Shown here: in pieces, positions 1 to 62,272 of the stretch
Position numbering within the stretch: the stretch's first letter is position 1
How the letters are laid out: every line of letters begins with the position of its first letter
Source of the DNA: a virus
Taxonomy: Duplodnaviria > Caudoviricetes
Virus record (IMG/VR): IMGVR_UViG_3300049489_000902
Coordinates: 1-62,272 of that record
Direction: 5' to 3' (one strand)
DNA length: 62,272 nucleotides
Made by a program: the position numbers and the translations under genes
The notes under the pieces: model-generated
Told to the model about the DNA's origin: nothing
The model's input: only the letters and a program-made list of their open reading frames with translations
The model's database searches: none

Positions 1-442
1 ATGATATTATCATTACTATTAGCGCAAATATAGGAAATAGATTTAAGAAAGCAGGAAGACAAACTCTAAATAATTTACGAATTCTTTTTCTTAAAGCAAA
101 TGGATTATTTAATGCGCAAATAACTTCAATTACACAAATAATTAAGTTAAGTAAAGGAATAAGAAATTTATAAAGCATTAAAAATGGCATTAATATATTT
201 AATAATTTACTTATTGCATCAGAAATTGTTTTATCATAATTGAATGATAAAGAGGGTTTTACTATTCCTGATGGAAGTAGCATTTGTAATTTATCTAAGA
301 TATCTAATAAATTCTCAGGAAATCCTTCAGGAAGATCAAATGGTAATTTGCCTAAGCTAAGACTAAATGGAGATCCTAGACCATCAATTATAGAATTGCT
401 TGGAATATCTGGAATATTAACTTCTACTGGTTTACAAGGCAT
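1..442 (-). CDS. Partial CDS (runs off window), hydrophobic/membrane-like protein of the baseplate region
   Basis: Manual translation from ATG at 442: MPCKPVEVNIPDIPS...ILMPFLMLYKFLIPLLNLIICVIEVICAL...LFPIFALIVMIIS, open to the window edge; not in the ORF track. Confidence 0.75.
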   Translation of the reverse strand, partial: MPCKPVEVNIPDIPSNSIIDGLGSPFSLSLGKLPFDLPEGFPENLLDILDKLQMLLPSGIVKPSLSFNYDKTISDAISKLLNILMPFLMLYKFLIPLLNLIICVIEVICALNNPFALRKRIRKLFRVCLPAFLNLFPIFALIVMIIS

Positions 443-450
443 GTTTATTC

Positions 451-2316
451 CTATATTGATGGACCTGATTTAGAGACTTGTCTATTATTCAAATATAATC
501 TTTCAGCATCAATTGTTAAATTTGCATCTGATCTTATAGATATATCTTGAGATGACTGTATTTGTATTCTAGATGGCGTCATTATTGTTATTCCATTATT
601 ATCTATTCTTATTATGTTTTGATATTTACCATCTGTAAAAACTCTAATGTCTAATGAACCTGCTTTAAATCCATTGCCATCAGGGAATCTAGAATCTGTA
701 GAAATACCTTCTCCTCCTATTTGAAGCCAAAGGTTTCCGTCCATTTGAACAATAGCACTATTATCCTCTTTATCGCGTCCTAGAGCGGCGACAATGCCAC
801 CAGAAGTATTGAGCCATAGTGACTGCCTATCTGCTGTGTTAGCGCCTATATTTAGCTCTAATGACCCATCTAGATTCATTTGCCCAGATCTTCCACCTGC
901 ATTTGCTGATGGACCATCTATAAAAATAGTATCAGTAGCTACTTTGGATAAAGTTATTATTGAATCTTTATTTATTGTAGAAATATATTGTTTAGGCAAA
1001 GCATCATTAGTTTGACTGTATTTACATACATCCAATATATTATGATAAGCCATTCCTGCTTTTATTAAGCTTCCAGATATTCTATCTTTAGGAGCCGATT
1101 CTCCATCATTGTTTTTTAATGAAATAGAACCTTTATGAAATGAATCTAAAAATATATCTTGATCTGTATATATTAGATTATTTGGATTTGTATCTGAATC
1201 ATCTAGCCATGAAGAATTCTCGTATCTTGATAATAGCGGTACATTTCCAGTTTCAGAAGATGCTGGAACATTTATTTTAAATAATCCTTCTTTATCTATA
1301 TCTACAAAGAATCTTGACCTTGTTTTAGCATAATCTTTAGTTGAATTAACATCTGGTAAATTATTTGTAAAATCTTTCTTAGCATTTAATTCAAAATGAT
1401 AAGCTATGCCTTTTCTATGTTGTTTTTTAACTTCTATAAAATTATCTTTATCATTATCTTTTTTATTAAACTTTATAATAGATCTATTAATATCTAATAT
1501 ATTTCCAAATATATCTACAACAGTACCTTCAACTTTTTCTATTAGATAATTGGGCTCAAACTGACTTAAGCTTAAAGTATCAGCAATAGTTTTTTTTCTA
1601 TTAGAATATCTTTTTTCATAAGAAGTTTGACCTTCTCCTGAAATTAGTTTTAACTCTTCATAGTCACTTTTTACATTAAAATCATAATCAAACTCATATG
1701 TTAAAGATCTTTTTTCTATAAACGTAGGGTTTTTTAATTTTCCTTGTTCATAAGAAATAGGCTTATTGACATCTAAAGCTATTTTCTTTAATGTATTAAA
1801 GTATTCTTCAGACTTTTTATTATAATCAGAAAAATTTGAATTATCTCTATATTCTCTTGATATTGTTGAGTTAACAGTCATTCCATATAAATTAATGCTT
1901 ATCTTACTTTCAAGAGAATTATAATAATTATTAGTTAAACTAATAAACTTTTGATTATTACCTATTTTTATTTTATCAGATAAAGATATAAACTTATTGT
2001 TATTTGATTGTATTTTTAATTCATTTGTTTGTAATAATGGGATATTTGAATTTGATAAGGAGTAATTAGATACAAAATACCATTCATTACCTGAGCCTTG
2101 ACCAATAATAATTATTGAATCTTTTTGAGGCAAAGACCCAATGAACATGCCATTTGGATATTGCAAAGCATATGGCATTTTAATTATTATTTTATGATTT
2201 TGGTTATTTAATAATACATTATATAATAATCTTACTGTAAGTTGATTATTAATTTGATCAACTTCAATGACTTTTGCTTTTTTTAATAAACCAACTGGCT
2301 CTGTAAATGAAGTCAT
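451..2316 (-). CDS. Baseplate central spike-like protein (gp5/gpV type)
   Basis: N-terminal OB-fold-like pattern (AKVIEVD...LTVRLL...LPQKDSIIIIG), C-terminal beta-strand repeats (IRIDNNGITI...IQIQSSQDISIRSDANLTIDAERLYLN); follows the hub gene. Confidence 0.6.
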   Translation of the reverse strand: MTSFTEPVGLLKKAKVIEVDQINNQLTVRLLYNVLLNNQNHKIIIKMPYALQYPNGMFIGSLPQKDSIIIIGQGSGNEWYFVSNYSLSNSNIPLLQTNELKIQSNNNKFISLSDKIKIGNNQKFISLTNNYYNSLESKISINLYGMTVNSTISREYRDNSNFSDYNKKSEEYFNTLKKIALDVNKPISYEQGKLKNPTFIEKRSLTYEFDYDFNVKSDYEELKLISGEGQTSYEKRYSNRKKTIADTLSLSQFEPNYLIEKVEGTVVDIFGNILDINRSIIKFNKKDNDKDNFIEVKKQHRKGIAYHFELNAKKDFTNNLPDVNSTKDYAKTRSRFFVDIDKEGLFKINVPASSETGNVPLLSRYENSSWLDDSDTNPNNLIYTDQDIFLDSFHKGSISLKNNDGESAPKDRISGSLIKAGMAYHNILDVCKYSQTNDALPKQYISTINKDSIITLSKVATDTIFIDGPSANAGGRSGQMNLDGSLELNIGANTADRQSLWLNTSGGIVAALGRDKEDNSAIVQMDGNLWLQIGGEGISTDSRFPDGNGFKAGSLDIRVFTDGKYQNIIRIDNNGITIMTPSRIQIQSSQDISIRSDANLTIDAERLYLNNRQVSKSGPSI

Positions 2317-5300
2317 GATGCCTCAACTAAATAGCAATCTATTACTCTAGACTGTATAACTCTAAGTAATTGACTAGTATTAGTTTCTCTTATTGATGTG
2401 TTAGCGGTAGAAATATCTCCTATTGATCTAACAAAATCAAATGCTGCTTGTGATGGCTTTCTATTCTCATTAACATCTGAAAAATCTACTTCTACATTTT
2501 CAATAAAGTCAGGCAATATTATATCATCATCAGATGTATTTTGCCCTATATTTATTTTAGGAGCAGGTTTTTTACCCACAAATACATCATTGAGATTTTC
2601 TTTTACTTTATTTATAAAATCTGTATTATAACTAACATCATACTTATATGATCTTAATTCTAATTTATATTTTTTAAGATTATGTTGTATCTTATATAAA
2701 GCAGAGAATATAACTGTTTGATATGTTTTTTGGTTTTGAGTACCTAATGTTGATTTGTTAAATAATTGTTCACTAGAATCACTATTTAATACATCATTAA
2801 ATTTCTTTTCATCTGTAAAGAATGTTCCTAAATAAATTCCTTTAACATCTGATTCCCTATCTACTGCCCATGTATTTTTATCTCTATTATTATAAAGCAA
2901 TTTGCCTGTAATATCTAACATATTAGGTATAATTTCACCTGGAGTATGTCCATATTTAAGCTCTAATGTTGTTTTTGCTGGTGAGCCATAAGTAATATCA
3001 TGCCTTACACTTGTTACATAAAACAGCATGTTTCTTGATTCTAAATAAACTACATCTCCTAATTGATAGTATTCATTTATTGGTACATCTATACTTCCAG
3101 AAAAGATATCTTTTCTTGCTTTAGCTAATAAAGCATATGCATATGGAGCACATTGTGAGTCCTTATCATTAAACATAGCAATATTTACTGTATGAGACTG
3201 TAAAGCTCCATACATTCTATACATATCATAATCTATTGCTGATGCTGAAGTTAAGCCATTTGGAGCCTGACCATTTAATGCTGCTGGTCCTGGTAAATTA
3301 TCTGGACCATTTGCAAGTGTTAAGTCTATTTGTCCATTTACTTGAGTACATGTAAATGGTGGTTGTCTTTCAGATATGTCATACCTAATTATATTAGAGT
3401 TTTTAATTATATATCTATTACCTGAATCAGGTCCATAATCATCGAAATTTTCATCTTCTATAAATGACGCAAATACATCTGGTATTGAATTATCACTAAA
3501 TGATGGAAATAATAATTCTTCAGAATTATTATTTGCATATTTAGCTTCAGATGCATTTACTAATGATTTTTCGTATCGTTTTAATAGATCTTGTCTTTTT
3601 GTAATATTTTCCGAAATCTTATCTAAGATAAGTAAATAATTTGGTACTTTTTGTTTTCCAAATAATTCATTTGTATCTACTTTTTGACCAGACTTAGCAA
3701 ATATTCTAGCAGCTATATTTTTTGATAAATCTTGAAAAGATGTAAACTGACTCTCTGGAGTAGTTGTTGCATTAGGAATTAAACTTAAAAATGCTTGTGT
3801 TTTTTCAAGAGATGAAAACACTCTATTTAATGAGCTTTGTCTTTTAACTCTTAAAAATGACTTATCTTCTTCTATGTTTTCGCTAATTTGACTAAAAGTA
3901 CCTGATTCTGAATTTGATATGAACTTAAAAATAACCTTTGTATTACCTTTAATAAAGTTTTCAATATCAGCATCAGTTAATTTGTTTAAAGAATAACTAT
4001 ATAGTCTTATATAGTCTTCAGCTACTTCTATGGACCTTTTTAAATCATTTGCTTGATTTTTATAAAGATCTGATATGAATTTGGGAAAAAAATCTACATT
4101 GTCTTTATTTTGTTCTAGCAATCTTAAAAAGACAGATGATGGCATTTTATTATATTGAGGAGATCTTACTCTTAAATGACCTTGTGTGTCACAGAAGAAT
4201 TCTATTCCTCCAAACATATTTGATACTGTATTAAGCTTTTCATTTATTGATAAATATGAATTATCTAATGATGATAAGCCTCCTTTTATAGCTGTACCAA
4301 AAGCAATTAAATCTTGATCTGAATCATATGAATCATCAACAATAAATAAATTTCTATCTTCATTAGATTTTACTGCCCAAGACATTCTTCTTGTTAAATA
4401 ATTTACTTTCTTCCTTGATTCAAAAGAAGCTAAATTATCACTTATCTTTGAACTAGCATCAAATTGAATATCACTTCCAATTATTTGAAGATTAGCTGCT
4501 TTTTCATCATAACTTTTAGCTATAGTATCAACTATTTCTTTATTTTTAGTTTGTGCCCCTGTTAATAACTCATTAGTTTGTTGGCTTCCATAAGTGATAG
4601 CATCACTTTCCAATGCTTTATTATAAAGACTATTTGTCTCTTGTATTACTTGATTTAATTTAATATCAAGATCTGATATTGAAACTTGATTGCTAAGAAT
4701 TCTTTGATAATCTCTTGGAGACTGGGTAAAATTCTTAAATGGAATAAAATTACCCCATAATTGGTTTCTTTTATTTAATTCTCCTTTTAAGGATTCTAAA
4801 TATGTTTTAGGCTTTGTATTCTTTTTACCTGTATCATGCGTTGCTCTGAAATACGTATTATAATTATATGGTTGACCTGTAATTAATAAAGAAAATATAT
4901 TAATTACATCTTGTCCTGCAAAAGCATCTTCATATATATTGGGATTTCCAACATAATCTATATTGTCTTTTGAAAACGCAGAGCCATCATATACAAATAC
5001 CCCAATTCCTTGTTTCCATTTATATACAAATCCATCAGGCGCATATATTTTATGAGTTATTTTATTTGCTTGTTCATCTACAGAGCAATCATGTATAGCT
5101 TCTACTGTTTTAATATTTTTATTAATTCTAGAACCTGCTTTGGGAGCTAGATCTTTTAATATTTCTTGATTTTCATCTAATAATTCAGGAACGGCTTGGT
5201 CTGAATTATATGTTACAGTATCAAAATTTGTTTTAAATGGAGTTAATGGGTCATACATAGCTCCATTATAAGTATCTACTGATGGATTAAAATTAACTAC

Positions 5301-6914
5301 GCCTTTAGATAAATAATCTTTATTTGAATTACAATCTACAGAAACAGTAAATGTTCCACCACTCCATTGTGTTCTAGCACTATTAATAATTCCACCAAAA
5401 ACACAAGTTCCTTCAACTTCATTTGTAAATAATGATTTTAATGATCCCCATAAACTATCTGGAAATTCTGGACCAACAAATACAGCCTTTTCTACCTGTA
5501 ATGATACATCTTTTTTTGGCTTAAATATAGAGTTCCATGATGTTTTAAAATCTCCTAATGAATGCTGTAAGTTTTCTTTAAAAGTAACTCTTTCACTAAA
5601 AGAAGATTTAATTCCAGCTAATATATTTTTATCTTCAACTGTCTTTGAATTTATGTAAATAAATACAGGATCCGTTGATTGTATTATTGTCTTGCCAAGA
5701 AAATACATTGATAATTTTCTTCTAGCATAATTCTGAGATTCATTATTAGTTGTAGCAGCTCCGTCTAAGTTTATTGATATTGCTACTTTTTTATAAACTG
5801 ATTCTATTAGATCTTTAAATAACGATAATTCATTTCTATCCAATGCTTCTTTACCATAAGCATTTTTATCTGAATCAAGTATATATTCTTCTGGAACAAC
5901 TGTGCCAGCATTACCTGAACCAAATAAACTTCCTATTCCACTAACTGCATTATATTGAAAACAAATCTCTGTTCCAGAACCAAGTAAAGCAGTAACTCTT
6001 TTACCATATAGTGTTTCTGGATTGATTTTTATAATTATTTCACCAACACCTCTATTAGCCCTTAATGCATTTAATCTACCTATCTTATTAGCAATAATAT
6101 CATCTAACGTTTCTATTCCCATAGAGACATATTTATTAGATTTAACCAAATTAGAAGCATCAAATAATGCTTTATTTATATCTCTTTCATTTATTATCAT
6201 GAGTTCATATGGATCTTGAACTGTAAATGAAGCGCGACCTTCTCCTTCTAAACTTACATTAGTACTAATATTAGTTAAACTAGATAATTCTATTACACCA
6301 GTACCTTCACCAAATATAGAATTAAATATATTAGTTGAGTCAGTTAACCATTCTGTTTGATTTTCTGTTTTATTTAAAGAGTAAATTTTCTTTACTCTAT
6401 CCATTACTGCTTTTAAATCACCTTCTGCATTAGAAGTGGTTAAAGAGTTAATTAAGCTATGAATAATAGGTACTACTTGACTTTGAACAGTATTGCTTTT
6501 ACTTACAAAGTTTTGTATTATACAAAGCTTTTCATAAGCAGCAATTTGTTTACATTTGTTTGCAAATAAAATTTTAGTTGCTCTTATAAATAATCTTTCA
6601 TCTTTATCAGCATAATTAGTTGTAAAGTTTTCTGACAAAGAAGAAAACATTTTCTTTTTAACCAAAACTGTATATGTTGGTTGTTGAAAATATATTTCTG
6701 TATTATTTGGTTTTATTTGATCTGAACCAATTCTAACATATCCTTGTTCATTATAATCTAATTTTGCATTATGATCAAATTCTTTTGCAAAATCACCTAA
6801 TGCGCCATATTGTTGAACATGTCCATCTTTTAAAATATCTAAAGACCTGTCAGAGTTTTCACTAACAGCTATATTTTGATCTAATGCTTGACCTAATGCT
6901 TTAAAAAAACTCAT
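2313..6914 (-). CDS. Large baseplate hub protein (gp27/gp44-like)
   Basis: Hub-like motifs EFFCDTQGHLRVRSPQYN and SGSIDVP...QLGDVVYL...FYVTSVRHDITYG...TTLELKYG; synteny after tape measure and tube initiator. Confidence 0.65.
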   Translation of the reverse strand: MSFFKALGQALDQNIAVSENSDRSLDILKDGHVQQYGALGDFAKEFDHNAKLDYNEQGYVRIGSDQIKPNNTEIYFQQPTYTVLVKKKMFSSLSENFTTNYADKDERLFIRATKILFANKCKQIAAYEKLCIIQNFVSKSNTVQSQVVPIIHSLINSLTTSNAEGDLKAVMDRVKKIYSLNKTENQTEWLTDSTNIFNSIFGEGTGVIELSSLTNISTNVSLEGEGRASFTVQDPYELMIINERDINKALFDASNLVKSNKYVSMGIETLDDIIANKIGRLNALRANRGVGEIIIKINPETLYGKRVTALLGSGTEICFQYNAVSGIGSLFGSGNAGTVVPEEYILDSDKNAYGKEALDRNELSLFKDLIESVYKKVAISINLDGAATTNNESQNYARRKLSMYFLGKTIIQSTDPVFIYINSKTVEDKNILAGIKSSFSERVTFKENLQHSLGDFKTSWNSIFKPKKDVSLQVEKAVFVGPEFPDSLWGSLKSLFTNEVEGTCVFGGIINSARTQWSGGTFTVSVDCNSNKDYLSKGVVNFNPSVDTYNGAMYDPLTPFKTNFDTVTYNSDQAVPELLDENQEILKDLAPKAGSRINKNIKTVEAIHDCSVDEQANKITHKIYAPDGFVYKWKQGIGVFVYDGSAFSKDNIDYVGNPNIYEDAFAGQDVINIFSLLITGQPYNYNTYFRATHDTGKKNTKPKTYLESLKGELNKRNQLWGNFIPFKNFTQSPRDYQRILSNQVSISDLDIKLNQVIQETNSLYNKALESDAITYGSQQTNELLTGAQTKNKEIVDTIAKSYDEKAANLQIIGSDIQFDASSKISDNLASFESRKKVNYLTRRMSWAVKSNEDRNLFIVDDSYDSDQDLIAFGTAIKGGLSSLDNSYLSINEKLNTVSNMFGGIEFFCDTQGHLRVRSPQYNKMPSSVFLRLLEQNKDNVDFFPKFISDLYKNQANDLKRSIEVAEDYIRLYSYSLNKLTDADIENFIKGNTKVIFKFISNSESGTFSQISENIEEDKSFLRVKRQSSLNRVFSSLEKTQAFLSLIPNATTTPESQFTSFQDLSKNIAARIFAKSGQKVDTNELFGKQKVPNYLLILDKISENITKRQDLLKRYEKSLVNASEAKYANNNSEELLFPSFSDNSIPDVFASFIEDENFDDYGPDSGNRYIIKNSNIIRYDISERQPPFTCTQVNGQIDLTLANGPDNLPGPAALNGQAPNGLTSASAIDYDMYRMYGALQSHTVNIAMFNDKDSQCAPYAYALLAKARKDIFSGSIDVPINEYYQLGDVVYLESRNMLFYVTSVRHDITYGSPAKTTLELKYGHTPGEIIPNMLDITGKLLYNNRDKNTWAVDRESDVKGIYLGTFFTDEKKFNDVLNSDSSEQLFNKSTLGTQNQKTYQTVIFSALYKIQHNLKKYKLELRSYKYDVSYNTDFINKVKENLNDVFVGKKPAPKINIGQNTSDDDIILPDFIENVEVDFSDVNENRKPSQAAFDFVRSIGDISTANTSIRETNTSQLLRVIQSRVIDCYLVEAS

Positions 6915-6917
6915 AAC

Positions 6918-7754
6918 TTATTCTTTATTTGTAATTAACTTAGAATTTGGGTAAAATGAATGGGTAAAGTCTTCACTACTAAGTGGTCTATGACCTTTAT
7001 TAGCTGAATTATGAAAACCAAAGTAATTTGTTCTATATCCTCTTGTTTGAGTTACAGTAAATTCTAAATTATAGTTCCAAATAAAAGAAGTATCTTCTGT
7101 ACAACTAAAACTAGTAAAATATCCTCTATGTATTTTACCATCAAAATACATTTCTACTGCAAATGCAACTGAAGCTAATGTTGGGAGATTTCTGTTAGCT
7201 AAATTATCTGCTTGTAAAGAATCAGTTCCCAATAAGCCGTTTGCTAATATATTTCCAACTGTAGATCCGATACCAGTAACTGAACCGATTAAACTTCCAG
7301 CTGAATCAACTGCTTTTTTAGCTATATTATACGATGCGTTATTTGATGCTATATTTAAATTAACAGCATTTAAAGCATGTTGTTCTGCTCTATATACTTC
7401 TTCTAATAAATTTATACCTTCAATACCTGAAGACCCTGTAGTTCCCGATATACTTAGTTTAGGTAAATTCTCTCCCCAATATTGCAATGAATATCCAGCT
7501 TTAGTTCTTATTTCTGATATGCTTTTTGAATGTGCATATATTATTTTTTCTGGATTTACAAACATTTTAACTATACCGAATTCAGGTACAAACCAATGCA
7601 CTTCTTTTCTTGTATTTTTACCTGTTCTATTATTTTGTACTTTTGAAAAAGGTAATCCTGTACCATCTCCTGTTGGAGGGACTTTTAATCTATCAACCGT
7701 ATCCATTACAGATTGTGCTGATTTTTCTGTGAAATCTTTTATATTAAAAGCCAT
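6918..7754 (-). CDS. Tail tube initiator / baseplate protein
   Basis: MFVNPEKI...EIRTKAGY..QYWGE..PKLSISGTTG and GYFTSFSCTE...WNYNLEFTV pattern; immediately after tape measure. Confidence 0.6.
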   Translation of the reverse strand: MAFNIKDFTEKSAQSVMDTVDRLKVPPTGDGTGLPFSKVQNNRTGKNTRKEVHWFVPEFGIVKMFVNPEKIIYAHSKSISEIRTKAGYSLQYWGENLPKLSISGTTGSSGIEGINLLEEVYRAEQHALNAVNLNIASNNASYNIAKKAVDSAGSLIGSVTGIGSTVGNILANGLLGTDSLQADNLANRNLPTLASVAFAVEMYFDGKIHRGYFTSFSCTEDTSFIWNYNLEFTVTQTRGYRTNYFGFHNSANKGHRPLSSEDFTHSFYPNSKLITNKE

Positions 7755-7762
7755 ATTTACCT

Positions 7763-9682
7763 TTATTTAGTCGGAACTACTGTTAACTGTTGATTTGTAA
7801 CAGTTACAGAACCATTTGAATCTAATTCTATCTTTAAAGGTTCAAATTTATGTATTACTGTTTGTGGCTGTGTAGATTTTACTGGCTCTATTAGTTTTTG
7901 ATTGGCATTTGTCGTAGGCGTTGATGATTCTCTTATGGTTTTACGAAATGCTTCTGCTACTGTTTTCATTTCTTCTGGTAACTTTGTAAATATATTAGCC
8001 ATACTAGCTACACTTGATGCAAGTTGCATTTGTAATTCTTTTTGCCCAGTTTCCATTACACTAGACGATTTTGAACCCTGTGTAATTTTTTCTTGAACAT
8101 CTTTTCTTTCTTCTTCCCCGACTCTAACTAATCGCTTTGATGTAGAATATGCTTGCGCTCCAGATAGTAATTTTGTAGCACTCATATCTGCTTGGTATTG
8201 AGAAATTCCAGTTTGACCTGACCTTCTTAATTCAGTACCTCTATCTATCATTTGAGTTCTATAATCTTGAGCTGTTCCTTGTATAGCACTTTGAACGTCT
8301 TTTCCTGTACCACCTTTTGCCATAGCATCAATTGCTGCTTTGGCTTGGTTTTGATCAACCATTGAGCCTAATGCGCCTTGAGTTAAGATAGCTACTTGTT
8401 TTTGATATTGAGCAGCCGCTTTAGGGCTTATTGCTGCTTGGTCTAAAGTAACAATTTGTCCACCAAACTGTTTTCTCATTGATTGTTGTACACGTTCAAA
8501 TACTTTATCTATTTTACCTTCTCGTAAATCTTTTTCTATTTGAAAAGCACCCATTAAACCACCAGGACCACCTGTTTGTTGTGATAAAAATGCTTTTTGA
8601 GCAGTACTTAATGCAACAACTCCTTCAGTATATTTCTTTATAATTTCGACTGACTGTTGTTGAGAAACATTATCTCCAAATCCTTTAGATAAAGCTGCAA
8701 ATATTTTTGATGCACCTTCTGAACTTTCTCCAAAATCTTTAAATGCACTTGAAACAGAGTCTAAATACCCTTTTATAAAGGACATTTTCTTGCCCGTTTC
8801 TTCTTGTAATTGAGAATATCTTGCAGATATTATTAACGACTCATCTTGTGTTTTACCATATCTATCAAAAGAATCAGTTAATTCTTTAACTACTTCAGAA
8901 GCCGTACGCCCTGACATAGATATTTGAGCAAATATTTCTCCAAGAGAAATTGATTTTTCTTCAATAGAACGTGGAATTGCAGTTTGTAATGCCCTTTGTA
9001 ATCCGGCTAAAACATCTGGTAGCATATGAGTTTCTCTAACTGCTCCAGCTAACTGGATAGTTAAATTCTTCGTATGTTCTTCCATTGTTTGCAAGCCATC
9101 GGTATTCATTAATACTTTATTTAAAGTACCACCAGCAAGTGCTGCTTCATAAAATGATAACTTTAAATTTTGTTGAGTATCTAATTGAGTAGCTAATGAT
9201 TGTATTACAGTATCTGTAAGTGAGCCAAGACCTTTAACAATAGCAGCTCTTGCTTGTTCTAAGTTTTTTGGCATTGCTAATTTAGCAAAATCTAATCCTG
9301 CTTCTTTAGCTTTATTCCATACCGATTCTAAAGCCCCCATGTCCTTAGCATCAGTCGCAGATGAAAATAATTGCGATTTCAAATCTGCAAATTGTTGTTT
9401 ATAAGATTGGAAATTACTTTTAAAATCAATATTAATATTTCCAATATTTTTAAAATGTTCTGTCTGTTGAAGTAAAGCAGAAACGGCAGTTGTTACTGTA
9501 TTAATTGAAGTAGGATCTGCTGAGTTTATAGAACTGACAAATTTATCTACAGATCCAGCAGCCTTTATTACTAATGACTCTAAACTAGAAAATTCTTTTT
9601 TCATTTCTTCTGGAATAGTTGAAAATAATTTAGCTTTTTCAAGTAATCCATCAATTGAATTTATGTCTACAGTATCTGCCAT
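7763..9682 (-). CDS. Tape measure protein
   Basis: 639 aa, Ala/Gln/Ser-rich helical composition; canonical position after the chaperone pair. Confidence 0.65.
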   Translation of the reverse strand: MADTVDINSIDGLLEKAKLFSTIPEEMKKEFSSLESLVIKAAGSVDKFVSSINSADPTSINTVTTAVSALLQQTEHFKNIGNINIDFKSNFQSYKQQFADLKSQLFSSATDAKDMGALESVWNKAKEAGLDFAKLAMPKNLEQARAAIVKGLGSLTDTVIQSLATQLDTQQNLKLSFYEAALAGGTLNKVLMNTDGLQTMEEHTKNLTIQLAGAVRETHMLPDVLAGLQRALQTAIPRSIEEKSISLGEIFAQISMSGRTASEVVKELTDSFDRYGKTQDESLIISARYSQLQEETGKKMSFIKGYLDSVSSAFKDFGESSEGASKIFAALSKGFGDNVSQQQSVEIIKKYTEGVVALSTAQKAFLSQQTGGPGGLMGAFQIEKDLREGKIDKVFERVQQSMRKQFGGQIVTLDQAAISPKAAAQYQKQVAILTQGALGSMVDQNQAKAAIDAMAKGGTGKDVQSAIQGTAQDYRTQMIDRGTELRRSGQTGISQYQADMSATKLLSGAQAYSTSKRLVRVGEEERKDVQEKITQGSKSSSVMETGQKELQMQLASSVASMANIFTKLPEEMKTVAEAFRKTIRESSTPTTNANQKLIEPVKSTQPQTVIHKFEPLKIELDSNGSVTVTNQQLTVVPTK

Positions 9683-10005
9683 TATGTTCTTTTCTTTTTA
9701 TTTCTCTGGGAAAAGTTACTAACCATCTCTAATGATTTTTCAAAGTCTTTAGTTTCACTTTCAATCTTAGTATCATCACCTTCTGATAGTTTCTTAGCTG
9801 CTTCTGGATTAATAAATGATCCTATTAAATATGCGTGATTTTTAGCTAGATCAAACTTTTCCGTTTGATCATGCATCCAATTAATAAATAAAAATTGTTT
9901 TTCTATCGGGTCTATATTTTCTATTACAGAATCACTAGGAAGCACCCCTAAATTCTTAGATAAATCATAGATAAATCTAAATTCGGGGTCATATATTATT
10001 TTTTT
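9682..10005 (-). CDS. Frameshift extension of the tail assembly chaperone (GT-like C-terminal part)
   Basis: The -1 frame is open from the A7 run at 9999-10005: KKIIYDPEFRFIYDLSKNLGVLPSDS..., continuous with track ORF 9682..9945. Confidence 0.7.
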   Translation of the reverse strand, partial: KKIIYDPEFRFIYDLSKNLGVLPSDSVIENIDPIEKQFLFINWMHDQTEKFDLAKNHAYLIGSFINPEAAKKLSEGDDTKIESETKDFEKSLEMVSNFSQRNKKKRT

Positions 10006-10541
10006 ATATCTTCAACCACCTCCTTTGCATCTTTTTCATTTTTAATTGTATATTTACTGTTTATTTCATTTTTCATTAAAATATATTCATTATATAATCT
10101 TGTAGTTACATATTCTTCTAACTCATCTATAAATAATAAATGATCTTCAATATCATTTGATCCTATTATTTCTGATAAAGTTAAACCATCTATTGTTTTT
10201 ATAAATCTAATTAATATTTGTTTCTTTAATTCAAATGGCTCTTCCATACCATTTAAACCTAACAATGCCACTACTGCTTCCTTATATTCTTTTGTCTTTA
10301 ATGAAGCTACAACAAATTCATATTCGCCTATTTTTATAGTCTTTTCCAACCTTGTTAAATTTGCTAAAATACCAATCCTTTTTTTAGCAAAATCAGATAA
10401 TCTAGGCTCTTCCTTTTCTTTCATTTGTTGATTCTCTAACTCCACAATCTCTTCATCTGATAAATGATCTACAGAATCAACAGTAAATTGCTTTAATTGT
10501 CTATTTACTTTTCTTTTACCTATTGTACTTTCAAATTCCAT
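9996..10541 (-). CDS. Tail assembly chaperone (G-like)
   Basis: Between tube and tape measure; start moved to ATG 10541 (MEFEST) preceded by GGAGAG; ends ATA AAA AAA TAA. Confidence 0.7.
   Translation of the reverse strand: MEFESTIGKRKVNRQLKQFTVDSVDHLSDEEIVELENQQMKEKEEPRLSDFAKKRIGILANLTRLEKTIKIGEYEFVVASLKTKEYKEAVVALLGLNGMEEPFELKKQILIRFIKTIDGLTLSEIIGSNDIEDHLLFIDELEEYVTTRLYNEYILMKNEINSKYTIKNEKDAKEVVEDIKK
9999..10005 (-). other. Putative -1 programmed ribosomal frameshift site A AAA AAA
   Basis: Slippery heptamer directly before the chaperone stop; the -1 frame joins the next ORF. Confidence 0.7.
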
Positions 10542-10557
10542 ATACTCTCCAAAAAAT

Positions 10558-10591
10558 AAAACTACCATGACCTATATATCACGGTAGTTTT
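10558..10591 (-). terminator. Intrinsic terminator after tail tube gene
   Basis: Minus strand AAAACTACCGTGA-loop-TCATGGTAGTTTT (one G.U pair) followed by a T-rich run. Confidence 0.7.
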
Positions 10592-10610
10592 AATATGTTT
10601 TGACTTTAAT

Positions 10611-11291
10611 TTAAGAAGCGTCTGACCAATTTAACAAATTAATTAAACCAGGGGCATCTAATGCACCACGACGATCTCCTCTATCAGCTTGACGTTCAAA
10701 CTCATTATTGTAGTAGCTAATACCAGTTGCACCACCTTGAGCAACATTTTGTTCATTATCCATATAACTATATATGGTTTCTGCTTCCCAACTCATTGAA
10801 TCAGCTATTACCCATTCAGTTGCAGAGTATGAATATCGAATATTTTTAATCCATACATTCTTAATTACAGTAGTAATAACACCTGTTAATGCAGTTGGTG
10901 CTCCAGAATCAAATGCAGAAGGAGGATCTACATTTTGAATATCATATATATAAAGGTCAAATGGATATTGTTGAGCAGCAACATGAATAAATCCTCTTCC
11001 AAATGCTTCTGCCATTCTTAATCTATTAAACCTAATTCTTTCACATGATCCAGTAACATTGACAGAACCAGTTGGGCAAGAATCTATATGACCATCAGTA
11101 CCAACTTCATCAACTTGCTTAATACTTGGTCGCGCCTCATCAATATCTATTTTCTGTATAGCTCCAACAGGAGTTGTTCCAGCATAGATTAAAATATTAG
11201 TTGATAGTGAAACGCCTGTTCTGTTTTTACCATCTTTTCCAACAAGTGGTGATCTTGTGTTTGGGGCTGTTTTTATACTGTTATTAGCCAT
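10611..11291 (-). CDS. Tail tube protein
   Basis: Directly downstream of sheath; VGAIQKIDIDE...EVG and PFDLYIYD...TVIKNVWI...YSYS...IADSMSWEAE pattern. Confidence 0.75.
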   Translation of the reverse strand: MANNSIKTAPNTRSPLVGKDGKNRTGVSLSTNILIYAGTTPVGAIQKIDIDEARPSIKQVDEVGTDGHIDSCPTGSVNVTGSCERIRFNRLRMAEAFGRGFIHVAAQQYPFDLYIYDIQNVDPPSAFDSGAPTALTGVITTVIKNVWIKNIRYSYSATEWVIADSMSWEAETIYSYMDNEQNVAQGGATGISYYNNEFERQADRGDRRGALDAPGLINLLNWSDAS

Positions 11292-11303
11292 TTAAATTGC
11301 TCC

Positions 11304-14060
11304 TTAAATAAGTCCAACATTAATTTTAATATAGATAAAGTTAATTCCATATGTTGGTTGAACTTTAACCCCAACATTCCATTGTCTTGGATCTACTGAG
11401 TCTCTTTCTACTTTTAGATTTGCATACTTAGTAATCGCCTTATCACTTACTAATCCACTTAGTAAGCTAATAGCTCTATTTGTCATTAGAATAGGTGTTA
11501 ATGGACTTTCTGCCGTTCCAACCATTCCTTCAAATCCTGCACGCAGTTTCTTAGAAACATAATCTCTAATAAATACAATGCTTATTTCTTGTTCCTCAAC
11601 AAATCCTGATTGACTTGTTGTACAACCTGAAACGATTCTTCCACCACCTGATACTGGTTGTAATACACAGATACCAGCTGCAACTAATGACTCTAATACT
11701 GAAGGTCTGTATTGTTTATTCCTAAGAATCGTATAACCGCTTAATGTCTTTCTGGTTAATGGTTCTTCAATCTTAGATGTAGCGGCAATGTAACCGGCAG
11801 CTGCGGCAGCTTGATAGAAACCATCTACTAACGTATTAGTTCCATTTGCATTTACTACAATTTGGTCTGGATAGAAGTAAGCACAACGATATGTATTTCC
11901 GAATGCATTTGGTACTGAGTAATTAGCTAAGTCCTCAACATTTCCTGATAATATCTCTGTTACTGAATCTCCTTGAATTCCTTCTAGAATTCCAAGATTT
12001 TCAACAGCAGCAGGTTTAGTTCCAATTACATTTTCTGGTGTTAATCCTGCAATAGCTCCACAGAATAAGACTCTTTCTTTTCTATTCTTTGTAGAACTCA
12101 TTGCTAAACAATGATTTAATGTATTTTGGAAAATTACAGAAATCGTTTGTTTAGGTAGTGGTACAACTACATCTACTTCAGATACTTCTAATGCCTCTAA
12201 AGCATTAACCCAACCTGGATCATAGAATGAAGCGTCTTTTTCATCTATCAATGATACTCTTAAGGAATATCCATTAGGAACTACGTTTTTATTTACAACA
12301 ACATAATTGCTTGTATCAGTATTATCTAATACCTCATAACGCAATCCTGTTTCTGCTGTAAATCCTTTGCGTATAGTTAATGTATCTGTTCCTGAATTAA
12401 ATGAAGTAATATCATATAATCCGTTATTCGCAGCATTTCCATTAATCTTGAGTTTATAATTAGTTGGCGTTCCTAAACCTGTAAAGGCTATTGCAGCGCT
12501 TGTAAATGCTGCTGTAAACACTCCTACGTTTGGCACTAACGCGCCATCTGTAGAAGCATACCCATCAACAGCTAATCCTGTATTAGGATCAATTATCTCA
12601 AACGCAATTGAAGTTCCTGAAGTAAAATCAGGGAAAGTTAAAGATTCAAACTTTAATTTACCAGATGATACTGCTGATACTGTAAATGTTCCATTATTTG
12701 AAACATTTAATGCATCTATAATCTTAACTGATTTACCAACATATGATAAGTCAAATAATATTGAGGAACCCAAATAACCATCAGAGAATAAGTTTCCTCT
12801 TGTTATCGCTCCATCAAATCCACTAGCAATTGTAGCCGCTGCATTAATTACTGAGTAAGAGTATGAATTACCACCTGGATAAGCAACGTTATCTAATGCA
12901 AAGGCATTTACGGTTGGTTTTCCAGAAGTTCCTAATGTGTAAAATTCATATTTATTTGGAAGAACTTGTGCTTCAACATTTGTTGAATTGTTAGTTACAA
13001 AGAAATGAATATTTGCATCAACATCAGGAGCGATTCCAGAAGGAAGTGGGAATACAAAATCATCAGTAGATGTTGAAGTTGCTTTAAAATCATCTACTAA
13101 ATCAAATGATTGTCTTCGTGGCATTGCTGGTGCAGCTTGAACTGCAACTAAAGCAGGAGCGGCATTTGAGAAAGCTAAGAAAGCACCTAATGATAATGTA
13201 TTATCAGTTGTTGGAGCACCATGTCTTGCAACAAATGAATCAAAATCAGATATCAAAACAGGGTCATTTATATTTAATTCAGCAATATAAGTTGCAGTTA
13301 ATGAATTTGATTTAGTAAGAACTCCTGATTTTACTGATAATGTAAAAGCATCTCCCTCTCTAAATGGAGAGACTGAAGTTCCTAAATTCTTTGTTTCACC
13401 TATGGCAAAACTTAAGACTCCGTTACTAACTACGGTATTATTTGCAGTCCAAATTACAGGGTTTCCATTAGCATCTAATTTTTGACCTGATAAAGAACCT
13501 ATTGCAATAAATTTAGCAGTATCTTGTATTGGGTTTCCACCATTACGTTGAACTGATACACAACGAACTGTCCAAGTTTCTTGAGGAGCATTAACATCTA
13601 ATAATTGAAGGCTTGATAATGATCCTAAACCAACATTGGTTGAAACTGGAGTATAATAAGATCCACCTTGGTCTACTAAGTGGGCTTTTTGTAATTCTAT
13701 TTGTCCTGTAGCTGGGTCAATTCTATAATCATATTTATTACTAAATGATCCTGAATCTATTACAGATTCAGTTCCTACTAACTTGACTCCATTTCTATAT
13801 AAACTTGTTCTATTGGAAATTACAGGGTAGGCAGATAGCAAGAAATGCCTTCCATCTGAACCAGATGAAGAGGTATAAGTTGGATCTAAACCATCTTTTC
13901 CACTACCATTTGCTGAAGAAACTAACGTTTCCTGTGAATTTCCTTCACCTATAATTGCAGCAATTCTGGAGCCAACAGATACATTTGCTGCTCTTGTGTC
14001 AGTTACTGTATCTGAATACGCACCAGGTAAAGCGTCATTTGCACCAGCAATATTAGCCAT
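11304..14060 (-). CDS. Contractile tail sheath protein
   Basis: N-terminal LPGAYS, C-terminal sheath core (QEISIVFIRDYV...VKVQPTYGINFIYIKINVG), large inserted domains. Confidence 0.85.
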   Translation of the reverse strand: MANIAGANDALPGAYSDTVTDTRAANVSVGSRIAAIIGEGNSQETLVSSANGSGKDGLDPTYTSSSGSDGRHFLLSAYPVISNRTSLYRNGVKLVGTESVIDSGSFSNKYDYRIDPATGQIELQKAHLVDQGGSYYTPVSTNVGLGSLSSLQLLDVNAPQETWTVRCVSVQRNGGNPIQDTAKFIAIGSLSGQKLDANGNPVIWTANNTVVSNGVLSFAIGETKNLGTSVSPFREGDAFTLSVKSGVLTKSNSLTATYIAELNINDPVLISDFDSFVARHGAPTTDNTLSLGAFLAFSNAAPALVAVQAAPAMPRRQSFDLVDDFKATSTSTDDFVFPLPSGIAPDVDANIHFFVTNNSTNVEAQVLPNKYEFYTLGTSGKPTVNAFALDNVAYPGGNSYSYSVINAAATIASGFDGAITRGNLFSDGYLGSSILFDLSYVGKSVKIIDALNVSNNGTFTVSAVSSGKLKFESLTFPDFTSGTSIAFEIIDPNTGLAVDGYASTDGALVPNVGVFTAAFTSAAIAFTGLGTPTNYKLKINGNAANNGLYDITSFNSGTDTLTIRKGFTAETGLRYEVLDNTDTSNYVVVNKNVVPNGYSLRVSLIDEKDASFYDPGWVNALEALEVSEVDVVVPLPKQTISVIFQNTLNHCLAMSSTKNRKERVLFCGAIAGLTPENVIGTKPAAVENLGILEGIQGDSVTEILSGNVEDLANYSVPNAFGNTYRCAYFYPDQIVVNANGTNTLVDGFYQAAAAAGYIAATSKIEEPLTRKTLSGYTILRNKQYRPSVLESLVAAGICVLQPVSGGGRIVSGCTTSQSGFVEEQEISIVFIRDYVSKKLRAGFEGMVGTAESPLTPILMTNRAISLLSGLVSDKAITKYANLKVERDSVDPRQWNVGVKVQPTYGINFIYIKINVGLI

Positions 14061-14141
14061 ATTCGTTCCTTAAAAAAATCAATTAGTAGAGCCTAATTTT
14101 ATATGTTATTATTCGCATTAATTAACATTTACTTTGTTTAT

Positions 14142-14942
14142 TTACAATTTTATTAATACATCTTGCCAGTTTACCTCTGTATTTATTCCTAAATTAGCAG
14201 CAGGCACACTTGTTTCTGATGAAAGATTTTGGAAATCCAATGCAAATTTTACTGATTCTATTATATTGCCTATTGGAATTTCCCTTCTCCATTCAGTTCT
14301 AATATCAAAAGTTATTGATTGTTTAAATATTTTATCATTTCTATCTTCTGTATCTGTAGGAGAACTTACTGACAATGGTTTTACCAATACACCAGCATTT
14401 TTTAATGTATCAAATCCTATGTCAGTAAGAAACATACTTACTAATTCTATTAAATCATCTCTTACTCTAGGAGATCTAGTTGATACTTCTATTGAAATAG
14501 AGCCTTCCCAAATTCCTGCAAATAAAAATGCTCTAGGATTATTAAATGTTATTTGCCTTCCATACCCATCATCATATAATCTTGGTTCATATAATATATG
14601 AGTCATTTCCCTATTCATTGATAAAGGAACTGATTTTGAACTATTATTTTTTATTAAAATTGATGGAAGAAAAACTGCATCAAATCTATTATTTTCTCCA
14701 ATATAAACCCTTGTCGTAGAATCTATTGTAGAATTTGTAGTCCCAGCTCCTAGAGGAAGATCTTTATGAGAAGGTGTGTTTGGAAAACCCCATTGATCTT
14801 GGGAGTAATGGTAATATGAATCTCTAGAAAAATAATCTCTTAAATTTGCTATTAATACTTCTTTTGGAAAAATGATCATTGAAGATTGTATTATATTATA
14901 CAATCCATAAAGATCTGATCTGAAGATATTGTTAGTTGACAT
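14142..14942 (-). CDS. Tail completion/terminator-like protein
   Basis: LPSILIK...SISIEVSTRS..VRDDLIELV...ITFDIRTEW; upstream of sheath. Confidence 0.55.
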   Translation of the reverse strand: MSTNNIFRSDLYGLYNIIQSSMIIFPKEVLIANLRDYFSRDSYYHYSQDQWGFPNTPSHKDLPLGAGTTNSTIDSTTRVYIGENNRFDAVFLPSILIKNNSSKSVPLSMNREMTHILYEPRLYDDGYGRQITFNNPRAFLFAGIWEGSISIEVSTRSPRVRDDLIELVSMFLTDIGFDTLKNAGVLVKPLSVSSPTDTEDRNDKIFKQSITFDIRTEWRREIPIGNIIESVKFALDFQNLSSETSVPAANLGINTEVNWQDVLIKL

Positions 14943-14944
14943 AT

Positions 14945-17900
14945 TTACCAGACATATTCTACAACTATTGGTGATAACAGGTAAAAGACAGTTTGATTTG
15001 CTGAAGGTATTTTAATATCTGCATTAACTGTTAATACATAATCATTTCCGTCATGAGTATACAAATCAACATCCTGTGGTGATACGTACATTCCACCTGA
15101 ATTAAATTGAACTTGTACTGATTTGCCTAAATTACCTTGGCTATTAGGTTGGGATGCAGGTACAGATAATCCTGAAATAGTATCAGATACTATATAATTA
15201 AGATTTCCCTTTGGATTTGTTGGAGCAATTGTGGCTAAATCTGTAGCATTATTGCTATATGCGCTTCCAAACCCATCTCCAGTTACTAAATCAAAACTAT
15301 CTAAATTTTCAGTATCAGTATTTATATTTACTCTCTTATATAATGAGTATGTAAATGTACTACTAACAGTTGGTAAAGTTCCAAAATCTTCATTTACAGC
15401 TCTTACATAAGCATAAATTTTCTTTATATTTGTGTAATCATTAATGTAATTATTAAATGGTATTTGCCATGAACATTTAAACTTATTTGTACTACTGGCT
15501 GATTTCCTCACTCTTATCATTGTAGTATTAGAAGCAGATCTGACTCTATCATAGACATCTCCTGAATTATGTAATGCATCGAAATCAAACATAGATGTTA
15601 TGTTAATTCCTAATTCAGATTTAACATCAACAGGTGCATAATCTAATTTGCCTACATTCCATACACTATCTGTATTTGTCCAATGATAAGCCCCAAATCC
15701 ATCTCCACCATATTGGAAAAATTCTTGTGTTAATGGAATTGCAATTCTTCCCCATTGATTCTTATTATTATTTATAGTAAAACTACCATTAAATCCTTGA
15801 ATAGCCTCATTGTAAACTTCTATAGGATTAGTATCTATAGTTGATTTATCATTAAAACTATTAAACTTAATTGTTCCACTTGAGCCATTAAATCCACTCC
15901 AAACATCATCTGATCCCAGAATATAAGCTTTAATATCTGTGTTTGCAGTTTTTTCAATATAATTATTATTAATATTATATGTTTTTCCTTTTACTACAAT
16001 TCCAGCTGAAATTGTAGCCGAATCTACTACTTCTTTAATTGTATTATTTTCAATTAAAGCAGATGACTCACACATAATTCCATAATTATATTTATATGTA
16101 TCAGCTCCAATAATATTAGGACAAATTGTATTATTACTTATAATACAAGCCATGTCATTAGATAATGTTATTCCATTACTGGTAGTTCCAGTAGTTGGAG
16201 AACTTGTTACATAAATAGCTGCCAATGAAGATTTGTAAATAATTTCATCAGGATTATCTAACCCGTCATCATAAGTCGTAAATAAATTAAATCCAACTCC
16301 TGATGTTAATGTATTATTATTTATCTTTAATGAAGATGTATTTTTACCAGTAACCATTGCGTGAATATGATTACAATTGTTTCCTTCTATTATTGCATTT
16401 GCAGAAGAATACTTGTATTTCAAAGTATCATGAGCTGACCATGCTCTAGCAAATTTTCCTTCAGCATTTACGGATCCAATAAATGAGGCTGTATTATTTC
16501 TAATAACTATATTAGATCCTCTTCTTGAATTAGCTATAGAGTTAGTTAATAAATATCCTATTACTTCGGCTGTATTTCCCTCAATAATAACATTGGTTGC
16601 ACCAAACATCTTTACAACTGTTCCAGAACTTCCATCAACTGATTCAGGGCAAGCTAATATTATTTGTTGTTGGTTTCTGCAAATATTTCCAGAAATCAAT
16701 ATATTCTCTAACTCAACTCTCTTAGTAAGATCAGTAGAAGTTCCTTGTTGCCTTGTTGCAAAAATAATTGCAGTATAAGGATCAAATGTTCCATCAATTG
16801 ATGTTTGTGATTTAAAGGTATTTTTTGAAATTTCAATATTTCTTACAAAATTATTTGCAGCTTGAAGCGCATTTGTCCCTGACTCTAATGGATATGACAA
16901 CAATTTTATAAACGGGAAATGATAATTATACTGTCCAGTATAATTAAACACACATTCTTTAATATTAATATTTTCAAAATCTAAAGAAGTACCAGCTCCC
17001 GTTAAATATCCTTGACGTAAAACTATAGTAGAATCACCAACCGCATAAGCTGTAGTTGAACTTCCTTGATCTCCTATAGCCGCATTACTTATTCCACCAT
17101 CTTTAGGTCCATAAGATTGATTAAAAATACACTTTGTAATATTAATATTATTTATATTAGCAATAGCATGTGTATTTGAACCTGTAATAAATATTCCTGT
17201 TAAATAATTACCTTCAAAAGTACAATTATTTATGGTAATATTACTGCTTCCTCTTCCAATCCTAATTCCTGAAACTGGAACATATCCATCATCTGATATT
17301 GCAGGATTTGATCCTTCATAAATTGTATTCAATACAAATTTACATGAATCTAATACCCAACCAGATCCGCCATTAATGTCTATTAATTTCCTTCCATCAT
17401 TTCCATATCCACCAAGATTTGAAGTAATGTTACAATTTATAAACTTAATATTATTTAATTCAGATTGGAAACATGCTCTAGCACTAGTTATGTCTGTATA
17501 ACTAGCTAAACTAGTAGAATTAATTGTTAAATCACAATTTTCAAATGTTAAATCTGAAACTGTATTAACGCCATTAATAGAATCAAATAAAGCCCTATCT
17601 TCAGTATTTATTATAAACTTAGTATTCTTTACTAATAAATTCTTTCCAAATTTAATAGATCCATTTACAGTTATCTCAGAATCATTTCCGCCATCAATAA
17701 CTGTATACTTATCAAATACTAACCTAATATCTGTTACAGATTCATTTATTCCATTTAAATAAATCTTATTTGAATTTCCATTATTCTTATTTAATTTAGC
17801 ATAATTAATTGCTGCTGTTAAACTTCTGAAATTAGATTGCTCTTTAGAACCAGAATATACAACTGGAACTACATTATTTACGTTATTTACATATTTTCTT

Positions 17901-20900
17901 ATATCAAAAATATGTAAATCATATGTAGTTCCAACGCCTGATCCACCCAACAAACTATTTACAACGTAAAGTACCGTTACTTTATTGTCTTTAATTAAAT
18001 CACTAAATCTAGAAGCATTTAATATGTAACTATTTGAAGTAATATTATTAAAGGCTGTAAATTGTCTATCTGTATCTGGTGTTTGATATGTATTTAAACT
18101 AGTTAAAGATACATCTGAATTAAATAAATTGTTATTATAATCTAATAATGGAACTAAATTATAATCTCCATTAGAATTTAAACATACTGCAAAGTTAACA
18201 GAATAATAATTTCCATTATAAAGTTCTTTAACTGGTGGAATATGTAATGTCTCAGAGTTTCTTAAAACTACTTTACCATTTACAATAGACTTTCCACCTT
18301 GTAGATAAATCTTATTGGTATTTGGATTGGTTAAGCCAACTTGGTCTACTAAATCAAATCCTGAAATTATACCACTTCCATGTAATAATGCATCAGTTTC
18401 TGAAATATAATCTAAAGCAGAAGTAGTTAAATCTTTTTCTGATATCGTTCCAAATTGTCTACGATCTACAATGTTAACAATTCCAGTTTCATTTTGCTGA
18501 CATGAACCCAATAACATTATCTCATTATCTAATGATAATGTTGGGAACAATTGAACATCAAAATACTCATTAGTAACATTTACTTGTGCATTAAATACAA
18601 AATCAATAAATTCTATATTTGTATTATCATAAGCCCTAAATACTTGACCTATCTTTCCAATTGTAACAGGTCCTATATTGCTTATGTTTGTTCCATCATA
18701 TTTACATAATACACAATTAATTTCGCCAGTAGATACTGAAACTGAATTTACTTTTAATGTTATTTTATTTAAATCTCCAAATAAATCACCTCTTAATTTA
18801 TTTGAGACATTTAAGATATCAAAATAAGCTGAGTTAACAGTTCCTCTTAATGTTTGCCCATTAATAGTTTTATTACCACTAACACTAAACCTTGCTCTTT
18901 CTTGAGCAAAAGTTTCACCAGATTCATTTATCATTATTTCATGATAACGTTTAAATCCAGTTTGAGCTGATTGGTCACTTAAATTCTGGTCATTAAATAC
19001 TGCTGTATCTCCACAGAAATATAATCTAACATATCCATCAATAGGAACTAAATTAGTATCAACTACAGATATTCCTGGGGCATTATGAACTCCATCAACT
19101 ACTACTATATTAGTTACTGGATTTAATCCTACACAAGCTGTATAATCTACAGACTCAATTATAAATCTGCCATAATTTAGATATTGTGTTTGATTTAATA
19201 CTGGTGTTGATTCATCAGGTTGAACTACAACGGTTTTTCCTTCAATTAATTTAGACAATCTTAAATCTAAACTTATAGCATATTTTGTTTGTATTTTACC
19301 AGCAGCAGCTGTTCTTTCTACTATCTTAGCTTTCCAATATCCATCACCATAATCATCAATAGCTTGGTCTATATCTTTTTCAAAATCAGATCTTTCAGTT
19401 CCATTTACATAAAAATTATTACGAGTTAATGGTAATATTATTTTAGTTGGATGTAAGGCTAATTCTACAGAAGTATAAGCTTGGTATGGTGGGCTTGCGA
19501 CATTTGAGCCATCTGGTCCTAATCCTAATGCATCTTGATTATTTTGTACATCAATTACATTCTTAGGAAGATTTAATGCTGTTTGAACAGTATCAATTAA
19601 TCCTGCATTATCTAAATATACACTTATAATAGAGAAACCACAGTTATTATATGAATCCGCTAGCATTATTCCAAATTCACCTTTATGTGAAAATGCAATA
19701 AACCTATAATTAAATCCATTTGTTCTAAATGCGTTGTTTACATTTTCTACTACTGATTCTAATGTATACTTTCCAGGAGTAGCTCCAGCATTACCTGTAA
19801 CATCTATTGCTAATAATTTATATTCTGAAGCTAATGTTCCATCATTATAAATTGTTAAGTATAAATTATAATGATCTTGATCTAATTGAGATGCATCAAA
19901 ACCTATACCTAATGCTTGAGCACCTTTAGGAGAGCCAACTAAAACACTAGTGTTATTATTTTGATTTAATGCTGATAGTGCTAATACACCAAGCTTATTG
20001 CTATTAACTAATGATCTATCTATAGAAGCATATCCATCTTCAGTATCTAATAGATTTTTACCTTCTATTCTTACATAAAAGCTTCTATTTGGACCTGAAA
20101 CTGCATATTTCTTTTCTTTTATAAGAAATGATGTTTTAACTGAACCATAATCTATAGTAAGAATATCTCCAATTCTTACATTTGTAAAATAAGCATCAAA
20201 TTCATTTGCTGGTAGTGATGGAGTAAATTTAATTACATCATCTCCAGTTGTAATACTATCTACAGGAGAAGTAGCATTAGAATTCAATAGATAAGCATGT
20301 ACTTGAGTAGTTGGAACAATACTAACTCCAACTCCATCAATATTCTTATCTAATCTAGATGATCTAGATTCTTTAGAAATTCCATTAGAATATAAGTTTT
20401 TAATTAAATTACTATATGAATTTGTTGTATCTAAGTAATCAAATATAGCTTGAACATCTTGTTCTGTTCTTGGAATATTTGCAAAACCAGCAGAATCAAC
20501 ATAAATACCTGAAGCAATATGAGCATGTGTTGCTGGATAAGATCTACTTCCGTCATTAGTTGTAACTGAACCTACAGCTCCACCAGTACCATCTGCTTTT
20601 TGATGATAAACAGATTCGTCATTTAAATCTTTTAATCCAACATAAGCGTCATCAGATCTATAATTACCTAATTTATCTTTAAATAATTCGGCTTCAACTG
20701 TAGAAACTACTATATGGTCTAAATTATGTTTAAATGAAAGCCCAAGAATATGTGGGTCTAATTTAACACCAATTAAACTTAGCCAATTAGTTAAAGTAGT
20801 TACACTTATACCTAAATTAGAAATTAAATTAAATAAATCATTTGTTGGATAATTTAAATCTAATTTAGATTCTTTAATAGCTGCTACTGCTGATATTTGA

Positions 20901-21157
20901 GAATCAGTTATTGGTAATGTAATTAAACCAGCAGCAGCTAAAGCAGATGATTTAAGACTTCCATCAGGATTTAGAGAATTATTTAATCTTTGAGTAATAG
21001 TAGCTTGCGTTCCTGCTGCTCCTACTCCAATATTTGATTCAATATTAATTACAGCATCTTTTAATGCGTTTAATATATCTTCTCCTATTTCAGTTATATT
21101 ACCACTAACTGACGGAATCGTAAGATCATTATCTAAATCTGTAGGGAAGTTACTCAT
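14945..21157 (-). CDS. Very large fibre/tailspike-like virion protein with C-terminal parallel beta-helix region
   Basis: 2070 aa; N-terminal MSNFPTDLD; repeated NITINNCTF/NIEISKNTF/NVIIEGNT/IISNNTI beta-helix turns. Confidence 0.6.
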   Translation of the reverse strand: MSNFPTDLDNDLTIPSVSGNITEIGEDILNALKDAVINIESNIGVGAAGTQATITQRLNNSLNPDGSLKSSALAAAGLITLPITDSQISAVAAIKESKLDLNYPTNDLFNLISNLGISVTTLTNWLSLIGVKLDPHILGLSFKHNLDHIVVSTVEAELFKDKLGNYRSDDAYVGLKDLNDESVYHQKADGTGGAVGSVTTNDGSRSYPATHAHIASGIYVDSAGFANIPRTEQDVQAIFDYLDTTNSYSNLIKNLYSNGISKESRSSRLDKNIDGVGVSIVPTTQVHAYLLNSNATSPVDSITTGDDVIKFTPSLPANEFDAYFTNVRIGDILTIDYGSVKTSFLIKEKKYAVSGPNRSFYVRIEGKNLLDTEDGYASIDRSLVNSNKLGVLALSALNQNNNTSVLVGSPKGAQALGIGFDASQLDQDHYNLYLTIYNDGTLASEYKLLAIDVTGNAGATPGKYTLESVVENVNNAFRTNGFNYRFIAFSHKGEFGIMLADSYNNCGFSIISVYLDNAGLIDTVQTALNLPKNVIDVQNNQDALGLGPDGSNVASPPYQAYTSVELALHPTKIILPLTRNNFYVNGTERSDFEKDIDQAIDDYGDGYWKAKIVERTAAAGKIQTKYAISLDLRLSKLIEGKTVVVQPDESTPVLNQTQYLNYGRFIIESVDYTACVGLNPVTNIVVVDGVHNAPGISVVDTNLVPIDGYVRLYFCGDTAVFNDQNLSDQSAQTGFKRYHEIMINESGETFAQERARFSVSGNKTINGQTLRGTVNSAYFDILNVSNKLRGDLFGDLNKITLKVNSVSVSTGEINCVLCKYDGTNISNIGPVTIGKIGQVFRAYDNTNIEFIDFVFNAQVNVTNEYFDVQLFPTLSLDNEIMLLGSCQQNETGIVNIVDRRQFGTISEKDLTTSALDYISETDALLHGSGIISGFDLVDQVGLTNPNTNKIYLQGGKSIVNGKVVLRNSETLHIPPVKELYNGNYYSVNFAVCLNSNGDYNLVPLLDYNNNLFNSDVSLTSLNTYQTPDTDRQFTAFNNITSNSYILNASRFSDLIKDNKVTVLYVVNSLLGGSGVGTTYDLHIFDIRKYVNNVNNVVPVVYSGSKEQSNFRSLTAAINYAKLNKNNGNSNKIYLNGINESVTDIRLVFDKYTVIDGGNDSEITVNGSIKFGKNLLVKNTKFIINTEDRALFDSINGVNTVSDLTFENCDLTINSTSLASYTDITSARACFQSELNNIKFINCNITSNLGGYGNDGRKLIDINGGSGWVLDSCKFVLNTIYEGSNPAISDDGYVPVSGIRIGRGSSNITINNCTFEGNYLTGIFITGSNTHAIANINNINITKCIFNQSYGPKDGGISNAAIGDQGSSTTAYAVGDSTIVLRQGYLTGAGTSLDFENINIKECVFNYTGQYNYHFPFIKLLSYPLESGTNALQAANNFVRNIEISKNTFKSQTSIDGTFDPYTAIIFATRQQGTSTDLTKRVELENILISGNICRNQQQIILACPESVDGSSGTVVKMFGATNVIIEGNTAEVIGYLLTNSIANSRRGSNIVIRNNTASFIGSVNAEGKFARAWSAHDTLKYKYSSANAIIEGNNCNHIHAMVTGKNTSSLKINNNTLTSGVGFNLFTTYDDGLDNPDEIIYKSSLAAIYVTSSPTTGTTSNGITLSNDMACIISNNTICPNIIGADTYKYNYGIMCESSALIENNTIKEVVDSATISAGIVVKGKTYNINNNYIEKTANTDIKAYILGSDDVWSGFNGSSGTIKFNSFNDKSTIDTNPIEVYNEAIQGFNGSFTINNNKNQWGRIAIPLTQEFFQYGGDGFGAYHWTNTDSVWNVGKLDYAPVDVKSELGINITSMFDFDALHNSGDVYDRVRSASNTTMIRVRKSASSTNKFKCSWQIPFNNYINDYTNIKKIYAYVRAVNEDFGTLPTVSSTFTYSLYKRVNINTDTENLDSFDLVTGDGFGSAYSNNATDLATIAPTNPKGNLNYIVSDTISGLSVPASQPNSQGNLGKSVQVQFNSGGMYVSPQDVDLYTHDGNDYVLTVNADIKIPSANQTVFYLLSPIVVEYVW

Positions 21158-21167
21158 TTTTTCTCAA

Positions 21168-21581
21168 TTATTCTTTAGAACCAGTTTCTTGAGCTTCGAC
21201 AGGCTTTTCTTCAGCTGGCTTTACATCAGCCGTAGCTTCTTCTTTTAGGTTTAATTTTGAATATATTAAACCTTTTATTACTTTATAAACTAAACCTGAA
21301 AGTAAACCTGCAACTAAACCAAATAAAAATCTTTGGCTCGATGAAGTTGCTGTTGCTGTGAAAACAAAGCTTTTATCCCAATATCCATATAAACCTCCAA
21401 ATAGCACAGGAAATATTGGTAAGAATAATTCTGTCCAAAATTTGGATGTTTTTGATGCGGATACTTTTGGATTATCTAAAATAAATTCAATTATTTTCCT
21501 ACAAACAAAAGTAGCAGCTGATATTCCAAGGCAAAGTAAAACAAAATATACACTTAAAATCTGAGATAATACTGATTCCAT
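21168..21581 (-). CDS. Small membrane protein (holin-like, 3 hydrophobic segments)
   Basis: VYFVLLCLGISAATF, LFLPIFPVLFGGLYG, FLFGLVAGLLSGLVY; charged C-tail. Confidence 0.5.
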   Translation of the reverse strand: MESVLSQILSVYFVLLCLGISAATFVCRKIIEFILDNPKVSASKTSKFWTELFLPIFPVLFGGLYGYWDKSFVFTATATSSSQRFLFGLVAGLLSGLVYKVIKGLIYSKLNLKEEATADVKPAEEKPVEAQETGSKE

Positions 21582-21621
21582 TATACTCTCTCTTTCTAAA
21601 TATTACTATTTTATTAGCCGA

Positions 21622-23046
21622 TTAAGCTATATTTAAATATGTCGCTCTACAAACTGCTGTCCAATTTGTTTGGTTTCCAGAATTGTCTTTACCTGTATAA
21701 ACCTTAACATACATTCTATATGCGTACATTTGTATCTGTATCGTCGGGACTTCCCATGATGCATTTAATGGATTCGTTAATATTACTGTTGAATTTGCTA
21801 TTCCACCAGGCTCCAAAAATGTATTTACTGTATTTGATTTTAATTCTATTACAGTGCCACTATAATTCTTAAAAGCCCTAACAGTTTTCCAAACCATACA
21901 TTCATGATCAGGCGTTCCATATAAATTAGATCCAGTAACAGTTAAATCTAATGTAAGTACCATATTGCTAGGAATATTAAATGACATTAATGGTTGAATG
22001 CCAGCCATAACACCAGCATACGAATTAGAATATTCCACAATATGATTTAAATTAGTTATAGGTTCATATTCAATATTTGTTTGGTTTATAGCCCATGAAG
22101 ATGGGTTATTTAGTGTTCCAACTTCAAATACTTTGTTCTGCTCATTCCTAATCATTGGCTTTCCACCATTAGAATATAATGAAAAACCTCCAACTGGTTG
22201 ACCTGTTGGTTCAGCCAAACAATCTTTAACAAAAATAGTATAATTACCTAAATGACCACCATAAACATTTGATGTTGTGACTTGATCTTTTCCGCATAAA
22301 GATAATACTTGATTGCTATTGGTTCCTATTGGTCCAGCTTGAACTAAATTATATCCAGATGATTTAAGACAAATATTACCGTCAAGAGTTGCACCTGTAC
22401 CTGAATATAAATCAAGATTTCCACCAGTACTATTTGCAAAATCAGAGCTTTGAGCTGCTATTGATAAATTATTTGCTACTAATAATGAGTTTGATTTATC
22501 TTGTTCTATTATTGGTCTTGTGACATTTTGATTAAATAGAACTGTCTGCGCAGTTACATTTGAAACATAACCTGTATACGTAGCTCCATTAAAATAATAA
22601 TTACCAAATGAACCACTTATATTAAGAACTTTTTGTGTTAATGCTGTTCCTGATAAATCTCCAGCAAAAGTTACCGCAATATTTTGTGGTTCCCAATATG
22701 ATCCTGACCAAGTTAATGCTTGTCCTACACTTGGAGCTAAATTATTTATTGGTCTTCCTTGTAATCTTAATACAGAAACATTTGTTGCAGTGCCACCAAT
22801 ATCTCCGTTTAATTGAATTAACCCTAAAGAACTTGTAGTAGCATTAGGAGTTACTGTTTCTACTTTTTGTTTTAATTTAGTAATAGCAGAATAAACATTA
22901 GTAGCTACATATCCATCAATTGTAATAGACGGATTTAGTTCAATTGATTGACCTGAATGCCTTAAACTAGGGTCCGCTCCTGTTAAATGATTTTGAAAAT
23001 CATATCTATCAAAAGCTAATCTGCCAATGCCATTAATAAAATCCAT
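21622..23046 (-). CDS. Fibre-like virion protein
   Basis: ATTSSLGLIQLNGDIGGTA and AGDLSGTA repeats, GQALTWSGSYWEP fibre motif. Confidence 0.55.
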   Translation of the reverse strand: MDFINGIGRLAFDRYDFQNHLTGADPSLRHSGQSIELNPSITIDGYVATNVYSAITKLKQKVETVTPNATTSSLGLIQLNGDIGGTATNVSVLRLQGRPINNLAPSVGQALTWSGSYWEPQNIAVTFAGDLSGTALTQKVLNISGSFGNYYFNGATYTGYVSNVTAQTVLFNQNVTRPIIEQDKSNSLLVANNLSIAAQSSDFANSTGGNLDLYSGTGATLDGNICLKSSGYNLVQAGPIGTNSNQVLSLCGKDQVTTSNVYGGHLGNYTIFVKDCLAEPTGQPVGGFSLYSNGGKPMIRNEQNKVFEVGTLNNPSSWAINQTNIEYEPITNLNHIVEYSNSYAGVMAGIQPLMSFNIPSNMVLTLDLTVTGSNLYGTPDHECMVWKTVRAFKNYSGTVIELKSNTVNTFLEPGGIANSTVILTNPLNASWEVPTIQIQMYAYRMYVKVYTGKDNSGNQTNWTAVCRATYLNIA

Positions 23047-23052
23047 ATTTTC

Positions 23053-24627
23053 CTACAAAAGGCTGTGAACGTGCCCTAGCACATTTTCTACGATTAAATT
23101 ACCATTAACTAATTTAATGCTATGATTATGACCTTGAGCAACTTCTGTTAATTGAACAAATCCACCATTCTCATTTACTATGATCTTATGAGTATGTGGT
23201 AATATATGTGGTCCTGAAGCAATTCCTAAATTAATTTTTTCAGGGAACTTAGATGTATTAGTTCTTACTGGTATTTGATATGCTATATCAGTTTTTCTTA
23301 TCCTCTGTACTCTAAACTTCTGTGCTCCCATTAACCTATTTAATAATTTATTTCTTGTTACAGATATTACTTCATACCTAAATTCTTCATTATCATCTTG
23401 ATCATATCTAACTATAATATCCCTATCTTTTATAGTAGGAACAGTCAATGTCCAAAATTCAGTAGAAAATTCAGACTCTAATCCTGAATCTGTATTTTTT
23501 ACATCATCTTCAGCAGGAGATGCTCTCATCAAAATTCTTCCATCTGATCTATAATACATTCCTGGATTATGATATTGTTCATATCCTAATACATATCCTG
23601 TTCCATAACATTTTGGACATCTTTCTTCAGGATACTCTCTGTTAGGAAGAAAACAAGCACATCGTATTCCTGTCCAATTTCTTTTTAATAATACTATAGG
23701 CTCACCAGTTAATACTAACTGTTGCTCTAATCTTTGATTAGATTGCTCTTGAACTGATAATCCTCTTAATACTCTTCCTACTCCAGAATATCCATCAGCA
23801 CAAAATTGCTGTCCACCAATATAGCTTCCTACACAACCTCCATTTAATAACAATACAGGATCTGTCCTATGCCATCCAACTCCATCATATGAATTAAAAT
23901 CTTGATTATATTCATCACTTGATGTTAAATCTGTAGTTAAATTATCTTGTATTGTTTGCTTATACCCATCTGTTGCTGTATAAGCATATTCAGCAAATTC
24001 AAATCTACTTTGACAAACTACTACTTTATCATAATTTCTATCTTCTTTAAAATATAAAGAAATATTTGTATTTAAATATTCATAGCCATCAAAGCCATCT
24101 GTATTATGAATTGTAGCTGTTGTATTATTATAACCTCTTTGAGCAGTTGAACTTAATACTAAATTGTTATTTAAAGAATCCTTAGATAAATAATTAACTA
24201 ATTCTTTACCTATTTTTATTATTCCTGATGTAGGAAATTCAGATACATCAACCATTGGGATTATTGTTGATATTTCAGAAATATTTGATCTTAAAACTGA
24301 TGTTGGTGGAATTTTTAAATTGTCATAAGCTGTAATTAAATCGTCATAACTTGTAATAAAATTGTCATACTCAAATGGACGAACTAGGAAATGATAAACT
24401 GTTCCTGGGCTTAAATCTTTTATCGTTGCTTCATATCCATCAGTAATGAATTTTGTTCCTTCAGATACTACATCAGCTCCAAAAATAGAATAATAAATAT
24501 TATAAGCTAATTTATTGGAAGATAAATCTGGATACATCTTTGTCCAATTTAAATATATTTCGGTTCCATTTCCAAGAGAAGATGCTTCTTGTAAACCGAA
24601 TATTACAGGTGACAAAGGATGAGTCAT
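23053..24627 (-). CDS. Neck/head-closure protein with N-terminal FN3-like domain and Cys cluster
   Basis: LNW...YNIYYS...DLSPGTVYHFLVR (FN3-like); RCAC...CPKCYGTGY; C-terminal H-x-H repeats. Confidence 0.5.
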   Translation of the reverse strand: MTHPLSPVIFGLQEASSLGNGTEIYLNWTKMYPDLSSNKLAYNIYYSIFGADVVSEGTKFITDGYEATIKDLSPGTVYHFLVRPFEYDNFITSYDDLITAYDNLKIPPTSVLRSNISEISTIIPMVDVSEFPTSGIIKIGKELVNYLSKDSLNNNLVLSSTAQRGYNNTTATIHNTDGFDGYEYLNTNISLYFKEDRNYDKVVVCQSRFEFAEYAYTATDGYKQTIQDNLTTDLTSSDEYNQDFNSYDGVGWHRTDPVLLLNGGCVGSYIGGQQFCADGYSGVGRVLRGLSVQEQSNQRLEQQLVLTGEPIVLLKRNWTGIRCACFLPNREYPEERCPKCYGTGYVLGYEQYHNPGMYYRSDGRILMRASPAEDDVKNTDSGLESEFSTEFWTLTVPTIKDRDIIVRYDQDDNEEFRYEVISVTRNKLLNRLMGAQKFRVQRIRKTDIAYQIPVRTNTSKFPEKINLGIASGPHILPHTHKIIVNENGGFVQLTEVAQGHNHSIKLVNGNLIVENVLGHVHSLL

Positions 24628-25377
24628 GTAATTATATTACTTTATCCTTAGATATTAGTGATCAAGATATTTAGTATTAACTTGTTAATGATCTTATCTT
24701 ATATTACTTATTATGATCCTATGATCTTATCATTGTACCTGTACTACTGCTTTTGTAACAACTAGTAGATAGTAGTAGTTAGATCTCCCCCGCTCTCTAT
24801 AAGATCTGCCCCCATAGCTTTGTCAAGATCTTGTTCGTTTACTATTTAGGCTTTTTATTATTATTTATCTTATTGACATTAATTATCTGCTTATTTTGCC
24901 TACTAATCTGAGTTTGTTACCAACCTGCAATCTAAGTCAGGACTGAAACATATTTTTAAAGACACCTGGCTGCCATTCTAAAAATGTTTTGGGCAGTACC
25001 CTAGGCAAGGACCCATTCTTCTATCAAAACGATTTGTGACGGTTTGTTTGAGCGCAATTCAACAATCTGATGCTCCTAAAATCGAAATGAACTAGATCTT
25101 GACAAATCGCTGGGGAGATCTCGTAGAGGGGTAGTACATTAAGATCTGACTTATCTACTAGTTGTTCAAATTAACTTATATTATCCTATGATCTTAATAC
25201 CTAATATAATCATACAGTTTAAGATACTGACTCTAAGATCCTGATCATCACTCAGAACCAAAACACATTTTTAAACCCATCTAGATTCAATTCTAAAAAT
25301 AGATAACCATCAACCATAGGCAAGGTGACCTGGGCTATCTAAAACGATTCCAGCATGGCAAATCAAAGGATTTCAGT
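24628..25377. repeat. Non-coding region with long imperfect inverted repeat, ~89-bp imperfect direct repeat and 13 GATC sites
   Basis: IR arms 24757-24771/25152-25166 (15/15) and 24819-24840/25085-25106 (20/22); direct repeat 24946-25034/25261-25349; no ORF >=60 aa in the track. Confidence 0.8.
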
Positions 25378-25845
25378 TTAAATCTTAGATAACAAAATAT
25401 CTTTTTTATCATCTTTATTTACAGGATCATGATATTCAAGTAAATCATCAATATATTCTTCAGCATCTTCAGGAGATTGTTCATCTGATAAAAATTTAAC
25501 TTGATTTTGAAATCCTTCTTGTTCATTAGGATCATTTAAATAATCTTCATCAGAAACTTTATTTGTTGGTTTATCTTGAAAACATTGTTGTAATACATGT
25601 GTAATCTCATGTACCAAATAAGAAATATCCTTAATAATATCTTTATTCCTAAGTAATTTATAATTAAGAGTAATTATTCCATGATTAGTTTTAGCTGTAA
25701 CATCTAGCTTGCCAAATCTAATAGGAATATAATCTAAAATATCTAAATCCACATCATATTCTTTAAACAAATCAATAATGACTTTATTAGTTTTGAGATA
25801 TTTTTTAATTTTATTAATGAGTTGAAGTTCAAGAGAATGGTTCAC
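25378..25845 (-). CDS. Zincin-like metallopeptidase (HExxH)
   Basis: YLVHEITHVLQ followed by DYLNDPNEQEG. Confidence 0.6.
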   Translation of the reverse strand: MNHSLELQLINKIKKYLKTNKVIIDLFKEYDVDLDILDYIPIRFGKLDVTAKTNHGIITLNYKLLRNKDIIKDISYLVHEITHVLQQCFQDKPTNKVSDEDYLNDPNEQEGFQNQVKFLSDEQSPEDAEEYIDDLLEYHDPVNKDDKKDILLSKI

Positions 25846-26735
25846 ATGATCCTTCTTTCTCTTAACAATCTCATATTTCTAACTGTAGGATTATTATTGG
25901 AGAATGTAAAAGTACCTAATCCTAAAGCAGAAGGTCTTAAAGAATTCTTAATGTTTTTCAATGTTTCAGTATATACAGTTAACATTGAAGTATATTGAGT
26001 ATTTAACATTTCAGAAACTGTAGGGGGTTGGAAAGAAAGTGAATTATCAGTAATTTGAAATTCTCTTCCTCTTTCAATTAATGCCATTGAAGATAAGGCA
26101 TATAATACAGCGCCTTGAACAATTATTTCTCCAAATTGAGCAACGAATCCATCATCATCAAATTGAAATGAAGTAAAAAATGGAATTGAATTAAAATGAG
26201 ATAATGCCATAGCTAAAAATGTAGTTAACATTTCTATAGAATAAATATCACAATCAATATAAATAACATTTCCGTAAGAATCTGTAGCTTTTGTTTTACC
26301 TGATGAATTTAATCTTTGTTTCATCATTTTTATCATGAAATTAATATTTCTAATAGCTTCTTGAGAATATGAAAAACCAGGATCATCACCTAATTTCATA
26401 TAGCCATCAGAATTAATTCCAGGCATTTGAGTACCAGAAACTATAAATTGAAAACCTTGTTCATAAACATTTCCACCAATGGTGGCTTTCCAATAATCAG
26501 CCCAAACACCATAAGGTCCATTATATGGAATTGTAAGAATATAAGAATAATTACCTACACCAATTTGAGTAACACCAACGCTAGTATAAGCTAAACCAAC
26601 AGTTCCAGAAGGATTAATTAAAGAAATCTGAGGAAAAAAGTCTACATTTATTGGAGTACCAGTAGAATCTTTAAGCTGAACAGTTAAATTAATTTGTTCA
26701 GTAACATTAACGAATTCTCCTCTAGCTTTAATCAT
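25842..26735 (-). CDS. Head-tail adaptor/neck protein
   Basis: Start moved to ATG 26735 (GGAG upstream); Ig-like N-terminus, then LAMALSHFNSIP...FQITDNSLSF; position between head and tail genes. Confidence 0.5.
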   Translation of the reverse strand: MIKARGEFVNVTEQINLTVQLKDSTGTPINVDFFPQISLINPSGTVGLAYTSVGVTQIGVGNYSYILTIPYNGPYGVWADYWKATIGGNVYEQGFQFIVSGTQMPGINSDGYMKLGDDPGFSYSQEAIRNINFMIKMMKQRLNSSGKTKATDSYGNVIYIDCDIYSIEMLTTFLAMALSHFNSIPFFTSFQFDDDGFVAQFGEIIVQGAVLYALSSMALIERGREFQITDNSLSFQPPTVSEMLNTQYTSMLTVYTETLKNIKNSLRPSALGLGTFTFSNNNPTVRNMRLLRERRIM

Positions 26736-26774
26736 ATTGTTCTCCATATATATGCTAATAGTTGCATTCTTTGT

Positions 26775-27119
26775 ATGGCAAAAGAATTTTGGATAATTAA
26801 TCATTCATCTAGTGATATTAGTTTAGATGATTTAAATTATACAATAAAATCAAGAAAGATTGTTAATCTACTTGATAAGAGACACTTTGATATAACTGAA
26901 GACCAAATATTACAATCTATTACAAGTGGCTGCATTTATAGACGAAGAGATAAGATTAAAATACGAGTTAGTGGACCTGAAGTAAAAAAAGATGAGCCGA
27001 ATATCTCAAATAATCCACTAATAGATAGATCAAGGTCAGTGTATGAACAAAAGACACAATATTTTGATGAACTTAAAGTTGATGATTTAGAGTTCATTGA
27101 AGCAAACATTGAGAGTTAA
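26775..27119 (+). CDS. Hypothetical protein
   Basis: Likely start ATG 26775 (MAKEFWIIN), which avoids overlap with the opposite-strand gene. Confidence 0.6.
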   Translation: MAKEFWIINHSSSDISLDDLNYTIKSRKIVNLLDKRHFDITEDQILQSITSGCIYRRRDKIKIRVSGPEVKKDEPNISNNPLIDRSRSVYEQKTQYFDELKVDDLEFIEANIES

Positions 27120-27121
27120 CT

Positions 27122-27277
27122 ATGGATTCACCTGAATATACTCCTAGACATTCTAATTTAGATGATCTTCTAGCCGAATATAGAAAACTAAATGAAAAAT
27201 GCGATGATATTCTTATTACTATAACTAATAAGAAAAATGCTAAAAGAAAAAGGAGAAATTCTATAATGGAGGAATGA
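27122..27277 (+). CDS. Small hypothetical protein (51 aa)
   Basis: Manual translation MDSPEYTPRHSNLDDLLAEYRKLNEKCDDILITITNKKNAKRKRRNSIMEE; fills the gap between plus-strand genes. Confidence 0.55.
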   Translation: MDSPEYTPRHSNLDDLLAEYRKLNEKCDDILITITNKKNAKRKRRNSIMEE

Positions 27278-27278
27278 A

Positions 27279-27734
27279 ATGAGCGTATCATATACTAGAA
27301 ACGAACTTAATAAAATAAAAGATATTAAAGAAGAACAAGTGTTTGATAAACAAAGTTCTAGTAATATTGCTATGCCTAAACAAGCTTTATCTAAACAAGA
27401 TTTAGAATTAGTTTTAGAAGTTAATAAAAAATCCATAGAAATAAACAATGCTGTATTAGTTGCTAATGATGAAATTCAAACTACTTTAGAAACTTATAAA
27501 GAAGAATTTAAAGCAACTAAAAAATTAATAGTTGAAAGTCATAATAAATTAAGTGATAAAATAGCTGAATTAGATAAAAAAACAATAGAAACAAATATCT
27601 TAAAAGAAAAAATAATAAAAACACATGAGCTGACAGAAAAGTTTGACAGAGATATGTTCAAGCTAATGGTTTTAATTAGCACAGGTGCTATTGGTTTAAT
27701 ATTACAAGTAATTCAAATGTTAATGAAAAAGTAG
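27279..27734 (+). CDS. Coiled-coil protein with C-terminal transmembrane segment (possible lysis accessory)
   Basis: GGAGG RBS; C-terminal LMVLISTGAIGLILQVIQML; directly upstream of the muralytic enzyme. Confidence 0.55.
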   Translation: MSVSYTRNELNKIKDIKEEQVFDKQSSSNIAMPKQALSKQDLELVLEVNKKSIEINNAVLVANDEIQTTLETYKEEFKATKKLIVESHNKLSDKIAELDKKTIETNILKEKIIKTHELTEKFDRDMFKLMVLISTGAIGLILQVIQMLMKK

Positions 27735-27740
27735 GTTTAT

Positions 27741-28424
27741 ATGCCAAGTATAAAAGATCAATTATATTTAGAACCAGTTAAAAATGTAGTTTCAGAAAAA
27801 GACATGGCTACAGCATTAAGAAATGCTTATAAATTAGTTTTCAATAAATATTGTTCAAATGAAACATTATCTATACTAATGGCTCATGTCGCTTTAGAAA
27901 CAGGAAGATTTACTAAACAATTAATTTGTTTCAATATAGGTAATATTAAAAGATCTTCTAAACAATTTTGGACTATGTATAGATGCTCAGAGATCTTAGA
28001 TGATAAAGAAATATTCTTTGATCCTCCTCATCCACAAACGCATTTTAGAGCTTATAAATCATTAGAAGAAGCTGCTAAATCTTACATTTTGTTTTTGTTA
28101 AAAGATAGATACGAAATGTCATTAGATTCTTTAATGGCAGGAAAACCTAAAGAATATGCGCATAACCTAAAAATCAATGGTTATTACACTGGAAATGAAG
28201 CTAAATATACAGCAGGAGTTGTTTCTTTAAGTAAAGAATATTTAAAGAAAATTCCTACTTATGGATTAAAAGAAGAACAAGAAATTCCAGTATATATAGA
28301 AATGAAACAAGAAGAAGTAAAATTTACTACTGAAGAAGATCTTCAGCCAATAAAAGTCACTTCTTTCCTTGAATTTATAATTACTTTTATTAGTAATTTA
28401 CTTAAACTGCTTTCACGGAAATAG
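27741..28424 (+). CDS. Glucosaminidase/FlgJ-like (GH73) endolysin
   Basis: ALETG catalytic Glu, FNIGNIK, FRAYKSLEE, GYYT motifs. Confidence 0.75.
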   Translation: MPSIKDQLYLEPVKNVVSEKDMATALRNAYKLVFNKYCSNETLSILMAHVALETGRFTKQLICFNIGNIKRSSKQFWTMYRCSEILDDKEIFFDPPHPQTHFRAYKSLEEAAKSYILFLLKDRYEMSLDSLMAGKPKEYAHNLKINGYYTGNEAKYTAGVVSLSKEYLKKIPTYGLKEEQEIPVYIEMKQEEVKFTTEEDLQPIKVTSFLEFIITFISNLLKLLSRK

Positions 28425-28623
28425 CTTTAGGTAGTCCGTTATTGTTGGTTCCAAGTTCAAAAGAAACTTGCTGACCAGCTTTAAGGTTTTTGTAGCCTGG
28501 CATATCAATATCAGAGAAATGAACAAATAAATCTTTTTGCTTTTCCCCATCAATTGACCAATCAATAAATCCAAAACATGGTGAATTTTGCTTGAAAAAA
28601 ATTACGGTCCCTGTATAAGTCAT
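28402..28623 (-). CDS. Cold-shock domain protein
   Basis: GTVIFF...FGFI...DLFVHFSDI...GYKNLKAGQQVSFE. Confidence 0.9.
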   Translation of the reverse strand: MTYTGTVIFFKQNSPCFGFIDWSIDGEKQKDLFVHFSDIDMPGYKNLKAGQQVSFELGTNNNGLPKAISVKAV

Positions 28624-28886
28624 ACTAAAATTTCCTTTCCATCTTGCCTTATAATTACTTGACCATCAACAGATACACTTCCCTGAGGATCAAATAACTT
28701 AACTACTTCTAAAGCCCCTAATTTCGCCATGTCATCTCTTTCTTTTTTATTTGGACATAACGCCATTAGTCTATCATATTTATTAAATATCATTTGCAAT
28801 TCTTTTTGAAAACCATATTTAATAGCATCACGCATTAATCGTCTTCTTGTTTCTTTTTCTGATAATGGATTGTCTCTTCCTAACAT
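28620..28886 (-). CDS. Hypothetical protein
   Basis: Start moved to ATG 28886 (MLGRDNP) with GGAG upstream. Confidence 0.6.
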   Translation of the reverse strand: MLGRDNPLSEKETRRRLMRDAIKYGFQKELQMIFNKYDRLMALCPNKKERDDMAKLGALEVVKLFDPQGSVSVDGQVIIRQDGKEILV

Positions 28887-28887
28887 A

Positions 28888-29199
28888 TTATTCTCCAAAG
28901 ATCTTTTGATCTTTAACTTTATCTTCAAAATATGCTTCTTTAATACCCGGAACATTACTTATATTATTTATTTCATAAACTAATGTTCTACCATTAGGTA
29001 ATTTAGTAGATGGAAACATACCTATTATTTTAATAATTTTATTATGAATTTTTCCATGGCAAGTAGCACAAACAATAGCTAAGTTTGCATTATCATTTGT
29101 ACATCTAGGATCTGTTCTTTCTATTATATGATGTAAATGTAAAGAATATACTTCTCCACATATTTCGCATTTATCTTTAATTAACTTAACTTTTCTCAA
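28888..29199 (-). CDS. Small HNH endonuclease
   Basis: CEICG...HLHHI...NLAIVCATCHGKIH. Confidence 0.8.
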   Translation of the reverse strand: MRKVKLIKDKCEICGEVYSLHLHHIIERTDPRCTNDNANLAIVCATCHGKIHNKIIKIIGMFPSTKLPNGRTLVYEINNISNVPGIKEAYFEDKVKDQKIFGE

Positions 29200-29663
29200 C
29201 TCATTCCTAATGAAAGTATCTTAGTCAGATTTGTATTATTTAATATTTGAATTAATTGAGCTGCTTGGTCAGGAGTTAATGCAGATCCTGTTGAAACAGT
29301 AATTAAATCAATTAAATTAGATGTTTGTCTTGTAACCAAGACATTATAAGAGCCAATAGTAGGTTGAAGAGGATTGTACCCTCCTTCTCCATAGAAATTT
29401 CCATTAATGGATAATTCATGATTACCTTCATATGGTCTTAATTTCCAATTATTCATAAAGAAGAATGTAGATCCTAAGGCATTTAAACCTACAGTAGGGT
29501 CACCACCTACAACTCTAATTGCCTGTAAATATTTAAAATTATCAGATAATTGAATCCAACGCTTCCAAGCAGAATAAATATCAGCATCAAAATCCAAAGA
29601 AGTTATGCCATTTTCAACAATGACTAACTTATTTGGACCGTCAAATGATACTTTATCAGCCAT
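29196..29663 (-). CDS. Hypothetical virion-associated protein
   Basis: Intact coupled ORF; DIYSAWKRW motif resembles AVYSFAKEEW in 30133..32547. Confidence 0.6.
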   Translation of the reverse strand: MADKVSFDGPNKLVIVENGITSLDFDADIYSAWKRWIQLSDNFKYLQAIRVVGGDPTVGLNALGSTFFFMNNWKLRPYEGNHELSINGNFYGEGGYNPLQPTIGSYNVLVTRQTSNLIDLITVSTGSALTPDQAAQLIQILNNTNLTKILSLGMS

Positions 29664-30070
29664 TAAATACCTTGGTTAGTAAAAGCAGGAGGATCGCAAA
29701 ATCTTTTACCAGTTTGTTTATCAAGAATAACTTGACCATCCCATTCAATTGCATCAATTATTTTTAAAGGATCTTTTGATGAAACATCCCATGTAAAACT
29801 AAAATTATCCCAAGTCATACCAACGGCAAATTGCAATTCAAACCATTTCTTTAAACCTAAATCATATTCAGATTTGCCTTCTCTTATTCTAAATATTCTA
29901 TATCTTATTTGTTTTCTAACTACTCTAGTATATTTTTTCATTGGCTCAGATAATGTTTTATATTGTTCGCCAACTTGAACTTTCCATTTTTCTAAACTTT
30001 CATTATCTTTAAATTGAGCATCAGTTACTTGAATAATCAATTGCTGCATTTCAGTTGATGTATGTTCCAT
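29663..30070 (-). CDS. Hypothetical protein
   Basis: Intact ORF coupled to its neighbour. Confidence 0.6.
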   Translation of the reverse strand: MEHTSTEMQQLIIQVTDAQFKDNESLEKWKVQVGEQYKTLSEPMKKYTRVVRKQIRYRIFRIREGKSEYDLGLKKWFELQFAVGMTWDNFSFTWDVSSKDPLKIIDAIEWDGQVILDKQTGKRFCDPPAFTNQGI

Positions 30071-30090
30071 TATTTTACCTTACTATAAAT

Positions 30091-30126
30091 ATAACAATCC
30101 CTGCTAAAAATAACAGGGATTGTTAT
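30091..30126. terminator. Hairpin/terminator after 30133..32547
   Basis: ATAACAATCCCTG-N10-CAGGGATTGTTAT perfect 13-bp stem. Confidence 0.65.
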
Positions 30127-30132
30127 TAAAAA

Positions 30133-32547
30133 TTATGCGTTAGAATAATTACGTTCCAAAGAAGATACCAAGGCAAAGTTGTTTGCCTTACTTCTTGAAA
30201 TTGTTCCATCTAACCTAACAAACTGAGCAGTACTTAATCCTATTGCTACTAATGTTACAGGAGCATCAGTTCCTTTAGAAGCTATTCCTCTTTGTGAATT
30301 TCCATCATAATCATAAGTAAATGATATTGATGCTTGCGCTGAAACATTTCCTGAAATTGCAACTGATGAAGCATCATTTACAACTATTGCCGTTGGAGTT
30401 CCATAATCTCTTCCTGTATTATCTCCAGCATCATCATTTGTGAAAAACATTTTATATGTAGCAGAACCATCATTCTGTAAATTCGCATTGAATGATATTG
30501 AGCCTGAAGCTACATAAGGCTCTGATCTTGTTTTGCCAGAAGCATCTGTCCAGGTAACATTATTGATGTCTGATGTTAATAGATTATCAATATAAAGATC
30601 TGATGTTGTTCCTGTAGGAGAAGCAAAAGACATTAGAGAATTTGTAATATCTCCTCTAGAAACATTTGGTCCAAAGTCAATATCAGTACTTTGCCTTAAT
30701 TGATGTTGTATAAACTGATAAGTGTTTTGTAATGAAGCATTATTTCCAAATAATTTCCACCTAAACCCATAAATAATGCTATTAATTGTTCTTTTAAATG
30801 GAGAGTAAACATTACAATTAGCACCCAATCCACCAACAACCGTTTCATTTACTAATGAATCTGTGGCTATTAAGGTTAAAGTTAATGCTGCTACAGAAGC
30901 AATTGTATAAGACCCATTGTTTGAAACTGAATTGGCAATAACTATAACATCACCAGCAGTAACTCCATCTGATACCCATGAACCAGAAGTTCTTGTAATT
31001 GTATCGGGATTAGCATTATTAAATACTAAATTACCAGTTGCAGGGGCAGCAATTACTGTATCTGATTTATATTGTAAATACATTCCAGGTTTTACAACAT
31101 AAAAGTCAATTGCTGATTGGCTTGTAAAAGCTTTGTCAGTAGTATTTACAGTTAACTGAGTTGCAGAATCTACTGTTATTACTTTGTAAATACCACGATG
31201 ATTTGATCCTGCTTCTGTAATTACAACAAAATCACCAACAGTAACTACACCACCATTTAACCCTGCTGTTGCAGAAGTTAATGTTCCAGTTGTACCAGAA
31301 ACATTTGCAATAACGCCGTCTGTTCTAGGATCTACTACATAACAAGTTAATACGGTATAATTTAAACCAGATTCTGTTCCAGCCCAAGAAGTAAAGTCAG
31401 CATCATTTAATACTGTTATTTGTGTCTCTGAATCAACAGAAGCAATTGTATAATAGCCCTGTTCAGAACCAGATGTAATTCTTAAAGTATCACCAACTTG
31501 AGTTTTAAGAGTTATAAATGTTGCGCCTGTAGAAGTAAATGTCTTTTGAGAAATAGTTTTAGAACCATTTGAACCAGTTACTCTTGCAGCTGTTCTTGTA
31601 TTACGATAAGGAGTAGTTCCTAAAATTTCAGCATCTTTTGCAGAAATAGCAGGATCAACAGAATGAGCTAGAGGGAAACGATTTACGATTGTTTCTAATT
31701 GAGTAACACCGATATCTGAAATCTGTGACTGAGCATATGTTCTTGCCTTTTTTCTTACGAATAGTTTTAGATAATTTCTATTATCAGGTCCGCCATCAGT
31801 ATATACTTTAATAGCCTCATTAATAACTCCCTTGAAGGCAAAATTTGTAGGAGTTGTCGTTGCATTGGTTAATTGATAATAAACTTGAGAGTCTGCATCT
31901 ACAGAGCCTAAAGTTACAATTCCTGACCATTGTTCTAAAGTAGTATTAGTAGCATTTTTCTTTGCCCAACCACCAGTTCTAACTTTCTTTCTAGTAGTTT
32001 CATTAAACCACATCCAATTCTTATGACTATCACCACCACCAATTTCCATCTGCTCACGAGTAATTGCTTCAAAAGGAAATGGATGTTTAATTAAATCATC
32101 TGTTAAAGCACCTGATCTTGTATCAGTTCTCCACTCTTCTTTAGCAAAAGAATAAACAGCTTGTTCAGTAATTCCATCAACAACAGACCCGCCAGTAGCA
32201 ACCCTAACATCAAAAACAATTCCAGTAGCTCCAGTAAACGTAGTAAAATCAGTTCCATCAGTAGCTAATGTTAATTGAGTTTCTGAATTTACTGTTTGTA
32301 CAACATAATGCCCAGCATCTACTTTATTAAATAAACATAAAATATGACCAGGTTGCACTCCTCTTGTAACAAACGTAGCAGTTGCAGAAGTAAACGTAGC
32401 TAAACCTGCATTTGTTACACCATCTGTAAGATCATTTAAAGATAAATGTACTAATGCACCTACGTCTTTAATTGATATTTTTTGATTTTGTGTACCAAAA
32501 ATTACCTGTTGTCTATCAAGATTGTCTGGGTCTACTATAATAGCCAT
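30133..32547 (-). CDS. Virion structural protein with four repeated beta-domains
   Basis: Repeats GHYVVQTVNSETQLTL / GYYTIASVDSETQITV / GIYKVITVDSATQLTV / GSYTIASVAALTLTL; similar turns occur in sheath insertions. Confidence 0.6.
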   Translation of the reverse strand: MAIIVDPDNLDRQQVIFGTQNQKISIKDVGALVHLSLNDLTDGVTNAGLATFTSATATFVTRGVQPGHILCLFNKVDAGHYVVQTVNSETQLTLATDGTDFTTFTGATGIVFDVRVATGGSVVDGITEQAVYSFAKEEWRTDTRSGALTDDLIKHPFPFEAITREQMEIGGGDSHKNWMWFNETTRKKVRTGGWAKKNATNTTLEQWSGIVTLGSVDADSQVYYQLTNATTTPTNFAFKGVINEAIKVYTDGGPDNRNYLKLFVRKKARTYAQSQISDIGVTQLETIVNRFPLAHSVDPAISAKDAEILGTTPYRNTRTAARVTGSNGSKTISQKTFTSTGATFITLKTQVGDTLRITSGSEQGYYTIASVDSETQITVLNDADFTSWAGTESGLNYTVLTCYVVDPRTDGVIANVSGTTGTLTSATAGLNGGVVTVGDFVVITEAGSNHRGIYKVITVDSATQLTVNTTDKAFTSQSAIDFYVVKPGMYLQYKSDTVIAAPATGNLVFNNANPDTITRTSGSWVSDGVTAGDVIVIANSVSNNGSYTIASVAALTLTLIATDSLVNETVVGGLGANCNVYSPFKRTINSIIYGFRWKLFGNNASLQNTYQFIQHQLRQSTDIDFGPNVSRGDITNSLMSFASPTGTTSDLYIDNLLTSDINNVTWTDASGKTRSEPYVASGSISFNANLQNDGSATYKMFFTNDDAGDNTGRDYGTPTAIVVNDASSVAISGNVSAQASISFTYDYDGNSQRGIASKGTDAPVTLVAIGLSTAQFVRLDGTISRSKANNFALVSSLERNYSNA

Positions 32548-32587
32548 ATTGTCCTTTTATTTTAGCAATACTATTAATAATACTAGT

Positions 32588-32953
32588 TTATGAATACGTC
32601 AAACCAGCTCTATTATTCCATATAACATTTTTACTAGATATCTTTTTTTCTGTAGGATTTCCATTTATATCTAATAAAAACCTAGAAATTGTCCATTTTG
32701 GATCTGAATCTAATGTATTTTTATCTGCCGTTCCTATATAAATAATAGTACTAGTTACATCATATTTAGATATTTTTTCTTGATTTATATTTTTTACTTT
32801 TAAACCACCATCTACTTTTAATATCTCGGCATATCCATCATCATTTTTACCTGATATTGCTAAAGTAGGTAAGGCTAATGGAATTACTTGTCCATCAATA
32901 ACTGCATGAGGATTTCCATTTTCATCATATAAAATTTGAGCTGGATTATTCAT
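32588..32953 (-). CDS. Hypothetical virion protein
   Basis: IYIGTA...WTISRF...WNNRAGLTYS. Confidence 0.6.
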   Translation of the reverse strand: MNNPAQILYDENGNPHAVIDGQVIPLALPTLAISGKNDDGYAEILKVDGGLKVKNINQEKISKYDVTSTIIYIGTADKNTLDSDPKWTISRFLLDINGNPTEKKISSKNVIWNNRAGLTYS

Positions 32954-32959
32954 AAATTA

Positions 32960-34426
32960 TTATGGATTTAAATAAACCCTATCTGTTACTTGTTGAATTG
33001 GAATTGATACGCCAGTTGTTGTTAAAGCTATATTTGTTAATCGAATATATTGCCAATCCATATGTAAAACAACTATATCTACAGCTAAACCAGGACTATA
33101 TTCATAAATGTATTGAAAAGATGTTCCTGATGATTCTATTCCAGCAAATTCTGTTGAGGTTCCTGTTAATAAGACCTTTACTTCTGAATTAGCTTTTAAA
33201 TTCGTTAATTCAAGTACAGGACTCGTTGCTGGCTCAACAGTAATTGTCATTCCAAATTCATATGATCCCCAGCCTGAAACACCTACAGCGGTTGTTCCTG
33301 TTGCAGTTTCAGCAGATGATACTAATGCAAATCCTTCATTCTCTCTAATTACTAAAGGAGCCTGATCTCCTTTAATACGAGAATGAATCATTGACATTTG
33401 ACAACCACTTGTACTTGGTTTTAAATCTGTGCCAGCTGTTTTATATGCTGATTGCTCAGGAAAAAATACAGCATAATTAGGACCATTAAAGTCCTTTGTA
33501 TTCAAATAATTAAATCCAATAGGAGAACCAACAGATGATTCTGAAATATATGATACTGGAACACCTGCTGGTAATACACATGCATTTGTAGTCACTATTG
33601 CTGTATTACTAGATAAATTAGCATCAGCTGTATCTAATTTTACAACAGTTATATTTTTATCAATATCTGCAATTGTATTCGCATCTAGCAAAGAAATAGG
33701 AACTGCTCTAAAATAAGGAGTATCATATGTACCAGTTTCAGATACTGAAATTGATTTTACAAAAACTCTATATCCACTTGAAGCTGGATTTTTTATTGCA
33801 AATACTGCTGATAATTCAGATATACAATTTATAAAATATAAATATTGATATGTATTTTTAGCTGTAGTACTAATATTTTCAATTACAATTGTAGCTGTTA
33901 CATATAATGGAATAGATGCATTAATAGTTGAATTTGAACAGACCAGATTTTGATTTTCATTAATTACTATATCTGTTGTGTCTGTATGGAACGAGTTTGT
34001 CCAAAGCGTACCAGGATTCATCTTAGAAACTCCCTTGGAGTTTCTTGCGAGTGTCCATGCAGCTTGAAAGTTTTTAACAACTCCAGATCTTAAAAATGGC
34101 GCAGTTAATGCATCAAATGGGCTTGACTTTGTAACTAAAATCCCTAATGAAGTAGGCGTAGCTGCATTTAAATCTAATGCAGCAGGAGATAATGTTTCTC
34201 CACCAGAATAAACATTAGCACTAAATCCAATGTCAAAATAACTAGGCATAGCTGATTGAGTGTCAGCTGTAACCATTGTTCCTAATCTTGTGTTATTATA
34301 AATCTCAATTGAATTTACAGATATTTTCTTACCAGAACCAAACTTATTAAAAAATGCAAATAAGGCATTGCCAGATTGGGCAATCCATTTAGACTCTCCA
34401 TAAATACGATATCTCTCAATACTCAT
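32960..34426 (-). CDS. Virion protein with two copies of the local paralog domain
   Basis: FAFFNKFGSGKKISV and FAIKNPASSGYRVFV; PLVIRENEGFAL. Confidence 0.6.
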   Translation of the reverse strand: MSIERYRIYGESKWIAQSGNALFAFFNKFGSGKKISVNSIEIYNNTRLGTMVTADTQSAMPSYFDIGFSANVYSGGETLSPAALDLNAATPTSLGILVTKSSPFDALTAPFLRSGVVKNFQAAWTLARNSKGVSKMNPGTLWTNSFHTDTTDIVINENQNLVCSNSTINASIPLYVTATIVIENISTTAKNTYQYLYFINCISELSAVFAIKNPASSGYRVFVKSISVSETGTYDTPYFRAVPISLLDANTIADIDKNITVVKLDTADANLSSNTAIVTTNACVLPAGVPVSYISESSVGSPIGFNYLNTKDFNGPNYAVFFPEQSAYKTAGTDLKPSTSGCQMSMIHSRIKGDQAPLVIRENEGFALVSSAETATGTTAVGVSGWGSYEFGMTITVEPATSPVLELTNLKANSEVKVLLTGTSTEFAGIESSGTSFQYIYEYSPGLAVDIVVLHMDWQYIRLTNIALTTTGVSIPIQQVTDRVYLNP

Positions 34427-34944
34427 ATTACCGTAAATTCTATTCTAAAGTCAGCAGATCCAGTAGCAGAAGCAATGCCAGCAGTTACAATAGCCACTCC
34501 TTGCCCTTCATTACATGTTATTGGTTCCAATATAGAAGAACCATAGCCGCAATCCCAATGTAAAGATAATGGAACTAATACTTGATATTCATCTGAAGTA
34601 ACAGCAGTACCAACAGAAGGTTCATCTGTTGAAAATTGAAATCGCCTAAAAACAGTAGATGAAGTTACAGTAGTTGCAGATCCTGCTACAATAGTACTTA
34701 ATGCTGCATCATTTGTATCATATGCAATAGGAGTAATTGCAGTTGCCTGTGTAAAAGCTGTAATTCTATTTATTTGAACTGGAGCAATAACACCTGTTAC
34801 GGCTGCTGTTTGAGCACTAGAAATCCATATTCTATATACTTTAATAATTTTACCAGAACCCGCAGGATTCCATAAACTAAGCATTGTTTTAGCTGAAGTA
34901 GACCAAGTAACAGCAGTTGCTAAAGCACTAAATGTAGCAGCCAT
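34423..34944 (-). CDS. Paralog-family virion protein 3
   Basis: LWNPAGSGKIIKVYRI...STDE...PITCNEGQG. Confidence 0.65.
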   Translation of the reverse strand: MAATFSALATAVTWSTSAKTMLSLWNPAGSGKIIKVYRIWISSAQTAAVTGVIAPVQINRITAFTQATAITPIAYDTNDAALSTIVAGSATTVTSSTVFRRFQFSTDEPSVGTAVTSDEYQVLVPLSLHWDCGYGSSILEPITCNEGQGVAIVTAGIASATGSADFRIEFTVI

Positions 34945-34952
34945 AATAATCC

Positions 34953-35483
34953 TTAAGTAATAGTCATTTCTATATTAATGTCAGTTGTTCCTACATAAGT
35001 ACCAGCTGCACCAGATTGTAAAGTTAAGCCTTCACCCTCTCTTAAAGTAATTGGTTCTATAGTTGTATTATCATGTCCACATTCCCAAATATAATTCCAA
35101 GCAGGAATTAAATTAAGTTCATCTAATGTAGCACCAGAAACAGCGACTTCATCTGTAGATCTTACAACAGATCTAAATGTATTTGCAGCTGTCAAAGTAA
35201 TACCTGTAGGAGCATGAGCAGCAACAATTTGTGCAGGAACAGCAGCATTAGTTGTATTGTGCAAATTAATTGTAACGCCAGTTCCACCAGTATAAGCACC
35301 CGTAAATCTTCCAATATTTAACACACCAATACCACCAGCAACTGCACCAGTTTGATTATTAATTAATTGTATACGATAAATTCTTACAATTTTAGCTGAA
35401 CCAGCGCCATTATAAATAGCCATCATATTTTTGCTTGCTGCCCAAGCAATAGCATTTTGATGAATAGAATATGTAGCTGCCAT
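34953..35483 (-). CDS. Paralog-family virion protein 2
   Basis: IYNGAGSAKIVRIYRI...STDE...PITLREGEG. Confidence 0.65.
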   Translation of the reverse strand: MAATYSIHQNAIAWAASKNMMAIYNGAGSAKIVRIYRIQLINNQTGAVAGGIGVLNIGRFTGAYTGGTGVTINLHNTTNAAVPAQIVAAHAPTGITLTAANTFRSVVRSTDEVAVSGATLDELNLIPAWNYIWECGHDNTTIEPITLREGEGLTLQSGAAGTYVGTTDINIEMTIT

Positions 35484-36007
35484 TATGTACTCGCTAACGT
35501 TACTTCAAAGAAAATATCAGCTGAACCTACAGATGTGTTTCCTATATTAACTAAAGCTAATCCTTGACCTTCTCTTAATACAATTGGAGTTACATTCGCA
35601 TCATTATATCCAACATCCCAAATACAATTTAAAGGAACTAATGTTTCTAATTCGTCTAATGAAGCAGTAGCATTAGCTGTAGCTTCATCATTTGACCAAA
35701 CAATTCTTCTAAATAAATCAGTTGTAGTTACAGTTTGATTTGTAGCAACGTTAATTTGTGCAGGAAAAGACTCAGAAGTAGAGTCATGTTTTAATGGTGT
35801 AATTGCAGTTCCACCTGATCCTGCTGAAGTCCTACGTAATTCAATATTTGTTAGAACGCCTGTAACAGCAGTTGTACCATTGTTAAGAATCCAAGCCCTA
35901 TAAACGCGCACAATACGACCAGATCCTGATCCATTAAACACTCCTAACAAGCATTTATTTAAGGCAAATGAAACACCTGTTGCACCAATTGTATATGTTT
36001 GAGCCAT
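35483..36007 (-). CDS. Paralog-family virion protein 1
   Basis: VFNGSGSGRIVRVYRA...SNDE...PIVLREGQG. Confidence 0.65.
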   Translation of the reverse strand: MAQTYTIGATGVSFALNKCLLGVFNGSGSGRIVRVYRAWILNNGTTAVTGVLTNIELRRTSAGSGGTAITPLKHDSTSESFPAQINVATNQTVTTTDLFRRIVWSNDEATANATASLDELETLVPLNCIWDVGYNDANVTPIVLREGQGLALVNIGNTSVGSADIFFEVTLAST

Positions 36008-36035
36008 AAAATCCTCTATCTATATATATCTTTAG

Positions 36036-37037
36036 TTATAGGCTTAAGCCTTGTTTATAAAGTATTTTTAAATAATCCAAGCTTCTTGCTGTATTTTCTA
36101 TTTTAACTGAATTTATCTTCATTGTTAAATTTGAACTAAATGTATTGTTTCCACCAATTACATATCTCCCATGCGTTCCCCAATTAATTGGTCCTGAAAT
36201 AACTAATTCTGACACCAACGTTCCATCTACTATTTGATAGGCTTTTCCATCTGTTTGATTGTAAACTAAACTATATAAATGCCAATTTCCAGTATCATTT
36301 AAACTTAAATTAGAATTATAAATTGTTTTAATAACACTATTATCATTTATATTAAACTTATATTTATCACCAGACTCATCTGTAAAAACAGACCAAGAAA
36401 CAAATGGTGTTGCCCAAGTATCATCATTCCTATATGATTTACATATAAAAACACCATCAGTCTTTTTTAATAAATTAGCCCAAAAAGAAACTGTAAAAGA
36501 ACCTGAAGTTTCTCCTATAGATGTATATGGCGACCATAAAACAAATGACCCATTATGTACCCTACATTCGCCTGTAATAGATACTCCAGTTAAATCAGAC
36601 CCTGTAGCTATACTTAAATCTAAAGAGCCTCCAGAGCCTTGATTTTTAAGTCCATCAGAAGTAGAATCTAATGTCCAATAAATTTGAGTATATCCATCTA
36701 TCTCTCCAGAACTATTACTAAAGAATGTTTGTTCTCCTAATAAATCAGCGTTTTCATTTGCATAAAATAATTTGTTAATTTTATCTAAAATTAAAAATGC
36801 ATTAGAAATTGATTGTACAGTTGTATCTTCTAAAATTTGTAAATTATTATTTTGAATATTTTGATTTACTATAGAAATATTATTAAATATATTTGGTAAA
36901 GTTAATTTAATTTTGCCATTTATACTTTTAGAAGACCAAATTCTAACTGATTCTGAAGCCGCTAAAGATAAGTTGCCAATAGAAATAGTTGACGCAGAAT
37001 TGTTTTTAAGGTAAATATTTGATTTAAAAGTAATCAT
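36036..37037 (-). CDS. LamG/concanavalin-like lectin domain protein
   Basis: YWTLD...SFTVSFWA...WHLYSLVY...VDG...IGG...ARS pattern. Confidence 0.7.
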   Translation of the reverse strand: MITFKSNIYLKNNSASTISIGNLSLAASESVRIWSSKSINGKIKLTLPNIFNNISIVNQNIQNNNLQILEDTTVQSISNAFLILDKINKLFYANENADLLGEQTFFSNSSGEIDGYTQIYWTLDSTSDGLKNQGSGGSLDLSIATGSDLTGVSITGECRVHNGSFVLWSPYTSIGETSGSFTVSFWANLLKKTDGVFICKSYRNDDTWATPFVSWSVFTDESGDKYKFNINDNSVIKTIYNSNLSLNDTGNWHLYSLVYNQTDGKAYQIVDGTLVSELVISGPINWGTHGRYVIGGNNTFSSNLTMKINSVKIENTARSLDYLKILYKQGLSL

Positions 37038-39535
37038 GCTTCCTCAATTATTAAAGTTACGAATGCATTTCTTGATTGACCAACTAAATTAGCAGCAGTT
37101 CCATTAACAAATTTTAATCCTAACATTTGACCTTCTGTTACAGATATATTTAAAACAACACTTCCTGTATAATTAGTATTACCTGGAGAAAAAGTAGCAA
37201 CTGTAAAAGCATTGGATATTGGAAAGTCTATATCAGCAGTTTTAGATGTAGATGTCCAGCTTATATTATCTAAATCTGTTTGATAATTTACTGGATATGT
37301 TACTGTTCCATTTTGAACTCCAGCTCCTTTTAAGCTTAAAGTAGCTCTTACTATCTTACCATTAAATGGAACTTGATATGGGGAACAAGAATTAGGGTTT
37401 TGTAATCCTGCATTATTTCCAGATCTTTCAGTATCTAAAGCAGAAGCATTTGTCCTTCCTACATAAAAATACTTCTCTGTATTATTGGCATCTTCAGTTA
37501 AACAAAATTGCACAGATACTCTATTTTTAGAGGTAGAGGTTGACCCAGATCCAGATGTTTGGTTTTGCCTATAATCAACATATGAGAATCCATCAGAAGT
37601 AGAAACTATTCTAGCTTTTGGTGTGTTTGCATAGGCAGTAGATGATTGATAAATAACTGTACCTAAAGGAGCAGCTTCTTTAGATATTAATTTTATTGTA
37701 TTTGATAAATTTTTTATCTCAGTATCAGCCCCAACTCTTGCAGAAGCCAAAGTTGTATAAGTTGCTTGTCCTATAATCCCAATTATAGGTTCAGATATAT
37801 TATTTGTGGCATAGTAATGGGTTAATACAAAGTTACCATTAGTAACTTCAGTAAATCCATATGATCCTGAAAAGCTATTATATGGTAACCTAGTCCCAAC
37901 ATACCCTGCTGTTCCATTATAAATTACAGGAAAATTATCAGCTGTCTTTTTTCTCCAATTTCCAGTTCCAGTTAAATAATAAATAGGAATTTGAGCTATT
38001 GTACTTAATGTTTGAGGAGAACTATTTGTAATTATAAATTTAATATCTTCATCTGCTATTGTTGTATCCTCTACTTGAAACTGACAATGAGCAGCTAAAT
38101 CTCCAGATTGATCTACTAAAATGTTTTGTAATGCTCCACCAGAATACCATTTTGTACCAAAAGAATTATGTAAATGTAAATGGGTTGATTTATCCATTTC
38201 AATTCCATGACGCTCTTCTGCAAAATATAAAACGGAAGCATTGGTTAAATCCCAATAAACATAAGCAATAATTACAAAATCACCACTTATCATTTGCTGA
38301 TCAATTGTGCTTAAATCATTAGTACATAATAAAGTATTGTTATTAAAATAAAATACCCATAAACCTTCTGTATTAGCCCATTGAACGCTTTTACTTATAG
38401 AATTAGTATACTTTATTCCTTTTTGATAAAAGCTATAACTACCTGAAACTGGAGTTATACTAAATGTCCTAGTTCCAGCTACATAAGATATAGTTGAACT
38501 TGTTCTATTTATAAATCCAGTAGGGTCTGAAGAAGAAGTATGTATTTCTCTTAAAGCAGCTACTTCTGGAGAATTTTTTACATCATTATTAAAATCGCTT
38601 GAATTCCAATAAGAACCATCTCCTCTTAAATAATAGCCATCCATTGGACCATCAATATTTACATCATGTAAATCAGATAAATGATAAGTATGAGCTAATG
38701 AGAAAAATACAGCGCCATCTGATGGATGAGCATCTACAATTATACCTATTTCAACAACAGAAGCTGTTCCTGTTGGTTTTGTTTTTGTAAAATTACCAGC
38801 AACAGAATCTAAATAAAGAGGATCTCCTTCTAAATAAGAATTTGTATTTAATCCTCTTACAGTACCAAATACAGTAATAAATCCTTCTGAATTATCTGGA
38901 ATATTATGCGTTGTCATTCCAGTTACATGGGCAGAAATATCCGAAGAATTATTGGCTAATGAAATCTTAGTCCTATGACCTTGGGCTCCAGATACATATA
39001 CTAATTTTCCATTGGGAATTGCAGAACCAGTTTTGTTTATTACTCTTAGCCACATTTCTTGACCAACTTGTAATAAAGCATCTGCAATATCTGTTTTTAC
39101 TGATAATGCATGATCAACTGAGTCATAAAAAATATCACCCTCTGTAGCTGTAACTAAAGCAGGATTTAATAAATTTAATTTTAAAGATCTTATATTTTGA
39201 ACATCAGCAGTATTAGTAATAGTAACTAAGCTATCATTTATAGCTGAGCCATCTGAAGAATTCCATCTAACTATAGAATTTTGTAATGTAGTTCCTGGTG
39301 TACCTATACCAGATGTATTTAAAGAATCCCAAGCTGTATTAGAATTATTTCTCCTATAAATAGAATTTAAATCTGTTCTCCAAATTACTTCTCCAGCAGT
39401 AGGATTTAAAGGAAATGAAGTAGAAGCTGGTAAAGCTAATTTTCCACCTAAAGAACGATCATAAACTATAACTCCAGTAATTGTTTTATCTGAAGAGTCA
39501 TTTATTAATATTTGAGCTATAGTTACGCCACTCAT
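37034..39535 (-). CDS. Fibre-like virion protein
   Basis: FPLNPTAGEVIWRTD, NKTGSAIPNGKLVYV...GFITVFG, LSDLHDVNI modules typical of fibre/decoration proteins. Confidence 0.55.
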   Translation of the reverse strand: MSGVTIAQILINDSSDKTITGVIVYDRSLGGKLALPASTSFPLNPTAGEVIWRTDLNSIYRRNNSNTAWDSLNTSGIGTPGTTLQNSIVRWNSSDGSAINDSLVTITNTADVQNIRSLKLNLLNPALVTATEGDIFYDSVDHALSVKTDIADALLQVGQEMWLRVINKTGSAIPNGKLVYVSGAQGHRTKISLANNSSDISAHVTGMTTHNIPDNSEGFITVFGTVRGLNTNSYLEGDPLYLDSVAGNFTKTKPTGTASVVEIGIIVDAHPSDGAVFFSLAHTYHLSDLHDVNIDGPMDGYYLRGDGSYWNSSDFNNDVKNSPEVAALREIHTSSSDPTGFINRTSSTISYVAGTRTFSITPVSGSYSFYQKGIKYTNSISKSVQWANTEGLWVFYFNNNTLLCTNDLSTIDQQMISGDFVIIAYVYWDLTNASVLYFAEERHGIEMDKSTHLHLHNSFGTKWYSGGALQNILVDQSGDLAAHCQFQVEDTTIADEDIKFIITNSSPQTLSTIAQIPIYYLTGTGNWRKKTADNFPVIYNGTAGYVGTRLPYNSFSGSYGFTEVTNGNFVLTHYYATNNISEPIIGIIGQATYTTLASARVGADTEIKNLSNTIKLISKEAAPLGTVIYQSSTAYANTPKARIVSTSDGFSYVDYRQNQTSGSGSTSTSKNRVSVQFCLTEDANNTEKYFYVGRTNASALDTERSGNNAGLQNPNSCSPYQVPFNGKIVRATLSLKGAGVQNGTVTYPVNYQTDLDNISWTSTSKTADIDFPISNAFTVATFSPGNTNYTGSVVLNISVTEGQMLGLKFVNGTAANLVGQSRNAFVTLIIEEA

Positions 39536-41037
39536 GTTATTGCCCTTGTTCTATTTTGTTCAAAAATACCATTATAATTAATAGTATCTGTTACTGAATT
39601 CTTTAAACTTCCATCAGAATTATACATTAACCATTGTATATTTGTTGGCTGTTTTTTACTATTTCTAATTATATTTACTTCTACTATCTTTTTTAATTTA
39701 GAACTAGATTCCCACCAAATTTCTTGGCTTGGAAATGGAATGCCTATAGTTTCTTTATATGCACCAGAAACAAATCCATTAGCAGGTCCTTCATCAACAA
39801 AATGAATTAATTGCCTTAATTTTTCATGATCTGTTTCATTAAGACCTGAACTTGTTCCAGAACCAGCCCCACCAGAAGGATCTCCAGTCTTATTCGATAT
39901 TATATTTACTATCTTATTTTGATTATATAATACATCTTCTTCTAATCTAGATACTTCAACACCGACTTCATTATATTGTATTGATGTAACTTTACTTATA
40001 TTTAATCCAGTATACTCTAATACATATTCTCTTACTTTTATTGTCTTAGCTGGAGATGTCCAAAAGATATAACTTGATATTTGATTACCTAAATAAGTTA
40101 CTTCTGTATATCCATCTTCAGCAATATCATGAACTAATGTGTCTAATGTTTCATGATTAGCTGTTCCAGAAGAACCACTAGATAAGCAATTAATAAAGCG
40201 TTTTCTTAAAAAATCCTCATCTAATAAATCTAATCTTTCTCTATATGGATAATAAATATTAGCATTTACTGCTTGCTCTATTGTATGAGGATAAGATATA
40301 TTATGATTTATTCCATCAAATTTTCTTATTTCAACATCAACATTATTAGGAGTTAAACTTGTTTTTGTTCGTCCAAATACAAAATATCCATCTGATGATT
40401 TTAATGAAGACCAAGATGAATCATATAATTCTACAAATGTAGCAATAATATTTCCTGCATCATATCCATCAAATACTGGAACACCTGTAATATCTGTTGA
40501 ATTTGCTATTTTTGTTACAGGTATACTGAAACTACTAACAGTTCCTAAATACAAAGAATACTTAATAGTATCTAATATAGTTTTAGCATCTGTAGTTTTA
40601 CCAGCAATATTAGATAAATTAGTATTAATATTGCTTGTAGTATCAGTTGGTCTTTTATAAGTAGGAATAGCAGAAGAATAACTATTACCTTTAATATTTG
40701 CTCTGTCAGTACGATTATAATTTAAATCATCTTCTAAAGTATATGGAGCATATTCTTGATAAGCAACATTGGATAAAGATAATGACGCATCAATTTGAAC
40801 TGTCGTAGGATTAATATAAGCAATAATTTTATAGATATTAGAATTTATGCTAATAAAATTATTTAAGCTAGCATCTGTAAATGAAGCAGTAACTAAAGTT
40901 CCTGAAACAGAACAAATGCCAGAATTAATTAATGAACCTAATTTTAAAGATTCATTAGAAGATATCATTGAATCATTATGATTTAATGATCCCGAAATAT
41001 CTAAATTTTGATTTAGGTCATGAATCCTAGTAGTCAC
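39532..41037 (-). CDS. Virion protein with duplicated C-terminal module
   Basis: HETLDTLVHDIAE...IFWTSPAKTIKV and HEKLRQLIHFVDE...IWWESSSKLKKI. Confidence 0.55.
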   Translation of the reverse strand: MTTRIHDLNQNLDISGSLNHNDSMISSNESLKLGSLINSGICSVSGTLVTASFTDASLNNFISINSNIYKIIAYINPTTVQIDASLSLSNVAYQEYAPYTLEDDLNYNRTDRANIKGNSYSSAIPTYKRPTDTTSNINTNLSNIAGKTTDAKTILDTIKYSLYLGTVSSFSIPVTKIANSTDITGVPVFDGYDAGNIIATFVELYDSSWSSLKSSDGYFVFGRTKTSLTPNNVDVEIRKFDGINHNISYPHTIEQAVNANIYYPYRERLDLLDEDFLRKRFINCLSSGSSGTANHETLDTLVHDIAEDGYTEVTYLGNQISSYIFWTSPAKTIKVREYVLEYTGLNISKVTSIQYNEVGVEVSRLEEDVLYNQNKIVNIISNKTGDPSGGAGSGTSSGLNETDHEKLRQLIHFVDEGPANGFVSGAYKETIGIPFPSQEIWWESSSKLKKIVEVNIIRNSKKQPTNIQWLMYNSDGSLKNSVTDTINYNGIFEQNRTRAIT

Positions 41038-41048
41038 ATTAGATATGC

Positions 41049-41642
41049 CTAATTATTTACTGCATAATTAGCTAGAATTTGACTTGAAGCGGCAGGAATA
41101 AAAGAAACAAATGTAACCATATCAAATCCAAAACCTGAACTAGCTACAACATAATCAATAGATTCGATTAGTCTTCTACCATTATGAAACACTTCAATTT
41201 TAAATTCATTACCATCTAATGTTTGATTTAAGAATTTATCAGGAGTATGAAATGTTCTATTTACTCCATCTTTAGGTCCAGTTAATACAATTCCTTGTTT
41301 TAAAGAATAATTAAGATTGCCTGAGCCACCTGCACTTAACCCAGTTACAATTCCAGCCGATTGTAAGAAAGCTTTTTGATCAGCATTAAATTGAATTAAA
41401 TCAATATCGCTACACATAACTACTATTTCATTACATAATATTTTATGTTTTAAAGTCCCTTTTAATAAGGAAGCTTTAATATCAGATTCCGCTACACCTG
41501 GAATTGCTAATAAATCTCTAGAGCAATGCCAACCAATAGGATAATTAAATATAGAAATAATTTTTTTCTCTATAGCCTTATTATAAACTATAAAGCAGCC
41601 AAATAATTTTTGACCATAAGCAAAGTCATTAAATCCAGACAT
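41049..41642 (-). CDS. Hypothetical virion protein
   Basis: GPKDGVNRTF...VFHNGRRL...DY motif. Confidence 0.6.
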   Translation of the reverse strand: MSGFNDFAYGQKLFGCFIVYNKAIEKKIISIFNYPIGWHCSRDLLAIPGVAESDIKASLLKGTLKHKILCNEIVVMCSDIDLIQFNADQKAFLQSAGIVTGLSAGGSGNLNYSLKQGIVLTGPKDGVNRTFHTPDKFLNQTLDGNEFKIEVFHNGRRLIESIDYVVASSGFGFDMVTFVSFIPAASSQILANYAVNN

Positions 41643-41680
41643 ATAGAATATATAACTTAATCACCTAGACAAGCATTTAT

Positions 41681-42370
41681 TTAATCATTTTTCTTAAAAC
41701 TATCACGAATTGTAATTGTTACAGATCTCTCAACTTCAGGATTTTCCGCTGTAGCTTTTACATCGCCAAATAATGTATGAATTAATTGATCATAGCTTTT
41801 TTCAGTTATATCTTTTTTAGATATAACTTTAGGTTTTAATCCAGGATTTTTCAAATCTTCATCTTTATCTAATAATATTTTTTCTATTTCTTTTATAGAT
41901 AAATCTTCTAATTTTTCTACAGTAAGACGATATCTTACAAATAATAATTCTTCTATATAATTTAAAGAACCAACTCCAGCTTGAGTTTCTGAAAAATCTC
42001 CATCATCAATACCAGATCTTAATCCTTTTTCCAATGAATTAACTAAGATTCTTAAATAAGAATTTTGAAACTCTTCTGAAGTATCATATTGTTCTTTTAA
42101 ATTAGAAGCTGCTTCTAATAGTTTTTTAAAAGCTTTTATCTTACCATTCATGCCTTCGGAAACAAATGGTTCCGATCTTGAATATGATTGTAAATTTCTT
42201 CTTGGATTAAAAAATGTTTCTTGATCTATTCTTCTGGTATCGAATGCTTGCTTAACTATAGGTTTATTTATATAATTAGCTCTTACTTTAATAGATGAAT
42301 TTCTGTCATCCAAAGTATTTTTAGATGAAGAAATTAACTCAAAGATATCAAGAGCGTCATTTATATTCAA
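41681..42370 (-). CDS. Hypothetical protein
   Basis: Intact 229-aa ORF coupled to neighbour. Confidence 0.6.
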   Translation of the reverse strand: MNINDALDIFELISSSKNTLDDRNSSIKVRANYINKPIVKQAFDTRRIDQETFFNPRRNLQSYSRSEPFVSEGMNGKIKAFKKLLEAASNLKEQYDTSEEFQNSYLRILVNSLEKGLRSGIDDGDFSETQAGVGSLNYIEELLFVRYRLTVEKLEDLSIKEIEKILLDKDEDLKNPGLKPKVISKKDITEKSYDQLIHTLFGDVKATAENPEVERSVTITIRDSFKKND

Positions 42371-42672
42371 TCAATACTCCACATTTCGACTCTAACAGCT
42401 TGTCCAGAAGCGTCCGCAGTCCTGAACCATATTGCCCCAACAACGCGATTAGAAAAGGAAACCATGGCATAAGGAGTATTATATTTTAATGTACCATGGA
42501 CTGTAGTTCCATCGAATGAATATTCAAATGTTCCAGCTGTACCTGCATGAGCTAATGAAAAACTCATATTTGTAGTTCTAAAAGGAACAGAGACATCAGG
42601 AGTAGCTGCAAATGCAGCAACAGAGACTGTAGCTAATTTATAGTAATTATAATTTGAAGCTGTATTTGCCAT
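42367..42672 (-). CDS. Small beta-rich virion protein
   Basis: FEYSFDGTTVHG...IWFR. Confidence 0.6.
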   Translation of the reverse strand: MANTASNYNYYKLATVSVAAFAATPDVSVPFRTTNMSFSLAHAGTAGTFEYSFDGTTVHGTLKYNTPYAMVSFSNRVVGAIWFRTADASGQAVRVEMWSID

Positions 42673-42681
42673 GTCATTATG

Positions 42682-42855
42682 CTAAATAATTACTCTTTTA
42701 ACCATTATTTCTTGATCCCAAAATTCATGAAATGACCAACTATATATTGGATGCTCATATTTTCTACGACCAATTCTTTGATAAGGAAGAGATCTTCTAA
42801 CTGGCACTATAGGATCTCTTTTTACACAGATATCTATTGTTTTATCATAAGTCAT
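42682..42855 (-). CDS. Array unit 18: MCP fragment (res ~72-85) + tag with read-through tail
   Basis: MTYDKTIDICVKRDPIVPVRRSLPYQRIGRRKYEHPIYSWSFHEFWDQEIMVKRVII; PVRRSLPYQRIGRR vs MCP PIRKNLDYHGIARR (7/14). Confidence 0.65.
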   Translation of the reverse strand: MTYDKTIDICVKRDPIVPVRRSLPYQRIGRRKYEHPIYSWSFHEFWDQEIMVKRVII

Positions 42856-42974
42856 TCAAACTTCCAGTTGTATATCTCATATCTAGAATATTTCCTCCAT
42901 TGTTTGACAGCACTTAAGCGAATAGTAGGATTTGAAAATAATTCAAACATAGGAAAAACATCAGGTTTATTCAT
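42852..42974 (-). CDS. Array unit 17: MCP fragment (res ~130-146) + tag
   Basis: MNKPDVFPMFELFSNPTIRLSAVKQWRKYSRYEIYNWKFE; vs MCP PTFEIYANPKVRIAEVK (8/17). Confidence 0.75.
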   Translation of the reverse strand: MNKPDVFPMFELFSNPTIRLSAVKQWRKYSRYEIYNWKFE

Positions 42975-43107
42975 AAAATGTCCAGTCATATATTTTATGA
43001 TATCCATCAATTATAGAAAATCTTCTAGTTCTTACATCAGAAATCCTAATACTAGGACATGAAGAAATTTCAAATATAGGAACTGTTACTCTGGTGCCTT
43101 TGATCAT
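42967..43107 (-). CDS. Array unit 16: MCP fragment (res ~124-154) + tag
   Basis: MIKGTRVTVPIFEISSCPSIRISDVRTRRFSIIDGYHKIYDWTFYE; vs MCP GDRVTIPTFEIYANPKVRIAEVKKRRFNVID (17/31). Confidence 0.85.
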   Translation of the reverse strand: MIKGTRVTVPIFEISSCPSIRISDVRTRRFSIIDGYHKIYDWTFYE

Positions 43108-43108
43108 T

Positions 43109-43252
43109 TTAAATTATACTTATGGTTAAATTGTCCCAAAATTCATGAAATTCAAAATCATATATTTGATACTTTCTATATGAAACGAATCCTTTCATAG
43201 CGTATCTTGTGAATAATTGCATAGTCTGAGGGCTAAATGTTATATCATCCAT
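43109..43252 (-). CDS. Array unit 15: unassigned insert (possibly gp23-type capsid motif) + tag with read-through tail
   Basis: MDDITFSPQTMQLFTRYAMKGFVSYRKYQIYDFEFHEFWDNLTISII. Confidence 0.65.
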   Translation of the reverse strand: MDDITFSPQTMQLFTRYAMKGFVSYRKYQIYDFEFHEFWDNLTISII

Positions 43253-43346
43253 AAAACTTCCAGTCATATATTTTATAAAATATGTAGCTGTAAATAACAT
43301 TAGGGCTCCAATCATAATATATTATACCGCTTTCTCCTCTAATCAT
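43245..43346 (-). CDS. Array unit 14: insert (possible tail-tube motif) + tag
   Basis: MIRGESGIIYYDWSPNVIYSYIFYKIYDWKFYG. Confidence 0.6.
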   Translation of the reverse strand: MIRGESGIIYYDWSPNVIYSYIFYKIYDWKFYG

Positions 43347-43521
43347 GAAATTTCCAATCATATATTTCATATATAGGATTTGTATTAAATACACTCCTAG
43401 CAATTCCTCTATAATCTAAATTACGTCTAATAGGAGCTGCCATTGCCATAGCAAGCTTAGCTTTACCTTCTTTAGTATGTAAATTACTTAATAACTTGCT
43501 AATAATATCATCTTTATTCAT
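43339..43521 (-). CDS. Array unit 13: MCP fragment (res ~48-84) + tag
   Basis: MNKDDIISKLLSNLHTKEGKAKLAMAMAAPIRRNLDYRGIARSVFNTNPIYEIYDWKFHD; 19/27 identical to MCP TQDGKLALAQAMANPIRKNLDYHGIAR. Confidence 0.9.
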   Translation of the reverse strand: MNKDDIISKLLSNLHTKEGKAKLAMAMAAPIRRNLDYRGIARSVFNTNPIYEIYDWKFHD

Positions 43522-43624
43522 AAAATCTCCAATCAAATATTTTATAATTACAATCAATTATAGTCATTACAGGAAATATTACAAATTCTCTTATATCAGC
43601 ATTAATAATATAGTCTTTATTCAT
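43514..43624 (-). CDS. Array unit 12: insert + tag
   Basis: MNKDYIINADIREFVIFPVMTIIDCNYKIFDWRFYE; only a faint resemblance to MCP GEFLGVMPVV. Confidence 0.6.
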   Translation of the reverse strand: MNKDYIINADIREFVIFPVMTIIDCNYKIFDWRFYE

Positions 43625-43751
43625 AAAATCGCCAATCGAATAAATAATGATAATAATCAAGAGTGGTTCGTAAAGGGCTTGTCATTAATTTAGCAAGCCT
43701 CTTTCTGCCTTTTTTAGTTTTTAATAATTTGTTTACTTTACCTTTATTCAT
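43617..43751 (-). CDS. Array unit 11: MCP fragment (res ~52-79) + tag
   Basis: MNKGKVNKLLKTKKGRKRLAKLMTSPLRTTLDYYHYLFDWRFYE; vs MCP VNRALLTQDGKLALAQAMANPIRKNLDY (13/28 ungapped). Confidence 0.8.
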   Translation of the reverse strand: MNKGKVNKLLKTKKGRKRLAKLMTSPLRTTLDYYHYLFDWRFYE

Positions 43752-43854
43752 AGAAACACCAGTCATATAAAATATAGCCTATACTTATCGTATATTTAAT
43801 ATAATTTATAGGATAAGTAATTTCATTTATTGTTATTAATGCATTTGTTACCAT
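43744..43854 (-). CDS. Array unit 10: tail-sheath C-terminal fragment + tag
   Basis: MVTNALITINEITYPINYIKYTISIGYILYDWCFYE; TYPINYIKYTISIG vs sheath TYGINFIYIKINVG. Confidence 0.65.
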   Translation of the reverse strand: MVTNALITINEITYPINYIKYTISIGYILYDWCFYE

Positions 43855-43855
43855 A

Positions 43856-44035
43856 TTATTCGCTAAATTCCCAATCATAGATAGAATATCCAAACATATT
43901 ATTCATTATATTAATAATATACGCATCTTCAGCGTCCATTATTTCTTGCTTAGCTTTATTTAGTACTTCACTGTATATAGTGTAATCATGACTGTAATCT
44001 AATTCTGAAAAATTAGGATAAATTATCTTATTCAT
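43856..44035 (-). CDS. Array unit 9: MCP fragment (res ~155-175) + tag
   Basis: MNKIIYPNFSELDYSHDYTIYSEVLNKAKQEIMDAEDAYIINIMNNMFGYSIYDWEFSE; KAKQEIMDAEDA vs MCP KARQEIMAQEDA (9/12). Confidence 0.8.
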   Translation of the reverse strand: MNKIIYPNFSELDYSHDYTIYSEVLNKAKQEIMDAEDAYIINIMNNMFGYSIYDWEFSE

Positions 44036-44129
44036 AAAACCTAAAATCGTACAAACTCATACAAGAATAACAAAAATCTATGAAGCTTTCAATATCAGAT
44101 TCTAATATCGTAAATATTGGTTCATTCAT
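44028..44129 (-). CDS. Array unit 8: unassigned insert + tag
   Basis: MNEPIFTILESDIESFIDFCYSCMSLYDFRFYE. Confidence 0.6.
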   Translation of the reverse strand: MNEPIFTILESDIESFIDFCYSCMSLYDFRFYE

Positions 44130-44271
44130 AAAACTTCCAGTCATATATTTGATTAGAACCTGCCCAAGATATTATATCCGTATAATCATTCACATTCATG
44201 AATATTCTAGGACATTGTAACGTATGGCTTTCTATTTCTTTTTGTATAGATCTAAGTTGTTTTTTATTCAT
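44122..44271 (-). CDS. Array unit 7: MCP fragment (res ~196-229) + tag
   Basis: MNKKQLRSIQKEIESHTLQCPRIFMNVNDYTDIISWAGSNQIYDWKFYE; ungapped vs MCP KRNLVDLKAQVDRWDLVTDKFFMNIVEFTDMLKW (9/34 plus conservative changes). Confidence 0.75.
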   Translation of the reverse strand: MNKKQLRSIQKEIESHTLQCPRIFMNVNDYTDIISWAGSNQIYDWKFYE

Positions 44272-44425
44272 GAAATTTCCAATCATATATTCCAGCAATT
44301 AGATAATTAAGCATAGCAAATACTGCATTATCTTCTTGTGCCATTATTTCTTGACGCTCTTTCCATTCTTTAATATCTAATATAGGATATGGTTTACGTT
44401 GAAAATTTTTCATATAATCATTCAT
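44264..44425 (-). CDS. Array unit 6: MCP fragment (res ~161-176) + tag
   Basis: MNDYMKNFQRKPYPILDIKEWKERQEIMAQEDNAVFAMLNYLIAGIYDWKFHE; RQEIMAQEDNAVFA vs MCP RQEIMAQEDANVFA (12/14). Confidence 0.88.
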   Translation of the reverse strand: MNDYMKNFQRKPYPILDIKEWKERQEIMAQEDNAVFAMLNYLIAGIYDWKFHE

Positions 44426-44540
44426 AGAAACTCCAGTCGTATATTTCATTAATGCCAAGCTCATCATTATAAAACATATGTACTAATTTATTAATTATTG
44501 GATCTTTGTTATGTATTAAATACAAATCTTCTTCATCCAT
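44418..44540 (-). CDS. Array unit 5: unassigned insert + tag
   Basis: MDEEDLYLIHNKDPIINKLVHMFYNDELGINEIYDWSFYE. Confidence 0.65.
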   Translation of the reverse strand: MDEEDLYLIHNKDPIINKLVHMFYNDELGINEIYDWSFYE

Positions 44541-44648
44541 AGAATTTCCAATCGTATACAGTAATATAGTTATAAAAAGCAAATTTAAAAATGATTGAGT
44601 AGAAATTAAATTATTTTGATACATTAAATAAATTTCTTCATCAGTCAT
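44533..44648 (-). pseudogene. Array unit 4: frameshifted cassette (tag in -1 frame; the 0 frame reads into unit 5)
   Basis: ATG-to-tag-stop span is 116 nt; 0 frame MTDEEIYLMYQNNLISTQSFL..., -1 frame ...KFAFYNYITVYDWKFYG*. Confidence 0.55.
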
Positions 44649-44772
44649 AAAATTTCCAATCATTAATATAATTAACTATGTCCACATAATAAAAATGTGT
44701 AAATAAAGTTTTAATCTTAGTATCAGCTGCGTATCTGTAATCATACATAGAATGTATATCAATATTATTCAT
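44641..44772 (-). CDS. Array unit 3: unassigned insert + tag
   Basis: MNNIDIHSMYDYRYAADTKIKTLFTHFYYVDIVNYINDWKFYD. Confidence 0.65.
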   Translation of the reverse strand: MNNIDIHSMYDYRYAADTKIKTLFTHFYYVDIVNYINDWKFYD

Positions 44773-44848
44773 AAAATCTCCAAATATAAATATTATTTGG
44801 TAATTCAAGATATTCTGGAAGATAAGTAGGTTGACAAAATTCAATCAT
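44765..44848 (-). CDS. Array unit 2: unassigned insert + tag
   Basis: MIEFCQPTYLPEYLELPNNIYIWRFYE. Confidence 0.6.
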   Translation of the reverse strand: MIEFCQPTYLPEYLELPNNIYIWRFYE

Positions 44849-45041
44849 TAAATTTCCAATCATATATTTCATGTATACTAAATTTACCAATACCTCTAGC
44901 ATTTACTATTCCTATGCCAATCGTCTCATAACATGTCCAACCAATTAGCTTATTCTTTGGTTCATCTGCATCAAGAACAGTTATTTCTTGTTTTACTGGA
45001 ATTTTACCAACAAATTCAATATCACCACTTTTATAAATCAT
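44841..45041 (-). CDS. Array unit 1: MCP C-terminal fragment (res ~282-323) + tag
   Basis: EFVGKIPVKQEITVLDADEPKNKLIGWTCYETIGIGIVNARG vs MCP EFLGVMPVVQDIEVLPADEPKLLSIGWVVSEIIGIGIVNPRG (27/42), then IYDWKFND. Confidence 0.9.
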   Translation of the reverse strand: MIYKSGDIEFVGKIPVKQEITVLDADEPKNKLIGWTCYETIGIGIVNARGIGKFSIHEIYDWKFND

Positions 45042-45095
45042 AGATCCTATATATCAATCACCTATAAATATCTCATTTTACCCTCAGCTTTGCCG

Positions 45096-45124
45096 TTGAC
45101 TATTCCATCCATGCTAAGTATCCT
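45096..45124 (+). promoter_or_regulatory. Sigma70-like promoter for the HNH pair
   Basis: TTGACT-17 nt-TATCCT, ~50 nt upstream of ATG 45176. Confidence 0.45.
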
Positions 45125-45175
45125 TACTGCATCAGCGCTCAAAATGTGCCCATTCTTATTAAGGAAAAATATATT

Positions 45176-45889
45176 ATGGCTTCTCTTGATCTTACAAACA
45201 AAATTTTTGGTAAACTTACTGCACTACACACTGTCCCGAATAAACCTGGCGACCGCCATATTAAATGGAAGTGCAAATGTGAATGCGGTAATTTTCACCA
45301 TGTTACAACTAATCAACTTACTTCAGGAAGATCAACTCACTGCGGTTGCGTTAAACCTGAATCAAAAAGAAAAATTGACATAACTAATAGAAAATTTGGC
45401 AAATTAACCGCCATTGAACCAACTTACCATAATGAAAAACTAAAGTGGAAATGTATTTGTGAATGTGGCAAAGAATGCATTGTTATTACAGATAAATTAA
45501 TGTCTGGTCACACTAAATCTTGTGGTTGTAATAAGATAACTGTACATTACGATAATCATTATAGAAGAAATGCTTCTAATGGAAGTGGAGTTCTAACTGA
45601 ACTTAAATCTTATTTTCAACAAAGATATTCTGATGGAAATCTAACCTTTGAACAATTTGAAGAATTATCAAAAAATAATTGCCATTATTGTGGTGCTGGT
45701 CCATCAAATACAATTAAATTAAAGTATAAAGATTATACGGCATTTATTAAATATAATGGTTTAGATAGAAAAGACAATAATAAAAAGCACGATTCAGACA
45801 ATGTAGTGACTTGTTGTAAGAACTGTAATTATTCAAAAAGAAATAGTTCATATGCAGAATTTTCGGAAAGGATTGGTAAAGGATTATGA
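45176..45889 (+). CDS. HNH homing-endonuclease-like protein with two N-terminal FGKLT..WKCxCECG DNA-binding repeats
   Basis: Start moved to ATG 45176 (AAGGA upstream); CHYCG...NGLDRKDN...NVVTCCKNCNYSK. Confidence 0.8.
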   Translation: MASLDLTNKIFGKLTALHTVPNKPGDRHIKWKCKCECGNFHHVTTNQLTSGRSTHCGCVKPESKRKIDITNRKFGKLTAIEPTYHNEKLKWKCICECGKECIVITDKLMSGHTKSCGCNKITVHYDNHYRRNASNGSGVLTELKSYFQQRYSDGNLTFEQFEELSKNNCHYCGAGPSNTIKLKYKDYTAFIKYNGLDRKDNNKKHDSDNVVTCCKNCNYSKRNSSYAEFSERIGKGL

Positions 45890-46497
45890 GTTTAGTAAAT
45901 AAAAAATTTGGAAGATTAACTGTTTTAAGAGAGGTTAGAAAAGGAAAAACTCTTAGAAAAATATACTGGGATTGCTTATGTGATTGCGGTAAAGAAACTA
46001 ATGTCTATGGCGTTTATTTAGTTAATGGAGATACTAAATCTTGTGGGTGTTTAAAAACTGAAAAGAAACCAGGTTTAAAGAAACCAAAGTCAAGAGAACA
46101 TTATCAAAGAGGTTCTGCTAAAAAAGCATATTCAACCTCATATACAAATGAAGGAGATACCATTTCATTTGAAGATTTTTATAGGTTAGCACAAATGGAT
46201 TGTTATTATTGTGGACAAAAACCAATTAACGCAATTAATGCGTATAATGATAAGAGATACCTTCCAGAAGCAAAAGAAAATGGAAAATTTATCTATAATG
46301 GACTAGATAGAGTTGATAATAGTCTGCCTCACACATTAGAAAATTGTGTTACTTGTTGTAAACATTGTAATTATGCAAAAAGAGATATGTCTCAGCAAAA
46401 ATTTTTAGAATATCGCCAACAAAGATTTAATCATTTCCAAAAAAGTAAAGAATTTTTTGAAGGAGAAATTAAATTAAAAGAAATTTTAAACCGTTAA
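45886..46497 (+). CDS. HNH homing-endonuclease-like protein (paralog of upstream gene)
   Basis: FGRLTV..WDCLCDCG..KSCGC; CYYCG...NGLDRVDN...NCVTCCKHCNYAK. Confidence 0.8.
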   Translation: MSLVNKKFGRLTVLREVRKGKTLRKIYWDCLCDCGKETNVYGVYLVNGDTKSCGCLKTEKKPGLKKPKSREHYQRGSAKKAYSTSYTNEGDTISFEDFYRLAQMDCYYCGQKPINAINAYNDKRYLPEAKENGKFIYNGLDRVDNSLPHTLENCVTCCKHCNYAKRDMSQQKFLEYRQQRFNHFQKSKEFFEGEIKLKEILNR

Positions 46498-46519
46498 AGA
46501 TTATAAATATAATAAAAAC

Positions 46520-46554
46520 AAAAACGCTCAGGATTTTAGCCCTGAGCGTTTTTT
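46520..46554. terminator. Bidirectional intrinsic terminator between convergent HNH and MCP genes
   Basis: AAAAACGCTCAGG-N8-CCTGAGCGTTTTT. Confidence 0.85.
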
Positions 46555-46573
46555 ATGTCTTTAATTCAGCGAA

Positions 46574-47578
46574 TTATCCGACTGAAACTGATTTACGACC
46601 AGCAGCGCAACCACGAGGATTGACGATACCAATTCCGATAATCTCAGAAACAACCCAACCAATTGAAAGCAATTTGGGTTCGTCAGCAGGAAGAACTTCA
46701 ATGTCTTGGACCACAGGCATAACACCTAGGAACTCGCCAGCCGCTGAACCGTATACGGTACCTTGTGGAACAATCTTACTTACAAGAACATCAGCACCCC
46801 AGATATGGGCATAAAGACCAGTTTGGAGAACTTCGCGCATGGTAACGGGATCGAGATCTCCACCACCTACGCCTTGTCCACCACCTGAACCCCACTTTAA
46901 CATATCGGTAAATTCAACAATGTTCATGAAGAATTTATCAGTTACGAGGTCCCAACGATCAACTTGGGCTTTAAGATCAACTAAGTTCCTCTTTAATAGA
47001 CCGGTGTCAGCTAAGTCGATAAGAGTATTTTCAACTGAAGCAGCGGAATCAATGGCAGCGAAAACGTTTGCGTCTTCTTGAGCCATGATTTCTTGACGTG
47101 CTTTTTGAACGGCACGGTCAATAACGTTAAATCTGCGTTTTTTGACTTCGGCAATACGAACCTTGGGATTCGCGTAAATTTCAAAGGTAGGAATCGTAAC
47201 GCGGTCGCCGAATACACGGCTTTCTGGACCTGAACCATTTGAAGAAATTACAACGGCAGCAACATCAATATCTCTTTCGTATGAGATCTGTTGACCCTGT
47301 TGAACATTCTCAACAACTAAGGCACGACGAGCAATTCCATGGTAATCTAAATTCTTACGAATTGGATTCGCCATAGCTTGAGCAAGAGCTAATTTACCGT
47401 CTTGTGTTAAGAGGGCACGGTTAACCATGTCATCTTTTTCGGCATCACTGGCTTCACGAGTAAGACCAGCGTTTGAAGGCATATTATCATCAAGAATTGA
47501 AGCATATTTCGCGATAGTGGCGAAAGCTTCTTTGACAGAAGAGGCGTTAAGTTCGCCTTGAGCATTAAACATAGACAT
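46574..47578 (-). CDS. Major capsid protein (HK97-fold)
   Basis: 334 aa; follows protease-scaffold and decoration genes; visibly higher GC/biased codons; AGGAG RBS; strong terminator; spine-helix-like QKARQEIMAQEDANVF and C-terminal EIIGIGIVNPRG. Confidence 0.85.
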   Translation of the reverse strand: MSMFNAQGELNASSVKEAFATIAKYASILDDNMPSNAGLTREASDAEKDDMVNRALLTQDGKLALAQAMANPIRKNLDYHGIARRALVVENVQQGQQISYERDIDVAAVVISSNGSGPESRVFGDRVTIPTFEIYANPKVRIAEVKKRRFNVIDRAVQKARQEIMAQEDANVFAAIDSAASVENTLIDLADTGLLKRNLVDLKAQVDRWDLVTDKFFMNIVEFTDMLKWGSGGGQGVGGGDLDPVTMREVLQTGLYAHIWGADVLVSKIVPQGTVYGSAAGEFLGVMPVVQDIEVLPADEPKLLSIGWVVSEIIGIGIVNPRGCAAGRKSVSVG

Positions 47579-47695
47579 CTTTATTTCTCCTAAGAATTGA
47601 ATTTATTTGCCGATTTCTCAGCGAAAATCACTCGTTATAAAACAAGCTTAAAATTATAGTAATTTATGCATTAAAAAATGCATCAAAAATAAAAA

Positions 47696-47727
47696 AAAAT
47701 GGATGAGAAATTAATCTCATCCATTTT
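47696..47727 (-). terminator. Hairpin/terminator between decoration gene and MCP
   Basis: AAAATGGATGAGA-N6-TCTCATCCATTTT with a T-run on the minus strand. Confidence 0.65.
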
Positions 47728-47753
47728 AAGTTAACTAAGTATCTTATTACGAA

Positions 47754-48383
47754 TTAGTAACCAGCAGTGAAGTGAACAACAACATAGTCGTAAGTACGAG
47801 TAGATAAGCTGTTAACTAAATTAGCAGGAGTTGTAACGAGTGAGCCTTTTGTTTCAAAATCAATGAAACGAGCAACTGGTCCACCGAGAATACCGGCAGC
47901 AGTGGTTAATACACCAGCAGTAGTTACGCCTAGAGCAGCACCAGCAACGATTGAAGCGGTAGGAGCAATAGTTGCATCAACTGTATCAAGTGAGATTGCG
48001 TAAAGACCTGGTTTATCCCAAGCAGTTACTTTTCCTGAACCTAAAGCACTTGTTGGACCGAGAACGGTTCCAGAAATACTTTGTCCAGCAGTTCCACCAA
48101 CAACAGTTCCGAAGATAGTTCCGTAACCGGCAATACCTTCATCAGCTAACATTACAGGTTTCTTGGTAGAATCGTCACCAGTCGTTACTTTACGAACAAC
48201 GGGGCGTTTTAATGAATTGAGGTAACCATCAAATGCACCGTCACGAGCAGATTTATCAGAACCAGCAAGAGTAACTGAATCAAATACTAAAACTTCTCCA
48301 CCTTTAATGGTGGTTAGGTCAGCATCGAGGCAGTCATATTGACCGATTGGAAAGATACCAGGTTGTAAAACTTTAAGAGCCAT
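47754..48383 (-). CDS. Capsid decoration/cement-like protein
   Basis: Adjacent to MCP, same codon bias, Gly/Ala/Thr-rich; MLADEG...GSGKVTAW. Confidence 0.6.
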   Translation of the reverse strand: MALKVLQPGIFPIGQYDCLDADLTTIKGGEVLVFDSVTLAGSDKSARDGAFDGYLNSLKRPVVRKVTTGDDSTKKPVMLADEGIAGYGTIFGTVVGGTAGQSISGTVLGPTSALGSGKVTAWDKPGLYAISLDTVDATIAPTASIVAGAALGVTTAGVLTTAAGILGGPVARFIDFETKGSLVTTPANLVNSLSTRTYDYVVVHFTAGY

Positions 48384-48462
48384 ATTAATTTCCTATTTAT
48401 TTTAACTTACATCTTGCCAAATAATAATTGGCTACAAAATCTATATTTAAATATTGCTATAA

Positions 48463-49803
48463 TTATTGCTTTTTAAATTCTTTTTCCCAAGAACTTAGTT
48501 GTTCATCAGAAATATCTTTTTCTTTTACTTCTTTTGTAGCAGATTTAGCAGATTCTATTTTCTCTTTACATTGTTCTTCTATACTTTTAATATTCAAAAT
48601 ACCTTCACAATTAGCAATTAATACACCTAAATAATCTTCTAGTTCTTTATAATTGCTTTCAACCAATCCCATTCTTCCAGAGAAGAAAGATTTTGCTCTT
48701 CCTAGTAATTTATCAATACCAGAAGGATTTTTAATTGCATTTGTTATATAGTCATCATTTTGAATATCTCTATATAAAGCCTTTATTTGTGGTAAGTAAG
48801 AGATAATAGTATTTACTAATTCATTCTTAGCACTTATAATAGAATTTATCTCAGCTTTATTTGAATTAGCAATATTTAATGTTCTTAATTTTTCAAGAAC
48901 AGGGTAATTTTTATTATATGAATCTAAAATCTCATGAGAGATAGTTTTCAGATTATTTAATCTTTGGATGAAAGTTTCTGATAATTCATCTTCAAACCAA
49001 GACCAATCAAACTTAAGCATATCAGAAAGTAAATCATCAATATTTTCAACGGTAACATTTATATTAGTAACAGGTTCATCAAGTCTATTTAGTAGCCAGT
49101 TTCCCGCTAATAAAACAGCTCCAACAGAAGCTCCTACAAGAGCAACAGTTCCCCAAATTGGAGCAGTTGCAGTTACGCCAGTAATAGCGGCAGTTTCAGC
49201 GGCAATTGTTGCAGCAGTTCCGGTTGCGGCAGCACCAGCGGCAGCAGAGGCGCCACCTCTAAGAGCTAAAGGGAGGGCAGCCACGCCAATACTGGCAACA
49301 TCAGGAGAACCGCTTTTATCTTTTTTTCCAGCAGCATTAGCTAAAGGAGCAGCTTTAAAAGCCTTTGATAAAACATTAGTAAACCAATTAGCTTCTTTTT
49401 TTAATTGAAGCAAACAAGTGTCTGCTAAAATTCTAATTTGCTCATCTGATTCATCATTAAAATTAGCAATAGAAATTAAAGAAGTAGCTAATTCATGTTG
49501 ACATGTTTTAACTCTACCTAATTGACCATTAGTTTTTTTATTAACAATATTAATGTCAATATTTTGTTGTTGATATAAATCAGGAACAACGCCATTTAGT
49601 TTATTATGAGAAGGAGAGACGATAGCCATTTCTTTATGCGCGTCATCGCTATGATCTTTAAGAGACTTTTCTTTTTTAAGATTATAAAGCTCTTTAGTTT
49701 TAGCAATATTACCTGGGTCTAATCTAGAAGTAGAATCATCGGCTTCAGAAATTAAACCTCTGGCAATGGCTAATTTAGCAAATTCATTAAAATAATCATT
49801 CAT
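48463..49803 (-). CDS. Probable internal head/ejection protein with long Ala/Gly hydrophobic segment
   Basis: IGVAALPLAL...GTVALVGASVGAVLLAG; in the head cluster. Confidence 0.5.
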   Translation of the reverse strand: MNDYFNEFAKLAIARGLISEADDSTSRLDPGNIAKTKELYNLKKEKSLKDHSDDAHKEMAIVSPSHNKLNGVVPDLYQQQNIDINIVNKKTNGQLGRVKTCQHELATSLISIANFNDESDEQIRILADTCLLQLKKEANWFTNVLSKAFKAAPLANAAGKKDKSGSPDVASIGVAALPLALRGGASAAAGAAATGTAATIAAETAAITGVTATAPIWGTVALVGASVGAVLLAGNWLLNRLDEPVTNINVTVENIDDLLSDMLKFDWSWFEDELSETFIQRLNNLKTISHEILDSYNKNYPVLEKLRTLNIANSNKAEINSIISAKNELVNTIISYLPQIKALYRDIQNDDYITNAIKNPSGIDKLLGRAKSFFSGRMGLVESNYKELEDYLGVLIANCEGILNIKSIEEQCKEKIESAKSATKEVKEKDISDEQLSSWEKEFKKQ

Positions 49804-49820
49804 AATGTCTCTCTAATATA

Positions 49821-50747
49821 TTAGGTTTTATTAGCCTTTTTCATAAGATCAACTACTTCTGGCATAAAAATATTAACTAGTGATTTTTGATCAGGATAAG
49901 TAGAAGGGATAATTACAGATACATTATCATCTCCATAAGAAGAATTAGCATTATAAATATCCTTAGCAACTCTATTAAATAAATAAGAAGATCTTAATAT
50001 TTGTTCTGGTACATTTTTATAAGTATCATTAGTCAATTCAACTAACATAAGTTTAATATTATCTAAAGTATTATTAATATCTAATATTTTGCCACCAATG
50101 CGTTCATTATTACCTGTTGGTTGGAAAGTTGTTTCAACTTTCTTTTCTACAGATTCTGCTGATGGACCAAAGACAGCTTCTTTTCCTTTTTCAACAGCTT
50201 TGCCAGCTCCAACAACAATACAGCCTTTAAATAATATTTTAAATATAAATTTTAATATATGAGCAATAACAGACATAATCTTCATTGGAACGCCTGCTGT
50301 TTTATATAATTTAATATCTCTTAAATTAGAATTAAAAGCAGATTTAGTATTTAGCACAGCATCTGTTGCTTTTTCTATATGTTCTTCAGTCAAGGTATTA
50401 GTTGAAACATTACCTTTGATCATGTCCCAAATTTTTAAGAAATAACCATATAAATCAATATTAAAGACAGATGCAAGTATTGTAGCAATCCATGATAATG
50501 GTCCACCAAGAACAGCAGCTACAGCCATTTGAACGGCACCACCAGTAATAATTTCACCAATTAGATGAGATGTAGATTCTGGATCTCTAGAAGATTCTAC
50601 TATAGCAGTAATTTGTTCTCCAGGACCAGAAAATAAAGATTTTATTTTAGAAATAATTTCAGAAGGAGAAGGCAAAGAATCTGTAATGCCTGCTGTTTTA
50701 TGTTTAGGCGTAAGAAGCTCAATTAATAGTAATTCTTCTTTAAACAT
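49821..50747 (-). CDS. Probable internal head/ejection protein with hydrophobic segments
   Basis: AVAAVLGGPLSWIATILASVF; two KTAG motifs. Confidence 0.5.
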   Translation of the reverse strand: MFKEELLLIELLTPKHKTAGITDSLPSPSEIISKIKSLFSGPGEQITAIVESSRDPESTSHLIGEIITGGAVQMAVAAVLGGPLSWIATILASVFNIDLYGYFLKIWDMIKGNVSTNTLTEEHIEKATDAVLNTKSAFNSNLRDIKLYKTAGVPMKIMSVIAHILKFIFKILFKGCIVVGAGKAVEKGKEAVFGPSAESVEKKVETTFQPTGNNERIGGKILDINNTLDNIKLMLVELTNDTYKNVPEQILRSSYLFNRVAKDIYNANSSYGDDNVSVIIPSTYPDQKSLVNIFMPEVVDLMKKANKT

Positions 50748-52186
50748 TATAATTTCCTAGCCTGAGCAACATTAAATGAAGAAGAAATTGATCTTACTAA
50801 TTGTTCGCCTAATACAGAGTTACTGTTTAGATTTTTAATATATTCTGATTCCTTTAATATTGCAATTGTCTGAATATAGTCGCAAGTACTAACTACATCT
50901 TGAACCATTAATTGAAATATATTTAAAGCAGCAGCAACTCTGGCATTAGGATTTAGATTGTTTAATCCAAGGAAGTTTTCAGGATTAGTTACTTTTAAGG
51001 TATTGCCTGAGAATCTAGCATTCCTAAGAGAAGTTAATCTATTATTAAAACTATTATAATTATCTGTTACTACATTAAGTTCGGTAGTTCTTTTTGAGGC
51101 TGTTAAGTAATTAATAGCTTCTTTGAAAAAAGTTTCAGCTTGTTTAATATCAAGAAAAGAATTGCTAGTAAATGGAAGTGTACGTAATTCACTTAATGCT
51201 TTAGACTTAACTTGATCTTCAGAAGTAAAAGCAGAAGCTTCAGATGGAGAAGTAGATTTCTCAGTATAATTACCAGTACCAATTTGACCTAATAATTGAT
51301 TTGTTAAAGCAATTAGATCTGTATACTTTTTTTTCTCAGCCGAAGTAACTGATTGGTCTAATATTGCTTTAAGATATTTTTGAATCCATTGTAAAGAATA
51401 TTGTATGTAGTATTTTATTACTACACCAGCACCTACTTTACCAATATTATCTGCTGCATATTTTTGTGCATCGGTAAATGTGCGAATATTTAAACCTTGA
51501 AGTATTAGTTCTGTCTTTTTTTCTGTTAAGAATTTGACAAAATTATCTAAAGAACTTAAATCTGAACTATGTAATTTTACTTTTGAAGGATCAGTAAGAT
51601 TTTGTAAATGCAAAGGAATATCAATAGCTTCTTGTATAGATTTTTCTAAATCTAATTCAGCTTGAGATTTATCAAAACTTATATTGCTTCCAGTTGCATC
51701 ATTAATGTTTCTAAGAATAGTTTCAACTTTTACTTTAAAAACAGAGGCAATGGTGCTGTTATCTATTTTAGATATAGTGTATCTTAAATATTCTGAAATG
51801 TATTTTGGTAAAATATAATAATTTATAGAATTAATATTTATTTTTTTATATGGGCTATTTGGTTGAGTATAGTTTGCTTTAACTTCTTCAGAAGTATCAT
51901 CTTCTTTTGAAACTAATCTAAGCCCATTAAATGAAATTCTATTTTCATCTAAATATCTTAATAGTGTTGGCGCATCTTTTAAAATAGCAGATTCTTTTAA
52001 TTCTGTATTAATACCTGATACAGGCTCAATTACACCAGTTTCAACTTCTGTAATTCTTTTATCTAATAAAGAATTAACTTGTTCTAATAATTCTTTAGTT
52101 TCAGGAGACTCTGGAATGACTTCTTGAGCCTTTTTAGTTAAAGAATATAATTTATTTTTTAATTCATTTGTAAAAATAGAATTCAT
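50747..52186 (-). CDS. Hypothetical (probable internal head) protein
   Basis: Intact 479-aa ORF; N-terminal LTKKAQ. Confidence 0.55.
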   Translation of the reverse strand: MNSIFTNELKNKLYSLTKKAQEVIPESPETKELLEQVNSLLDKRITEVETGVIEPVSGINTELKESAILKDAPTLLRYLDENRISFNGLRLVSKEDDTSEEVKANYTQPNSPYKKININSINYYILPKYISEYLRYTISKIDNSTIASVFKVKVETILRNINDATGSNISFDKSQAELDLEKSIQEAIDIPLHLQNLTDPSKVKLHSSDLSSLDNFVKFLTEKKTELILQGLNIRTFTDAQKYAADNIGKVGAGVVIKYYIQYSLQWIQKYLKAILDQSVTSAEKKKYTDLIALTNQLLGQIGTGNYTEKSTSPSEASAFTSEDQVKSKALSELRTLPFTSNSFLDIKQAETFFKEAINYLTASKRTTELNVVTDNYNSFNNRLTSLRNARFSGNTLKVTNPENFLGLNNLNPNARVAAALNIFQLMVQDVVSTCDYIQTIAILKESEYIKNLNSNSVLGEQLVRSISSSFNVAQARKL

Positions 52187-52192
52187 AAAACC

Positions 52193-53305
52193 TTATTTAG
52201 AAGTTGCTCCGCCAGAATATTCTGGAGTATTATATTCTTTCTCTTGTTTTCTTTGCAGTAAAGCTTTATTGATATCTTCTTTTATATTTTTTATTAAAGT
52301 AATTTTTTCATCTTTGCTAAGTTTATTTAGAAAAGGATAGTTTTTCTGAAGAAAATCACTAAAATCAGAATTAGAAGCTAATTGTTGTATAGTAATAGTA
52401 TGTTGTCCAAACTTATCAGAATATTCTATTGGTAATACTCTTTGAACATTAGTTACATCTGCATTTAATTTTGTTTTGTCTTCTGAGTAAACTTTATCAC
52501 CACCTAATATAGCAGCATAATCGCCTTTTTGGAAAAAGTTCTGAATACCAATATAAGTATTTAATATCTTATTTATTAGGTCTGTAACTTTATCAGCAAT
52601 AGGTCCTAAGTCTTTTTTTGAAAGATAAGGTGATTCTTCTTTAGGAAGCTCTTTAGTAACAGAATCTATTATTGGTTTAGAAATTAATTCTGGATTTAAT
52701 TTAAGATTAAGCTTATCTTTAAGTTCAATTAAACCATATCCAACTGCTAAGATTTGTCTAACATTATTTTGCGTTCTTCTTCCCCAAACACCTTCTGGCT
52801 CATCACCTTTTTGAGGAGTACCAATTCTATTTAATTCAGTAGTAACTTCATCAAGAGATTTTTGAGATTGTTTTTTCTCTTCATATACTTTTGCTGGCGC
52901 ATTAATATCAGAAACGGAAACAGCACCGGCAGGATATTTTTCTATAGGATTTAATAGTGTTGGATTTTGTGAGCCAACAAAATGCTCTATAAAGAAATCT
53001 GAAAAAGCTTTAAAATTCTTTTTTTGTTCTTCAGTTGGTTGAATTTTAGAATCAACTTGTACAGTTGCTTGTGTTAGTATTTTAGCAGCCTTTTTTAAGG
53101 CAGCTTGCATTACTTTAACTTGTTTTGTACCTTGAACTGGAACATAATTAGAAGTATTACTTCTTGGAGCTTGAACAGAAAAACTTGATGTAGTATTAGG
53201 TACGTTAGAATCTCCAATTAGATTTCTTTGAGCAGTAGCAATAATGCTATTACTAATAGAATTTAATATATATTTTCTTTGAGATATAGACATGTTAAAT
53301 TCCAA
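52193..53305 (-). CDS. Hypothetical (probable internal head) protein with peptidoglycan-binding-like motif
   Basis: VKVMQAAL...EGVWGRRT resembles the PG-binding-1 DG.WG..T signature. Confidence 0.5.
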   Translation of the reverse strand: MEFNMSISQRKYILNSISNSIIATAQRNLIGDSNVPNTTSSFSVQAPRSNTSNYVPVQGTKQVKVMQAALKKAAKILTQATVQVDSKIQPTEEQKKNFKAFSDFFIEHFVGSQNPTLLNPIEKYPAGAVSVSDINAPAKVYEEKKQSQKSLDEVTTELNRIGTPQKGDEPEGVWGRRTQNNVRQILAVGYGLIELKDKLNLKLNPELISKPIIDSVTKELPKEESPYLSKKDLGPIADKVTDLINKILNTYIGIQNFFQKGDYAAILGGDKVYSEDKTKLNADVTNVQRVLPIEYSDKFGQHTITIQQLASNSDFSDFLQKNYPFLNKLSKDEKITLIKNIKEDINKALLQRKQEKEYNTPEYSGGATSK

Positions 53306-54662
53306 GTATTTGATTGAATCTAGCTTTATTGCCAGCTACCCAATTAAAAGCATTTGTATCAGAGACTTCTTGTTTAAAAAATCCCTTTGCATTTCTCATA
53401 ATAGCAACAAGCTCATTGTATTGAGTATCACTAATTGCGTTGACTTTTTTCTGATGTAACTTTGCCATTTGTTCTGTGTAGTTAATAAAATCTTTTAAAA
53501 CAGTATTGTTCTTATAAGCTATATCTGCACTATTTTCTACATTATTTACAACAGCACGATCTGCATCTGGCTTTATTCTAGAAAGTTTAGCTTCTAATAC
53601 TGGTAAAGTTTGCTTTAAATGACTTCCAAGATTATTTACCAATGATTTAATTGTACTTAATCTCCAATTAATTGCATTTTTAATATTTGCAATATAAAGA
53701 GCCTCTTCGTCGTTTCTTTCGCCTACTAATGGCTCATCGGCAATTACTTTTGAATCCAAACTAAAATCTGCTGGATATTCAATATTGTTAATTGTATTAA
53801 TTATATTATTAATATCTTTAATTAATTTTGCTGAAGATATTGTAGAAGATATTAGATCTTGACTTAATTTGGTGCTATTTACTACTATTCTTGAAATATC
53901 ATCTAAAAAATCTGTATCCATATTTCTTGATCGTAAATCAGGTAGCTCATCATATTTAGTATTAAAAGATTTAAAAGCAGATTGTAGTTTATCACTATCA
54001 GCTTTTAATATTTCAGAATTTTTTTTTAATTCAGACTGAATATCAGGTGCTTGTGCTTTTTTAATAAGCTTTAAAAAACGCTCTTGAATCTCATCTAAAG
54101 TTTCAACTTTTCCTAATTCACCTTCAAATACTTGAACTCCCTTAGGATGAACTGTATTTAATATATTTTTAGCAGCTCTCTTATTCAAAATTTTTAAGAT
54201 CTTATCATGCTCATCATCTAAAGTCTCAACAACTCCTAATTCATTTCCACCAAATAAATCAACACTTCCATCAGGATGTGCCTCATCTAATATAGAAGCC
54301 TTCTTATTTATTAAAGCTAAAAACTTATCTTGGATCTCATCCAATGTTTCAACTTTACCTAAATCACTATTGAAAACATCTACGCCTTTAGGATGAACTT
54401 TTTGAAATATATTTGTTTTTTGTAAGCTAACAGAAGCTTCTAAATATGCTTTAATTTTAGATTCAACTAATTCTGCCTGGCTAATTAAACCTTTATTTCT
54501 TAAACCTAATGCTAATTTTAATAAATTTGTACCTAAATCATCCGTAGGTTTCAAATCAATTTCTTTTTTAGCAGAAGCTTTAACTAATCTTTTTTCTAAA
54601 GCTATTTTAGCAAAAGATCTCATTACTTCAGATTCATTAAAAGTTTTAGATTTAAAGTTCAT
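53295..54662 (-). CDS. Probable internal head protein with three ~40-aa tandem repeats
   Basis: HP(K/D)G...LG(K/V)VETLD(E/D)...K(K/R)A three times. Confidence 0.6.
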   Translation of the reverse strand: MNFKSKTFNESEVMRSFAKIALEKRLVKASAKKEIDLKPTDDLGTNLLKLALGLRNKGLISQAELVESKIKAYLEASVSLQKTNIFQKVHPKGVDVFNSDLGKVETLDEIQDKFLALINKKASILDEAHPDGSVDLFGGNELGVVETLDDEHDKILKILNKRAAKNILNTVHPKGVQVFEGELGKVETLDEIQERFLKLIKKAQAPDIQSELKKNSEILKADSDKLQSAFKSFNTKYDELPDLRSRNMDTDFLDDISRIVVNSTKLSQDLISSTISSAKLIKDINNIINTINNIEYPADFSLDSKVIADEPLVGERNDEEALYIANIKNAINWRLSTIKSLVNNLGSHLKQTLPVLEAKLSRIKPDADRAVVNNVENSADIAYKNNTVLKDFINYTEQMAKLHQKKVNAISDTQYNELVAIMRNAKGFFKQEVSDTNAFNWVAGNKARFNQILGI

Positions 54663-54698
54663 TTTACCCTACATTAATATTAATTTATAGCCAGTTAA

Positions 54699-55391
54699 TC
54701 ACAGCCACATGCACTCTAACAAAGGATTAAAAGGAGAAGGAGGTCCAGTAACTACAGCAATAGAAGGATGATGTTCACTTGGTCGCCTAGAAGTTAATAA
54801 ACCTTTTTCACTTACAAACAAATTAGCTCTTAAAGCATATGCTTGATTTGTCTCATATTTGTCTGTTTGGAAAAACATTCGATCATACCAAACAGTCATT
54901 CTTCCAGTTCCAGCCGTAGAGTCATCACCAGGAATATTTGGAACATAATAAGTATAACTTACAATTGCTTTAATTTCCGTTGGTGTTCCTGTGCCTAAAA
55001 CATCAAAGTTACAAACAGTTCCTGCTAAAAACGTAACAATTCCATTAGTTGCATTTAAAACACAATTAACTGTAGATGTAAAAGAATTTTTAATTAAATT
55101 AGCTTTTCTTAAAGGAATAGATACATCTTTAGTTAAAACCATTGTTCCACCAGGACCAGGTGTAATTTCAGCATTTTCCGTAAAAACTGTTTCCTGCCAT
55201 TGAACAGCAGAAAATGATTTAGTCCTTATATCATCAATAATTCCTATTGGACAAATACCAGAGCTAACTGTAGCCATAACTTGATTATTAATTACAGTTA
55301 ATTCTGCAATCATTCCTGGCTCAAATTCTGCGCTAGGATCACAGATAAATGAAGCTGGAATTGAGCTTCCAATATGAACAGTTCTTAACAT
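54699..55391 (-). CDS. Decoration-like protein (distant paralog of 47754..48383)
   Basis: STAGTGRMTVW vs SALGSGKVTAW; PIGIIDD vs PVMLADE. Confidence 0.5.
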   Translation of the reverse strand: MLRTVHIGSSIPASFICDPSAEFEPGMIAELTVINNQVMATVSSGICPIGIIDDIRTKSFSAVQWQETVFTENAEITPGPGGTMVLTKDVSIPLRKANLIKNSFTSTVNCVLNATNGIVTFLAGTVCNFDVLGTGTPTEIKAIVSYTYYVPNIPGDDSTAGTGRMTVWYDRMFFQTDKYETNQAYALRANLFVSEKGLLTSRRPSEHHPSIAVVTGPPSPFNPLLECMWL

Positions 55392-55435
55392 AATACTCCA
55401 GTATATATCTTACAAAGATGCTGTTTTAATACTAC

Positions 55436-55470
55436 AAAAACGCAGGTACTAATAATAATACCTGCGTTTT
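55436..55470. terminator. Intrinsic terminator
   Basis: AAAAACGCAGG-N14-CCTGCGTTTT. Confidence 0.65.
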
Positions 55471-55489
55471 ATATATTTAACAACAAAAA

Positions 55490-55882
55490 CTATGAAGAAG
55501 CAATTGCTGATTTAATCTCGTCTAAAGAAACAGATAACATATTACAGATATCTTTTCCTCCAAAACCATTATCAAATAAAACATTAATAGCTTTATTTTT
55601 AAGAACAGGATCGACAGGGGAGCCAGACCCCATATCTTTTAATGTTTGGAAGTTAATACCTTTTTCAGCCCAATCTTCTAATGATGGTTTATCACCAGCT
55701 AAAGATTGTAATACAGCTGTTAAGATTTCTGCCTCTTTAGTAAAACCAGCTTTATCAATTACTGCGGCAGCAGCACAAATAAGATCAGCAGCTTGAGCTA
55801 CAGGTAACTCTTCCTCTGATTTTAATAATTGTTTTTCCATTCCTTCAATTAACTCTTGCTCACAACTACTGATCTTAAACAT
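55490..55882 (-). CDS. Hypothetical head-cluster protein
   Basis: GGAG RBS; AAAVIDKAGFTKEAEIL resembles ASSALEVIGFEKSSAV of the neighbour. Confidence 0.6.
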   Translation of the reverse strand: MFKISSCEQELIEGMEKQLLKSEEELPVAQAADLICAAAAVIDKAGFTKEAEILTAVLQSLAGDKPSLEDWAEKGINFQTLKDMGSGSPVDPVLKNKAINVLFDNGFGGKDICNMLSVSLDEIKSAIASS

Positions 55883-55892
55883 GTTTTACTCC

Positions 55893-56378
55893 TTATTTAT
55901 CAGCTTTTTTATCTAATTTAGCAGATAAAGACTCTACTTTTTTGGTTAATTTAGCTACTTCTTTTTCAGCAACTGAAAGTTCTTTTTTAGAAGCTTTTAA
56001 TTCATCCATTAATTCTTTTTCACTAGAATCAGTCTTTTTAGCTAAAGAAACTAGTTCTGCAATTTGCAAAGCAACAGCTGAAGATTTCTCAAATCCAATT
56101 ACTTCTAAAGCAGATGAAGCAAAAATTAAACCCTTAAGAGCATCATCACATGCTTCTTTCTTGGTTTTCTTTTCTTTCTTGGGAAATGGATTAACTCCCT
56201 TTACTCCTTTAGCGGGTTTCTCTTCTTTATCTTCTTTTTTGCCTTTTGCAGGTTTTTCCTCTTCCTCTTTTTCTACTTTTTTCTTAGCAGCATATTTTGA
56301 GAAAGTTGAAAGAAAAGACTCGTCATTTAATTTAGCATACATGTCACTAGCAATTTGGTTCGCAGCATTTTTTATCAT
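55893..56378 (-). CDS. Lys/Glu-rich head-cluster protein
   Basis: AGGA RBS; EEKPAKG repeats, coiled-coil C-terminus. Confidence 0.6.
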   Translation of the reverse strand: MIKNAANQIASDMYAKLNDESFLSTFSKYAAKKKVEKEEEEKPAKGKKEDKEEKPAKGVKGVNPFPKKEKKTKKEACDDALKGLIFASSALEVIGFEKSSAVALQIAELVSLAKKTDSSEKELMDELKASKKELSVAEKEVAKLTKKVESLSAKLDKKADK

Positions 56379-56407
56379 TTGTTCATTCCTTAAAAAGTTA
56401 AATGTTT

Positions 56408-56439
56408 AAAAACTGCCCCAGGATATTTCACCTGGGGCA
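56408..56439 (-). terminator. Intrinsic terminator after protease-scaffold gene
   Basis: TGCCCCAGG-N8-CCTGGGGCA followed by GTTTTT on the minus strand. Confidence 0.75.
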
Positions 56440-56447
56440 ATTAGTTA

Positions 56448-59400
56448 TTAGAATAATCTTTGTTTCTTTCCAAGGCTATTAGAAAGAACTCTAACTATAT
56501 CATTATCTTCAACTGGTGCATGAGTTGATTCGCCTTCTCCTCTGGTTCCAACCTGTGGAATGAATCCAGCAGTTTTAACAGTGAGTGTAGGAGCTTGAGC
56601 AACAATATTCTTAAAGGACTCTAATCCTTCAGCATTGAATTTCAAGATCTTATCAACTTGAGCAGCTTTGGCTTCACGAACATTTAAGCATAATCCACGA
56701 TCTGCCATTGCTTCAACTAATTCCCATGCCTCAGCTAATTTAACTTTATGGGCATCCATTTCGGCTTCCTGAGAGGCTTTCGCGTGCTCTTTAACTAGTT
56801 CAGCTGCAAACTCTGAACCACCCTCTGCATTGGCATAATATTTCTTGTAATATGCAACCGCAGCAGCATCAACGCCTTCAGCAACTAATGAATCTAATTC
56901 TGAAGCAGTAATTGATCCAGTAGCAATTAAGTTACGAATTGCAAGAGCTTCTTTGCGAACGTTTGGATTTGAGGTAGCAACATCAACTACTTTAGTATGA
57001 ATTGCTTCTAAATCTTCTACTTCGTCAAGATCATCACTAACAGTAATATCAAGATCTAATTTAGCAGATCCTTGTGGATGAGCCTCATTAAGGATAGGAT
57101 TAAACTCACTGGCTAATTTAGCTCTTAAAGTAGCTCTATCAGAAGCTTGCGCTAAATCAAGAGTTAATTTATTTGTAGTAGGATTAAAATCTCCCTTGAT
57201 ATCTTGTTCATCACAAGCTTCGCAATCATCAGCAGCAGCTCTGTCAAGGTCAGCTAATTCAGATTCAATTGCATCTTGTTCTGCTTCAATTTCACTTAAA
57301 GCAACTTCATCATCTTTAATTTCGTCAGTAACAACCTCGTCATTAAGCAATTCAGCAATTAAAGCCTCAGCTTCTTCATCACTAACATCTTCTGACTCAG
57401 TAGTTTCAGCTAATTCACTTTCCATTTGAGCACGCTTCATAATCATGTCTGAACTACGAGCGTATTTAACGAAAGCATTTAGTAATTGGAAACCATCAGC
57501 AATTGCAGTTTTTGCATCAGCAATTGAATCTTCAGTTACAGAAGAAATTACAGAAGCATTCTCGGTAGTTACAGCATTATTTTCATAAACTGAAACGATT
57601 TGAGCAAGTTCTTCTGAATGATCATTCAATGAAGCAAGTGATTCTTTCATGGCATCAACTAAACCTGAATTTAATTGTTTGCGCATAACTTGTAATGAAG
57701 CAGTTGCAGTTACTGGAGCAGTAGGCTCAGCAGCAATTTCTCCCATTTCAGATTGTTCACCAGTTAAAGCCCTTACAGCTTCAACTAAATCGCTTGAAAG
57801 ATTTTGAATTTGACTTGAGATATCTTCGATTTTTGCCGTAGGGTCTTCTACATCAGCAGGAGCAACAACAGGGGAGACAGGTGCGGCGGGCTCAGCAGTT
57901 GTCATTTCAGGAGCAGCTTGACCTAATTTTGGTAAGCCAAGAATCATATTTACGGCATCTTCTGGTTTGCTTTTAACAACAGAACCATCAGGTAAAACAG
58001 TTCCTTCTTTAGCAGTAGCTGCTTCAGCAGGAGTTAATCTACGCATTTTACCAGTTTGTGAAATCGCAACTAAAACATTAGGAACAATAACGTCAGCTGG
58101 TAATATGGTATCAGCTTTATTAGTATCTAAACCTTTTAATACTTTATCAGTTTCCTCGTCAAGTTTTTTACCTAAATTAGGATCTACTGGCTTTGCAGTT
58201 GAAGGAGTAACTACCATTTCAGGAAGTTCAGTTACTTGGGCACGAACTTCTTGTAATAGAATTTTACCAAATTCAGCAGTGGCAATTTTATCAACAGAAA
58301 GACTTGAGTCAACATCAAGTAAATCAGCAACAGAAGCTTCACGGACTAAAGTCTCGCCAACAAATACTTTCCAGGCACTATCAGTTACTTTAGCTGATTT
58401 AACGAATTTGCCAGTTAGTTTCTCTCCACGAGAAAGCTTTTGTTTAATTTCTTTGTCGCCAGGATAAAGGTCTTCAACTTTTCCAACCTCAGGGAAAGGT
58501 TTCTTTCCTTGCATGTGTTTATCACCTTTACGAGCTTCTTCATTACCTGGATCAACTTTATATTGTTGTTTACCTTTGCCAACAGGGGCTTCGGTTCCAG
58601 CATGATAAGCTCTTGATTCTAAAGCAGCTTTAGCAGCTGATAAAGCATTAAGGCGTTGTGATGCACGAGCAAGCAATTTCTTTTTCTCTAAATCGCCTGG
58701 AGCTAAACCAGTTGAACCACCAAGATCATCGACTTTCATTTGACGATCTTCGTCTCGTAATTTAGCATTCATTGGGTCGGCTGGATATTGAGTCCCACCT
58801 TTGACGGGATCAACAGTTCCTTGAAAATACGCTGTCTTTTTACTCATTGTTTCCTCTTCAGTAATTTTTGATATTTTTGTTGTTAAATCTGCAAGAGTGG
58901 CTTGCATCATATTAATTTTCTCAGACAATTCAGCAGTTATTTCTTTTGCACTTGAAATTTCAGTTTCCTGAGCATATCTTTGACCAGGAGTGGTCAATTG
59001 CTCAGTATCCCCTGTAAATGCATCAGAACTATCTACGTCAGAAGAATCCATCTCTTCTTGAAGTTTTTCAATTCTTTCAATTGCTTTCTCTAAATCAGCT
59101 TTTAATTCATCAAGAGAATTTGTGTTTAATGAAATATTTTCACTTAAACCCTCTTTATTGTTAAAAGATAAATTAGCAGAATATTCATTAGCAATTTTAT
59201 TTAATTTATTTTGCTTTTGTGCTACATAAGAATTTAATGCATTTACAGAAGCAACTATATTTTTAATCTTAGCTTTACGATCAGCACCATTAACTACAAT
59301 AGATAACTCAATAGGACTTAAGTCTAAATTGATTTCACCATAACAAGTTTTATGACGCATGTGTTCGCAGAAATCTTTTTCTGCTCTAGCTACTCTTCCA

Positions 59401-60017
59401 CAATCTGTACAAACTGCTTTTCCAACTGCTGTACCCATTGATACATCATTAGAATAACCAGTTGAAACTTTTCTTGCCAAGTCAGGATAATTAATTTTAT
59501 CTAATGCACAAAGAGCAATTACTCTTTTTAATTTACGATCATAGTAAGTATCAACAATAAATCCTCTTACAAAGTCAACTGAACTTGATTTATGATCAAT
59601 ACAAAGTGGCTTTCCAACCCACTTCTTATGTGCAATTAATAGCTCTTTTTCAGGGAAAATGTCAGCGTTGGCATTTTTGTATGGCTTAATTGAAGGGTCA
59701 TTAGATTTCCACTTCATTGATTCGCCAGTAACTTCCCAACCTACTTGAACTTCTTCTCCCTTAGCAGTTAATTTAACTGTACCATCATCATTTAATGATG
59801 AAGCTTCAGCAGCGTGCATCATAATAGCTGAGAAATAAAGAAAATCATCAGCTTTAGGAGCTACTTTTCTTTTTTCGGCATCAGCCTTTGATTCTTTTTT
59901 AAATTCAGTAATGGTTTCGGCGAATTTTGCTAATATAGCAGGGTCTACTTGAGATATTGATGTTTCAGTTGATTCAATGCGTTCAATCTGATAAGCTTCG
60001 CCTATTTTAATAAACAT
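56448..60017 (-). CDS. Prohead protease fused to long acidic scaffold
   Basis: NANADIFP..EL, GKPLCIDH, VSMG, CTDCG..CEH, ELSIVVNGAD protease motifs; acidic coiled-coil remainder with an internal ~75-aa duplication (AYFQGT.../AYHAGT...). Confidence 0.75.
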   Translation of the reverse strand: MFIKIGEAYQIERIESTETSISQVDPAILAKFAETITEFKKESKADAEKRKVAPKADDFLYFSAIMMHAAEASSLNDDGTVKLTAKGEEVQVGWEVTGESMKWKSNDPSIKPYKNANADIFPEKELLIAHKKWVGKPLCIDHKSSSVDFVRGFIVDTYYDRKLKRVIALCALDKINYPDLARKVSTGYSNDVSMGTAVGKAVCTDCGRVARAEKDFCEHMRHKTCYGEINLDLSPIELSIVVNGADRKAKIKNIVASVNALNSYVAQKQNKLNKIANEYSANLSFNNKEGLSENISLNTNSLDELKADLEKAIERIEKLQEEMDSSDVDSSDAFTGDTEQLTTPGQRYAQETEISSAKEITAELSEKINMMQATLADLTTKISKITEEETMSKKTAYFQGTVDPVKGGTQYPADPMNAKLRDEDRQMKVDDLGGSTGLAPGDLEKKKLLARASQRLNALSAAKAALESRAYHAGTEAPVGKGKQQYKVDPGNEEARKGDKHMQGKKPFPEVGKVEDLYPGDKEIKQKLSRGEKLTGKFVKSAKVTDSAWKVFVGETLVREASVADLLDVDSSLSVDKIATAEFGKILLQEVRAQVTELPEMVVTPSTAKPVDPNLGKKLDEETDKVLKGLDTNKADTILPADVIVPNVLVAISQTGKMRRLTPAEAATAKEGTVLPDGSVVKSKPEDAVNMILGLPKLGQAAPEMTTAEPAAPVSPVVAPADVEDPTAKIEDISSQIQNLSSDLVEAVRALTGEQSEMGEIAAEPTAPVTATASLQVMRKQLNSGLVDAMKESLASLNDHSEELAQIVSVYENNAVTTENASVISSVTEDSIADAKTAIADGFQLLNAFVKYARSSDMIMKRAQMESELAETTESEDVSDEEAEALIAELLNDEVVTDEIKDDEVALSEIEAEQDAIESELADLDRAAADDCEACDEQDIKGDFNPTTNKLTLDLAQASDRATLRAKLASEFNPILNEAHPQGSAKLDLDITVSDDLDEVEDLEAIHTKVVDVATSNPNVRKEALAIRNLIATGSITASELDSLVAEGVDAAAVAYYKKYYANAEGGSEFAAELVKEHAKASQEAEMDAHKVKLAEAWELVEAMADRGLCLNVREAKAAQVDKILKFNAEGLESFKNIVAQAPTLTVKTAGFIPQVGTRGEGESTHAPVEDNDIVRVLSNSLGKKQRLF

Positions 60018-60133
60018 TAATTATCCTTTTTAAGTTTATCTTTTTTCTCAGATATTTTTTTCTTTTGTTCTTCCGTCAACTCAGACGTTTTAACAATAGA
60101 ATCTATTTTACCATCACCATGCTTTATAAACAT
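60017..60133 (-). CDS. Small basic peptide (38 aa)
   Basis: MFIKHGDGKIDSIVKTSELTEEQKKKISEKKDKLKKDN; its stop overlaps the protease start (TAATG). Confidence 0.5.
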   Translation of the reverse strand: MFIKHGDGKIDSIVKTSELTEEQKKKISEKKDKLKKDN

Positions 60134-60209
60134 AAAATACTCACAATTTCAAGAATAACTGATATACGCTAAAAAACATACTAAAATATTAGTGAATTTC
60201 TTTCGTATA

Positions 60210-60830
60210 TTATACTTTTTTCAGTTCTTCTTCTCTTTGTTTATATAACTGAAGTAATACTGGAACTTCTTTTTCTATTTTTTTATTTAAATTCTTGCCC
60301 ACATCATCTAACCAAGTCTCAGACAAGATGTTATCTTTAATAATCGGAAACACTCTATCATCAATTAAATTGCTTATAGACTTAGCTTTATTTTGTATAT
60401 CTTCAATATATTTAGATATATTTTTAGTAAATTCTACAGACTCTAATACTTCAAATTCATCAACGAACAAATTAACTATCTTCTGCAACTCTTCAATAGA
60501 AGAAATAAATGCTGAACTTGACTTTTTAACTTGAACATCAAACATGAATGGTTTTAAAGAATTAATTGCTTCAAAAGCAGCAATCTTAAATTTATTAAAA
60601 TTATCAACCGTTTTATCTCTAAATGCTCTTAAAACTGATCTTTGCTTTAAAATATCTTCAGCAGGTATATCTCCCTTTTCTTTAAAAGGAACATACATAT
60701 CATTTAATTCATTTACACTATAATCTAATTGTTTTTTAGCATTTCTAAAATATCTTAAACAAATATTGGCTTTTTGTTTCTCATCGTCAGAAACAGGATA
60801 AGATAGTTGTATTGATGATTTTTTTCTCAT
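60210..60830 (-). CDS. Hypothetical helical protein
   Basis: Intact coupled ORF. Confidence 0.6.
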   Translation of the reverse strand: MRKKSSIQLSYPVSDDEKQKANICLRYFRNAKKQLDYSVNELNDMYVPFKEKGDIPAEDILKQRSVLRAFRDKTVDNFNKFKIAAFEAINSLKPFMFDVQVKKSSSAFISSIEELQKIVNLFVDEFEVLESVEFTKNISKYIEDIQNKAKSISNLIDDRVFPIIKDNILSETWLDDVGKNLNKKIEKEVPVLLQLYKQREEELKKV

Positions 60831-61543
60831 TGATTTAAGAAGCCCCCAACATTAGTTGATGGTCCTACTCCATTTATCCCAGCGCCATTATCATAAGTTC
60901 CGACTTGGAAATTTATATCTTTATATGGTTTTATTGATTTATCCCTGTCTTCTAACGTCTCTGTTATTGGATCATATACAAAATCATATGGATAAGCTCT
61001 TGTATTATCTAATAATGGAGCAAATGTTATGTCATAACAAGAATTAGTTCCATCAGATACTGTTTCATCCCTAGCATTATCTACTATATCTAAACTATTC
61101 TCATCTTTGCCAATAGATCTTAATAACTTTAGCATTAATCGTACTAATTTAGGATTTAACCCTATTCCAAATCCTAATCTAAACATATTTGCTAATACTT
61201 TTTTAATATCCCTCTTAAGAAATACTAATTCATATATTGCTGATAAAAAACCTGTCCTGTCTTTTCCAACATGACAATGGATGAAAACAGGTTTTGTTTT
61301 AAATAAATCTTTTAAATTATATTTAAACAACTCTTTTAATGTACTTATATCTTTAACATCAATAGGAATAATAACATGTTTTATTCCTAATTCTTTGCAA
61401 ACAGAATCTATGTCTTCACCATGCTCTTTATCTAAAGAAATAATACTTTTTATATTATAATTTTGTTTTAAAGCAATGACATCTTCTTTAGTGGGAAATC
61501 CTCCCCTATAAACACCCTTATCTATTTGTTGAAATCTAATCAT
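60827..61543 (-). CDS. Protein tyrosine/dual-specificity phosphatase
   Basis: VYRGG.P, PVFIHCHVGKDRTG (HCx5R). Confidence 0.85.
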   Translation of the reverse strand: MIRFQQIDKGVYRGGFPTKEDVIALKQNYNIKSIISLDKEHGEDIDSVCKELGIKHVIIPIDVKDISTLKELFKYNLKDLFKTKPVFIHCHVGKDRTGFLSAIYELVFLKRDIKKVLANMFRLGFGIGLNPKLVRLMLKLLRSIGKDENSLDIVDNARDETVSDGTNSCYDITFAPLLDNTRAYPYDFVYDPITETLEDRDKSIKPYKDINFQVGTYDNGAGINGVGPSTNVGGFLNQ

Positions 61544-62199
61544 AGATTCCTTACAATATTATTAATTACTTTTCTTATATAAGAAGGATCATGATTAAAT
61601 AATACATTTTTAACGAATGTAATTGATTGTCCAATAGCAGCTGAATTAGGTAAGCCTTTATTAGCCAAGTCATTGGCATCTAAATTATATATTTTTCTTT
61701 TAAGATTCATCAATACTTTAGGCTGACTTATAGGGCTTATTCTACCTATTATAAATTTTATAATATCTGATAAGTATTTTCCTACTATTTCAGCCGATTC
61801 TAATCTTGAAATAGAAGCATTCTTAACCATTTCTTTATCTAATTTTAATTGATAAGATTTTTTAAATTCAACTAAAGTTTCTAATAAAGATAGTCTTTCA
61901 GCATTTTCATATTTATTAATTAAATTAAAATTAAATCTTTCATTATAAATTTTTAAGAATTGTTTTAAAGCATTTTTATTTTGCTTATTAATTTCTCTTA
62001 ATATAGCAGATAAAGAAAAGTCATAGATATCAGTAAGATCAATTATCTCACTAGCCTTTATATGTTTGAAAAATTCAATTTGTTTTAATCTTTTAGAAGC
62101 TTGCTCTTTAGAATCATAAGTACCAAGATTCTTTCCCTTTCTAGAAAGAACTCGATATTTACCATTAGGTAATTTTCTAATAAAAGCTAGTTTAATCAT
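61540..62199 (-). CDS. Hypothetical head-cluster protein
   Basis: IRKLPNGKYRVLSRKGKNLGTYDSKEQASKRLKQIEFFK basic N-terminal module. Confidence 0.6.
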   Translation of the reverse strand: MIKLAFIRKLPNGKYRVLSRKGKNLGTYDSKEQASKRLKQIEFFKHIKASEIIDLTDIYDFSLSAILREINKQNKNALKQFLKIYNERFNFNLINKYENAERLSLLETLVEFKKSYQLKLDKEMVKNASISRLESAEIVGKYLSDIIKFIIGRISPISQPKVLMNLKRKIYNLDANDLANKGLPNSAAIGQSITFVKNVLFNHDPSYIRKVINNIVRNL

Positions 62200-62272
62200 T
62201 TCTTTAAGAATTTTTTAATTTTATGTAAATCGCTACTTTTAAATAATACGTCATTTAATACAGAGTTATTTG
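62196..62272 (-). CDS. 3' end of an upstream CDS (partial)
   Basis: Open frame NNSVLNDVLFKSSDLHKIKKFLKK* whose stop overlaps the next start (ATGA). Confidence 0.4.
   Translation of the reverse strand, partial: NNSVLNDVLFKSSDLHKIKKFLKK

What the first reader, a model, noticed from the sequence alone, without database searches (positions are those of the whole stretch)
42682..45041. Array of 18 tagged mini-genes carrying shuffled fragments of the major capsid protein: candidate new system
Seen: 18 consecutive minus-strand cassettes of 27-66 aa, each with a variable N-terminal insert and a conserved tag (I/L)YDWxF(Y/H)(E/D). Nine inserts align in frame with the MCP at 46574..47578: unit 1 res 282-323 (27/42), unit 6 161-174 (12/14), unit 7 196-229 (9/34), unit 9 159-170 (9/12), unit 11 52-79 (13/28), unit 13 58-84 (19/27), unit 16 124-154 (17/31), unit 17 130-146 (8/17), unit 18 72-85 (7/14). 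The order is not collinear with the MCP, segments are sampled repeatedly, and 17 of 18 frames are intact. Established: bacterial defences detect virion proteins (CapRel-SJ46 binds a phage MCP, Lit is activated by the T4 gp23 Gol peptide, DSR2 by tail tube, with DSAD1 as a competing phage inhibitor), and satellites interfere with helper capsid assembly. Inference: an expandable library of capsid-epitope peptides acting either as decoys for capsid-sensing immunity or as dominant-negative poisons of related phages' capsid assembly. I do not recognise this architecture from any described system.
Basis: partly seen in the sequence, partly recalled or inferred. Interest (0 to 1): 0.97.

Follow-up and report, generated by a model that had tools for sequence, protein, structure and literature searches.

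The report
Capsid-fragment mini-gene array, giant phage
An uncultured giant phage carries, just beyond its capsid gene, a chain of 18 tiny overlapping genes that all end in the same short peptide; half are recognisably built from pieces of the capsid protein, and the design looks selected, is untested for function, and belongs to a wider family of capsid-piece proteins that I did not find described.

Summary
Seventeen are intact ORFs, with 0 in-frame stops against 74 and 136 in the other two frames. Each start codon overlaps or abuts the previous stop. Nine inserts are significantly similar to the phage's own major capsid protein (MCP; 0-2 of 1000 shuffles reach the score).

The window is the structural module of a phage-G-like huge phage. 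None of 80 relatives has the array. Independent runs hold near-identical arrays with whole units missing and without the HNH pair, so this is not a misassembly.

New here: the units belong to a wider family of small proteins built from the same MCP segments. At least 60 such proteins are in public data, and two relatives carry members. One foreign orthologue keeps the same tag.

Tag, start codons and deeply conserved MCP residues look selected. Inserts change fast.

Function is untested. My best guess is MCP mimics used in a conflict, most likely as decoys for capsid-sensing immunity.

This scan's AI notes report similar tagged fragment arrays in at least 8 other huge phages.

The parts
44841..45041 (-). 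Unit 1 (66 aa): MCP 275-323-like segment plus tag. It has its own AGGA ribosome-binding site 6 nt before the ATG.
   Evidence: z 24.5; phrog_2522 E 9.6e-7
44765..44848 (-). Unit 2 (27 aa): no recognisable source, plus tag
44641..44772 (-). Unit 3 (43 aa): no recognisable source, plus tag
44418..44648 (-). Units 4 and 5. The start frame of unit 4 reads through junction 4 into unit 5 (76 aa). The tag of unit 4 (44533-44559) is out of frame. Unit 5 alone is 44418-44540 (40 aa).
44264..44425 (-). Unit 6 (53 aa): MCP 146-177-like segment (probable spine helix) plus tag
   Evidence: z 10.6
44122..44271 (-). Unit 7 (49 aa): MCP 196-235-like segment plus tag
   Evidence: z 10.2; phrog_2522 E 1.8e-4
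44028..44129 (-). Unit 8 (33 aa): no recognisable source; tag variant without Trp
43856..44035 (-). Unit 9 (59 aa): MCP 150-172-like segment plus tag; paralogue of unit 6
   Evidence: (z 5.8)
43744..43854 (-). Unit 10 (36 aa): no recognisable source, plus tag
43617..43751 (-). Unit 11 (44 aa): MCP 52-80-like segment plus tag. It is closer to a foreign mini-protein (P0028) than to any MCP.
   Evidence: (z 13.2)
43514..43624 (-). Unit 12 (36 aa): no significant source. Its 3' part is a DNA-level paralogue of the end of unit 16. The unit is absent from one related run.
   Evidence: family D3, 83% over 63 nt; joint 43510>43614
43339..43521 (-). Unit 13 (60 aa): MCP 48-84-like segment running collinearly into the tag. 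A foreign orthologue, P0059, carries the same tag.
   Evidence: z 20.1; phrog_2522 E 6.3e-5
43245..43346 (-). Unit 14 (33 aa): no significant source, plus tag
43109..43252 (-). Unit 15 (47 aa): no recognisable source. The tag is followed by a 10-residue tail with no stop at the usual place.
42967..43107 (-). Unit 16 (46 aa): MCP 124-154-like segment plus tag
   Evidence: z 19.8; phrog_2522 E 2.3e-3
42852..42974 (-). Unit 17 (40 aa): MCP 130-149-like segment plus shortened tag; paralogue of unit 16
   Evidence: (z 9.8)
42682..42855 (-). Unit 18 (57 aa): MCP 72-85-like segment, tag, then a 13-residue tail that aligns with the linker of foreign multi-module proteins
   Evidence: (z 4.4)
46574..47578 (-). 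Major capsid protein gene (334 aa), the family from which the fragments derive
   Evidence: phrog_2522 E 5e-69; PDB 6WKK, phage G gp27, E 5e-81
46520..46553 (.). Two-way terminator-like hairpin just after the MCP gene
45146..46497 (+). Two tandem HNH endonuclease genes between the MCP and the array. They are a recent insertion, absent from one related run, and not a necessary part of the array.
   Evidence: phrog_374 E 1.8e-30 and 1.1e-17; joint 45058>46560
42367..42672 (-). 101-aa gene directly after the array on the same strand, with no terminator-like site between. It is the first of the downstream structural genes.

Best explanation
The array is a translationally coupled operon of about 17 mini-proteins that evolved from the phage's major capsid protein family.

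How it is read. One mRNA is started near 45042-45145. In relatives without the HNH insertion it may instead be read through from the capsid gene. It is translated unit by unit: the ribosome stops at the tag's stop codon and restarts at an ATG that overlaps or abuts it.

What each product is. Each is a short piece of the capsid protein, or a piece diverged beyond recognition, followed by a C-terminal aromatic-acidic tag. The pieces are the N-arm/E-loop base, P-domain strands, the spine helix, an A-domain helix and the C-terminal strands; these names are inferred from the HK97 fold. The tag is itself probably the diverged end of the N-arm/E-loop piece.

How it changes. Units are gained and lost by recombination between the junction repeats.

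What it most likely does. The peptides act as molecular mimics of surfaces of the unassembled capsid protein in a genetic conflict. My preferred version is that they compete for host immune sensors that recognise capsid protein, acting as non-activating decoys made at the same time as the capsid protein.

Shown: the anatomy, the capsid origin, signs of selection, unit turnover, and membership in a wider family.
Inferred: transcription, restart translation, the origin of the tag, and the whole functional part.
For: Coding and coupling
- In-frame stops are 0, against 74 and 136 off-frame. The codon-usage likelihood favours the proposed frame in 17 of 17 units.
- Every unit's ATG overlaps or abuts the preceding stop.
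- The codon that supplies the AT of the restart ATG ends in T in 16 of 16 cases. The other aromatic codon of the tag ends in C in 5 of 18 (p 0.046).

Tag selected as a peptide
- Differences between copies are most often synonymous in the tag frame: 18 synonymous to 35 non-synonymous, against 8:41 and 15:36 in the other frames. Differences by codon position are 21, 18 and 31.
- A foreign orthologue of unit 13 (P0059) is only 32/60 identical yet keeps the tag.

Capsid origin

Selection on capsid-like residues
- Units keep 60 of 81 residues that are conserved down to 31-47%-identical capsid proteins, against 72 of 193 other residues (Fisher p 3e-8).

Wider family using the same segments
- 22 foreign hits to unit 13 among 1.84 billion representatives are nearly all 56-212 aa.
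- 50 small proteins were found with a profile.
- Relatives G004 and G008 carry members far from the capsid gene.
- Units 11, 13, 16 and 18 score higher against these proteins than against any of 80 capsid proteins; units 6, 9 and 17 score about the same against both.

Conflict-type evolution
- The array is absent from 80 of 80 relatives with about 75%-identical capsid proteins.
- Whole-unit differences separate near relatives.
- In the array, 7 differences are synonymous and 13 non-synonymous; in flanking structural genes, 13 and 3 (p 0.008).

Timing
- The array sits in the late structural block, with no terminator-like site between it and the downstream structural genes.

Plausibility of the target
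- Capsid proteins are sensed by bacterial immune receptors: Avs7 and Dsr1 (PMC13581612, abstract and passages). CapRel and Lit/Gol are recalled.
Against: - There is no expression evidence of any kind.
- No partner is known.
- Between near relatives the inserts change almost as a neutral sequence would (7 synonymous to 13 non-synonymous in only 20 sites, taken from the 40 best-supported of 458 differences). Much of each insert may therefore be unconstrained.
- Nine of 18 inserts have no recognisable source. No source was found for the five of them that I also searched in five near-complete relatives' genomes.
- The deep-site test would also come out positive if the units were copied from a distant capsid lineage.
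- A copy of an immune trigger could activate immunity rather than block it.
- The family's members in relatives lie in tRNA/HNH regions, not beside the capsid gene, so a link to capsid expression timing is not general.
- Nothing separates the decoy version from the assembly-interference version.
Confidence: 0.38

Rival explanations
1. Assembly interference between phages. The mini-proteins bind capsid protein subunits of co-infecting related phages, or regulate the phage's own subunits. They do so by occupying the sites normally taken by a neighbour's N-arm, E-loop or P-domain strands, so they act as dominant-negative fragments.
For: - The retained residues are the ones conserved in all capsid proteins of this group, as expected for subunit contacts.
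- The capsid locus of this phage group is a hotspot for homing endonucleases. That suggests strong competition between co-infecting relatives (inference).
- Family members in G004, G008 and this window all lie within about 2 kb of an HNH gene.
Against: - The fragments would poison the phage's own, very similar capsid protein as well. The sampled segments are nearly invariant across 80 relatives, so no self/non-self discrimination is visible.
- There are no binding data.
Confidence: 0.22
2. Evolutionary debris. The array is the decaying remnant of duplicated capsid gene pieces, produced by endonuclease-induced breaks and sloppy repair. It has no function of its own; the junction repeats are kept alike by unequal crossing-over.
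For: - HNH genes crowd this locus in many relatives.
- A phage homing endonuclease can drive segmental amplification of neighbouring DNA (SegB; PMC13096335, abstract).
- The inserts evolve fast.
- Half of the inserts are unrecognisable.
- One unit is already out of frame.
Against: - Paralogous units have diverged to about 35-50% identity, yet 17 of 18 frames are open in DNA whose other frames carry 74 and 136 stops.
- Restart ATGs are kept.
- Tag changes are biased to synonymous sites.
- The tag survives in a 53%-identical foreign orthologue.
- The same capsid segments recur in independent lineages with a different architecture.
Confidence: 0.13
3. Head-associated cargo or helper. The tag is an address label that takes the peptides into the procapsid or onto an assembly factor such as scaffold, protease or decoration protein. 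The capsid-like parts help them co-assemble.
For: - The array lies inside the head gene block.
- Short shared peptides direct proteins into T4 heads (capsid targeting sequence; recalled).
Against: - The array is absent from 80 of 80 relatives that share all the head genes, so it is not part of the conserved assembly pathway.
- The label is C-terminal and not followed by a recognisable protease site.
- Family members in relatives lie far from the head genes.
Confidence: 0.1
4. One long protein made by +1 frameshifting. Ribosomes shift +1 at each junction and produce a multi-module protein like the in-frame multi-module family members.
For: - Fifteen of 17 steps between units are +1.
- In-frame multi-module relatives exist: P0017, P0019, P0026 and the G008 gene.
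Against: - A start codon is kept at every junction, with a GG-containing stretch 6-8 nt upstream.
- The codon before the stop cannot re-pair in the +1 frame (inference from the sequence and from the known prfB-type mechanism, recalled).
Confidence: 0.05
5. DNA-level role. The fragments serve as recombination templates for capsid gene variation or for repair after endonuclease cuts.
For: The fragments lie beside the capsid gene and beside endonuclease genes.
Against: - Protein identity to the capsid protein is only 28-59%, too low for homologous recombination (inference).
- Selection is visible at the peptide level.
Confidence: 0.02

Closest known systems
Uncharacterised small proteins built of MCP segments in phage-G-like huge phages
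   Same: - They use the same MCP segments: about 48-106, a 72-87 variant, 123-155, 156-185, 196-232 and 288-322.
- The same variant residues set some units apart from real capsid proteins.
- One member (P0059) has the same C-terminal tag.
- They lie near HNH genes.

   Different: - Most start with an M-[EK]-H motif (32 of 62) and join modules in frame through a linker (15 of 62).
- The window's array has a C-terminal tag with stop-restart junctions, many more units, and a position beside the capsid gene.
- No source names any of these proteins beyond 'hypothetical protein'.
Bodo saltans virus ankyrin-repeat ORFs carrying fragments of essential viral genes (Deeg et al. 2018, PMC5871332; passages read)
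   Same: A large virus fuses fragments of its own essential proteins to a common module in an expanded, fast-changing gene set. The authors propose decoys for host defence.
   Different: - It is a eukaryotic giant virus.
- The common module is a whole ankyrin-repeat domain, not an 8-10-residue tag.
- The genes are dispersed at the genome ends, not coupled mini-ORFs.
- The decoy idea is untested there too.
- The figure supplement that lists the fragments was not seen.
Capsid-sensing bacterial immunity: Avs7 and Dsr1 (PMC13581612, abstract and passages); T4 Gol peptide with Lit/EF-Tu and CapRel-SJ46 (recalled, no call)
   Same: They show that capsid protein, and even a short internal capsid peptide, is a trigger that host defences bind. 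That gives capsid mimics a plausible target.
   Different: These are host systems. No phage-encoded capsid-fragment antagonist is described in what I read. No homology to the Gol region was tested.
Eukaryotic microProteins: small dominant-negative proteins derived from larger ones (recalled, no call)
   Same: Small proteins that evolved from a piece of a larger protein and act by competing for its partners.
   Different: They are single genes, not tagged arrays, and there is no link to viruses.
T4 internal proteins with the capsid targeting sequence, and the hyperplastic internal-protein locus (recalled, no call)
   Same: A fast-changing row of small phage genes shares one short peptide.
   Different: - That label is N-terminal, is cut by the head protease and targets the head interior.
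- The cargoes are not capsid fragments.
SegB-driven segmental amplification of anti-defence loci in T-even phages (PMC13096335, abstract)
   Same: A homing endonuclease next to a small accessory locus promotes repeat expansion. The G008 family members even lie in a tRNA cluster beside an HNH-like gene.
   Different: - That amplification concerns whole identical segments arising in the laboratory, not old diverged units.
- The HNH pair here is absent from a near relative that has the array.

Membership tests
HK97-fold major capsid protein (PHROG 2522; phage G gp27 type) | Match over the whole profile (about 318 positions) or fold | tested here: not met
   Units match only 31-52 profile positions each. 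They are fragments, not capsid proteins.
HK97-fold major capsid protein (PHROG 2522; phage G gp27 type) | Significant sequence similarity to the family | tested here: met
   Met for 9 of 18 units by shuffle test. 4 of 17 scanned units hit the profile at E < 0.01.
   Unit 13 finds 22 foreign proteins, nearly all 56-212 aa. Units 11, 13, 16 and 18 score higher against members than against 80 capsid proteins.
   No unit starts this way. Only the tail of unit 18 aligns with a linker. 32 of 62 members have the motif.
CRISPR array | Near-identical repeats of 23-50 nt separated by non-coding spacers of uniform length | tested here: not met
   Repeat cores of 24-28 nt are 71-86% alike. Repeat spacing is 76-246 nt and the stretches between are coding. 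Tandem Repeats Finder reports nothing in the array.
CRISPR array | cas genes nearby | not tested
   No dedicated search was made. None of the 26 window ORFs scanned against PHROGs outside the array is annotated as Cas.
T4-type capsid targeting sequence proteins | Shared N-terminal signal removed by the head protease | tested here: not met
   The shared element is C-terminal. The N-termini share only M-N-x, which the overlap with the previous stop forces.
PeSL-type mobile regulatory cassettes of T4-type phages (recalled) | Each small gene flanked by an early promoter and a stem-loop terminator | tested here: not met
   There is no terminator-like site inside 42682-45041. Promoter-like sites number 36, against 38.8 expected from shuffles.
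Virus decoy fusions of the Bodo saltans virus type | Fragment of an essential viral protein fused to a common module | tested here: met
Virus decoy fusions of the Bodo saltans virus type | The common module is an ankyrin-repeat domain | tested here: not met
   The module is 8-10 residues long. Pfam finds nothing in unit 13; the other units were not scanned against Pfam.
Programmed +1 frameshift polyprotein | Shift-prone site at each junction and no need for start codons | tested here: inconclusive
   15 of 17 steps are +1, but an ATG is kept at every junction.
Known RNA families (group I intron and others) | Match to an Rfam model | tested here: not met
   0 matches in the whole window at gathering thresholds.

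The most novel reading that the evidence does not exclude
Huge phages keep evolvable libraries of mini-proteins cut from their own capsid protein, and in other phages from other core proteins. Each carries a short common handle. They serve as decoys that blind host immune receptors recognising conserved phage proteins. The library is reshuffled by recombination at the handle-coding repeats, a protein-level counterpart of an immune repertoire on the phage side. This window would be its most array-like example, and the M-[EK]-H family its widespread form.
Probability: 0.25. Interest if true: 0.93.

Novelty: categorically new. Interest (0 to 1): 0.8.

Why it matters
If the peptides are made and act as capsid mimics, this would be a counter-defence or competition principle not described for phages in what I could search: a modular, recombining set of fragments of the phage's own most conserved protein. 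It would matter in three ways.

- It would give direct handles on how capsid-sensing immunity (Avs7, Dsr1, CapRel, Lit) recognises its trigger, because the phage has already marked the six capsid segments that matter.
- It would explain part of the small-ORF 'dark matter' of huge phages.
- It would supply natural peptide inhibitors to test.

Even without a function, the finding defines a family of at least 60 small proteins, whose only source names are 'hypothetical protein', that current annotation misses or mislabels.

Tried and rejected
Searches for the same array elsewhere
- None of the 80 capsid loci from IMG/VR has the tag or a secondary capsid fragment (only 3 weak hits, E 0.45-2.9).
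- No comparable repeat family lies in the hotspot of 8 relatives, out of the 80 loci held.
- Degenerate tag patterns gave only single chance matches in viral contigs (4 and 7 stretches) and in metagenome contigs (81 stretches). None of the 4 and none of the other 88 loci held a second tag.
- Two further tag patterns found nothing in viral contigs.
- A profile of all units found only the window's own 10 proteins among 37 candidates. That search missed P0059, so it was not exhaustive.
- Unit 1 against longer proteins gave 9 candidates and none scored.
- A combined pattern for the family's N-terminal motif and core found nothing in viral contigs.
- P0016 was not found in viral contigs.
- P0016 and P0017 hit only capsid genes in named phages.

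Other sources for the nine unexplained inserts
- No other window protein matches them.
- No PHROG family matches.
- Units 3, 4/5, 15, 10 and 12 were searched in five relatives' genomes, 83-100% complete by the tool's estimate. Only two chance-level hits appeared, E 0.07 and 0.02. The control, unit 16, hit the capsid gene in 5 of 5.
- Units 2, 8 and 14 were not searched there.
- The note that unit 15 resembles T4 gp23 was not tested against T4.

Structure
- The AlphaFold2 model of the capsid protein was unusable (pLDDT 36.5).
- The model of family member P0047 was moderate (pLDDT 71.4): a small N-terminal hairpin, helices at 24-59 and an unstructured C-terminus. Foldseek against the PDB found nothing. 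My idea that the N- and C-terminal strands pair got no support from this model.
- The protein atlas gave no usable hit for P0017.

Binding
- Complex prediction of unit 13 with the mature capsid protein returned 'no answer' (score 0.00). This counts neither for nor against binding.

Expression
- No RNA holder was listed for the stretch.
- Promoter-like sites are not enriched.

RNA elements
- There is no Rfam match in the window.

Literature
- Six full-text searches listed no paper on phage arrays of capsid-fragment mini-genes. I judged this from titles and abstract starts only.
- Supplements were closed and not asked for. The Bodo saltans virus figure supplement and the Avs7 gene-library tables might bear on the comparison.

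Ideas rejected
- CRISPR-like array, regulatory cassettes, silent cassettes for capsid variation and intron remnants. The reasons are in the membership table and the rival explanations.

Full report
CONTEXT

The 62-kb window is the whole record held for this genome. Nearly all long ORFs are on the minus strand. PHROG matches include:
- a major head protein (46574-47578, phrog_2522, E 5e-69);
- a head maturation protease domain (56448-60017);
- a tail sheath (11304-14060).

The capsid protein (MCP) is 46.7% identical to gp27 of Bacillus phage G. It aligns from residue 43 onward with the solved phage G capsid chain 6WKK (E 5e-81), so the first 40 or so residues are probably a propeptide (inference).

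Eighty loci from IMG/VR encode MCPs 73-77% identical, many on contigs of 200-480 kb. The window therefore comes from a phage-G-like huge phage.

In the loci longer than 12 kb the gene order is 446-aa gene, 209-aa gene, MCP, variable stretch, 229-aa gene, 197-aa gene. The variable stretch runs from about 0.13 kb (L068) to about 5.3 kb (L076) and often holds HNH genes on either side of the MCP. The array occupies this hotspot.

THE OBSERVATION

Eighteen copies of the tag lie on the minus strand of 42682-45041.

I defined each unit from the ATG nearest the previous tag's stop codon. This gives 17 ORFs of 27-66 aa. The tag of unit 4 has no in-frame start, and unit 4's start frame reads through into unit 5.

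In 15 of 17 steps the next unit lies in the +1 frame. In most junctions the start ATG lies inside the last two tag codons, 5 nt before the stop. In the rest it overlaps or follows the stop within 3 nt.

The units have no in-frame stop, while their other two frames have 74 and 136. A codon model trained on 20 long genes of the window prefers the proposed frame in 17 of 17 units.

Nine inserts are similar to the MCP well beyond shuffled controls, and the MCP is their best match among all 69 long ORF segments of the window. Four of them hit the MCP profile at E < 0.01 and a fifth at E 0.17.

The covered MCP ranges are:
- 48-85 (units 11, 13, 18);
- 124-154 (units 16, 17);
- 146-177 (units 6, 9);
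- 196-235 (unit 7);
- 275-323 (unit 1).

The propeptide is not covered. Units that cover the same range are paralogues of each other. Unit 12 shares 83% of 63 nt with the end of unit 16 although its protein no longer scores. So at least some 'unexplained' units are capsid-derived units diverged beyond recognition (inference).

IT IS NOT A MISASSEMBLY, AND IT TURNS OVER BY UNITS

One public run holds the whole stretch. It may be the source sample and is not counted as independent. Three other runs from other studies hold parts of it. I laid all four on 40000-49000.

Run X4 carries a phage about 3-6% different in the flanking genes, with these differences from the window:
- a contig joins 45058 to 46560, so both HNH genes are missing and 48 other letters stand there;
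- a joint from 43510 to 43614 removes exactly unit 12, and 17 letters fit both sides, which is the junction repeat;
- a joint from 44289 to 44574 removes 284 nt spanning units 4-6;
- its contigs run on into unlike sequence below 42696 and beyond 44952.

Run X2 covers units 2-5, 6-10 and 15-17 at 92-98% identity and also departs below 42901.

So the array directly follows the MCP gene in a near relative. The HNH pair is a recent insertion, and whole units come and go at the junction repeats.

WHAT IS UNDER SELECTION

1. Open frames and restart codons, as described above. In addition, the codon that supplies the AT of the restart ATG ends in T in 16 of 16 cases, while the tag's first aromatic codon ends in C in 5 of 18 (p 0.046).

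2. The tag as a peptide. Copies differ mostly at third positions of the tag frame (21, 18 and 31 differences at positions 1, 2 and 3). Eighteen of 53 changed codons are synonymous there, against 8 of 49 and 15 of 51 in the other frames. Homogenisation by recombination could keep repeats alike inside one array. It cannot explain that P0059, a 60-aa protein from another assembly, is only 32/60 identical to unit 13 yet ends in the same tag.

3. Capsid-like key residues. Within the aligned stretches, units keep 60 of 81 MCP residues that are also conserved in at least three of four MCPs only 31-47% identical. They keep 72 of 193 other residues (p 3e-8). Caveat: the same pattern would arise if the units had been copied from a distant MCP lineage.

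4. The rest of each insert is only weakly constrained. I took the 40 best-supported differences of 458 between the window and runs X2 and X4 and used 39 of them. Twenty fall in the array: 7 synonymous and 13 non-synonymous. Sixteen fall in flanking structural genes: 13 synonymous and 3 non-synonymous. Three are intergenic (p 0.008). The sample is small and was not chosen by me.

A WIDER FAMILY

Unit 13 was scored against 1.84 billion representatives and gave 22 foreign hits at E <= 1e-3. Nearly all are proteins of 56-212 aa; none is a full-length MCP. One 673-aa repeat protein, P0014, looks unrelated.

A profile built from these hits found 50 small proteins of 56-187 aa, some on contigs of 100-460 kb. 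One of them is on record on 82 contigs. The only names any source gives are 'hypothetical protein'.

Their sequences carry the MCP N-arm block (about 48-106).
- 32 of 62 begin M-[EK]-H followed by a short hydrophobic stretch. A moderate AlphaFold2 model folds this start as a small hairpin. It resembles MCP residues about 103-116 (my reading).
- 15 of 62 are multi-module. The same motif recurs as an in-frame linker between blocks that correspond to MCP 48-106, a 72-87 variant, 123-155, 156-185 and 288-322.

Two of 14 relatives' records searched carry members far from their MCP gene.
- G004 has a 121-aa gene that hits phrog_2522 at E 3e-7, with an HNH gene 1.9 kb downstream. It is preceded by a small ORF with the same start motif.
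- G008 has three tandem genes inside a cluster of five tRNA genes and beside an HNH-like ORF. They carry the 72-87 variant, the 183-229 segment, and four blocks in one 214-aa protein.

The window's units belong to this family:
- units 11, 13, 16 and 18 score higher against family members than against any of 80 MCPs, and units 6, 9 and 17 score about the same against both;
- unit 18 and the G008 and P0018 modules share a variant of the core motif that no MCP has;
- unit 7's best partner is the G008 gene with the same segment;
- the tail of unit 18 aligns with a family linker.

The same six MCP segments are thus reused in independent lineages under two different architectures. I take this as the strongest sign that the choice of segments is functional.

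ORIGIN OF THE TAG AND JUNCTION (INFERENCE)

In unit 13 and P0059 the MCP-like block runs collinearly into the tag. Single-module family members end at the same place with an x-Y-D-K-D type acidic end, which aligns with MCP residues about 98-106. The tag is therefore probably the diverged end of the N-arm/E-loop block, later shared by all units.

Units 15 and 18 keep a form without the stop. Compared with it, the common junction is 2 nt shorter between the tag and the next conserved Asp codon (my reading). A small deletion in an in-frame linker could thus have created the stop-restart junction that then spread by unit duplication.

MECHANISM

Shown: the anatomy, the capsid origin, the selection signals, the unit turnover and the family membership.

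Inferred: the array is transcribed with the late structural genes. There is a terminator-like hairpin after the MCP gene, none inside the array, and none before the downstream 101-aa gene. Translation passes from unit to unit by termination and restart.

Function is unknown. Three facts speak for an accessory role in a conflict rather than a role in the conserved assembly pathway: the array is absent from 80 relatives that share all the head genes, units turn over quickly, and insert evolution is relaxed.

Capsid proteins are known triggers of bacterial immunity: Avs7 and Dsr1 (PMC13581612), and Lit/Gol and CapRel (recalled). The nearest published idea is the decoy proposal for Bodo saltans virus ankyrin fusions that carry fragments of essential viral genes (PMC5871332).

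My estimates:
- decoys or competitive mimics for capsid-sensing immunity: about 0.38;
- interference with capsid assembly of co-infecting relatives: about 0.22;
- debris: about 0.13;
- head cargo or helper: about 0.10;
- frameshifted polyprotein: about 0.05;
- DNA-level template: about 0.02.
The remainder is for something not thought of.

A published case in which a homing endonuclease amplifies neighbouring anti-defence loci (SegB; PMC13096335, abstract) offers a way for such arrays to grow next to HNH genes. However, the HNH pair here is younger than the array.

NOVELTY

- Pfam has no family for the MCP, for unit 13 or for eight family members.
- PHROGs sees only the MCP profile.
- Named phages show only their capsid genes.
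- Six literature searches listed nothing on such arrays in phages (titles and abstract starts only).
- AI notes of this scan report tagged mini-proteins carrying fragments of core proteins in at least eight other huge phages, with other tags. I did not check those. If they hold, this window is one instance of a recurrent huge-phage design, and the one in which all recognisable cargo comes from the capsid protein.

WHAT IS NOT SETTLED

- Expression.
- Partners.
- The content of the related arrays.
- The source of nine inserts.
- Whether the deep-site retention reflects selection within the units or descent from a distant MCP.

Noticed in passing
window 45059-46559 (HNH genes 45146-45889 and 45886-46497, + strand): The tandem HNH pair is missing from a near relative. 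A contig of run X4 joins 45058 to 46560 with 48 other letters between. HNH genes flank the capsid gene on either side in many of the 80 relatives.
   Followed up: partly
L193 (G008:C1:43298-46600), ORFs 1093-1287, 1297-1479, 1501-2145: A relative has three tandem genes, each starting with the family's N-terminal motif and carrying capsid segments. They sit inside a cluster of five tRNA genes (Ala, Ala, Gln, Gln, Met) and next to an HNH-like ORF at 2367-2981. This is about 209 kb from that phage's capsid gene.
   Followed up: partly
L177 (G004:C1:408000-418000), ORFs 4163-4315 and 4355-4720: A 121-aa gene made of two capsid segments (phrog_2522 E 3e-7) is preceded by a small ORF with the same start motif but unrelated cargo. 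An HNH endonuclease gene lies at 6590-7168.
   Followed up: partly
window 42367-42672 (-), and L018, L078, L079: The 101-aa gene after the array has no PHROG match. In three relatives it recurs within the same variable hotspot, as tandem pairs in two of them (L018 and L078).
   Followed up: no
window 46574-47578 (-), residues 1-42 of the capsid protein: The solved phage G capsid chain aligns only from residue 43, and no array unit covers residues 1-47. This fits an N-terminal propeptide that is removed on maturation.
   Followed up: no
window 43027-43052 (unit 16): Eight of the listed differences to runs X2 and X4 cluster within 26 nt; six of them change the amino acid. This looks like a replaced patch, or local diversification, in one unit.
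   Followed up: no
protein P0014 (673 aa): This is a highly repetitive protein of about 70-residue repeats. It matched the end of unit 13 in 9 stretches. The match is probably spurious, driven by composition or repeats, and unrelated to the family.
   Followed up: no
other genomes (AI notes e1-6149012, e1-6122894): Two notes of this scan report group I introns splitting relatives' capsid genes. The split lies at the N-P / I-R site in the middle of the most often sampled segment, which is also the start of the 72-87 module.
   Followed up: no

Follow-up and report, generated by a model that had tools for sequence, protein, structure and literature searches.

The Gol peptide of the T4 capsid protein gp23 is a short internal piece that is active alone and triggers a host defence, the Lit protease. 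Gol lies inside a full capsid protein, whereas at the locus described here separate genes encode capsid-like pieces. Small genes in series are also familiar from precursor families of the prochlorosin type, in which many genes or cassettes have conserved ends and a fast-evolving middle. Our array differs from such RiPP-type precursors in that its cores derive from a structural protein, and a PHROG scan of the neighbours finds no evident modifying enzyme beside it. The fold and family from which all nine MCP-like inserts and the mini-MCPs described below derive is that of the major capsid protein (MCP) of Bacillus phage G (gp27, PDB 6wkk; PHROG 2522). In comparison with this protein the inserts are pieces of 14-49 residues, and the mini-MCPs stop near residue 183; a complete fold is beyond all of them. 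Closest to the mechanism that we favour comes Ccm of the staphylococcal satellite SaPIbov5, described as a capsid-protein homolog that redirects the assembly of the helper capsid (PMC8569155). In both cases a mobile element has a gene for a capsid-protein relative, whose likeness serves, or would serve, to act on assembly. They differ in that the satellite directs a homolog against a helper, whereas here a phage itself carries short pieces and a half-length paralog, in tagged arrays with a putative effect on assembly.

The window, i.e. the whole stretch of DNA from an uncultured giant phage that was analysed (62,272 nt), carries an array of 18 mini-ORFs on its minus strand (42682-45041, see Table 1). 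The preliminary description had covered 42682-44425 and thereby omitted units 1-5 (44418-45041). A junction of about 24 nt occurs in 18 minus-strand copies from 44864 to 42721. Each mini-ORF begins with an ATG inside one junction and ends with a stop inside the next, and this stop overlaps the following ATG (ATGAATAA). The mini-ORFs are 27-66 aa long, share the C-terminal tag I-Y-D-W-x-F-Y-E and enclose inserts of unequal length (60-160 nt). There are some irregularities, e.g. unit 4 runs on into unit 5, with which it has a weak mutual likeness (Smith-Waterman score, SW, 31), and the junction at 44556 does not share the frame of unit 4. The ORFs flanking the array at 42367-42672, 41681-42370 and 41049-41642 have no PHROG match.

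Table 1. Features of the window. SW is the Smith-Waterman score against the resident MCP, followed in brackets by z and, where given, by the number of shuffles reaching the score.
Feature	Coordinates	Strand	Content	SW (z; shuffles)	Best match, score	Remarks
Unit 1	44841..45041	-	MCP 275-323 piece plus tag	135 (25.7; 0/300)	clade MCPs, 157	HMM 63.5 bits; own SD-like core, AGGA at -7
Units 2-5	44418..44848	-	MCP likeness undetectable			starts at 44848, 44772, 44648, 44540
Unit 6	44264..44425	-	MCP 146-177, spine helix, long "module 3" form	67 (10.4)	mini-MCP P0111, 87	
Unit 7	44122..44271	-	MCP 196-235, A-domain helices	63 (11.6)	clade MCPs, 82	best mini/mosaic match: 60-aa ORF of G001 at L232:9595-9777 (SW 56)
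Units 8-9	43856..44129	-	8: no match; 9: MCP 150-172 piece	9: 49 (5.2; 0/300)		9: HMM 15.0 bits, shuffle maximum 5.9
Units 10-12	43514..43878	-	10: no significant match; 11: MCP 52-80; 12: no match	11: 69 (10.5)	11: mini-MCP P0126, 89	
Unit 13	43339..43521	-	MCP 48-84, N-arm helices	108 (19.6)	mini-MCP P0128, 130	
Units 14-15	43109..43346	-	no MCP match in either			15: no junction stop, longer tail
Units 16-17	42852..43107	-	16: MCP 124-154; 17: MCP 130-149; P-domain strands and start of spine helix ("module 2")	16: 96 (21.0); 17: 57 (9.8)	16: mini-MCP P0126, 122; 17: mini-MCP P0032, 72	
Unit 18	42682..42855	-	last unit; MCP 72-85	40 (4.4; 0/300)		mini-MCP HMM 9.7 bits, shuffle maximum 5.9; tail of the same type as unit 15
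HNH homing-endonuclease genes (two)	45146..46497	+	247 and 203 aa			PHROG 374, E 1.8e-30 and 1.1e-17
Terminator-like hairpin	46520..46553	both	between MCP stop and ends of HNH genes			consensus scan only
Resident MCP gene	46574..47578	-	334 aa, HK97 fold			PHROG 2522, E 5.3e-69

The array is coding. None of its 805 codons is an in-frame stop, against 79 and 139 stops in the other two frames, and the summed log10 probability of such openness under shuffling is -35.9. The reading frame rotates across the 18 consecutive open units, in DNA of 26% GC. The codons of the tag vary synonymously (TAT/TAC, GAT/GAC, TTT/TTC, AGA/CGA), and by a crude ratio the tag frame scores 0.36, the other frames 0.82 and 0.56. 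Because only 4 of the 18 units possess an SD-like site, termination-reinitiation coupling probably drives the translation of most of them, from unit 1 onward.

The complete HK97 fold (N-arm, E-loop, P-domain with spine helix, A-domain) is present in the resident MCP and not in the units, each of which holds one segment. Residues 43-323 of the resident MCP match gp27 of phage G (E 5.4e-81), and its AF2 model (pLDDT 87.7) matches HK97 prohead II in Foldseek (E 7.4e-11). The resident protein is 76% identical to a consensus built from 80 relatives, whose identities to each other are 81-100% (mean 92.5%). Phage G has an MCP gene of 849 nt (282 codons), and the alignment of the solved chain starts at residue 43 of the window MCP. 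Residues 1 to about 40 of the latter are a clade-specific extension, outside the conserved core and missing in the phage G MCP. The motif T-R-E-A (residues 40-43), previously proposed as a cleavage site, is not conserved in the clade consensus, while (I/L)-x-K-Y-A at 22-26 is conserved.

Two HNH genes lie between the MCP gene and the array, and this pair is a recent insertion. In the contig of a close relative (X3) position 45058 is joined to 46560 with 48 other letters between, and both HNH genes are thus absent there. On the minus strand the adjoining hairpin has 14 pairs in its stem and then a T run; on the plus strand it has 13 pairs. Rfam gives no match within the array and two sub-threshold matches, both at this hairpin (46483-46555). 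As the antisense HNH genes and the terminator-like hairpin separate the array from the MCP gene, transcription of the array needs read-through or another promoter. RNA runs containing the stretch were not found.

We compared each unit with the resident MCP by Smith-Waterman alignment, using 300 shuffles per unit. Nine of the 18 units (1, 6, 7, 9, 11, 13, 16, 17 and 18) are MCP-like, with no shuffle reaching the observed score, and profile HMMs pick out the same nine. Their pieces are 28-62% identical to the resident MCP and fall on N-arm, spine-helix and P-domain segments of the MCP model. The other nine have no MCP likeness by either Smith-Waterman (z <= 1.6) or profile HMMs, hence the term "capsid piece" does not fit half of the array. 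The shuffle and HMM tests bear out the repeated coverage listed in the preliminary description, a triplet at MCP ~48-85 (units 11, 13 and 18) and doublets formed by units 16/17 and 6/9. It is also correct that every copy differs from the resident MCP and from its sister copies, and that no alignment extends into MCP residues 1-47. A suggested third copy of 124-154 in the N-terminal part of unit 6 (PILDIKEWK) turns out to be contiguous with the spine-helix piece (146-157). The substitutions had been called largely conservative. This holds in part: 62 of 142 mismatches score above zero in BLOSUM62, 20 score zero and 60 below, where random pairing gives 16% positive scores and local alignment itself favours positives.

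The interpretation of this coverage as a resampling of hotspots found no support in a test in which nine segments were placed at random on the MCP, for this window alone. Both the union of the segments (<=181 residues, p=0.35) and the number of overlapping pairs (>=4, p=0.72) are within chance. So is the finding that none touches residues 1-47 (p=0.22), which had been read as a skipping of the N-terminus. Besides 1-47, the stretches 86-123, 178-195, 236-274 and 324-334 are without an insert match.

A better account is offered by a family of short proteins that we call mini-MCPs. Among the best 150 representatives of an MCP search, 28 are short proteins that map to MCP ~45-183 and have a repeated hairpin motif. 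Most start at about 45-61, and only one (P0096) extends below residue 28, from residue 8. A mini-MCP (~140-230 aa), the fused form of the family whose modules are split into separate mini-ORFs in the window, is a paralog of the N-terminal half of the MCP, comprising the N-arm helices, E-loop, first P-domain strands and spine helix. Its modules are each preceded by a short beta-hairpin motif, itself like MCP 100-121. AF2 modelled a mini-MCP poorly (pLDDT 68, pTM 0.29). In megaphage G001 the mini-MCP and the MCP of the same phage have 55-63% amino acid identity with pS of 0.74-0.80 and pN of 0.26-0.28, and the family seems to be constrained to remain MCP-like despite saturated synonymous sites. 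We found no published description of such a family, or of an array of capsid pieces, in the literature searched.

The resident MCP is not the closest match of any of the nine MCP-like inserts. Units 6, 11, 13, 16 and 17 match mini-MCPs better than they match the resident or any other MCP (Table 1). Clade MCPs give the best score for units 1 and 7 only, and these two fall outside the MCP region covered by the mini-MCP family. The mini-MCP HMM scores higher than the MCP-family HMM in all seven units from the N-terminal half, the difference for unit 9 being only 15.0 versus 14.6 bits. IQ-TREE -fast places 7/7 of these units inside the mini-MCP clade (aLRT 91.5); FastTree places 5/7 there and units 9 and 18 elsewhere, the placement of such fragments being unstable. 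Module boundaries are shared too, with starts before G-x-R-V or near MCP 45-50 and ends at I-D-R-Y. The alignments of unit 16 with P0126, 13 with P0128 and 11 with P0126 extend into the module junctions, and units of a second megaphage, G022, have the same boundaries. The window units begin M-N-K-D-(D/Y)-I-I-(S/N), which by eye is like only the first half of the family's N-terminal hairpin motif, M-x-H-(D/P)-x-I-V-I-x-S-x-G-K. Taken together, the array is very probably a member, split and expanded, of a so far undescribed family of mini-proteins that derive from the capsid protein and occur sporadically in phage-G-like megaphages. Because units and mini-MCPs have module boundaries and derived residues in common, the repeated coverage reflects inherited or duplicated modules rather than resampling. 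The useful outcome of the hotspot claim is thus a negative one, and it replaces repeated sampling by module inheritance.

The preliminary description had proposed a protein-level memory, in which the capsid genes of other phages are the source of the inserts. The outcome that it named as contrary, inserts closest to the resident MCP and in neutral decay, is not what was found, and the better scores of units 1 and 7 against clade MCPs would suit a capture. The memory itself is very improbable. The best matches of five inserts are to the paralog family, in whose clade they fall, and not to the MCPs of other phages; the module boundaries are common across phages, and there is no acquisition machinery nearby. 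Synonymous sites between inserts and resident MCP are saturated (pS 0.48-1.09, pN 0.30-0.50), and no DNA-level identity of the inserts to any MCP was found. The array does resemble CRISPR arrays in its regular conserved junctions between variable inserts that are like virus genes, and in the gain and loss of whole units. It was rejected as one: its junctions are protein-coding with synonymous variation and differ at up to 7/24 bases, its inserts are unequal and their likeness is at the protein level only, so that target DNA identity is lacking, and PHROG found no cas-like genes among 21 neighbours scanned.

Partial variant copies that adjoin an expressed gene, with the N-terminus unrepresented, also bring to mind silent cassettes of the pilin or VlsE type, from which recombination into the MCP gene would vary the capsid. 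This is the least credible of the readings considered here. Third-codon-position identity between inserts and MCP is 26-57%, which leaves no tract long enough for gene conversion, and the units are delimited by starts and stops of their own. Between strains no gene of the region is better conserved than that of the MCP, with 30 differences in 1032 nt (2.9%) and four of the five listed being synonymous. Gene conversion of the pilS/vls type was therefore rejected, as near-identical DNA tracts and a variable expressed gene are both absent.

Genes of this kind are scattered among relatives. G022 has at least five overlapping mini-ORFs with a different tag, which encode pieces of MCP 52-80, 124-154 and 160-178 in order. 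G001 has a tRNA island with genes of this type of 64, 60 and 214 aa, and in both phages the genes are remote from the head block. Of 40 small-protein matches, about 13 are stand-alone modules, a third tag type among them. Capsid-piece genes were found in 1/28 and 0/4 related records searched, plus G001, and mini-MCP genes are missing from 4/4 complete relatives. Within ~6 kb around 160 related MCP loci there is no clear second MCP-like piece or tag, and one marginal match (E 0.77).

This distribution bears on the possibility that the peptides help to assemble the phage's own heads, binding the resident MCP or its protease in a scaffold-like, chaperone-like or regulatory role. The array does belong to the block of head genes and follows the MCP gene directly (at a distance of 48 letters in the X3 relative), and the structural segments represented would be suitable. 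A core assembly factor should be conserved, however, and the survey of related loci and complete relatives argues otherwise, as do the remote positions in G001 and G022 and units that come and go between strains. We consider a helper role quite unlikely.

Between close strains there is turnover of whole units. The X3 contig jumps from 43510 to 43614, i.e. 103 nt or one period, with 17 letters that fit both sides, so unit 12 is missing in this relative. Junction-to-junction recombination very probably gains and loses units in this way. Divergence from the X3 relative is 4.5-12% in the array, compared with 2.9% in the MCP. Among the differences listed (40 of 458), 13 are nonsynonymous and 7 synonymous in the array, compared with 3 and 13 in flanking genes (Fisher p=0.008); unit 16 alone has 7 nonsynonymous and 2 synonymous among the listed changes relative to X2 and X3. 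The array ratio, for listed changes, is not significantly different from a neutral expectation of 82% nonsynonymous (binomial p=0.07), and between paralogous inserts the three codon positions differ to about the same extent. Such near-neutral ratios and equal divergence mean that the inserts may be nearly unconstrained, and they seem to evolve under relaxed or diversifying constraint.

These figures, and the half of the units without likeness, are what one would expect of functionless relics, decaying mini-MCP or MCP copies left by recombination near homing-endonuclease sites and open by chance. HNH and LAGLIDADG-type genes are indeed frequent at the MCP locus in relatives. That said, chance is a poor explanation for 18 consecutive open units with a rotating frame in such AT-rich DNA, for start-stop overlaps and a tag conserved with synonymous variation, and for the same design with another tag in G022. 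We regard decay as improbable.

The explanation that we favour overall, at somewhat less than even confidence, is a split array of the mini-MCP family acting by capsid mimicry. Slightly more tentative is its detailed form, in which the peptides would be made late, beside the MCP, and act as mimics; here we infer expression, binding and target. Each peptide would show an MCP-like segment and so compete for the surface that normally binds that segment. The likeliest target would be the assembling capsid protein, whose assembly may be poisoned or modulated, in particular that of co-infecting relatives with MCPs ~92% alike. The common aromatic tag may serve as a docking or pairing strand.

At sites where the resident MCP departs from the clade consensus, the inserts agree with the resident at 12, with the consensus at 16 and with neither at 20, and are no less like the resident than like the clade MCP. 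This speaks against an assembly poison, which must spare the phage's own MCP.

The main competitor to capsid mimicry directed at assembly is that the peptides are decoys or antagonists of host immunity that senses capsids, a library of variant MCP epitopes that would occupy receptors without activating them. Sporadic distribution, unit turnover and a raised ratio of nonsynonymous changes fit an arms race, and the earlier reading of the inserts as diversified epitope alleles is compatible with the 13:7 count. MCP-like sequence has also been kept despite synonymous saturation. Bacterial sensors that bind MCPs have been published, reportedly including CapRel. The Avs proteins likewise bind the MCP, and they are reported to recognise conserved core folds through extended binding interfaces (10.64898/2026.01.04.697583). 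Interfaces of the kind described there would be beyond the reach of peptides of 27-66 aa. Fragments of a trigger could as well activate a sensor as block it, and no phage-encoded MCP decoy was found in the literature searched. An immune decoy is therefore unlikely, if less so than a helper of assembly.

What these loci may mean for megaphages can be put at several levels. The homing endonucleases and intron-like insertions that crowd the MCP locus in this clade are a second pressure on the MCP gene. It is possible, if doubtful, that there exist "mimicry arrays", libraries of translationally coupled mini-proteins that present variant capsid pieces on a docking tag, are reshuffled at their junctions within populations, and poison the heads of co-infecting relatives or blind capsid-sensing immunity. 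If true, phages would have a conflict system of a new class, the protein-level counterpart of nucleic-acid arrays. Should the peptides be produced and bind capsid proteins or capsid sensors, a virus would be using its own structural protein in a new way, broken into modules, tagged and diversified for interference or evasion. Many "hypothetical" small genes of giant phages would then receive a name and a role open to testing, the 28 among the best 150 representatives of the MCP search as well as the stand-alone modules.

The array is built on a junction of about 24 nt that is present in 18 copies and delimits 18 mini-ORFs (units 1 to 18) of 27 to 66 codons, each ending in a C-terminal tag, (I/L)-(Y/F)-D-W-x-F-(Y/H)-(E/D). 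For most units, stop and following start share bases (ATGAATAA), which shifts the reading frame by +1 per unit. There are some exceptions: unit 4 reads across an out-of-frame junction into unit 5, the starts of unit 10 are displaced, units 15 and 18 have no stop in the junction and carry longer, similar tails, and unit 16 starts two bases past the stop of unit 15. The array is coding. Across 805 codons the designated frames are free of stops, whereas the two alternative frames contain 79 and 139, and under per-unit shuffling the summed log10 probability that all units are open is -35.9. Tag codon changes are mostly synonymous or aromatic-for-aromatic, and the nonsynonymous/synonymous ratio, crudely estimated, is 0.36 for the tag frame versus 0.82 and 0.56 for the others. 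A Shine-Dalgarno-like core at the usual distance precedes just 4 of the 18 units, compared with 23 of 43 large genes; this scarcity suggests that the units may be coupled by termination and reinitiation. The tag is absent from the rest of the window.

Half of the units resemble the resident major capsid protein (MCP). In Smith-Waterman comparisons with this protein 9 of the 18 beat all 300 of their own shuffles, and family HMMs select the identical nine; against the rest of the 49 proteins encoded in the window, no unit scored beyond its shuffles. As in the preliminary description, units 11, 13 and 18 cover MCP 48-85 and units 16 and 17 cover 124-154. The doublet of units 6 and 9 is likewise real and lies on 146-177, while the N-terminal part of unit 6, read as a possible third copy of 124-154, is a contiguous stretch at 146-157. 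Two further pieces are unit 7 (MCP 196-235) and unit 1 (MCP 275-323). Likenesses read by eye for units 2, 3, 8, 10, 12 and 15 are unsupported by either method. On an AF2 model the matched stretches correspond to N-arm helices (48-85), P-domain strands with the first part of the spine helix (124-154), the spine helix (146-177), A-domain helices with one strand (196-235) and the P-domain sheet (275-323).

Two patterns had been read into this coverage, a resampling of hotspots and a skipped N-terminus (MCP 1-47). Random placement of nine such segments along the 334 residues matches or exceeds the observed overlap in 35% of trials by union and in 72% by overlapping pairs, and it leaves residues 1-47 free in 22%. 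Judged from the window alone, then, neither the hotspots nor the N-terminal gap goes beyond chance. The matched stretches are also the family's most conserved ones, hence the easiest to detect. That the inserts differ from the resident MCP holds, although the claim that the substitutions are largely conservative holds only in part: by BLOSUM62, 62 of 142 mismatches are.

Coordinates of the array, the neighbouring features and related loci in other phages
Feature	Location	Strand	Corresponding position
Array of 18 mini-ORFs	window 42682-45041	minus	
Tandem HNH endonuclease genes	window 45146-46497	plus	
Site of sub-threshold Rfam hits	window 46483-46555		
Terminator-like hairpin	window 46520-46553	either	
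Resident MCP gene	window 46574-47578	minus	
(I/L)-x-K-Y-A motif	window 47500-47515		MCP 22-26
Predicted protease-fusion ORF	window 56448-60017	minus	
Interrupted MCP gene of a relative	L335:1099-3574		
Capsid-piece genes, 268-kb phage G001	L232:9109-10443	plus	G001:C1 ~44.1-45.4 kb
Array of mini-ORFs, 435-kb phage G022	L270:1164-2003	minus	G022:C1 ~145.5-146.3 kb
121-aa mini-MCP-like gene, G022	L271:1450-1815	minus	G022:C1 ~393 kb
Spaced 11-mers (5 copies), relative	L004:10640-11927		
Spaced 11-mers (7 copies), relative	L022:10053-12804		

The preliminary description proposed that the inserts sample rival capsids or are alleles of epitopes. Not one of the nine inserts has the resident MCP as its closest match when homologues are compared. 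Where resident and clade consensus carry different residues, the inserts show the resident's residue in 12 cases, the consensus residue in 16 and another one in 20. An exhaustive HMMER search with the MCP then points to a different source: among the best 150 representatives there are 28 short proteins (137-228 aa), which we call mini-MCPs, covering MCP ~45-183. They begin with the motif M-x-H-(D/P)-x-I-V-I-x-S-x-G-K, which recurs internally once or twice, and the internal copy takes the place of MCP residues ~100-121, which it resembles as judged by eye. In an AF2 model of low confidence every copy of the motif is a beta-hairpin; the model of mini-MCP P0126 was of too low quality for a structure search. 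Pfam holds no family for the 10 mini-MCPs scanned, and the ESM Atlas gave no usable match with P0128.

The MCP-like inserts are modules of this paralog family. Mini-MCPs outscore every MCP for unit 6 (87 versus 67), unit 11 (89 versus 69), unit 13 (130 versus 108), unit 16 (122 versus 96) and unit 17 (72 versus 57), and these five units have derived residues and module ends in common with the mini-MCPs. A mini-MCP HMM beats the MCP-family HMM for all seven units from the N-terminal half, for unit 9 by a slim margin. On trees, 5 of the 7 fall inside the mini-MCP clade with FastTree, which makes this clade sister to the MCPs of the window phage's own clade, and 7 of 7 with IQ-TREE -fast (aLRT 91.5). 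The latter joins non-overlapping fragments, an artefact, so clade membership alone was used; fragment placement on trees is fragile, and we gave the score comparisons more weight. Units 1 and 7 stem from MCP regions seldom covered by mini-MCPs, and have their top scores against MCPs of the clade. Full-text literature searches brought up no account of mini-MCP paralogs or of mini-genes for capsid pieces in arrays.

The window is the entire record of this phage, a single contig of 62,272 bases. It is AT-rich (24-40% GC) and nearly all its long ORFs lie on the minus strand. The resident MCP (334 aa) is of HK97 type (PHROG 2522, E 5.3e-69; no Pfam family), and a tail sheath and a protein with a head-protease domain are also encoded. 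The latter ORF, of 1189 aa, matches the head-maturation protease family PHROG 18299 over residues 121-223 (E 4.1e-14) and is predicted to be a very long protease-fusion protein. The closest cultured relative by MCP is Bacillus phage G, with 46.7% identity over residues 39-325; its solved capsid protein, 6wkk, matches the resident MCP at E 5.4e-81. Among IMG/VR and metagenome contigs, of which many belong to records of 200-500 kb, the closest MCPs are only 69-77% identical. Eighty of these are 81-100% identical among themselves (mean 92.5%) and the resident is 76% identical to their consensus, which makes it an outlier of a very uniform clade. Neither IMG/VR nor the metagenome collection returned a closer MCP relative; such contigs were found only in two sequencing runs, X2 and X3.

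Between the MCP gene and the array lie two tandem HNH endonuclease genes; by our own count, 23 of 80 related loci have HNH relatives beside the MCP. A strong hairpin, terminator-like on either strand, directly follows the MCP stop. Rfam has no match in the array, and both of its sub-threshold sRNA hits fall at this hairpin. In a related IMG/VR record of 142 kb (L335) the MCP gene itself is interrupted: exon-like ORFs for MCP 1-~97 and ~105-164 are split by two LAGLIDADG-like ORFs (286 and 271 aa). The second exon-like ORF starts at the segment that the mini-MCP hairpin motif resembles, and many small proteins in the databases that stop just past Q-K-A-R-Q-E-I look like it.

In phage G the MCP gene is 849 nt long (282 codons), and the alignment of the solved chain starts at residue 43 of the resident MCP, so MCP residues 1-~40 are an extension of the window phage's clade. 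This extension is a single helix (15-31) in the AF2 model, at lower confidence. Agreement between the resident and the consensus is lowest in MCP 1-47 (26 of 47 positions by our count, versus 76% overall), and only one of the 28 mini-MCPs, P0096, extends below residue 28 (from residue 8), most starting near 45-61. The T-R-E-A site proposed earlier for propeptide cleavage is not conserved in the clade consensus. An (I/L)-x-K-Y-A motif inside the extension is conserved, and is an alternative putative cleavage site. Passages of PMC12484599 make no mention of MCP cleavage in phage G.

Contigs from runs X2 and X3 represent relatives mostly 88-99% identical across the region; a further run, X1, is probably the source of the window, and no RNA run was listed as containing the stretch. 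In X3 both HNH genes are absent and the array begins 48 letters after the MCP, window positions 45058 and 46560 being joined in the contig. All of unit 12 (103 nt) is missing there, junction joined to junction, and 17 letters stand in place of the region of units 5-6. The X3 relative differs from the window by 2.9% in the MCP, by 4.2-5.7% in the flanking genes and by 4.5-12% in the array. We scored 39 of the 40 differences listed (458 in all; an MCP difference at 47173 was omitted). Among those listed, 20 are in the array (13 nonsynonymous, 7 synonymous), 16 in flanking genes (3 nonsynonymous, 13 synonymous) and 3 are intergenic. Array and flanks differ in this sample (Fisher p=0.008), and the array ratio among the differences listed is not significantly different from neutrality, under which 82% of changes would be nonsynonymous (p=0.07). 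Paralogous inserts inside the array diverge about equally at all three codon positions. Taken together, the codon-level and strain comparisons show that the tag and frames are kept while the inserts evolve fast, and that units duplicate, get lost and diverge quickly. Cassette conversion, a CRISPR-like memory and pure decay are each contradicted by specific results among the codon-position divergence, the open frames, the strain comparison and the tag codons.

Capsid pieces recur in other phages. In G001 the mini-MCP gene P0044 lies 209 kb away from the MCP, within a tRNA island that has 16 tRNAs in 20 kb. Two small genes, of 64 and 60 aa, precede it, and the capsid-piece genes of this island thus measure 64, 60 and 214 aa. 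The 60-aa gene is the best mini/mosaic match of unit 7 (Smith-Waterman score 56), and the 64-aa gene holds a 72-87-like piece resembling that of unit 18 by eye. A Cys-rich ORF of 93 aa abuts the 64-aa gene, and an HNH-like gene follows the 214-aa gene. The G001 mini-MCP compared with its own phage's MCP has a pS of 0.74-0.80 (saturated), a pN of 0.26-0.28 and an amino-acid identity of 55-63%; with synonymous sites saturated and identity retained, the mini-MCP family is old and has been held MCP-like.

The complete genome of G022 carries at least five overlapping mini-ORFs with a different tag, (T/N)-F-(L/I)-V-C-A, each start overlapping the previous stop. The pieces are in native order (MCP 52-80, 124-154 and 160-178), and this array has the appearance of a mini-MCP divided at its junctions. 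It also includes a proline-rich unit and a tagless terminal ORF of 67 aa. A further mini-MCP-like gene of this phage, of 121 aa, combines the hairpin motif with an N-arm-like piece. A module-2 profile run against proteins of 19-93 aa gave 40 matches, ~13 of them stand-alone modules in our reading, two of which carry a tag of a third type. Exon-like pieces of interrupted MCP genes make up many of the remaining matches. Two module-2 mini-proteins, P0178 (54 aa) and P0185 (52 aa, on a contig of 480,146 nt), have C-terminal tails of a third kind, R-I-P-V-V-I-G-F/Y, and are probably members of another split array.

Four of four complete relatives have no clear mini-MCP match beyond the MCP itself (one weak match in the genome G005), and 1 of 28 further records is positive; the family is thus sporadic. 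In viral_contigs there was no match to the DNA pattern of the junction, nor to one spanning two junctions, the latter being insensitive, with only one match in the window itself. The 160 loci around related MCP genes hold no tags and one marginal second MCP-like piece (E 0.77). Against 5.8 billion proteins an all-unit profile recovered the window's own ORFs only (10 matches of 41 candidates). In viral_contigs the database protein P0067 matched MCP genes only, at 39-45%, and P0185 chiefly full MCP genes. Two relatives have spaced 11-mers downstream of the head block, which may represent repeat proteins or further arrays of repeats.

What might such an array do? We propose that peptides made by coupled translation would mimic segments of the MCP, and the favoured target is capsid assembly, with which they would interfere. 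The nearest precedent is Ccm of SaPIbov5. A decoy role against capsid-sensing immunity ranks second after interference with capsid assembly. The sporadic distribution, the turnover between strains and the relaxed or diversifying inserts point to a role in conflict over a core role in assembly.

Follow-up and report, generated by a model that had tools for sequence, protein, structure and literature searches.

The window analyzed here, namely the whole stretch of 62,272 nt, is a jumbo-phage contig in which 18 mini-ORFs are tiled back-to-back on the minus strand, within a same-strand structural (head/tail) gene block and after the gene of the major capsid protein (MCP). The mini-ORF products are 27-66 aa long and have in common the C-terminal ending (I/L)(Y/F)D(W/F)xF(Y/H)E, called the tag below. 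The features of the locus, including units U1 to U18 of the array with their matches to an MCP profile, are as follows.

46574..47578, minus strand: MCP gene, intact, 334 aa, HK97 fold; parent family of the fragments.
46520..46553, unstranded: strong bidirectional terminator-like hairpin, directly past the MCP and HNH2 genes.
45146..46497, plus strand: pair of HNH endonuclease genes that lie between array and MCP gene; missing in the related strain X3.
42682..45041, minus strand: whole array of 18 mini-ORFs; 0 stops in 644 body codons.
44841..45041, minus strand: U1, 66 aa; MCP aa 277-327 (P-domain strands), profile E 7e-18; tag IYDWKFND.
44765..44848, minus strand: U2, 27 aa; no body origin detected by the MCP profile; tag IYIWRFYE.
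44641..44772, minus strand: U3, 43 aa; no body origin detected by the MCP profile; tag INDWKFYD.
44533..44648, minus strand: U4, body a paralogue of the U5 N-terminus; tag VYDWKFYG.
44418..44540, minus strand: U5, 40 aa; decayed junction, then an A-type start (NKDPIINKLV); tag IYDWSFYE.
44264..44425, minus strand: U6, 53 aa; MCP aa 146-179 (spine helix), E 1e-7; tag IYDWKFHE.
44122..44271, minus strand: U7, 49 aa; MCP aa 198-233 (A-domain helix-strand-helix), E 5e-8; tag IYDWKFYE.
44028..44129, minus strand: U8, 33 aa; no body origin detected; tag LYDFRFYE (W>F).
43856..44035, minus strand: U9, 59 aa; MCP aa 153-179 (U6 paralogue), E 2e-4; tag IYDWEFSE.
43744..43854, minus strand: U10, 36 aa; no body origin detected by the MCP profile; tag LYDWCFYE.
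43617..43751, minus strand: U11, 44 aa; MCP aa 54-82 (N-arm helices), E 7e-5; tag LFDWRFYE.
43514..43624, minus strand: U12, 36 aa; A-type start (MNKDYIIN); tag IFDWRFYE; missing in strain X3.
43339..43521, minus strand: U13, 60 aa; MCP aa 50-94 (N-arm and first hairpin strand), E 2e-13; tag IYDWKFHD.
43245..43346, minus strand: U14, 33 aa; internal decayed repeat (YYDWSPN, 43298-43316); tag IYDWKFYG.
43109..43252, minus strand: U15, 47 aa; tag IYDFEFHEF embedded, without a stop, then WDNLTISII (compare MCP YDRDIDVAAVVI), an MCP-like assignment that rests on likeness to U18.
42967..43107, minus strand: U16, 46 aa; MCP aa 125-156 (P-domain strands), E 4e-10; tag IYDWTFYE.
42852..42974, minus strand: U17, 40 aa; MCP aa 130-151 (U16 paralogue), E 6e-6; shortened tag IYNWKFE.
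42682..42855, minus strand: U18, 57 aa; ungapped MCP aa 69-113, E 5e-3; tag IYSWSFHEF replacing the hairpin tip.

A preliminary description of this DNA had reported a repeat at the unit ends and assigned it three roles, namely peptide tag, translational coupler, and recombination site; we recovered all 18 copies at the same sites on the minus strand, and the three roles are supported because of the sequence evidence from silent variation, junctions, and a strain break, respectively. The ~30-nt repeat encodes the tail, the stop, a Shine-Dalgarno (SD)-like GGAR, and the following ATG. The next ATG had been said to overlap the stop by 8 nt in most units, and it does so at 14 of the 17 junctions; the overlap is 4 nt (ATGA) at one, and a 1-nt gap occurs at two (U16, for instance, starts 1 nt past the U15 stop). 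The SD-like stretch attributed to the Trp codon ~5 nt before the ATG is seen as GGAR (from TGG-ARN), which ends 5 nt ahead of it. In U8, where the Trp codon is replaced, the x codon provides an SD-like AGG, and U1, which has no repeat upstream, starts with its own AGGA-type signal. SD-like sites are used by this phage (present in 18 of 41 genes), and stop and start overlap or abut at 17/17 junctions with an SD-like element upstream, which is a termination-reinitiation layout. By geometry only, namely the overlaps and the SD-like spacing, the coupler role is supported and the units are predicted to be translationally coupled ORFs, in which ribosomes would terminate and restart 8 nt upstream, giving roughly equal amounts of all units.

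Three generalizations about the repeat stood for most units and failed in a few. A tag with a stop closes most units, but U15 and U18 lack the stop (TTT for TAA) and run on into MCP-like sequence; the ATG is missing from the repeat of U9, which also holds an additional decayed repeat copy at 43901; and the scheme of one body and one tag per unit breaks down in U4, where body and tag are in different frames, with the shift at a T5 run, and the body continues into U5 (ORF 44418-44663). The decayed junctions in U5, U9, and U14 are still in frame.

The tag codons carry the variation that had been described, including (i) synonymous GAT/GAC, TAT/TAC, and TTT/TTC changes, (ii) W>F through TGG>TTT in U8 and U15, (iii) Y>F in U11 and U12, and (iv) a free x position occupied by K, R, S, E, C, or T. 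The proposal that this variation is selected at the protein level and is not random with respect to codon position was supported: changes at positions 1/2/3, counted over the I, Y, D, W, and F codons, number 7/6/18 (chi-square p=0.014), and T>C changes occur at 14/54 silent third positions versus 0/90 replacement T positions (p=3e-7), figures that overstate independence because the repeat copies arose by duplication. The Y/H and E positions of the tag are uninformative on the peptide because the overlapping ATG-AAT fixes both, and an aromatic residue further upstream, at -3 (YxIYDW), is conserved as well. This concentration of variation at silent sites supports the peptide-tag role. The suggested search for the tag elsewhere found it confined to the array within the 62-kb contig: a weight matrix built from the array copies gave 0 extra matches on either strand of the remaining 58,272 nt, and a loose protein-level pattern found no full tag motif in the ORFs of the contig outside the array.

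To trace the unit bodies, we compared them with the MCP; the top fold matches for its AF2 model (pLDDT 86.4) are HK97 capsids. At E<0.01, 9 of the 18 units matched a profile built from 81 MCPs, which detected no body origin for the other nine. Within the window, with the array masked, tblastn matched eight units to the MCP gene only (E<=0.02), among them U1 with 59% identity (E 5e-14), U13 with 57% (2e-10), and U16 with 55% (4e-9), and none of the window's other genes was matched. The MCP-matching units score equally against the MCPs of all 80 relatives, and the slices are 45-59% identical to the MCP, whereas MCPs are 74-77% identical among themselves. While the slices are non-collinear and redundant along the MCP, each corresponds to one or two whole secondary-structure elements, with limits that coincide with modelled elements H45-80, E126-141, H152-180, H196-230, and E285-329; the slice types are N-arm helices, a P-domain strand block, the spine helix, the A-domain helix-strand-helix, and C-terminal P-domain strands. 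An assignment of units as full-length HK97-fold MCPs (G-type; PF25209, precomputed for relatives) was rejected, each covering only 20-51 of 336 profile positions. As judged by this coverage, the units are capsid-protein slices and not capsid proteins, and at least half of the mini-genes appear to be old, diverged slices of the phage's own MCP family. We found no such array in the other phage records searched, no small homologues of U1 and U13 in 5.8 billion proteins, no RNA run that contains the locus, and, in a literature search, no published description of a tagged capsid-fragment mini-gene design.

Related proteins nonetheless exist in phage-G-like jumbo phages, where "mosaic" MCP-fragment proteins (P0035, P0056, P0152, and others) of 156-228 aa are all annotated as hypothetical. 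An HMM of 50 mosaic sequences matches U6, U9, U11, U13, U16, U17, and U18 (E 5e-16 to 3e-4), and six of these seven score above their own MCP score (in bits, mosaic versus MCP HMM: U11, 29.2 vs 11.8; U13, 49.0 vs 39.8; U16, 47.5 vs 29.2; U17, 25.8 vs 15.4). Like the units, the mosaics have a G-type HK97 MCP parent and contain N-arm and hairpin, P-domain strand, and spine helix slices, with occasional A-domain or C-terminal strands; the two groups also have derived residues in common (RRSLPYQ, PLRTTLDY). A locus in another jumbo phage, L222, resembles the array in being made of tandem small genes, namely three genes of the same build, with slice limits as in U7 and U18. In contrast to the array, in which slices are separate ORFs each followed by the C-terminal YxIYDWKFYE, mosaic slices are mostly fused in one ORF, with the motif MEHPIIIxSxGK at the N-terminus or internally. 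This motif stands at the start of 43/50 mosaics and 0/81 MCPs; its HMM gave no match of >=8 bits in 3 frames of the array, and no homology between the array tail and this motif, which has a linker role in the mosaics, was detectable. At the end of some mosaics lies a hydrophobic stretch resembling, by eye, a membrane helix.

The identified classes together cover MCP aa 48-113, 123-186, 196-233, and 277-327 of 334, a coverage that would suit a capsid gene in pieces. In this scheme, coupled translation would supply the slices in equal amounts, and the tails would act as zippers that hold them together non-covalently as a second MCP-like protein, such as a special capsomer or vertex subunit. We regard this as very improbable: the body classes are redundant (3-5 A-type, 2 B-type, 2 C-type), the B (125-156) and C (146-179) classes overlap, several units are paralogues of one another with just 42-50% identity over short aligned stretches, units appear and disappear between strains, and the mosaic proteins of relatives stop after the spine helix.

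Strain X3 provided evidence for the third proposed role of the repeat. Relative to the window, X3 is missing 103 nt that correspond exactly to U12, with a break that is ambiguous over 17 bases inside the repeat, and a second joint (a 284-nt skip) takes out U5 and the U6 body; whole array stretches differ between the strains, as does the T run at the U4 frameshift. The recommended search for rearranged units has therefore returned, in a related strain's contig, precise loss or gain at the repeat, a natural polymorphism that supports a recombination site. The further analogy to an integron, in which any DNA fragment placed between repeats gains a ribosome-binding site, start, tag, and stop, fared less well. 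The repeat does provide all four signals, the gain or loss of units falls precisely at repeats, and nine bodies have no identified source, but the nine bodies that could be identified all trace to a single protein family and none to another gene of the window, and many units are mutual paralogues. Nor was a dedicated recombinase found: a PHROGs scan of the contig's 31 largest ORFs found no integrase or recombinase, and no attC-like inverted repeat recurs at the 18 junctions, where only 12 sporadic AT-rich inverted pairs were seen. Moreover, in-place evolution is favored over capture because U15 and U18 embed the tag in continuous MCP-like sequence. A cassette platform for arbitrary fragments is hence a quite improbable account of the array.

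A different question is whether the peptides matter at all. The array could be a wrecked second capsid gene, an MCP paralogue scrambled by repeat-mediated rearrangement into functionless peptides, with frames kept open and coupled only because unbroken translation spares the late genes that follow (p101, p229, and others) the effects of polarity. This fits the location in a same-strand structural block, the scrambled, redundant, and diverged slices, the decay of junctions and fusion of units, and the U4 frameshift at a strain-variable T run. It also fits the changes between strains, where replacements exceed silent changes in the array (13 versus 7, among 40 of 327 differences listed). On the other hand, the array's silent share is above the neutral expectation of 0.174 (binomial p=0.046, for the listed differences), which suggests that the bodies are under weak purifying selection (a crude ratio of ~0.4, from the 20 array differences among 40 of 327 listed). 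The silent:replacement ratio is 13:5 in the flanking genes and 7:13 in the array (Fisher p=0.028, among the same 40 of 327). Whereas the body codons contain no stops, 2000 shuffles averaged 60.3 and never fell below 40, and the remaining five frames of the array hold 33-110 stops. Polarity, further, leaves the amino-acid conservation of I-Y-D-W-x-F and its silent T>C bias unexplained; the independent, widespread mosaic family and L222 retain slices with identical limits; and, in the window, the MCP gene is already cut off from the array by two genes on the opposite strand and a strong terminator. On balance, we consider a functionless wreck unlikely, though a reading to be taken seriously.

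The two HNH genes are not part of the array mechanism because they are absent in X3, where the array lies just 48 nt + 17 nt beyond the MCP gene. This position directly after the capsid gene in the head/tail block, together with a short terminal peptide shared by otherwise differing small proteins, would be expected if the tail were an address that targets the mini-proteins into the procapsid for ejection with the DNA, in the manner of the T4 capsid-targeting sequence or encapsulin cargo peptides. Such an address is improbable in our estimation, since it leaves the capsid-slice nature of the cargo unexplained and the tail occurs on no other ORF of the 62-kb contig, which covers part of the genome.

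The reading that we favor, with about as much confidence as doubt, is that the array is a polycistronic, co-translated, recombining set of MCP-derived mimics with a common handle. Homologous recombination between repeats would duplicate, delete, and shuffle units while preserving the frame logic. The units would mimic pieces of unassembled capsid protein, acting as microProtein-like competitors or decoys against the MCP or an MCP-recognizing protein, and the tail, as their shared handle, would serve docking or strand pairing. It probably goes back to an MCP paralogue, in which it would have formed the tip of the hairpin (about aa 92-101), a position that U13, U15, and U18 would have retained.

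Among known systems, integrons are tandem arrays of short units with a recurring site that supplies expression signals and with unit-wise gain and loss; they have an IntI tyrosine-recombinase integrase with attI, attC imperfect inverted repeats, unrelated cassettes, and a Pc promoter. The array resembles them in its tandem units at a recurring site with expression signals and in unit gain and loss, but no attI was found and no IntI among the contig's 31 largest ORFs, the units are related to each other and to one gene, and expression is predicted to use translational restart and not a common Pc promoter alone. A CRISPR array was rejected on the irregular period (76-246 nt), the coding nature of both repeat and "spacers," and the lack of an Rfam match within the array. 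MicroProteins and capsid-derived dominant-negative restriction factors such as mouse Fv1 are small proteins that stem from a portion of a larger, self-assembling protein and interfere with or titrate its interactions. The array units are likewise part-derived from a self-assembling protein, but microProteins and Fv1 are eukaryotic, single genes with experimentally shown roles, whereas the array has 18 units, a shared tail, and an inferred role.

As described for the PeSL (promoter/stem-loop) cassettes of T4-type phages, a hyperplastic region contains small accessory ORFs bounded by short conserved repeats, which recombine with each other and so produce insertions, deletions, and replacements among close relatives (PMC2839356). 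The 103-nt and 284-nt skips in X3 are similar repeat-bounded insertions or deletions between close relatives. The PeSL, however, is described there as an intergenic transcription signal (a sigma-70-like promoter plus a terminator) whose cassettes carry unrelated ORFans (PMC2839356), whereas the array repeat is coding, lies within ORFs, and is predicted to act at translation, and the array units are slices of one protein. The array was rejected as a set of PeSL regulatory cassettes: promoter-like sites are no more frequent than in shuffles (38 found vs 39.3 +/- 7.0), and the 6 terminator-like sites found all lie outside 42682-45041. Finally, the Gol region of T4 gp23 is a short internal MCP stretch that the Lit protease senses as a recognized signal (PMC3014915). 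Gol is part of a full capsid protein and triggers host defense, with no separate slice genes reported to be involved (PMC3014915), but it offers a precedent for a capsid-protein stretch alone being recognized in phage-host conflict.

The window (62,272 nt, 30.6% G+C) covers only part of the phage genome, and in it 18 small ORFs (units U1 to U18, in array order) tile the minus strand without gaps between 45041 and 42682. Each ORF is closed by one copy of a ~30-nt repeat (consensus ..AT AAA ATA TAT GAT TGG AAA TTT TAT GAA TAA A), which in the ORF frame encodes the tail (Y)x(I/L/V)(Y/F)D(W/F)xF(Y/H/N/S)(E/D/G)-stop. The details of the repeat in the preliminary description were all found, namely Trp to Phe in U8 and U15; Tyr to Phe in U11 and U12; an x residue that is Lys, Arg, Ser, Glu, Cys, or Thr; synonymous codon pairs; and the endings ATGAATAA, ATGAATGA, ATGGATGA, and ATGATTGA. 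That description is corrected as follows: (i) in U15 and U18, TTT replaces the stop and the ORFs continue (..HEFWDNLTISII and ..HEFWDQEIMVKRVII, respectively); (ii) the U9 repeat lacks the ATG; (iii) the body of U4 is in a different frame from its own tag and continues into U5; and (iv) decayed, in-frame repeat copies lie inside U5, U9, and U14. The T run of U4 (44560-44580) comprises five T in the window and seven in a related strain, X3, neither of which matches the body frame to the tag frame, and this difference could reflect slippage-prone phase variation or simply decay. A run of six T would bring body and tag into one frame. A weight matrix of the repeat found no match in the other 58,272 nt on either strand, and the tag peptide motif was absent from every other long frame of the contig. 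No tRNA was found in the window, and Rfam returned no family within the array, its sub-threshold matches falling on the terminator only.

The repeat had also been proposed to couple translation between units, and the junction geometry agrees with such a role. Among the 17 internal junctions, the next ATG begins 8 nt ahead of the end of the stop in 14, overlaps it as ATGA in one, and follows a single-base gap in two; a GGAR stretch, supplied by TGG-ARN, lies 5 nt ahead of the ATG, with the stop 8 nt past the first base of that ATG. In U8, where the Trp codon is lost, an AGG codon at position x gives back a purine-rich site. Shine-Dalgarno-like sites are common in the other genes of the phage (18 of 41 with GGAG, GAGG, or AGGA), promoter-like sites are not enriched (38 versus 39.3 ± 7.0), and the array is free of terminator-like sites. 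Given this geometry and these signals, termination followed by restart appears to be the natural reading of the junctions. The public runs listed include no RNA run containing the locus. We rejected the idea that units are fused by programmed +1 frameshifting at TTT-T, because the slippery context is missing in three TTC-TAT junctions and varies silently, and a sigma-70 promoter in the repeat was rejected on the lack of promoter-like enrichment.

The array is surrounded by head and tail genes encoded on its own strand, with tail sheath and tail fiber matches among them. Features of this region are the following:

46574-47578, minus strand: major head protein (MCP; phrog_2522, E 5e-69)
56448-60017, minus strand: ORF of 1189 aa, in which aa 115-223 form a prohead-protease domain
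45146-46497, plus strand: pair of HNH endonuclease genes in tandem (phrog_374; E 2e-30, 1e-17)
46520-46553: strong two-way terminator-like hairpin of 13-14 bp

The HNH pair and the hairpin separate the MCP gene from the array. The MCP shares 74-77% identity with its counterparts at 80 IMG/VR loci (retained from 202 relatives; contigs up to 480 kb) and 47% with gp27 of Bacillus phage G (498 kb), the structure of which is PDB 6WKK; because of these likenesses, we assign the contig to the genome of a phage-G-like jumbo phage. Gene order in the relatives is p446, p209, MCP, a variable gap of ~130 to ~5,300 nt, p229, and p197, and HNH genes often adjoin the MCP gene. The array occupies the position of this variable gap, and in the relatives the gaps 3' of the MCP gene hold other genes and no tagged units. 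Directly after the array, a 101-aa β-rich protein is encoded at 42367-42672 (minus strand); among the 80 relatives, its homologs (34-36% identity) are confined to five loci, in which their distance from the MCP gene varies, and the protein is also seen in a further locus, L263. Elsewhere in the window, the minus-strand ORFs at 14945-21157 and 2313-6914 encode very large structural proteins (2070 and 1533 aa, respectively) with no PHROG match.

The main new result is that, judged by similarity, the inserts between the repeats are slices of the capsid protein. When the 18 unit proteins were compared with the window with the array masked, eight of them matched a single gene, that of the MCP.

Units matching the MCP in the array-masked window, with slice type
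U1: MCP 275-323, 59% identity, E 5e-14; C-terminal slice, single
U13: MCP 48-84, 57% identity, E 2e-10; N-arm type
U16: MCP 124-154, 55% identity, E 4e-9; strand-block type
U11: MCP 52-80, E 2e-5; N-arm type
U6: MCP 146-177, E 5e-5; spine-helix type
U7: MCP 196-229, E 2e-4; A-domain slice, single
U17: MCP 130-149, E 7e-4; strand-block type
U9: MCP 150-172, E 0.02; spine-helix type

With a profile of 81 MCPs, 9 of the 18 units were significant (E<0.01), the additional one being U18 (positions 69-113), which together with U15 forms a hairpin type; U5 and U12 join the N-arm type by mutual similarity. The bodies of U2, U3, U4, U5, U8, U10, U12, U14, and U15 gave no significant match to this profile. 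The matching units score about equally against the MCPs of all 80 relatives, and hence none of them was recently acquired from a sampled phage. The slices are redundant and their order is non-collinear with the MCP; a capsid gene in pieces, the slices of which would reassemble, is a less likely reading of the array. In an AF2 model of the MCP (diverse 74-row alignment; pLDDT 86.4, pTM 0.81), for which the top fold matches are HK97 capsids, each identified slice is predicted to cover whole structural elements: MCP 48-94, the N-arm helices H45-80 and the first hairpin strand; MCP 125-156, strands E126-141; MCP 146-180, the spine helix H152-180; MCP 196-233, H196-207, E213-218, and H220-230; and MCP 277-327, the long strands E285-329. 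The MCPs of the clade carry a ~43-aa N-terminal extension (aa 1-43) that is missing from the phage G structure (6WKK chain), and the N-arm-type units begin right after it, at aa 48-50. We rejected the units as gene-conversion donor cassettes for the MCP, since at 45-59% amino acid identity they are too diverged and the MCP gene lacks the repeat.

The frames of the units have been kept open: the 644 body codons contain no stop, compared with a mean of 60.3 and a minimum of 40 in 2000 shuffles, and the other five frames of the array contain 33-110 stops. That the repeat encodes a peptide tag, as first proposed, is borne out by its non-random variation. Changes from the consensus at the I/Y/D/W/F codons are distributed 7/6/18 over codon positions 1/2/3 (p=0.014), and T>C changes occur at 14 of 54 silent third positions but at none of the 90 T positions where they would replace the amino acid (p=3e-7), although these p values overstate independence, the repeat copies being kin by duplication. 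Tail replacements are conservative (I/V/L, Y/F, W/F, and D/N/S), and the final two tail residues are fixed by the overlapping ATG-AAT. Strain differences were drawn from assembled contigs of three other public runs, and the 40 best supported of 327 were examined. The 20 of these 40 that lie in the array comprise 7 silent and 13 replacement changes (neutral silent share 0.174; binomial p=0.046), whereas those in the flanking p197, p229, and MCP genes comprise 13 silent and 5 replacement changes (Fisher p=0.028). Judged by these two splits, the bodies therefore evolve fast, under a constraint that is weak but detectable. Fast evolution, like the frameshifted U4, agrees with the main rival explanation, namely that the array is a broken-up MCP paralog with frames left open only to avoid polarity on downstream late genes; we consider this unlikely, and the silent-site pattern of the tail does not fit it.

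The tail itself may derive from the capsid protein. U18 aligns with the MCP without gaps over 69-113, and its tail, IYSWSFHEF, sits at the hairpin tip after the N-arm (~aa 92-101), being followed by WDQEIMVKRVII, where the corresponding MCP sequence is YDRDIDVAAVVI. The extended repeat of U15 resembles that of U18 (80% identity over 40 nt), and the end of U15 and the start of U16 together run on along the MCP; in U13, the tail falls in the same MCP region, immediately past the first hairpin strand. The remaining slice classes differ, the sequence beyond their break being unlike the MCP continuation. Because the tail sits at this position in U18, U15, and U13, we think that it probably began as a hairpin-tip segment of an MCP paralog. 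Such a segment would have gained a stop (TTT>TAA) beside a fortuitous ATG, and recombination would then have spread it onto other slices. At aa 90-99 (47281-47310), the MCP of the window reads ENVQQGQQIS, whereas all 80 relatives have a nearly invariant DPLPQGA(M/I)PT; this is the sole strongly deviant stretch of the MCP, and it lies at the hairpin-tip position of the tail in U13, U15, and U18. Copying of the tail from another place in the contig was rejected, as the motif is not found elsewhere in it.

The proposal that the repeat is a recombination site is supported by strain X3, a contig of which joins 43510 to 43614 and skips 103 nt, the exact repeat-to-repeat period with U12, with 17 bases fitting either side. 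This is a clean one-unit change with its break within the repeat. U5 and the body of U6 are gone at another joint, where 17 other letters connect 44289 to 44574, and X3 contigs enter unlike sequence at 42696-42921 and 44449-44952. A further joint, 45058 to 46560 with 48 letters between, places the array directly behind the MCP gene, both HNH genes being missing. These joints, which come from assembled contigs and hence give the existence of the forms rather than their frequencies, indicate that the array is polymorphic unit by unit, independently of the endonucleases. The 1.5-kb block of HNH genes and hairpin is itself a mobile insertion polymorphism, and in many relatives the MCP gene has HNH genes beside it. 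The repeat as a target or product of the neighboring HNH genes was rejected, because X3 has the array and no HNH genes. The suggested integron-like capture did not hold up: the array fails three defining integron features, namely (i) IntI and attI, with no integrase or recombinase among the 31 largest ORFs of the contig, (ii) attC inverted repeats, and (iii) unrelated, independently acquired cassettes, and its identifiable bodies are capsid slices. A true capture platform for arbitrary DNA is accordingly a less likely role for the repeat.

The searches of DNA, relatives' loci, and small proteins revealed no further array of this kind. Region 41000-47000 had no megablast match among 50,697 phage records. 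The repeat DNA pattern matched one IMG/VR locus, 19 loci on metagenome contigs, and at least 120 rows of GTDB genomes, never twice per locus among those listed; because they are single, and those inspected are neither ORF ends nor arrays, we attribute these matches to chance. A loose tag motif revealed no array in the MCP loci of the 80 relatives, the MCP profile found no fragment beyond the MCP gene in 31,122 six-frame pieces of these loci, and U1 and U13 retrieved only themselves from 5.8 billion proteins.

An exhaustive phmmer search of 1.84 billion representatives with the MCP returned, besides full MCPs, many single ORFs of 130-230 aa made of MCP slices, which we call mosaics. With a profile of 16 mosaics against 5.8 billion proteins, the best 44 rows were all mosaics (156-228 aa, clusters of 1-5 members, contigs up to 506 kb), and true MCPs scored lower. 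Where the source gives a name, it is "hypothetical protein"; Pfam found nothing on nine mosaics or the MCP, and an ESM Atlas search with one mosaic, P0152, gave no score of 0.85 or more. This unannotated family (proteins P0023-P0196) occurs in phage-G-like jumbo phages. Their plan is MEHPIIIxSxGK (which opens 43 of 50 fetched mosaics), N-arm and hairpin, (F/Y)KHDxIVIxSRGK, strand block, an optional motif repeat, and spine helix; four have a hydrophobic C-terminal stretch that by eye resembles a membrane helix. An HMM of the 50 fetched proteins gives a higher score than the MCP HMM for six of the seven window units tabulated, the exception being U6.

Scores of window units (bits), mosaic HMM and MCP HMM
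U11: 29.2 and 11.8
U13: 49.0 and 39.8
U16: 47.5 and 29.2
U17: 25.8 and 15.4
U18: 10.4 and 5.8
U9: 13.4 and 10.5
U6: 19.9 and 20.8

U1 and U7 matched the MCP HMM only. Units and mosaics have the derived residues VRRSLPYQ and PLRTTLDY in common. On a 268-kb IMG/VR contig (L222), 210 kb from its MCP gene, three tandem genes at 5575-6627 encode (i) 64 aa, the motif plus MCP 74-94; (ii) 60 aa, the motif with MCP 201-232, which corresponds to the U7 slice; and (iii) a 214-aa mosaic. This stretch also includes an HNH-like gene. Five whole records were searched, and L222 alone contains a mosaic; none occurs in phage G or in two complete phages (448 and 481 kb). The mosaic motif is undetectable in the array of the window and the tail of the window does not occur in mosaics, and array and mosaics are, by similarity, different packagings of the same slices. 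This independent conservation of the same slices elsewhere likewise does not fit a broken-up paralog.

The array thus comprises tiled, open, overlapping mini-ORFs with capsid-slice bodies, a tail conserved at the amino acid level, and unit-wise polymorphism at the repeat. We see about an even chance that these are co-translated, repeat-maintained units that imitate the capsid protein, with the tail as a handle. Termination and restart along the series would yield similar amounts of all units, and the repeat would keep duplicated, deleted, or exchanged units expressed and tagged. The products may imitate exposed elements of unassembled MCP, toward the MCP or something that recognizes it, and the tail would be the common handle of these mimics; its use as an address for head cargo is less likely. 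More tentatively, and with less confidence, phage-G-like jumbo phages may carry a modular, recombining library of capsid mimics with a shared handle, used in conflict, the units of which are shuffled yet always expressed. Such mimics might, for example, disrupt capsid assembly by a related phage or a satellite infecting the same cell, or might hide the MCP from host or satellite proteins that recognize it, and the array would then be a protein-level counterpart of a cassette array, evolving in an arms race.

If the units are functional capsid mimics, they represent a previously undescribed use by a virus of its own structural gene, which would be cut into structural elements, each with a common handle, in a stoichiometric, reshuffled set. 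This would bear on the assembly or sabotage of giant capsids, evasion of capsid-sensing defenses, and competition between phages. The 30-nt repeat combines stop, ribosome-binding site, start, and peptide tag in one compact element that lends itself to direct testing and might be of use in polycistronic expression, and the widespread, unannotated family (at least 44 mosaic clusters of 156-228 aa, on contigs up to 506 kb) makes a single oddity a class that can be studied. The full-text literature, as far as it was accessible to us, yielded no publication that describes mini-genes made of capsid slices, nor one on the mosaic family. Small proteins cut from larger assembling ones are known as microProteins and as capsid-derived restriction factors, and the units may be analogous to them in this respect. 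The Gol/Lit system illustrates that a short capsid stretch can itself act as a signal (PMC3014915). In the PeSL cassette boundary of T4-type phages, recombination at a repeat likewise reshuffles small ORFs; the PeSL element, however, consists of a promoter and a terminator, whereas the repeat of the array is coding and translational (PMC2839356).
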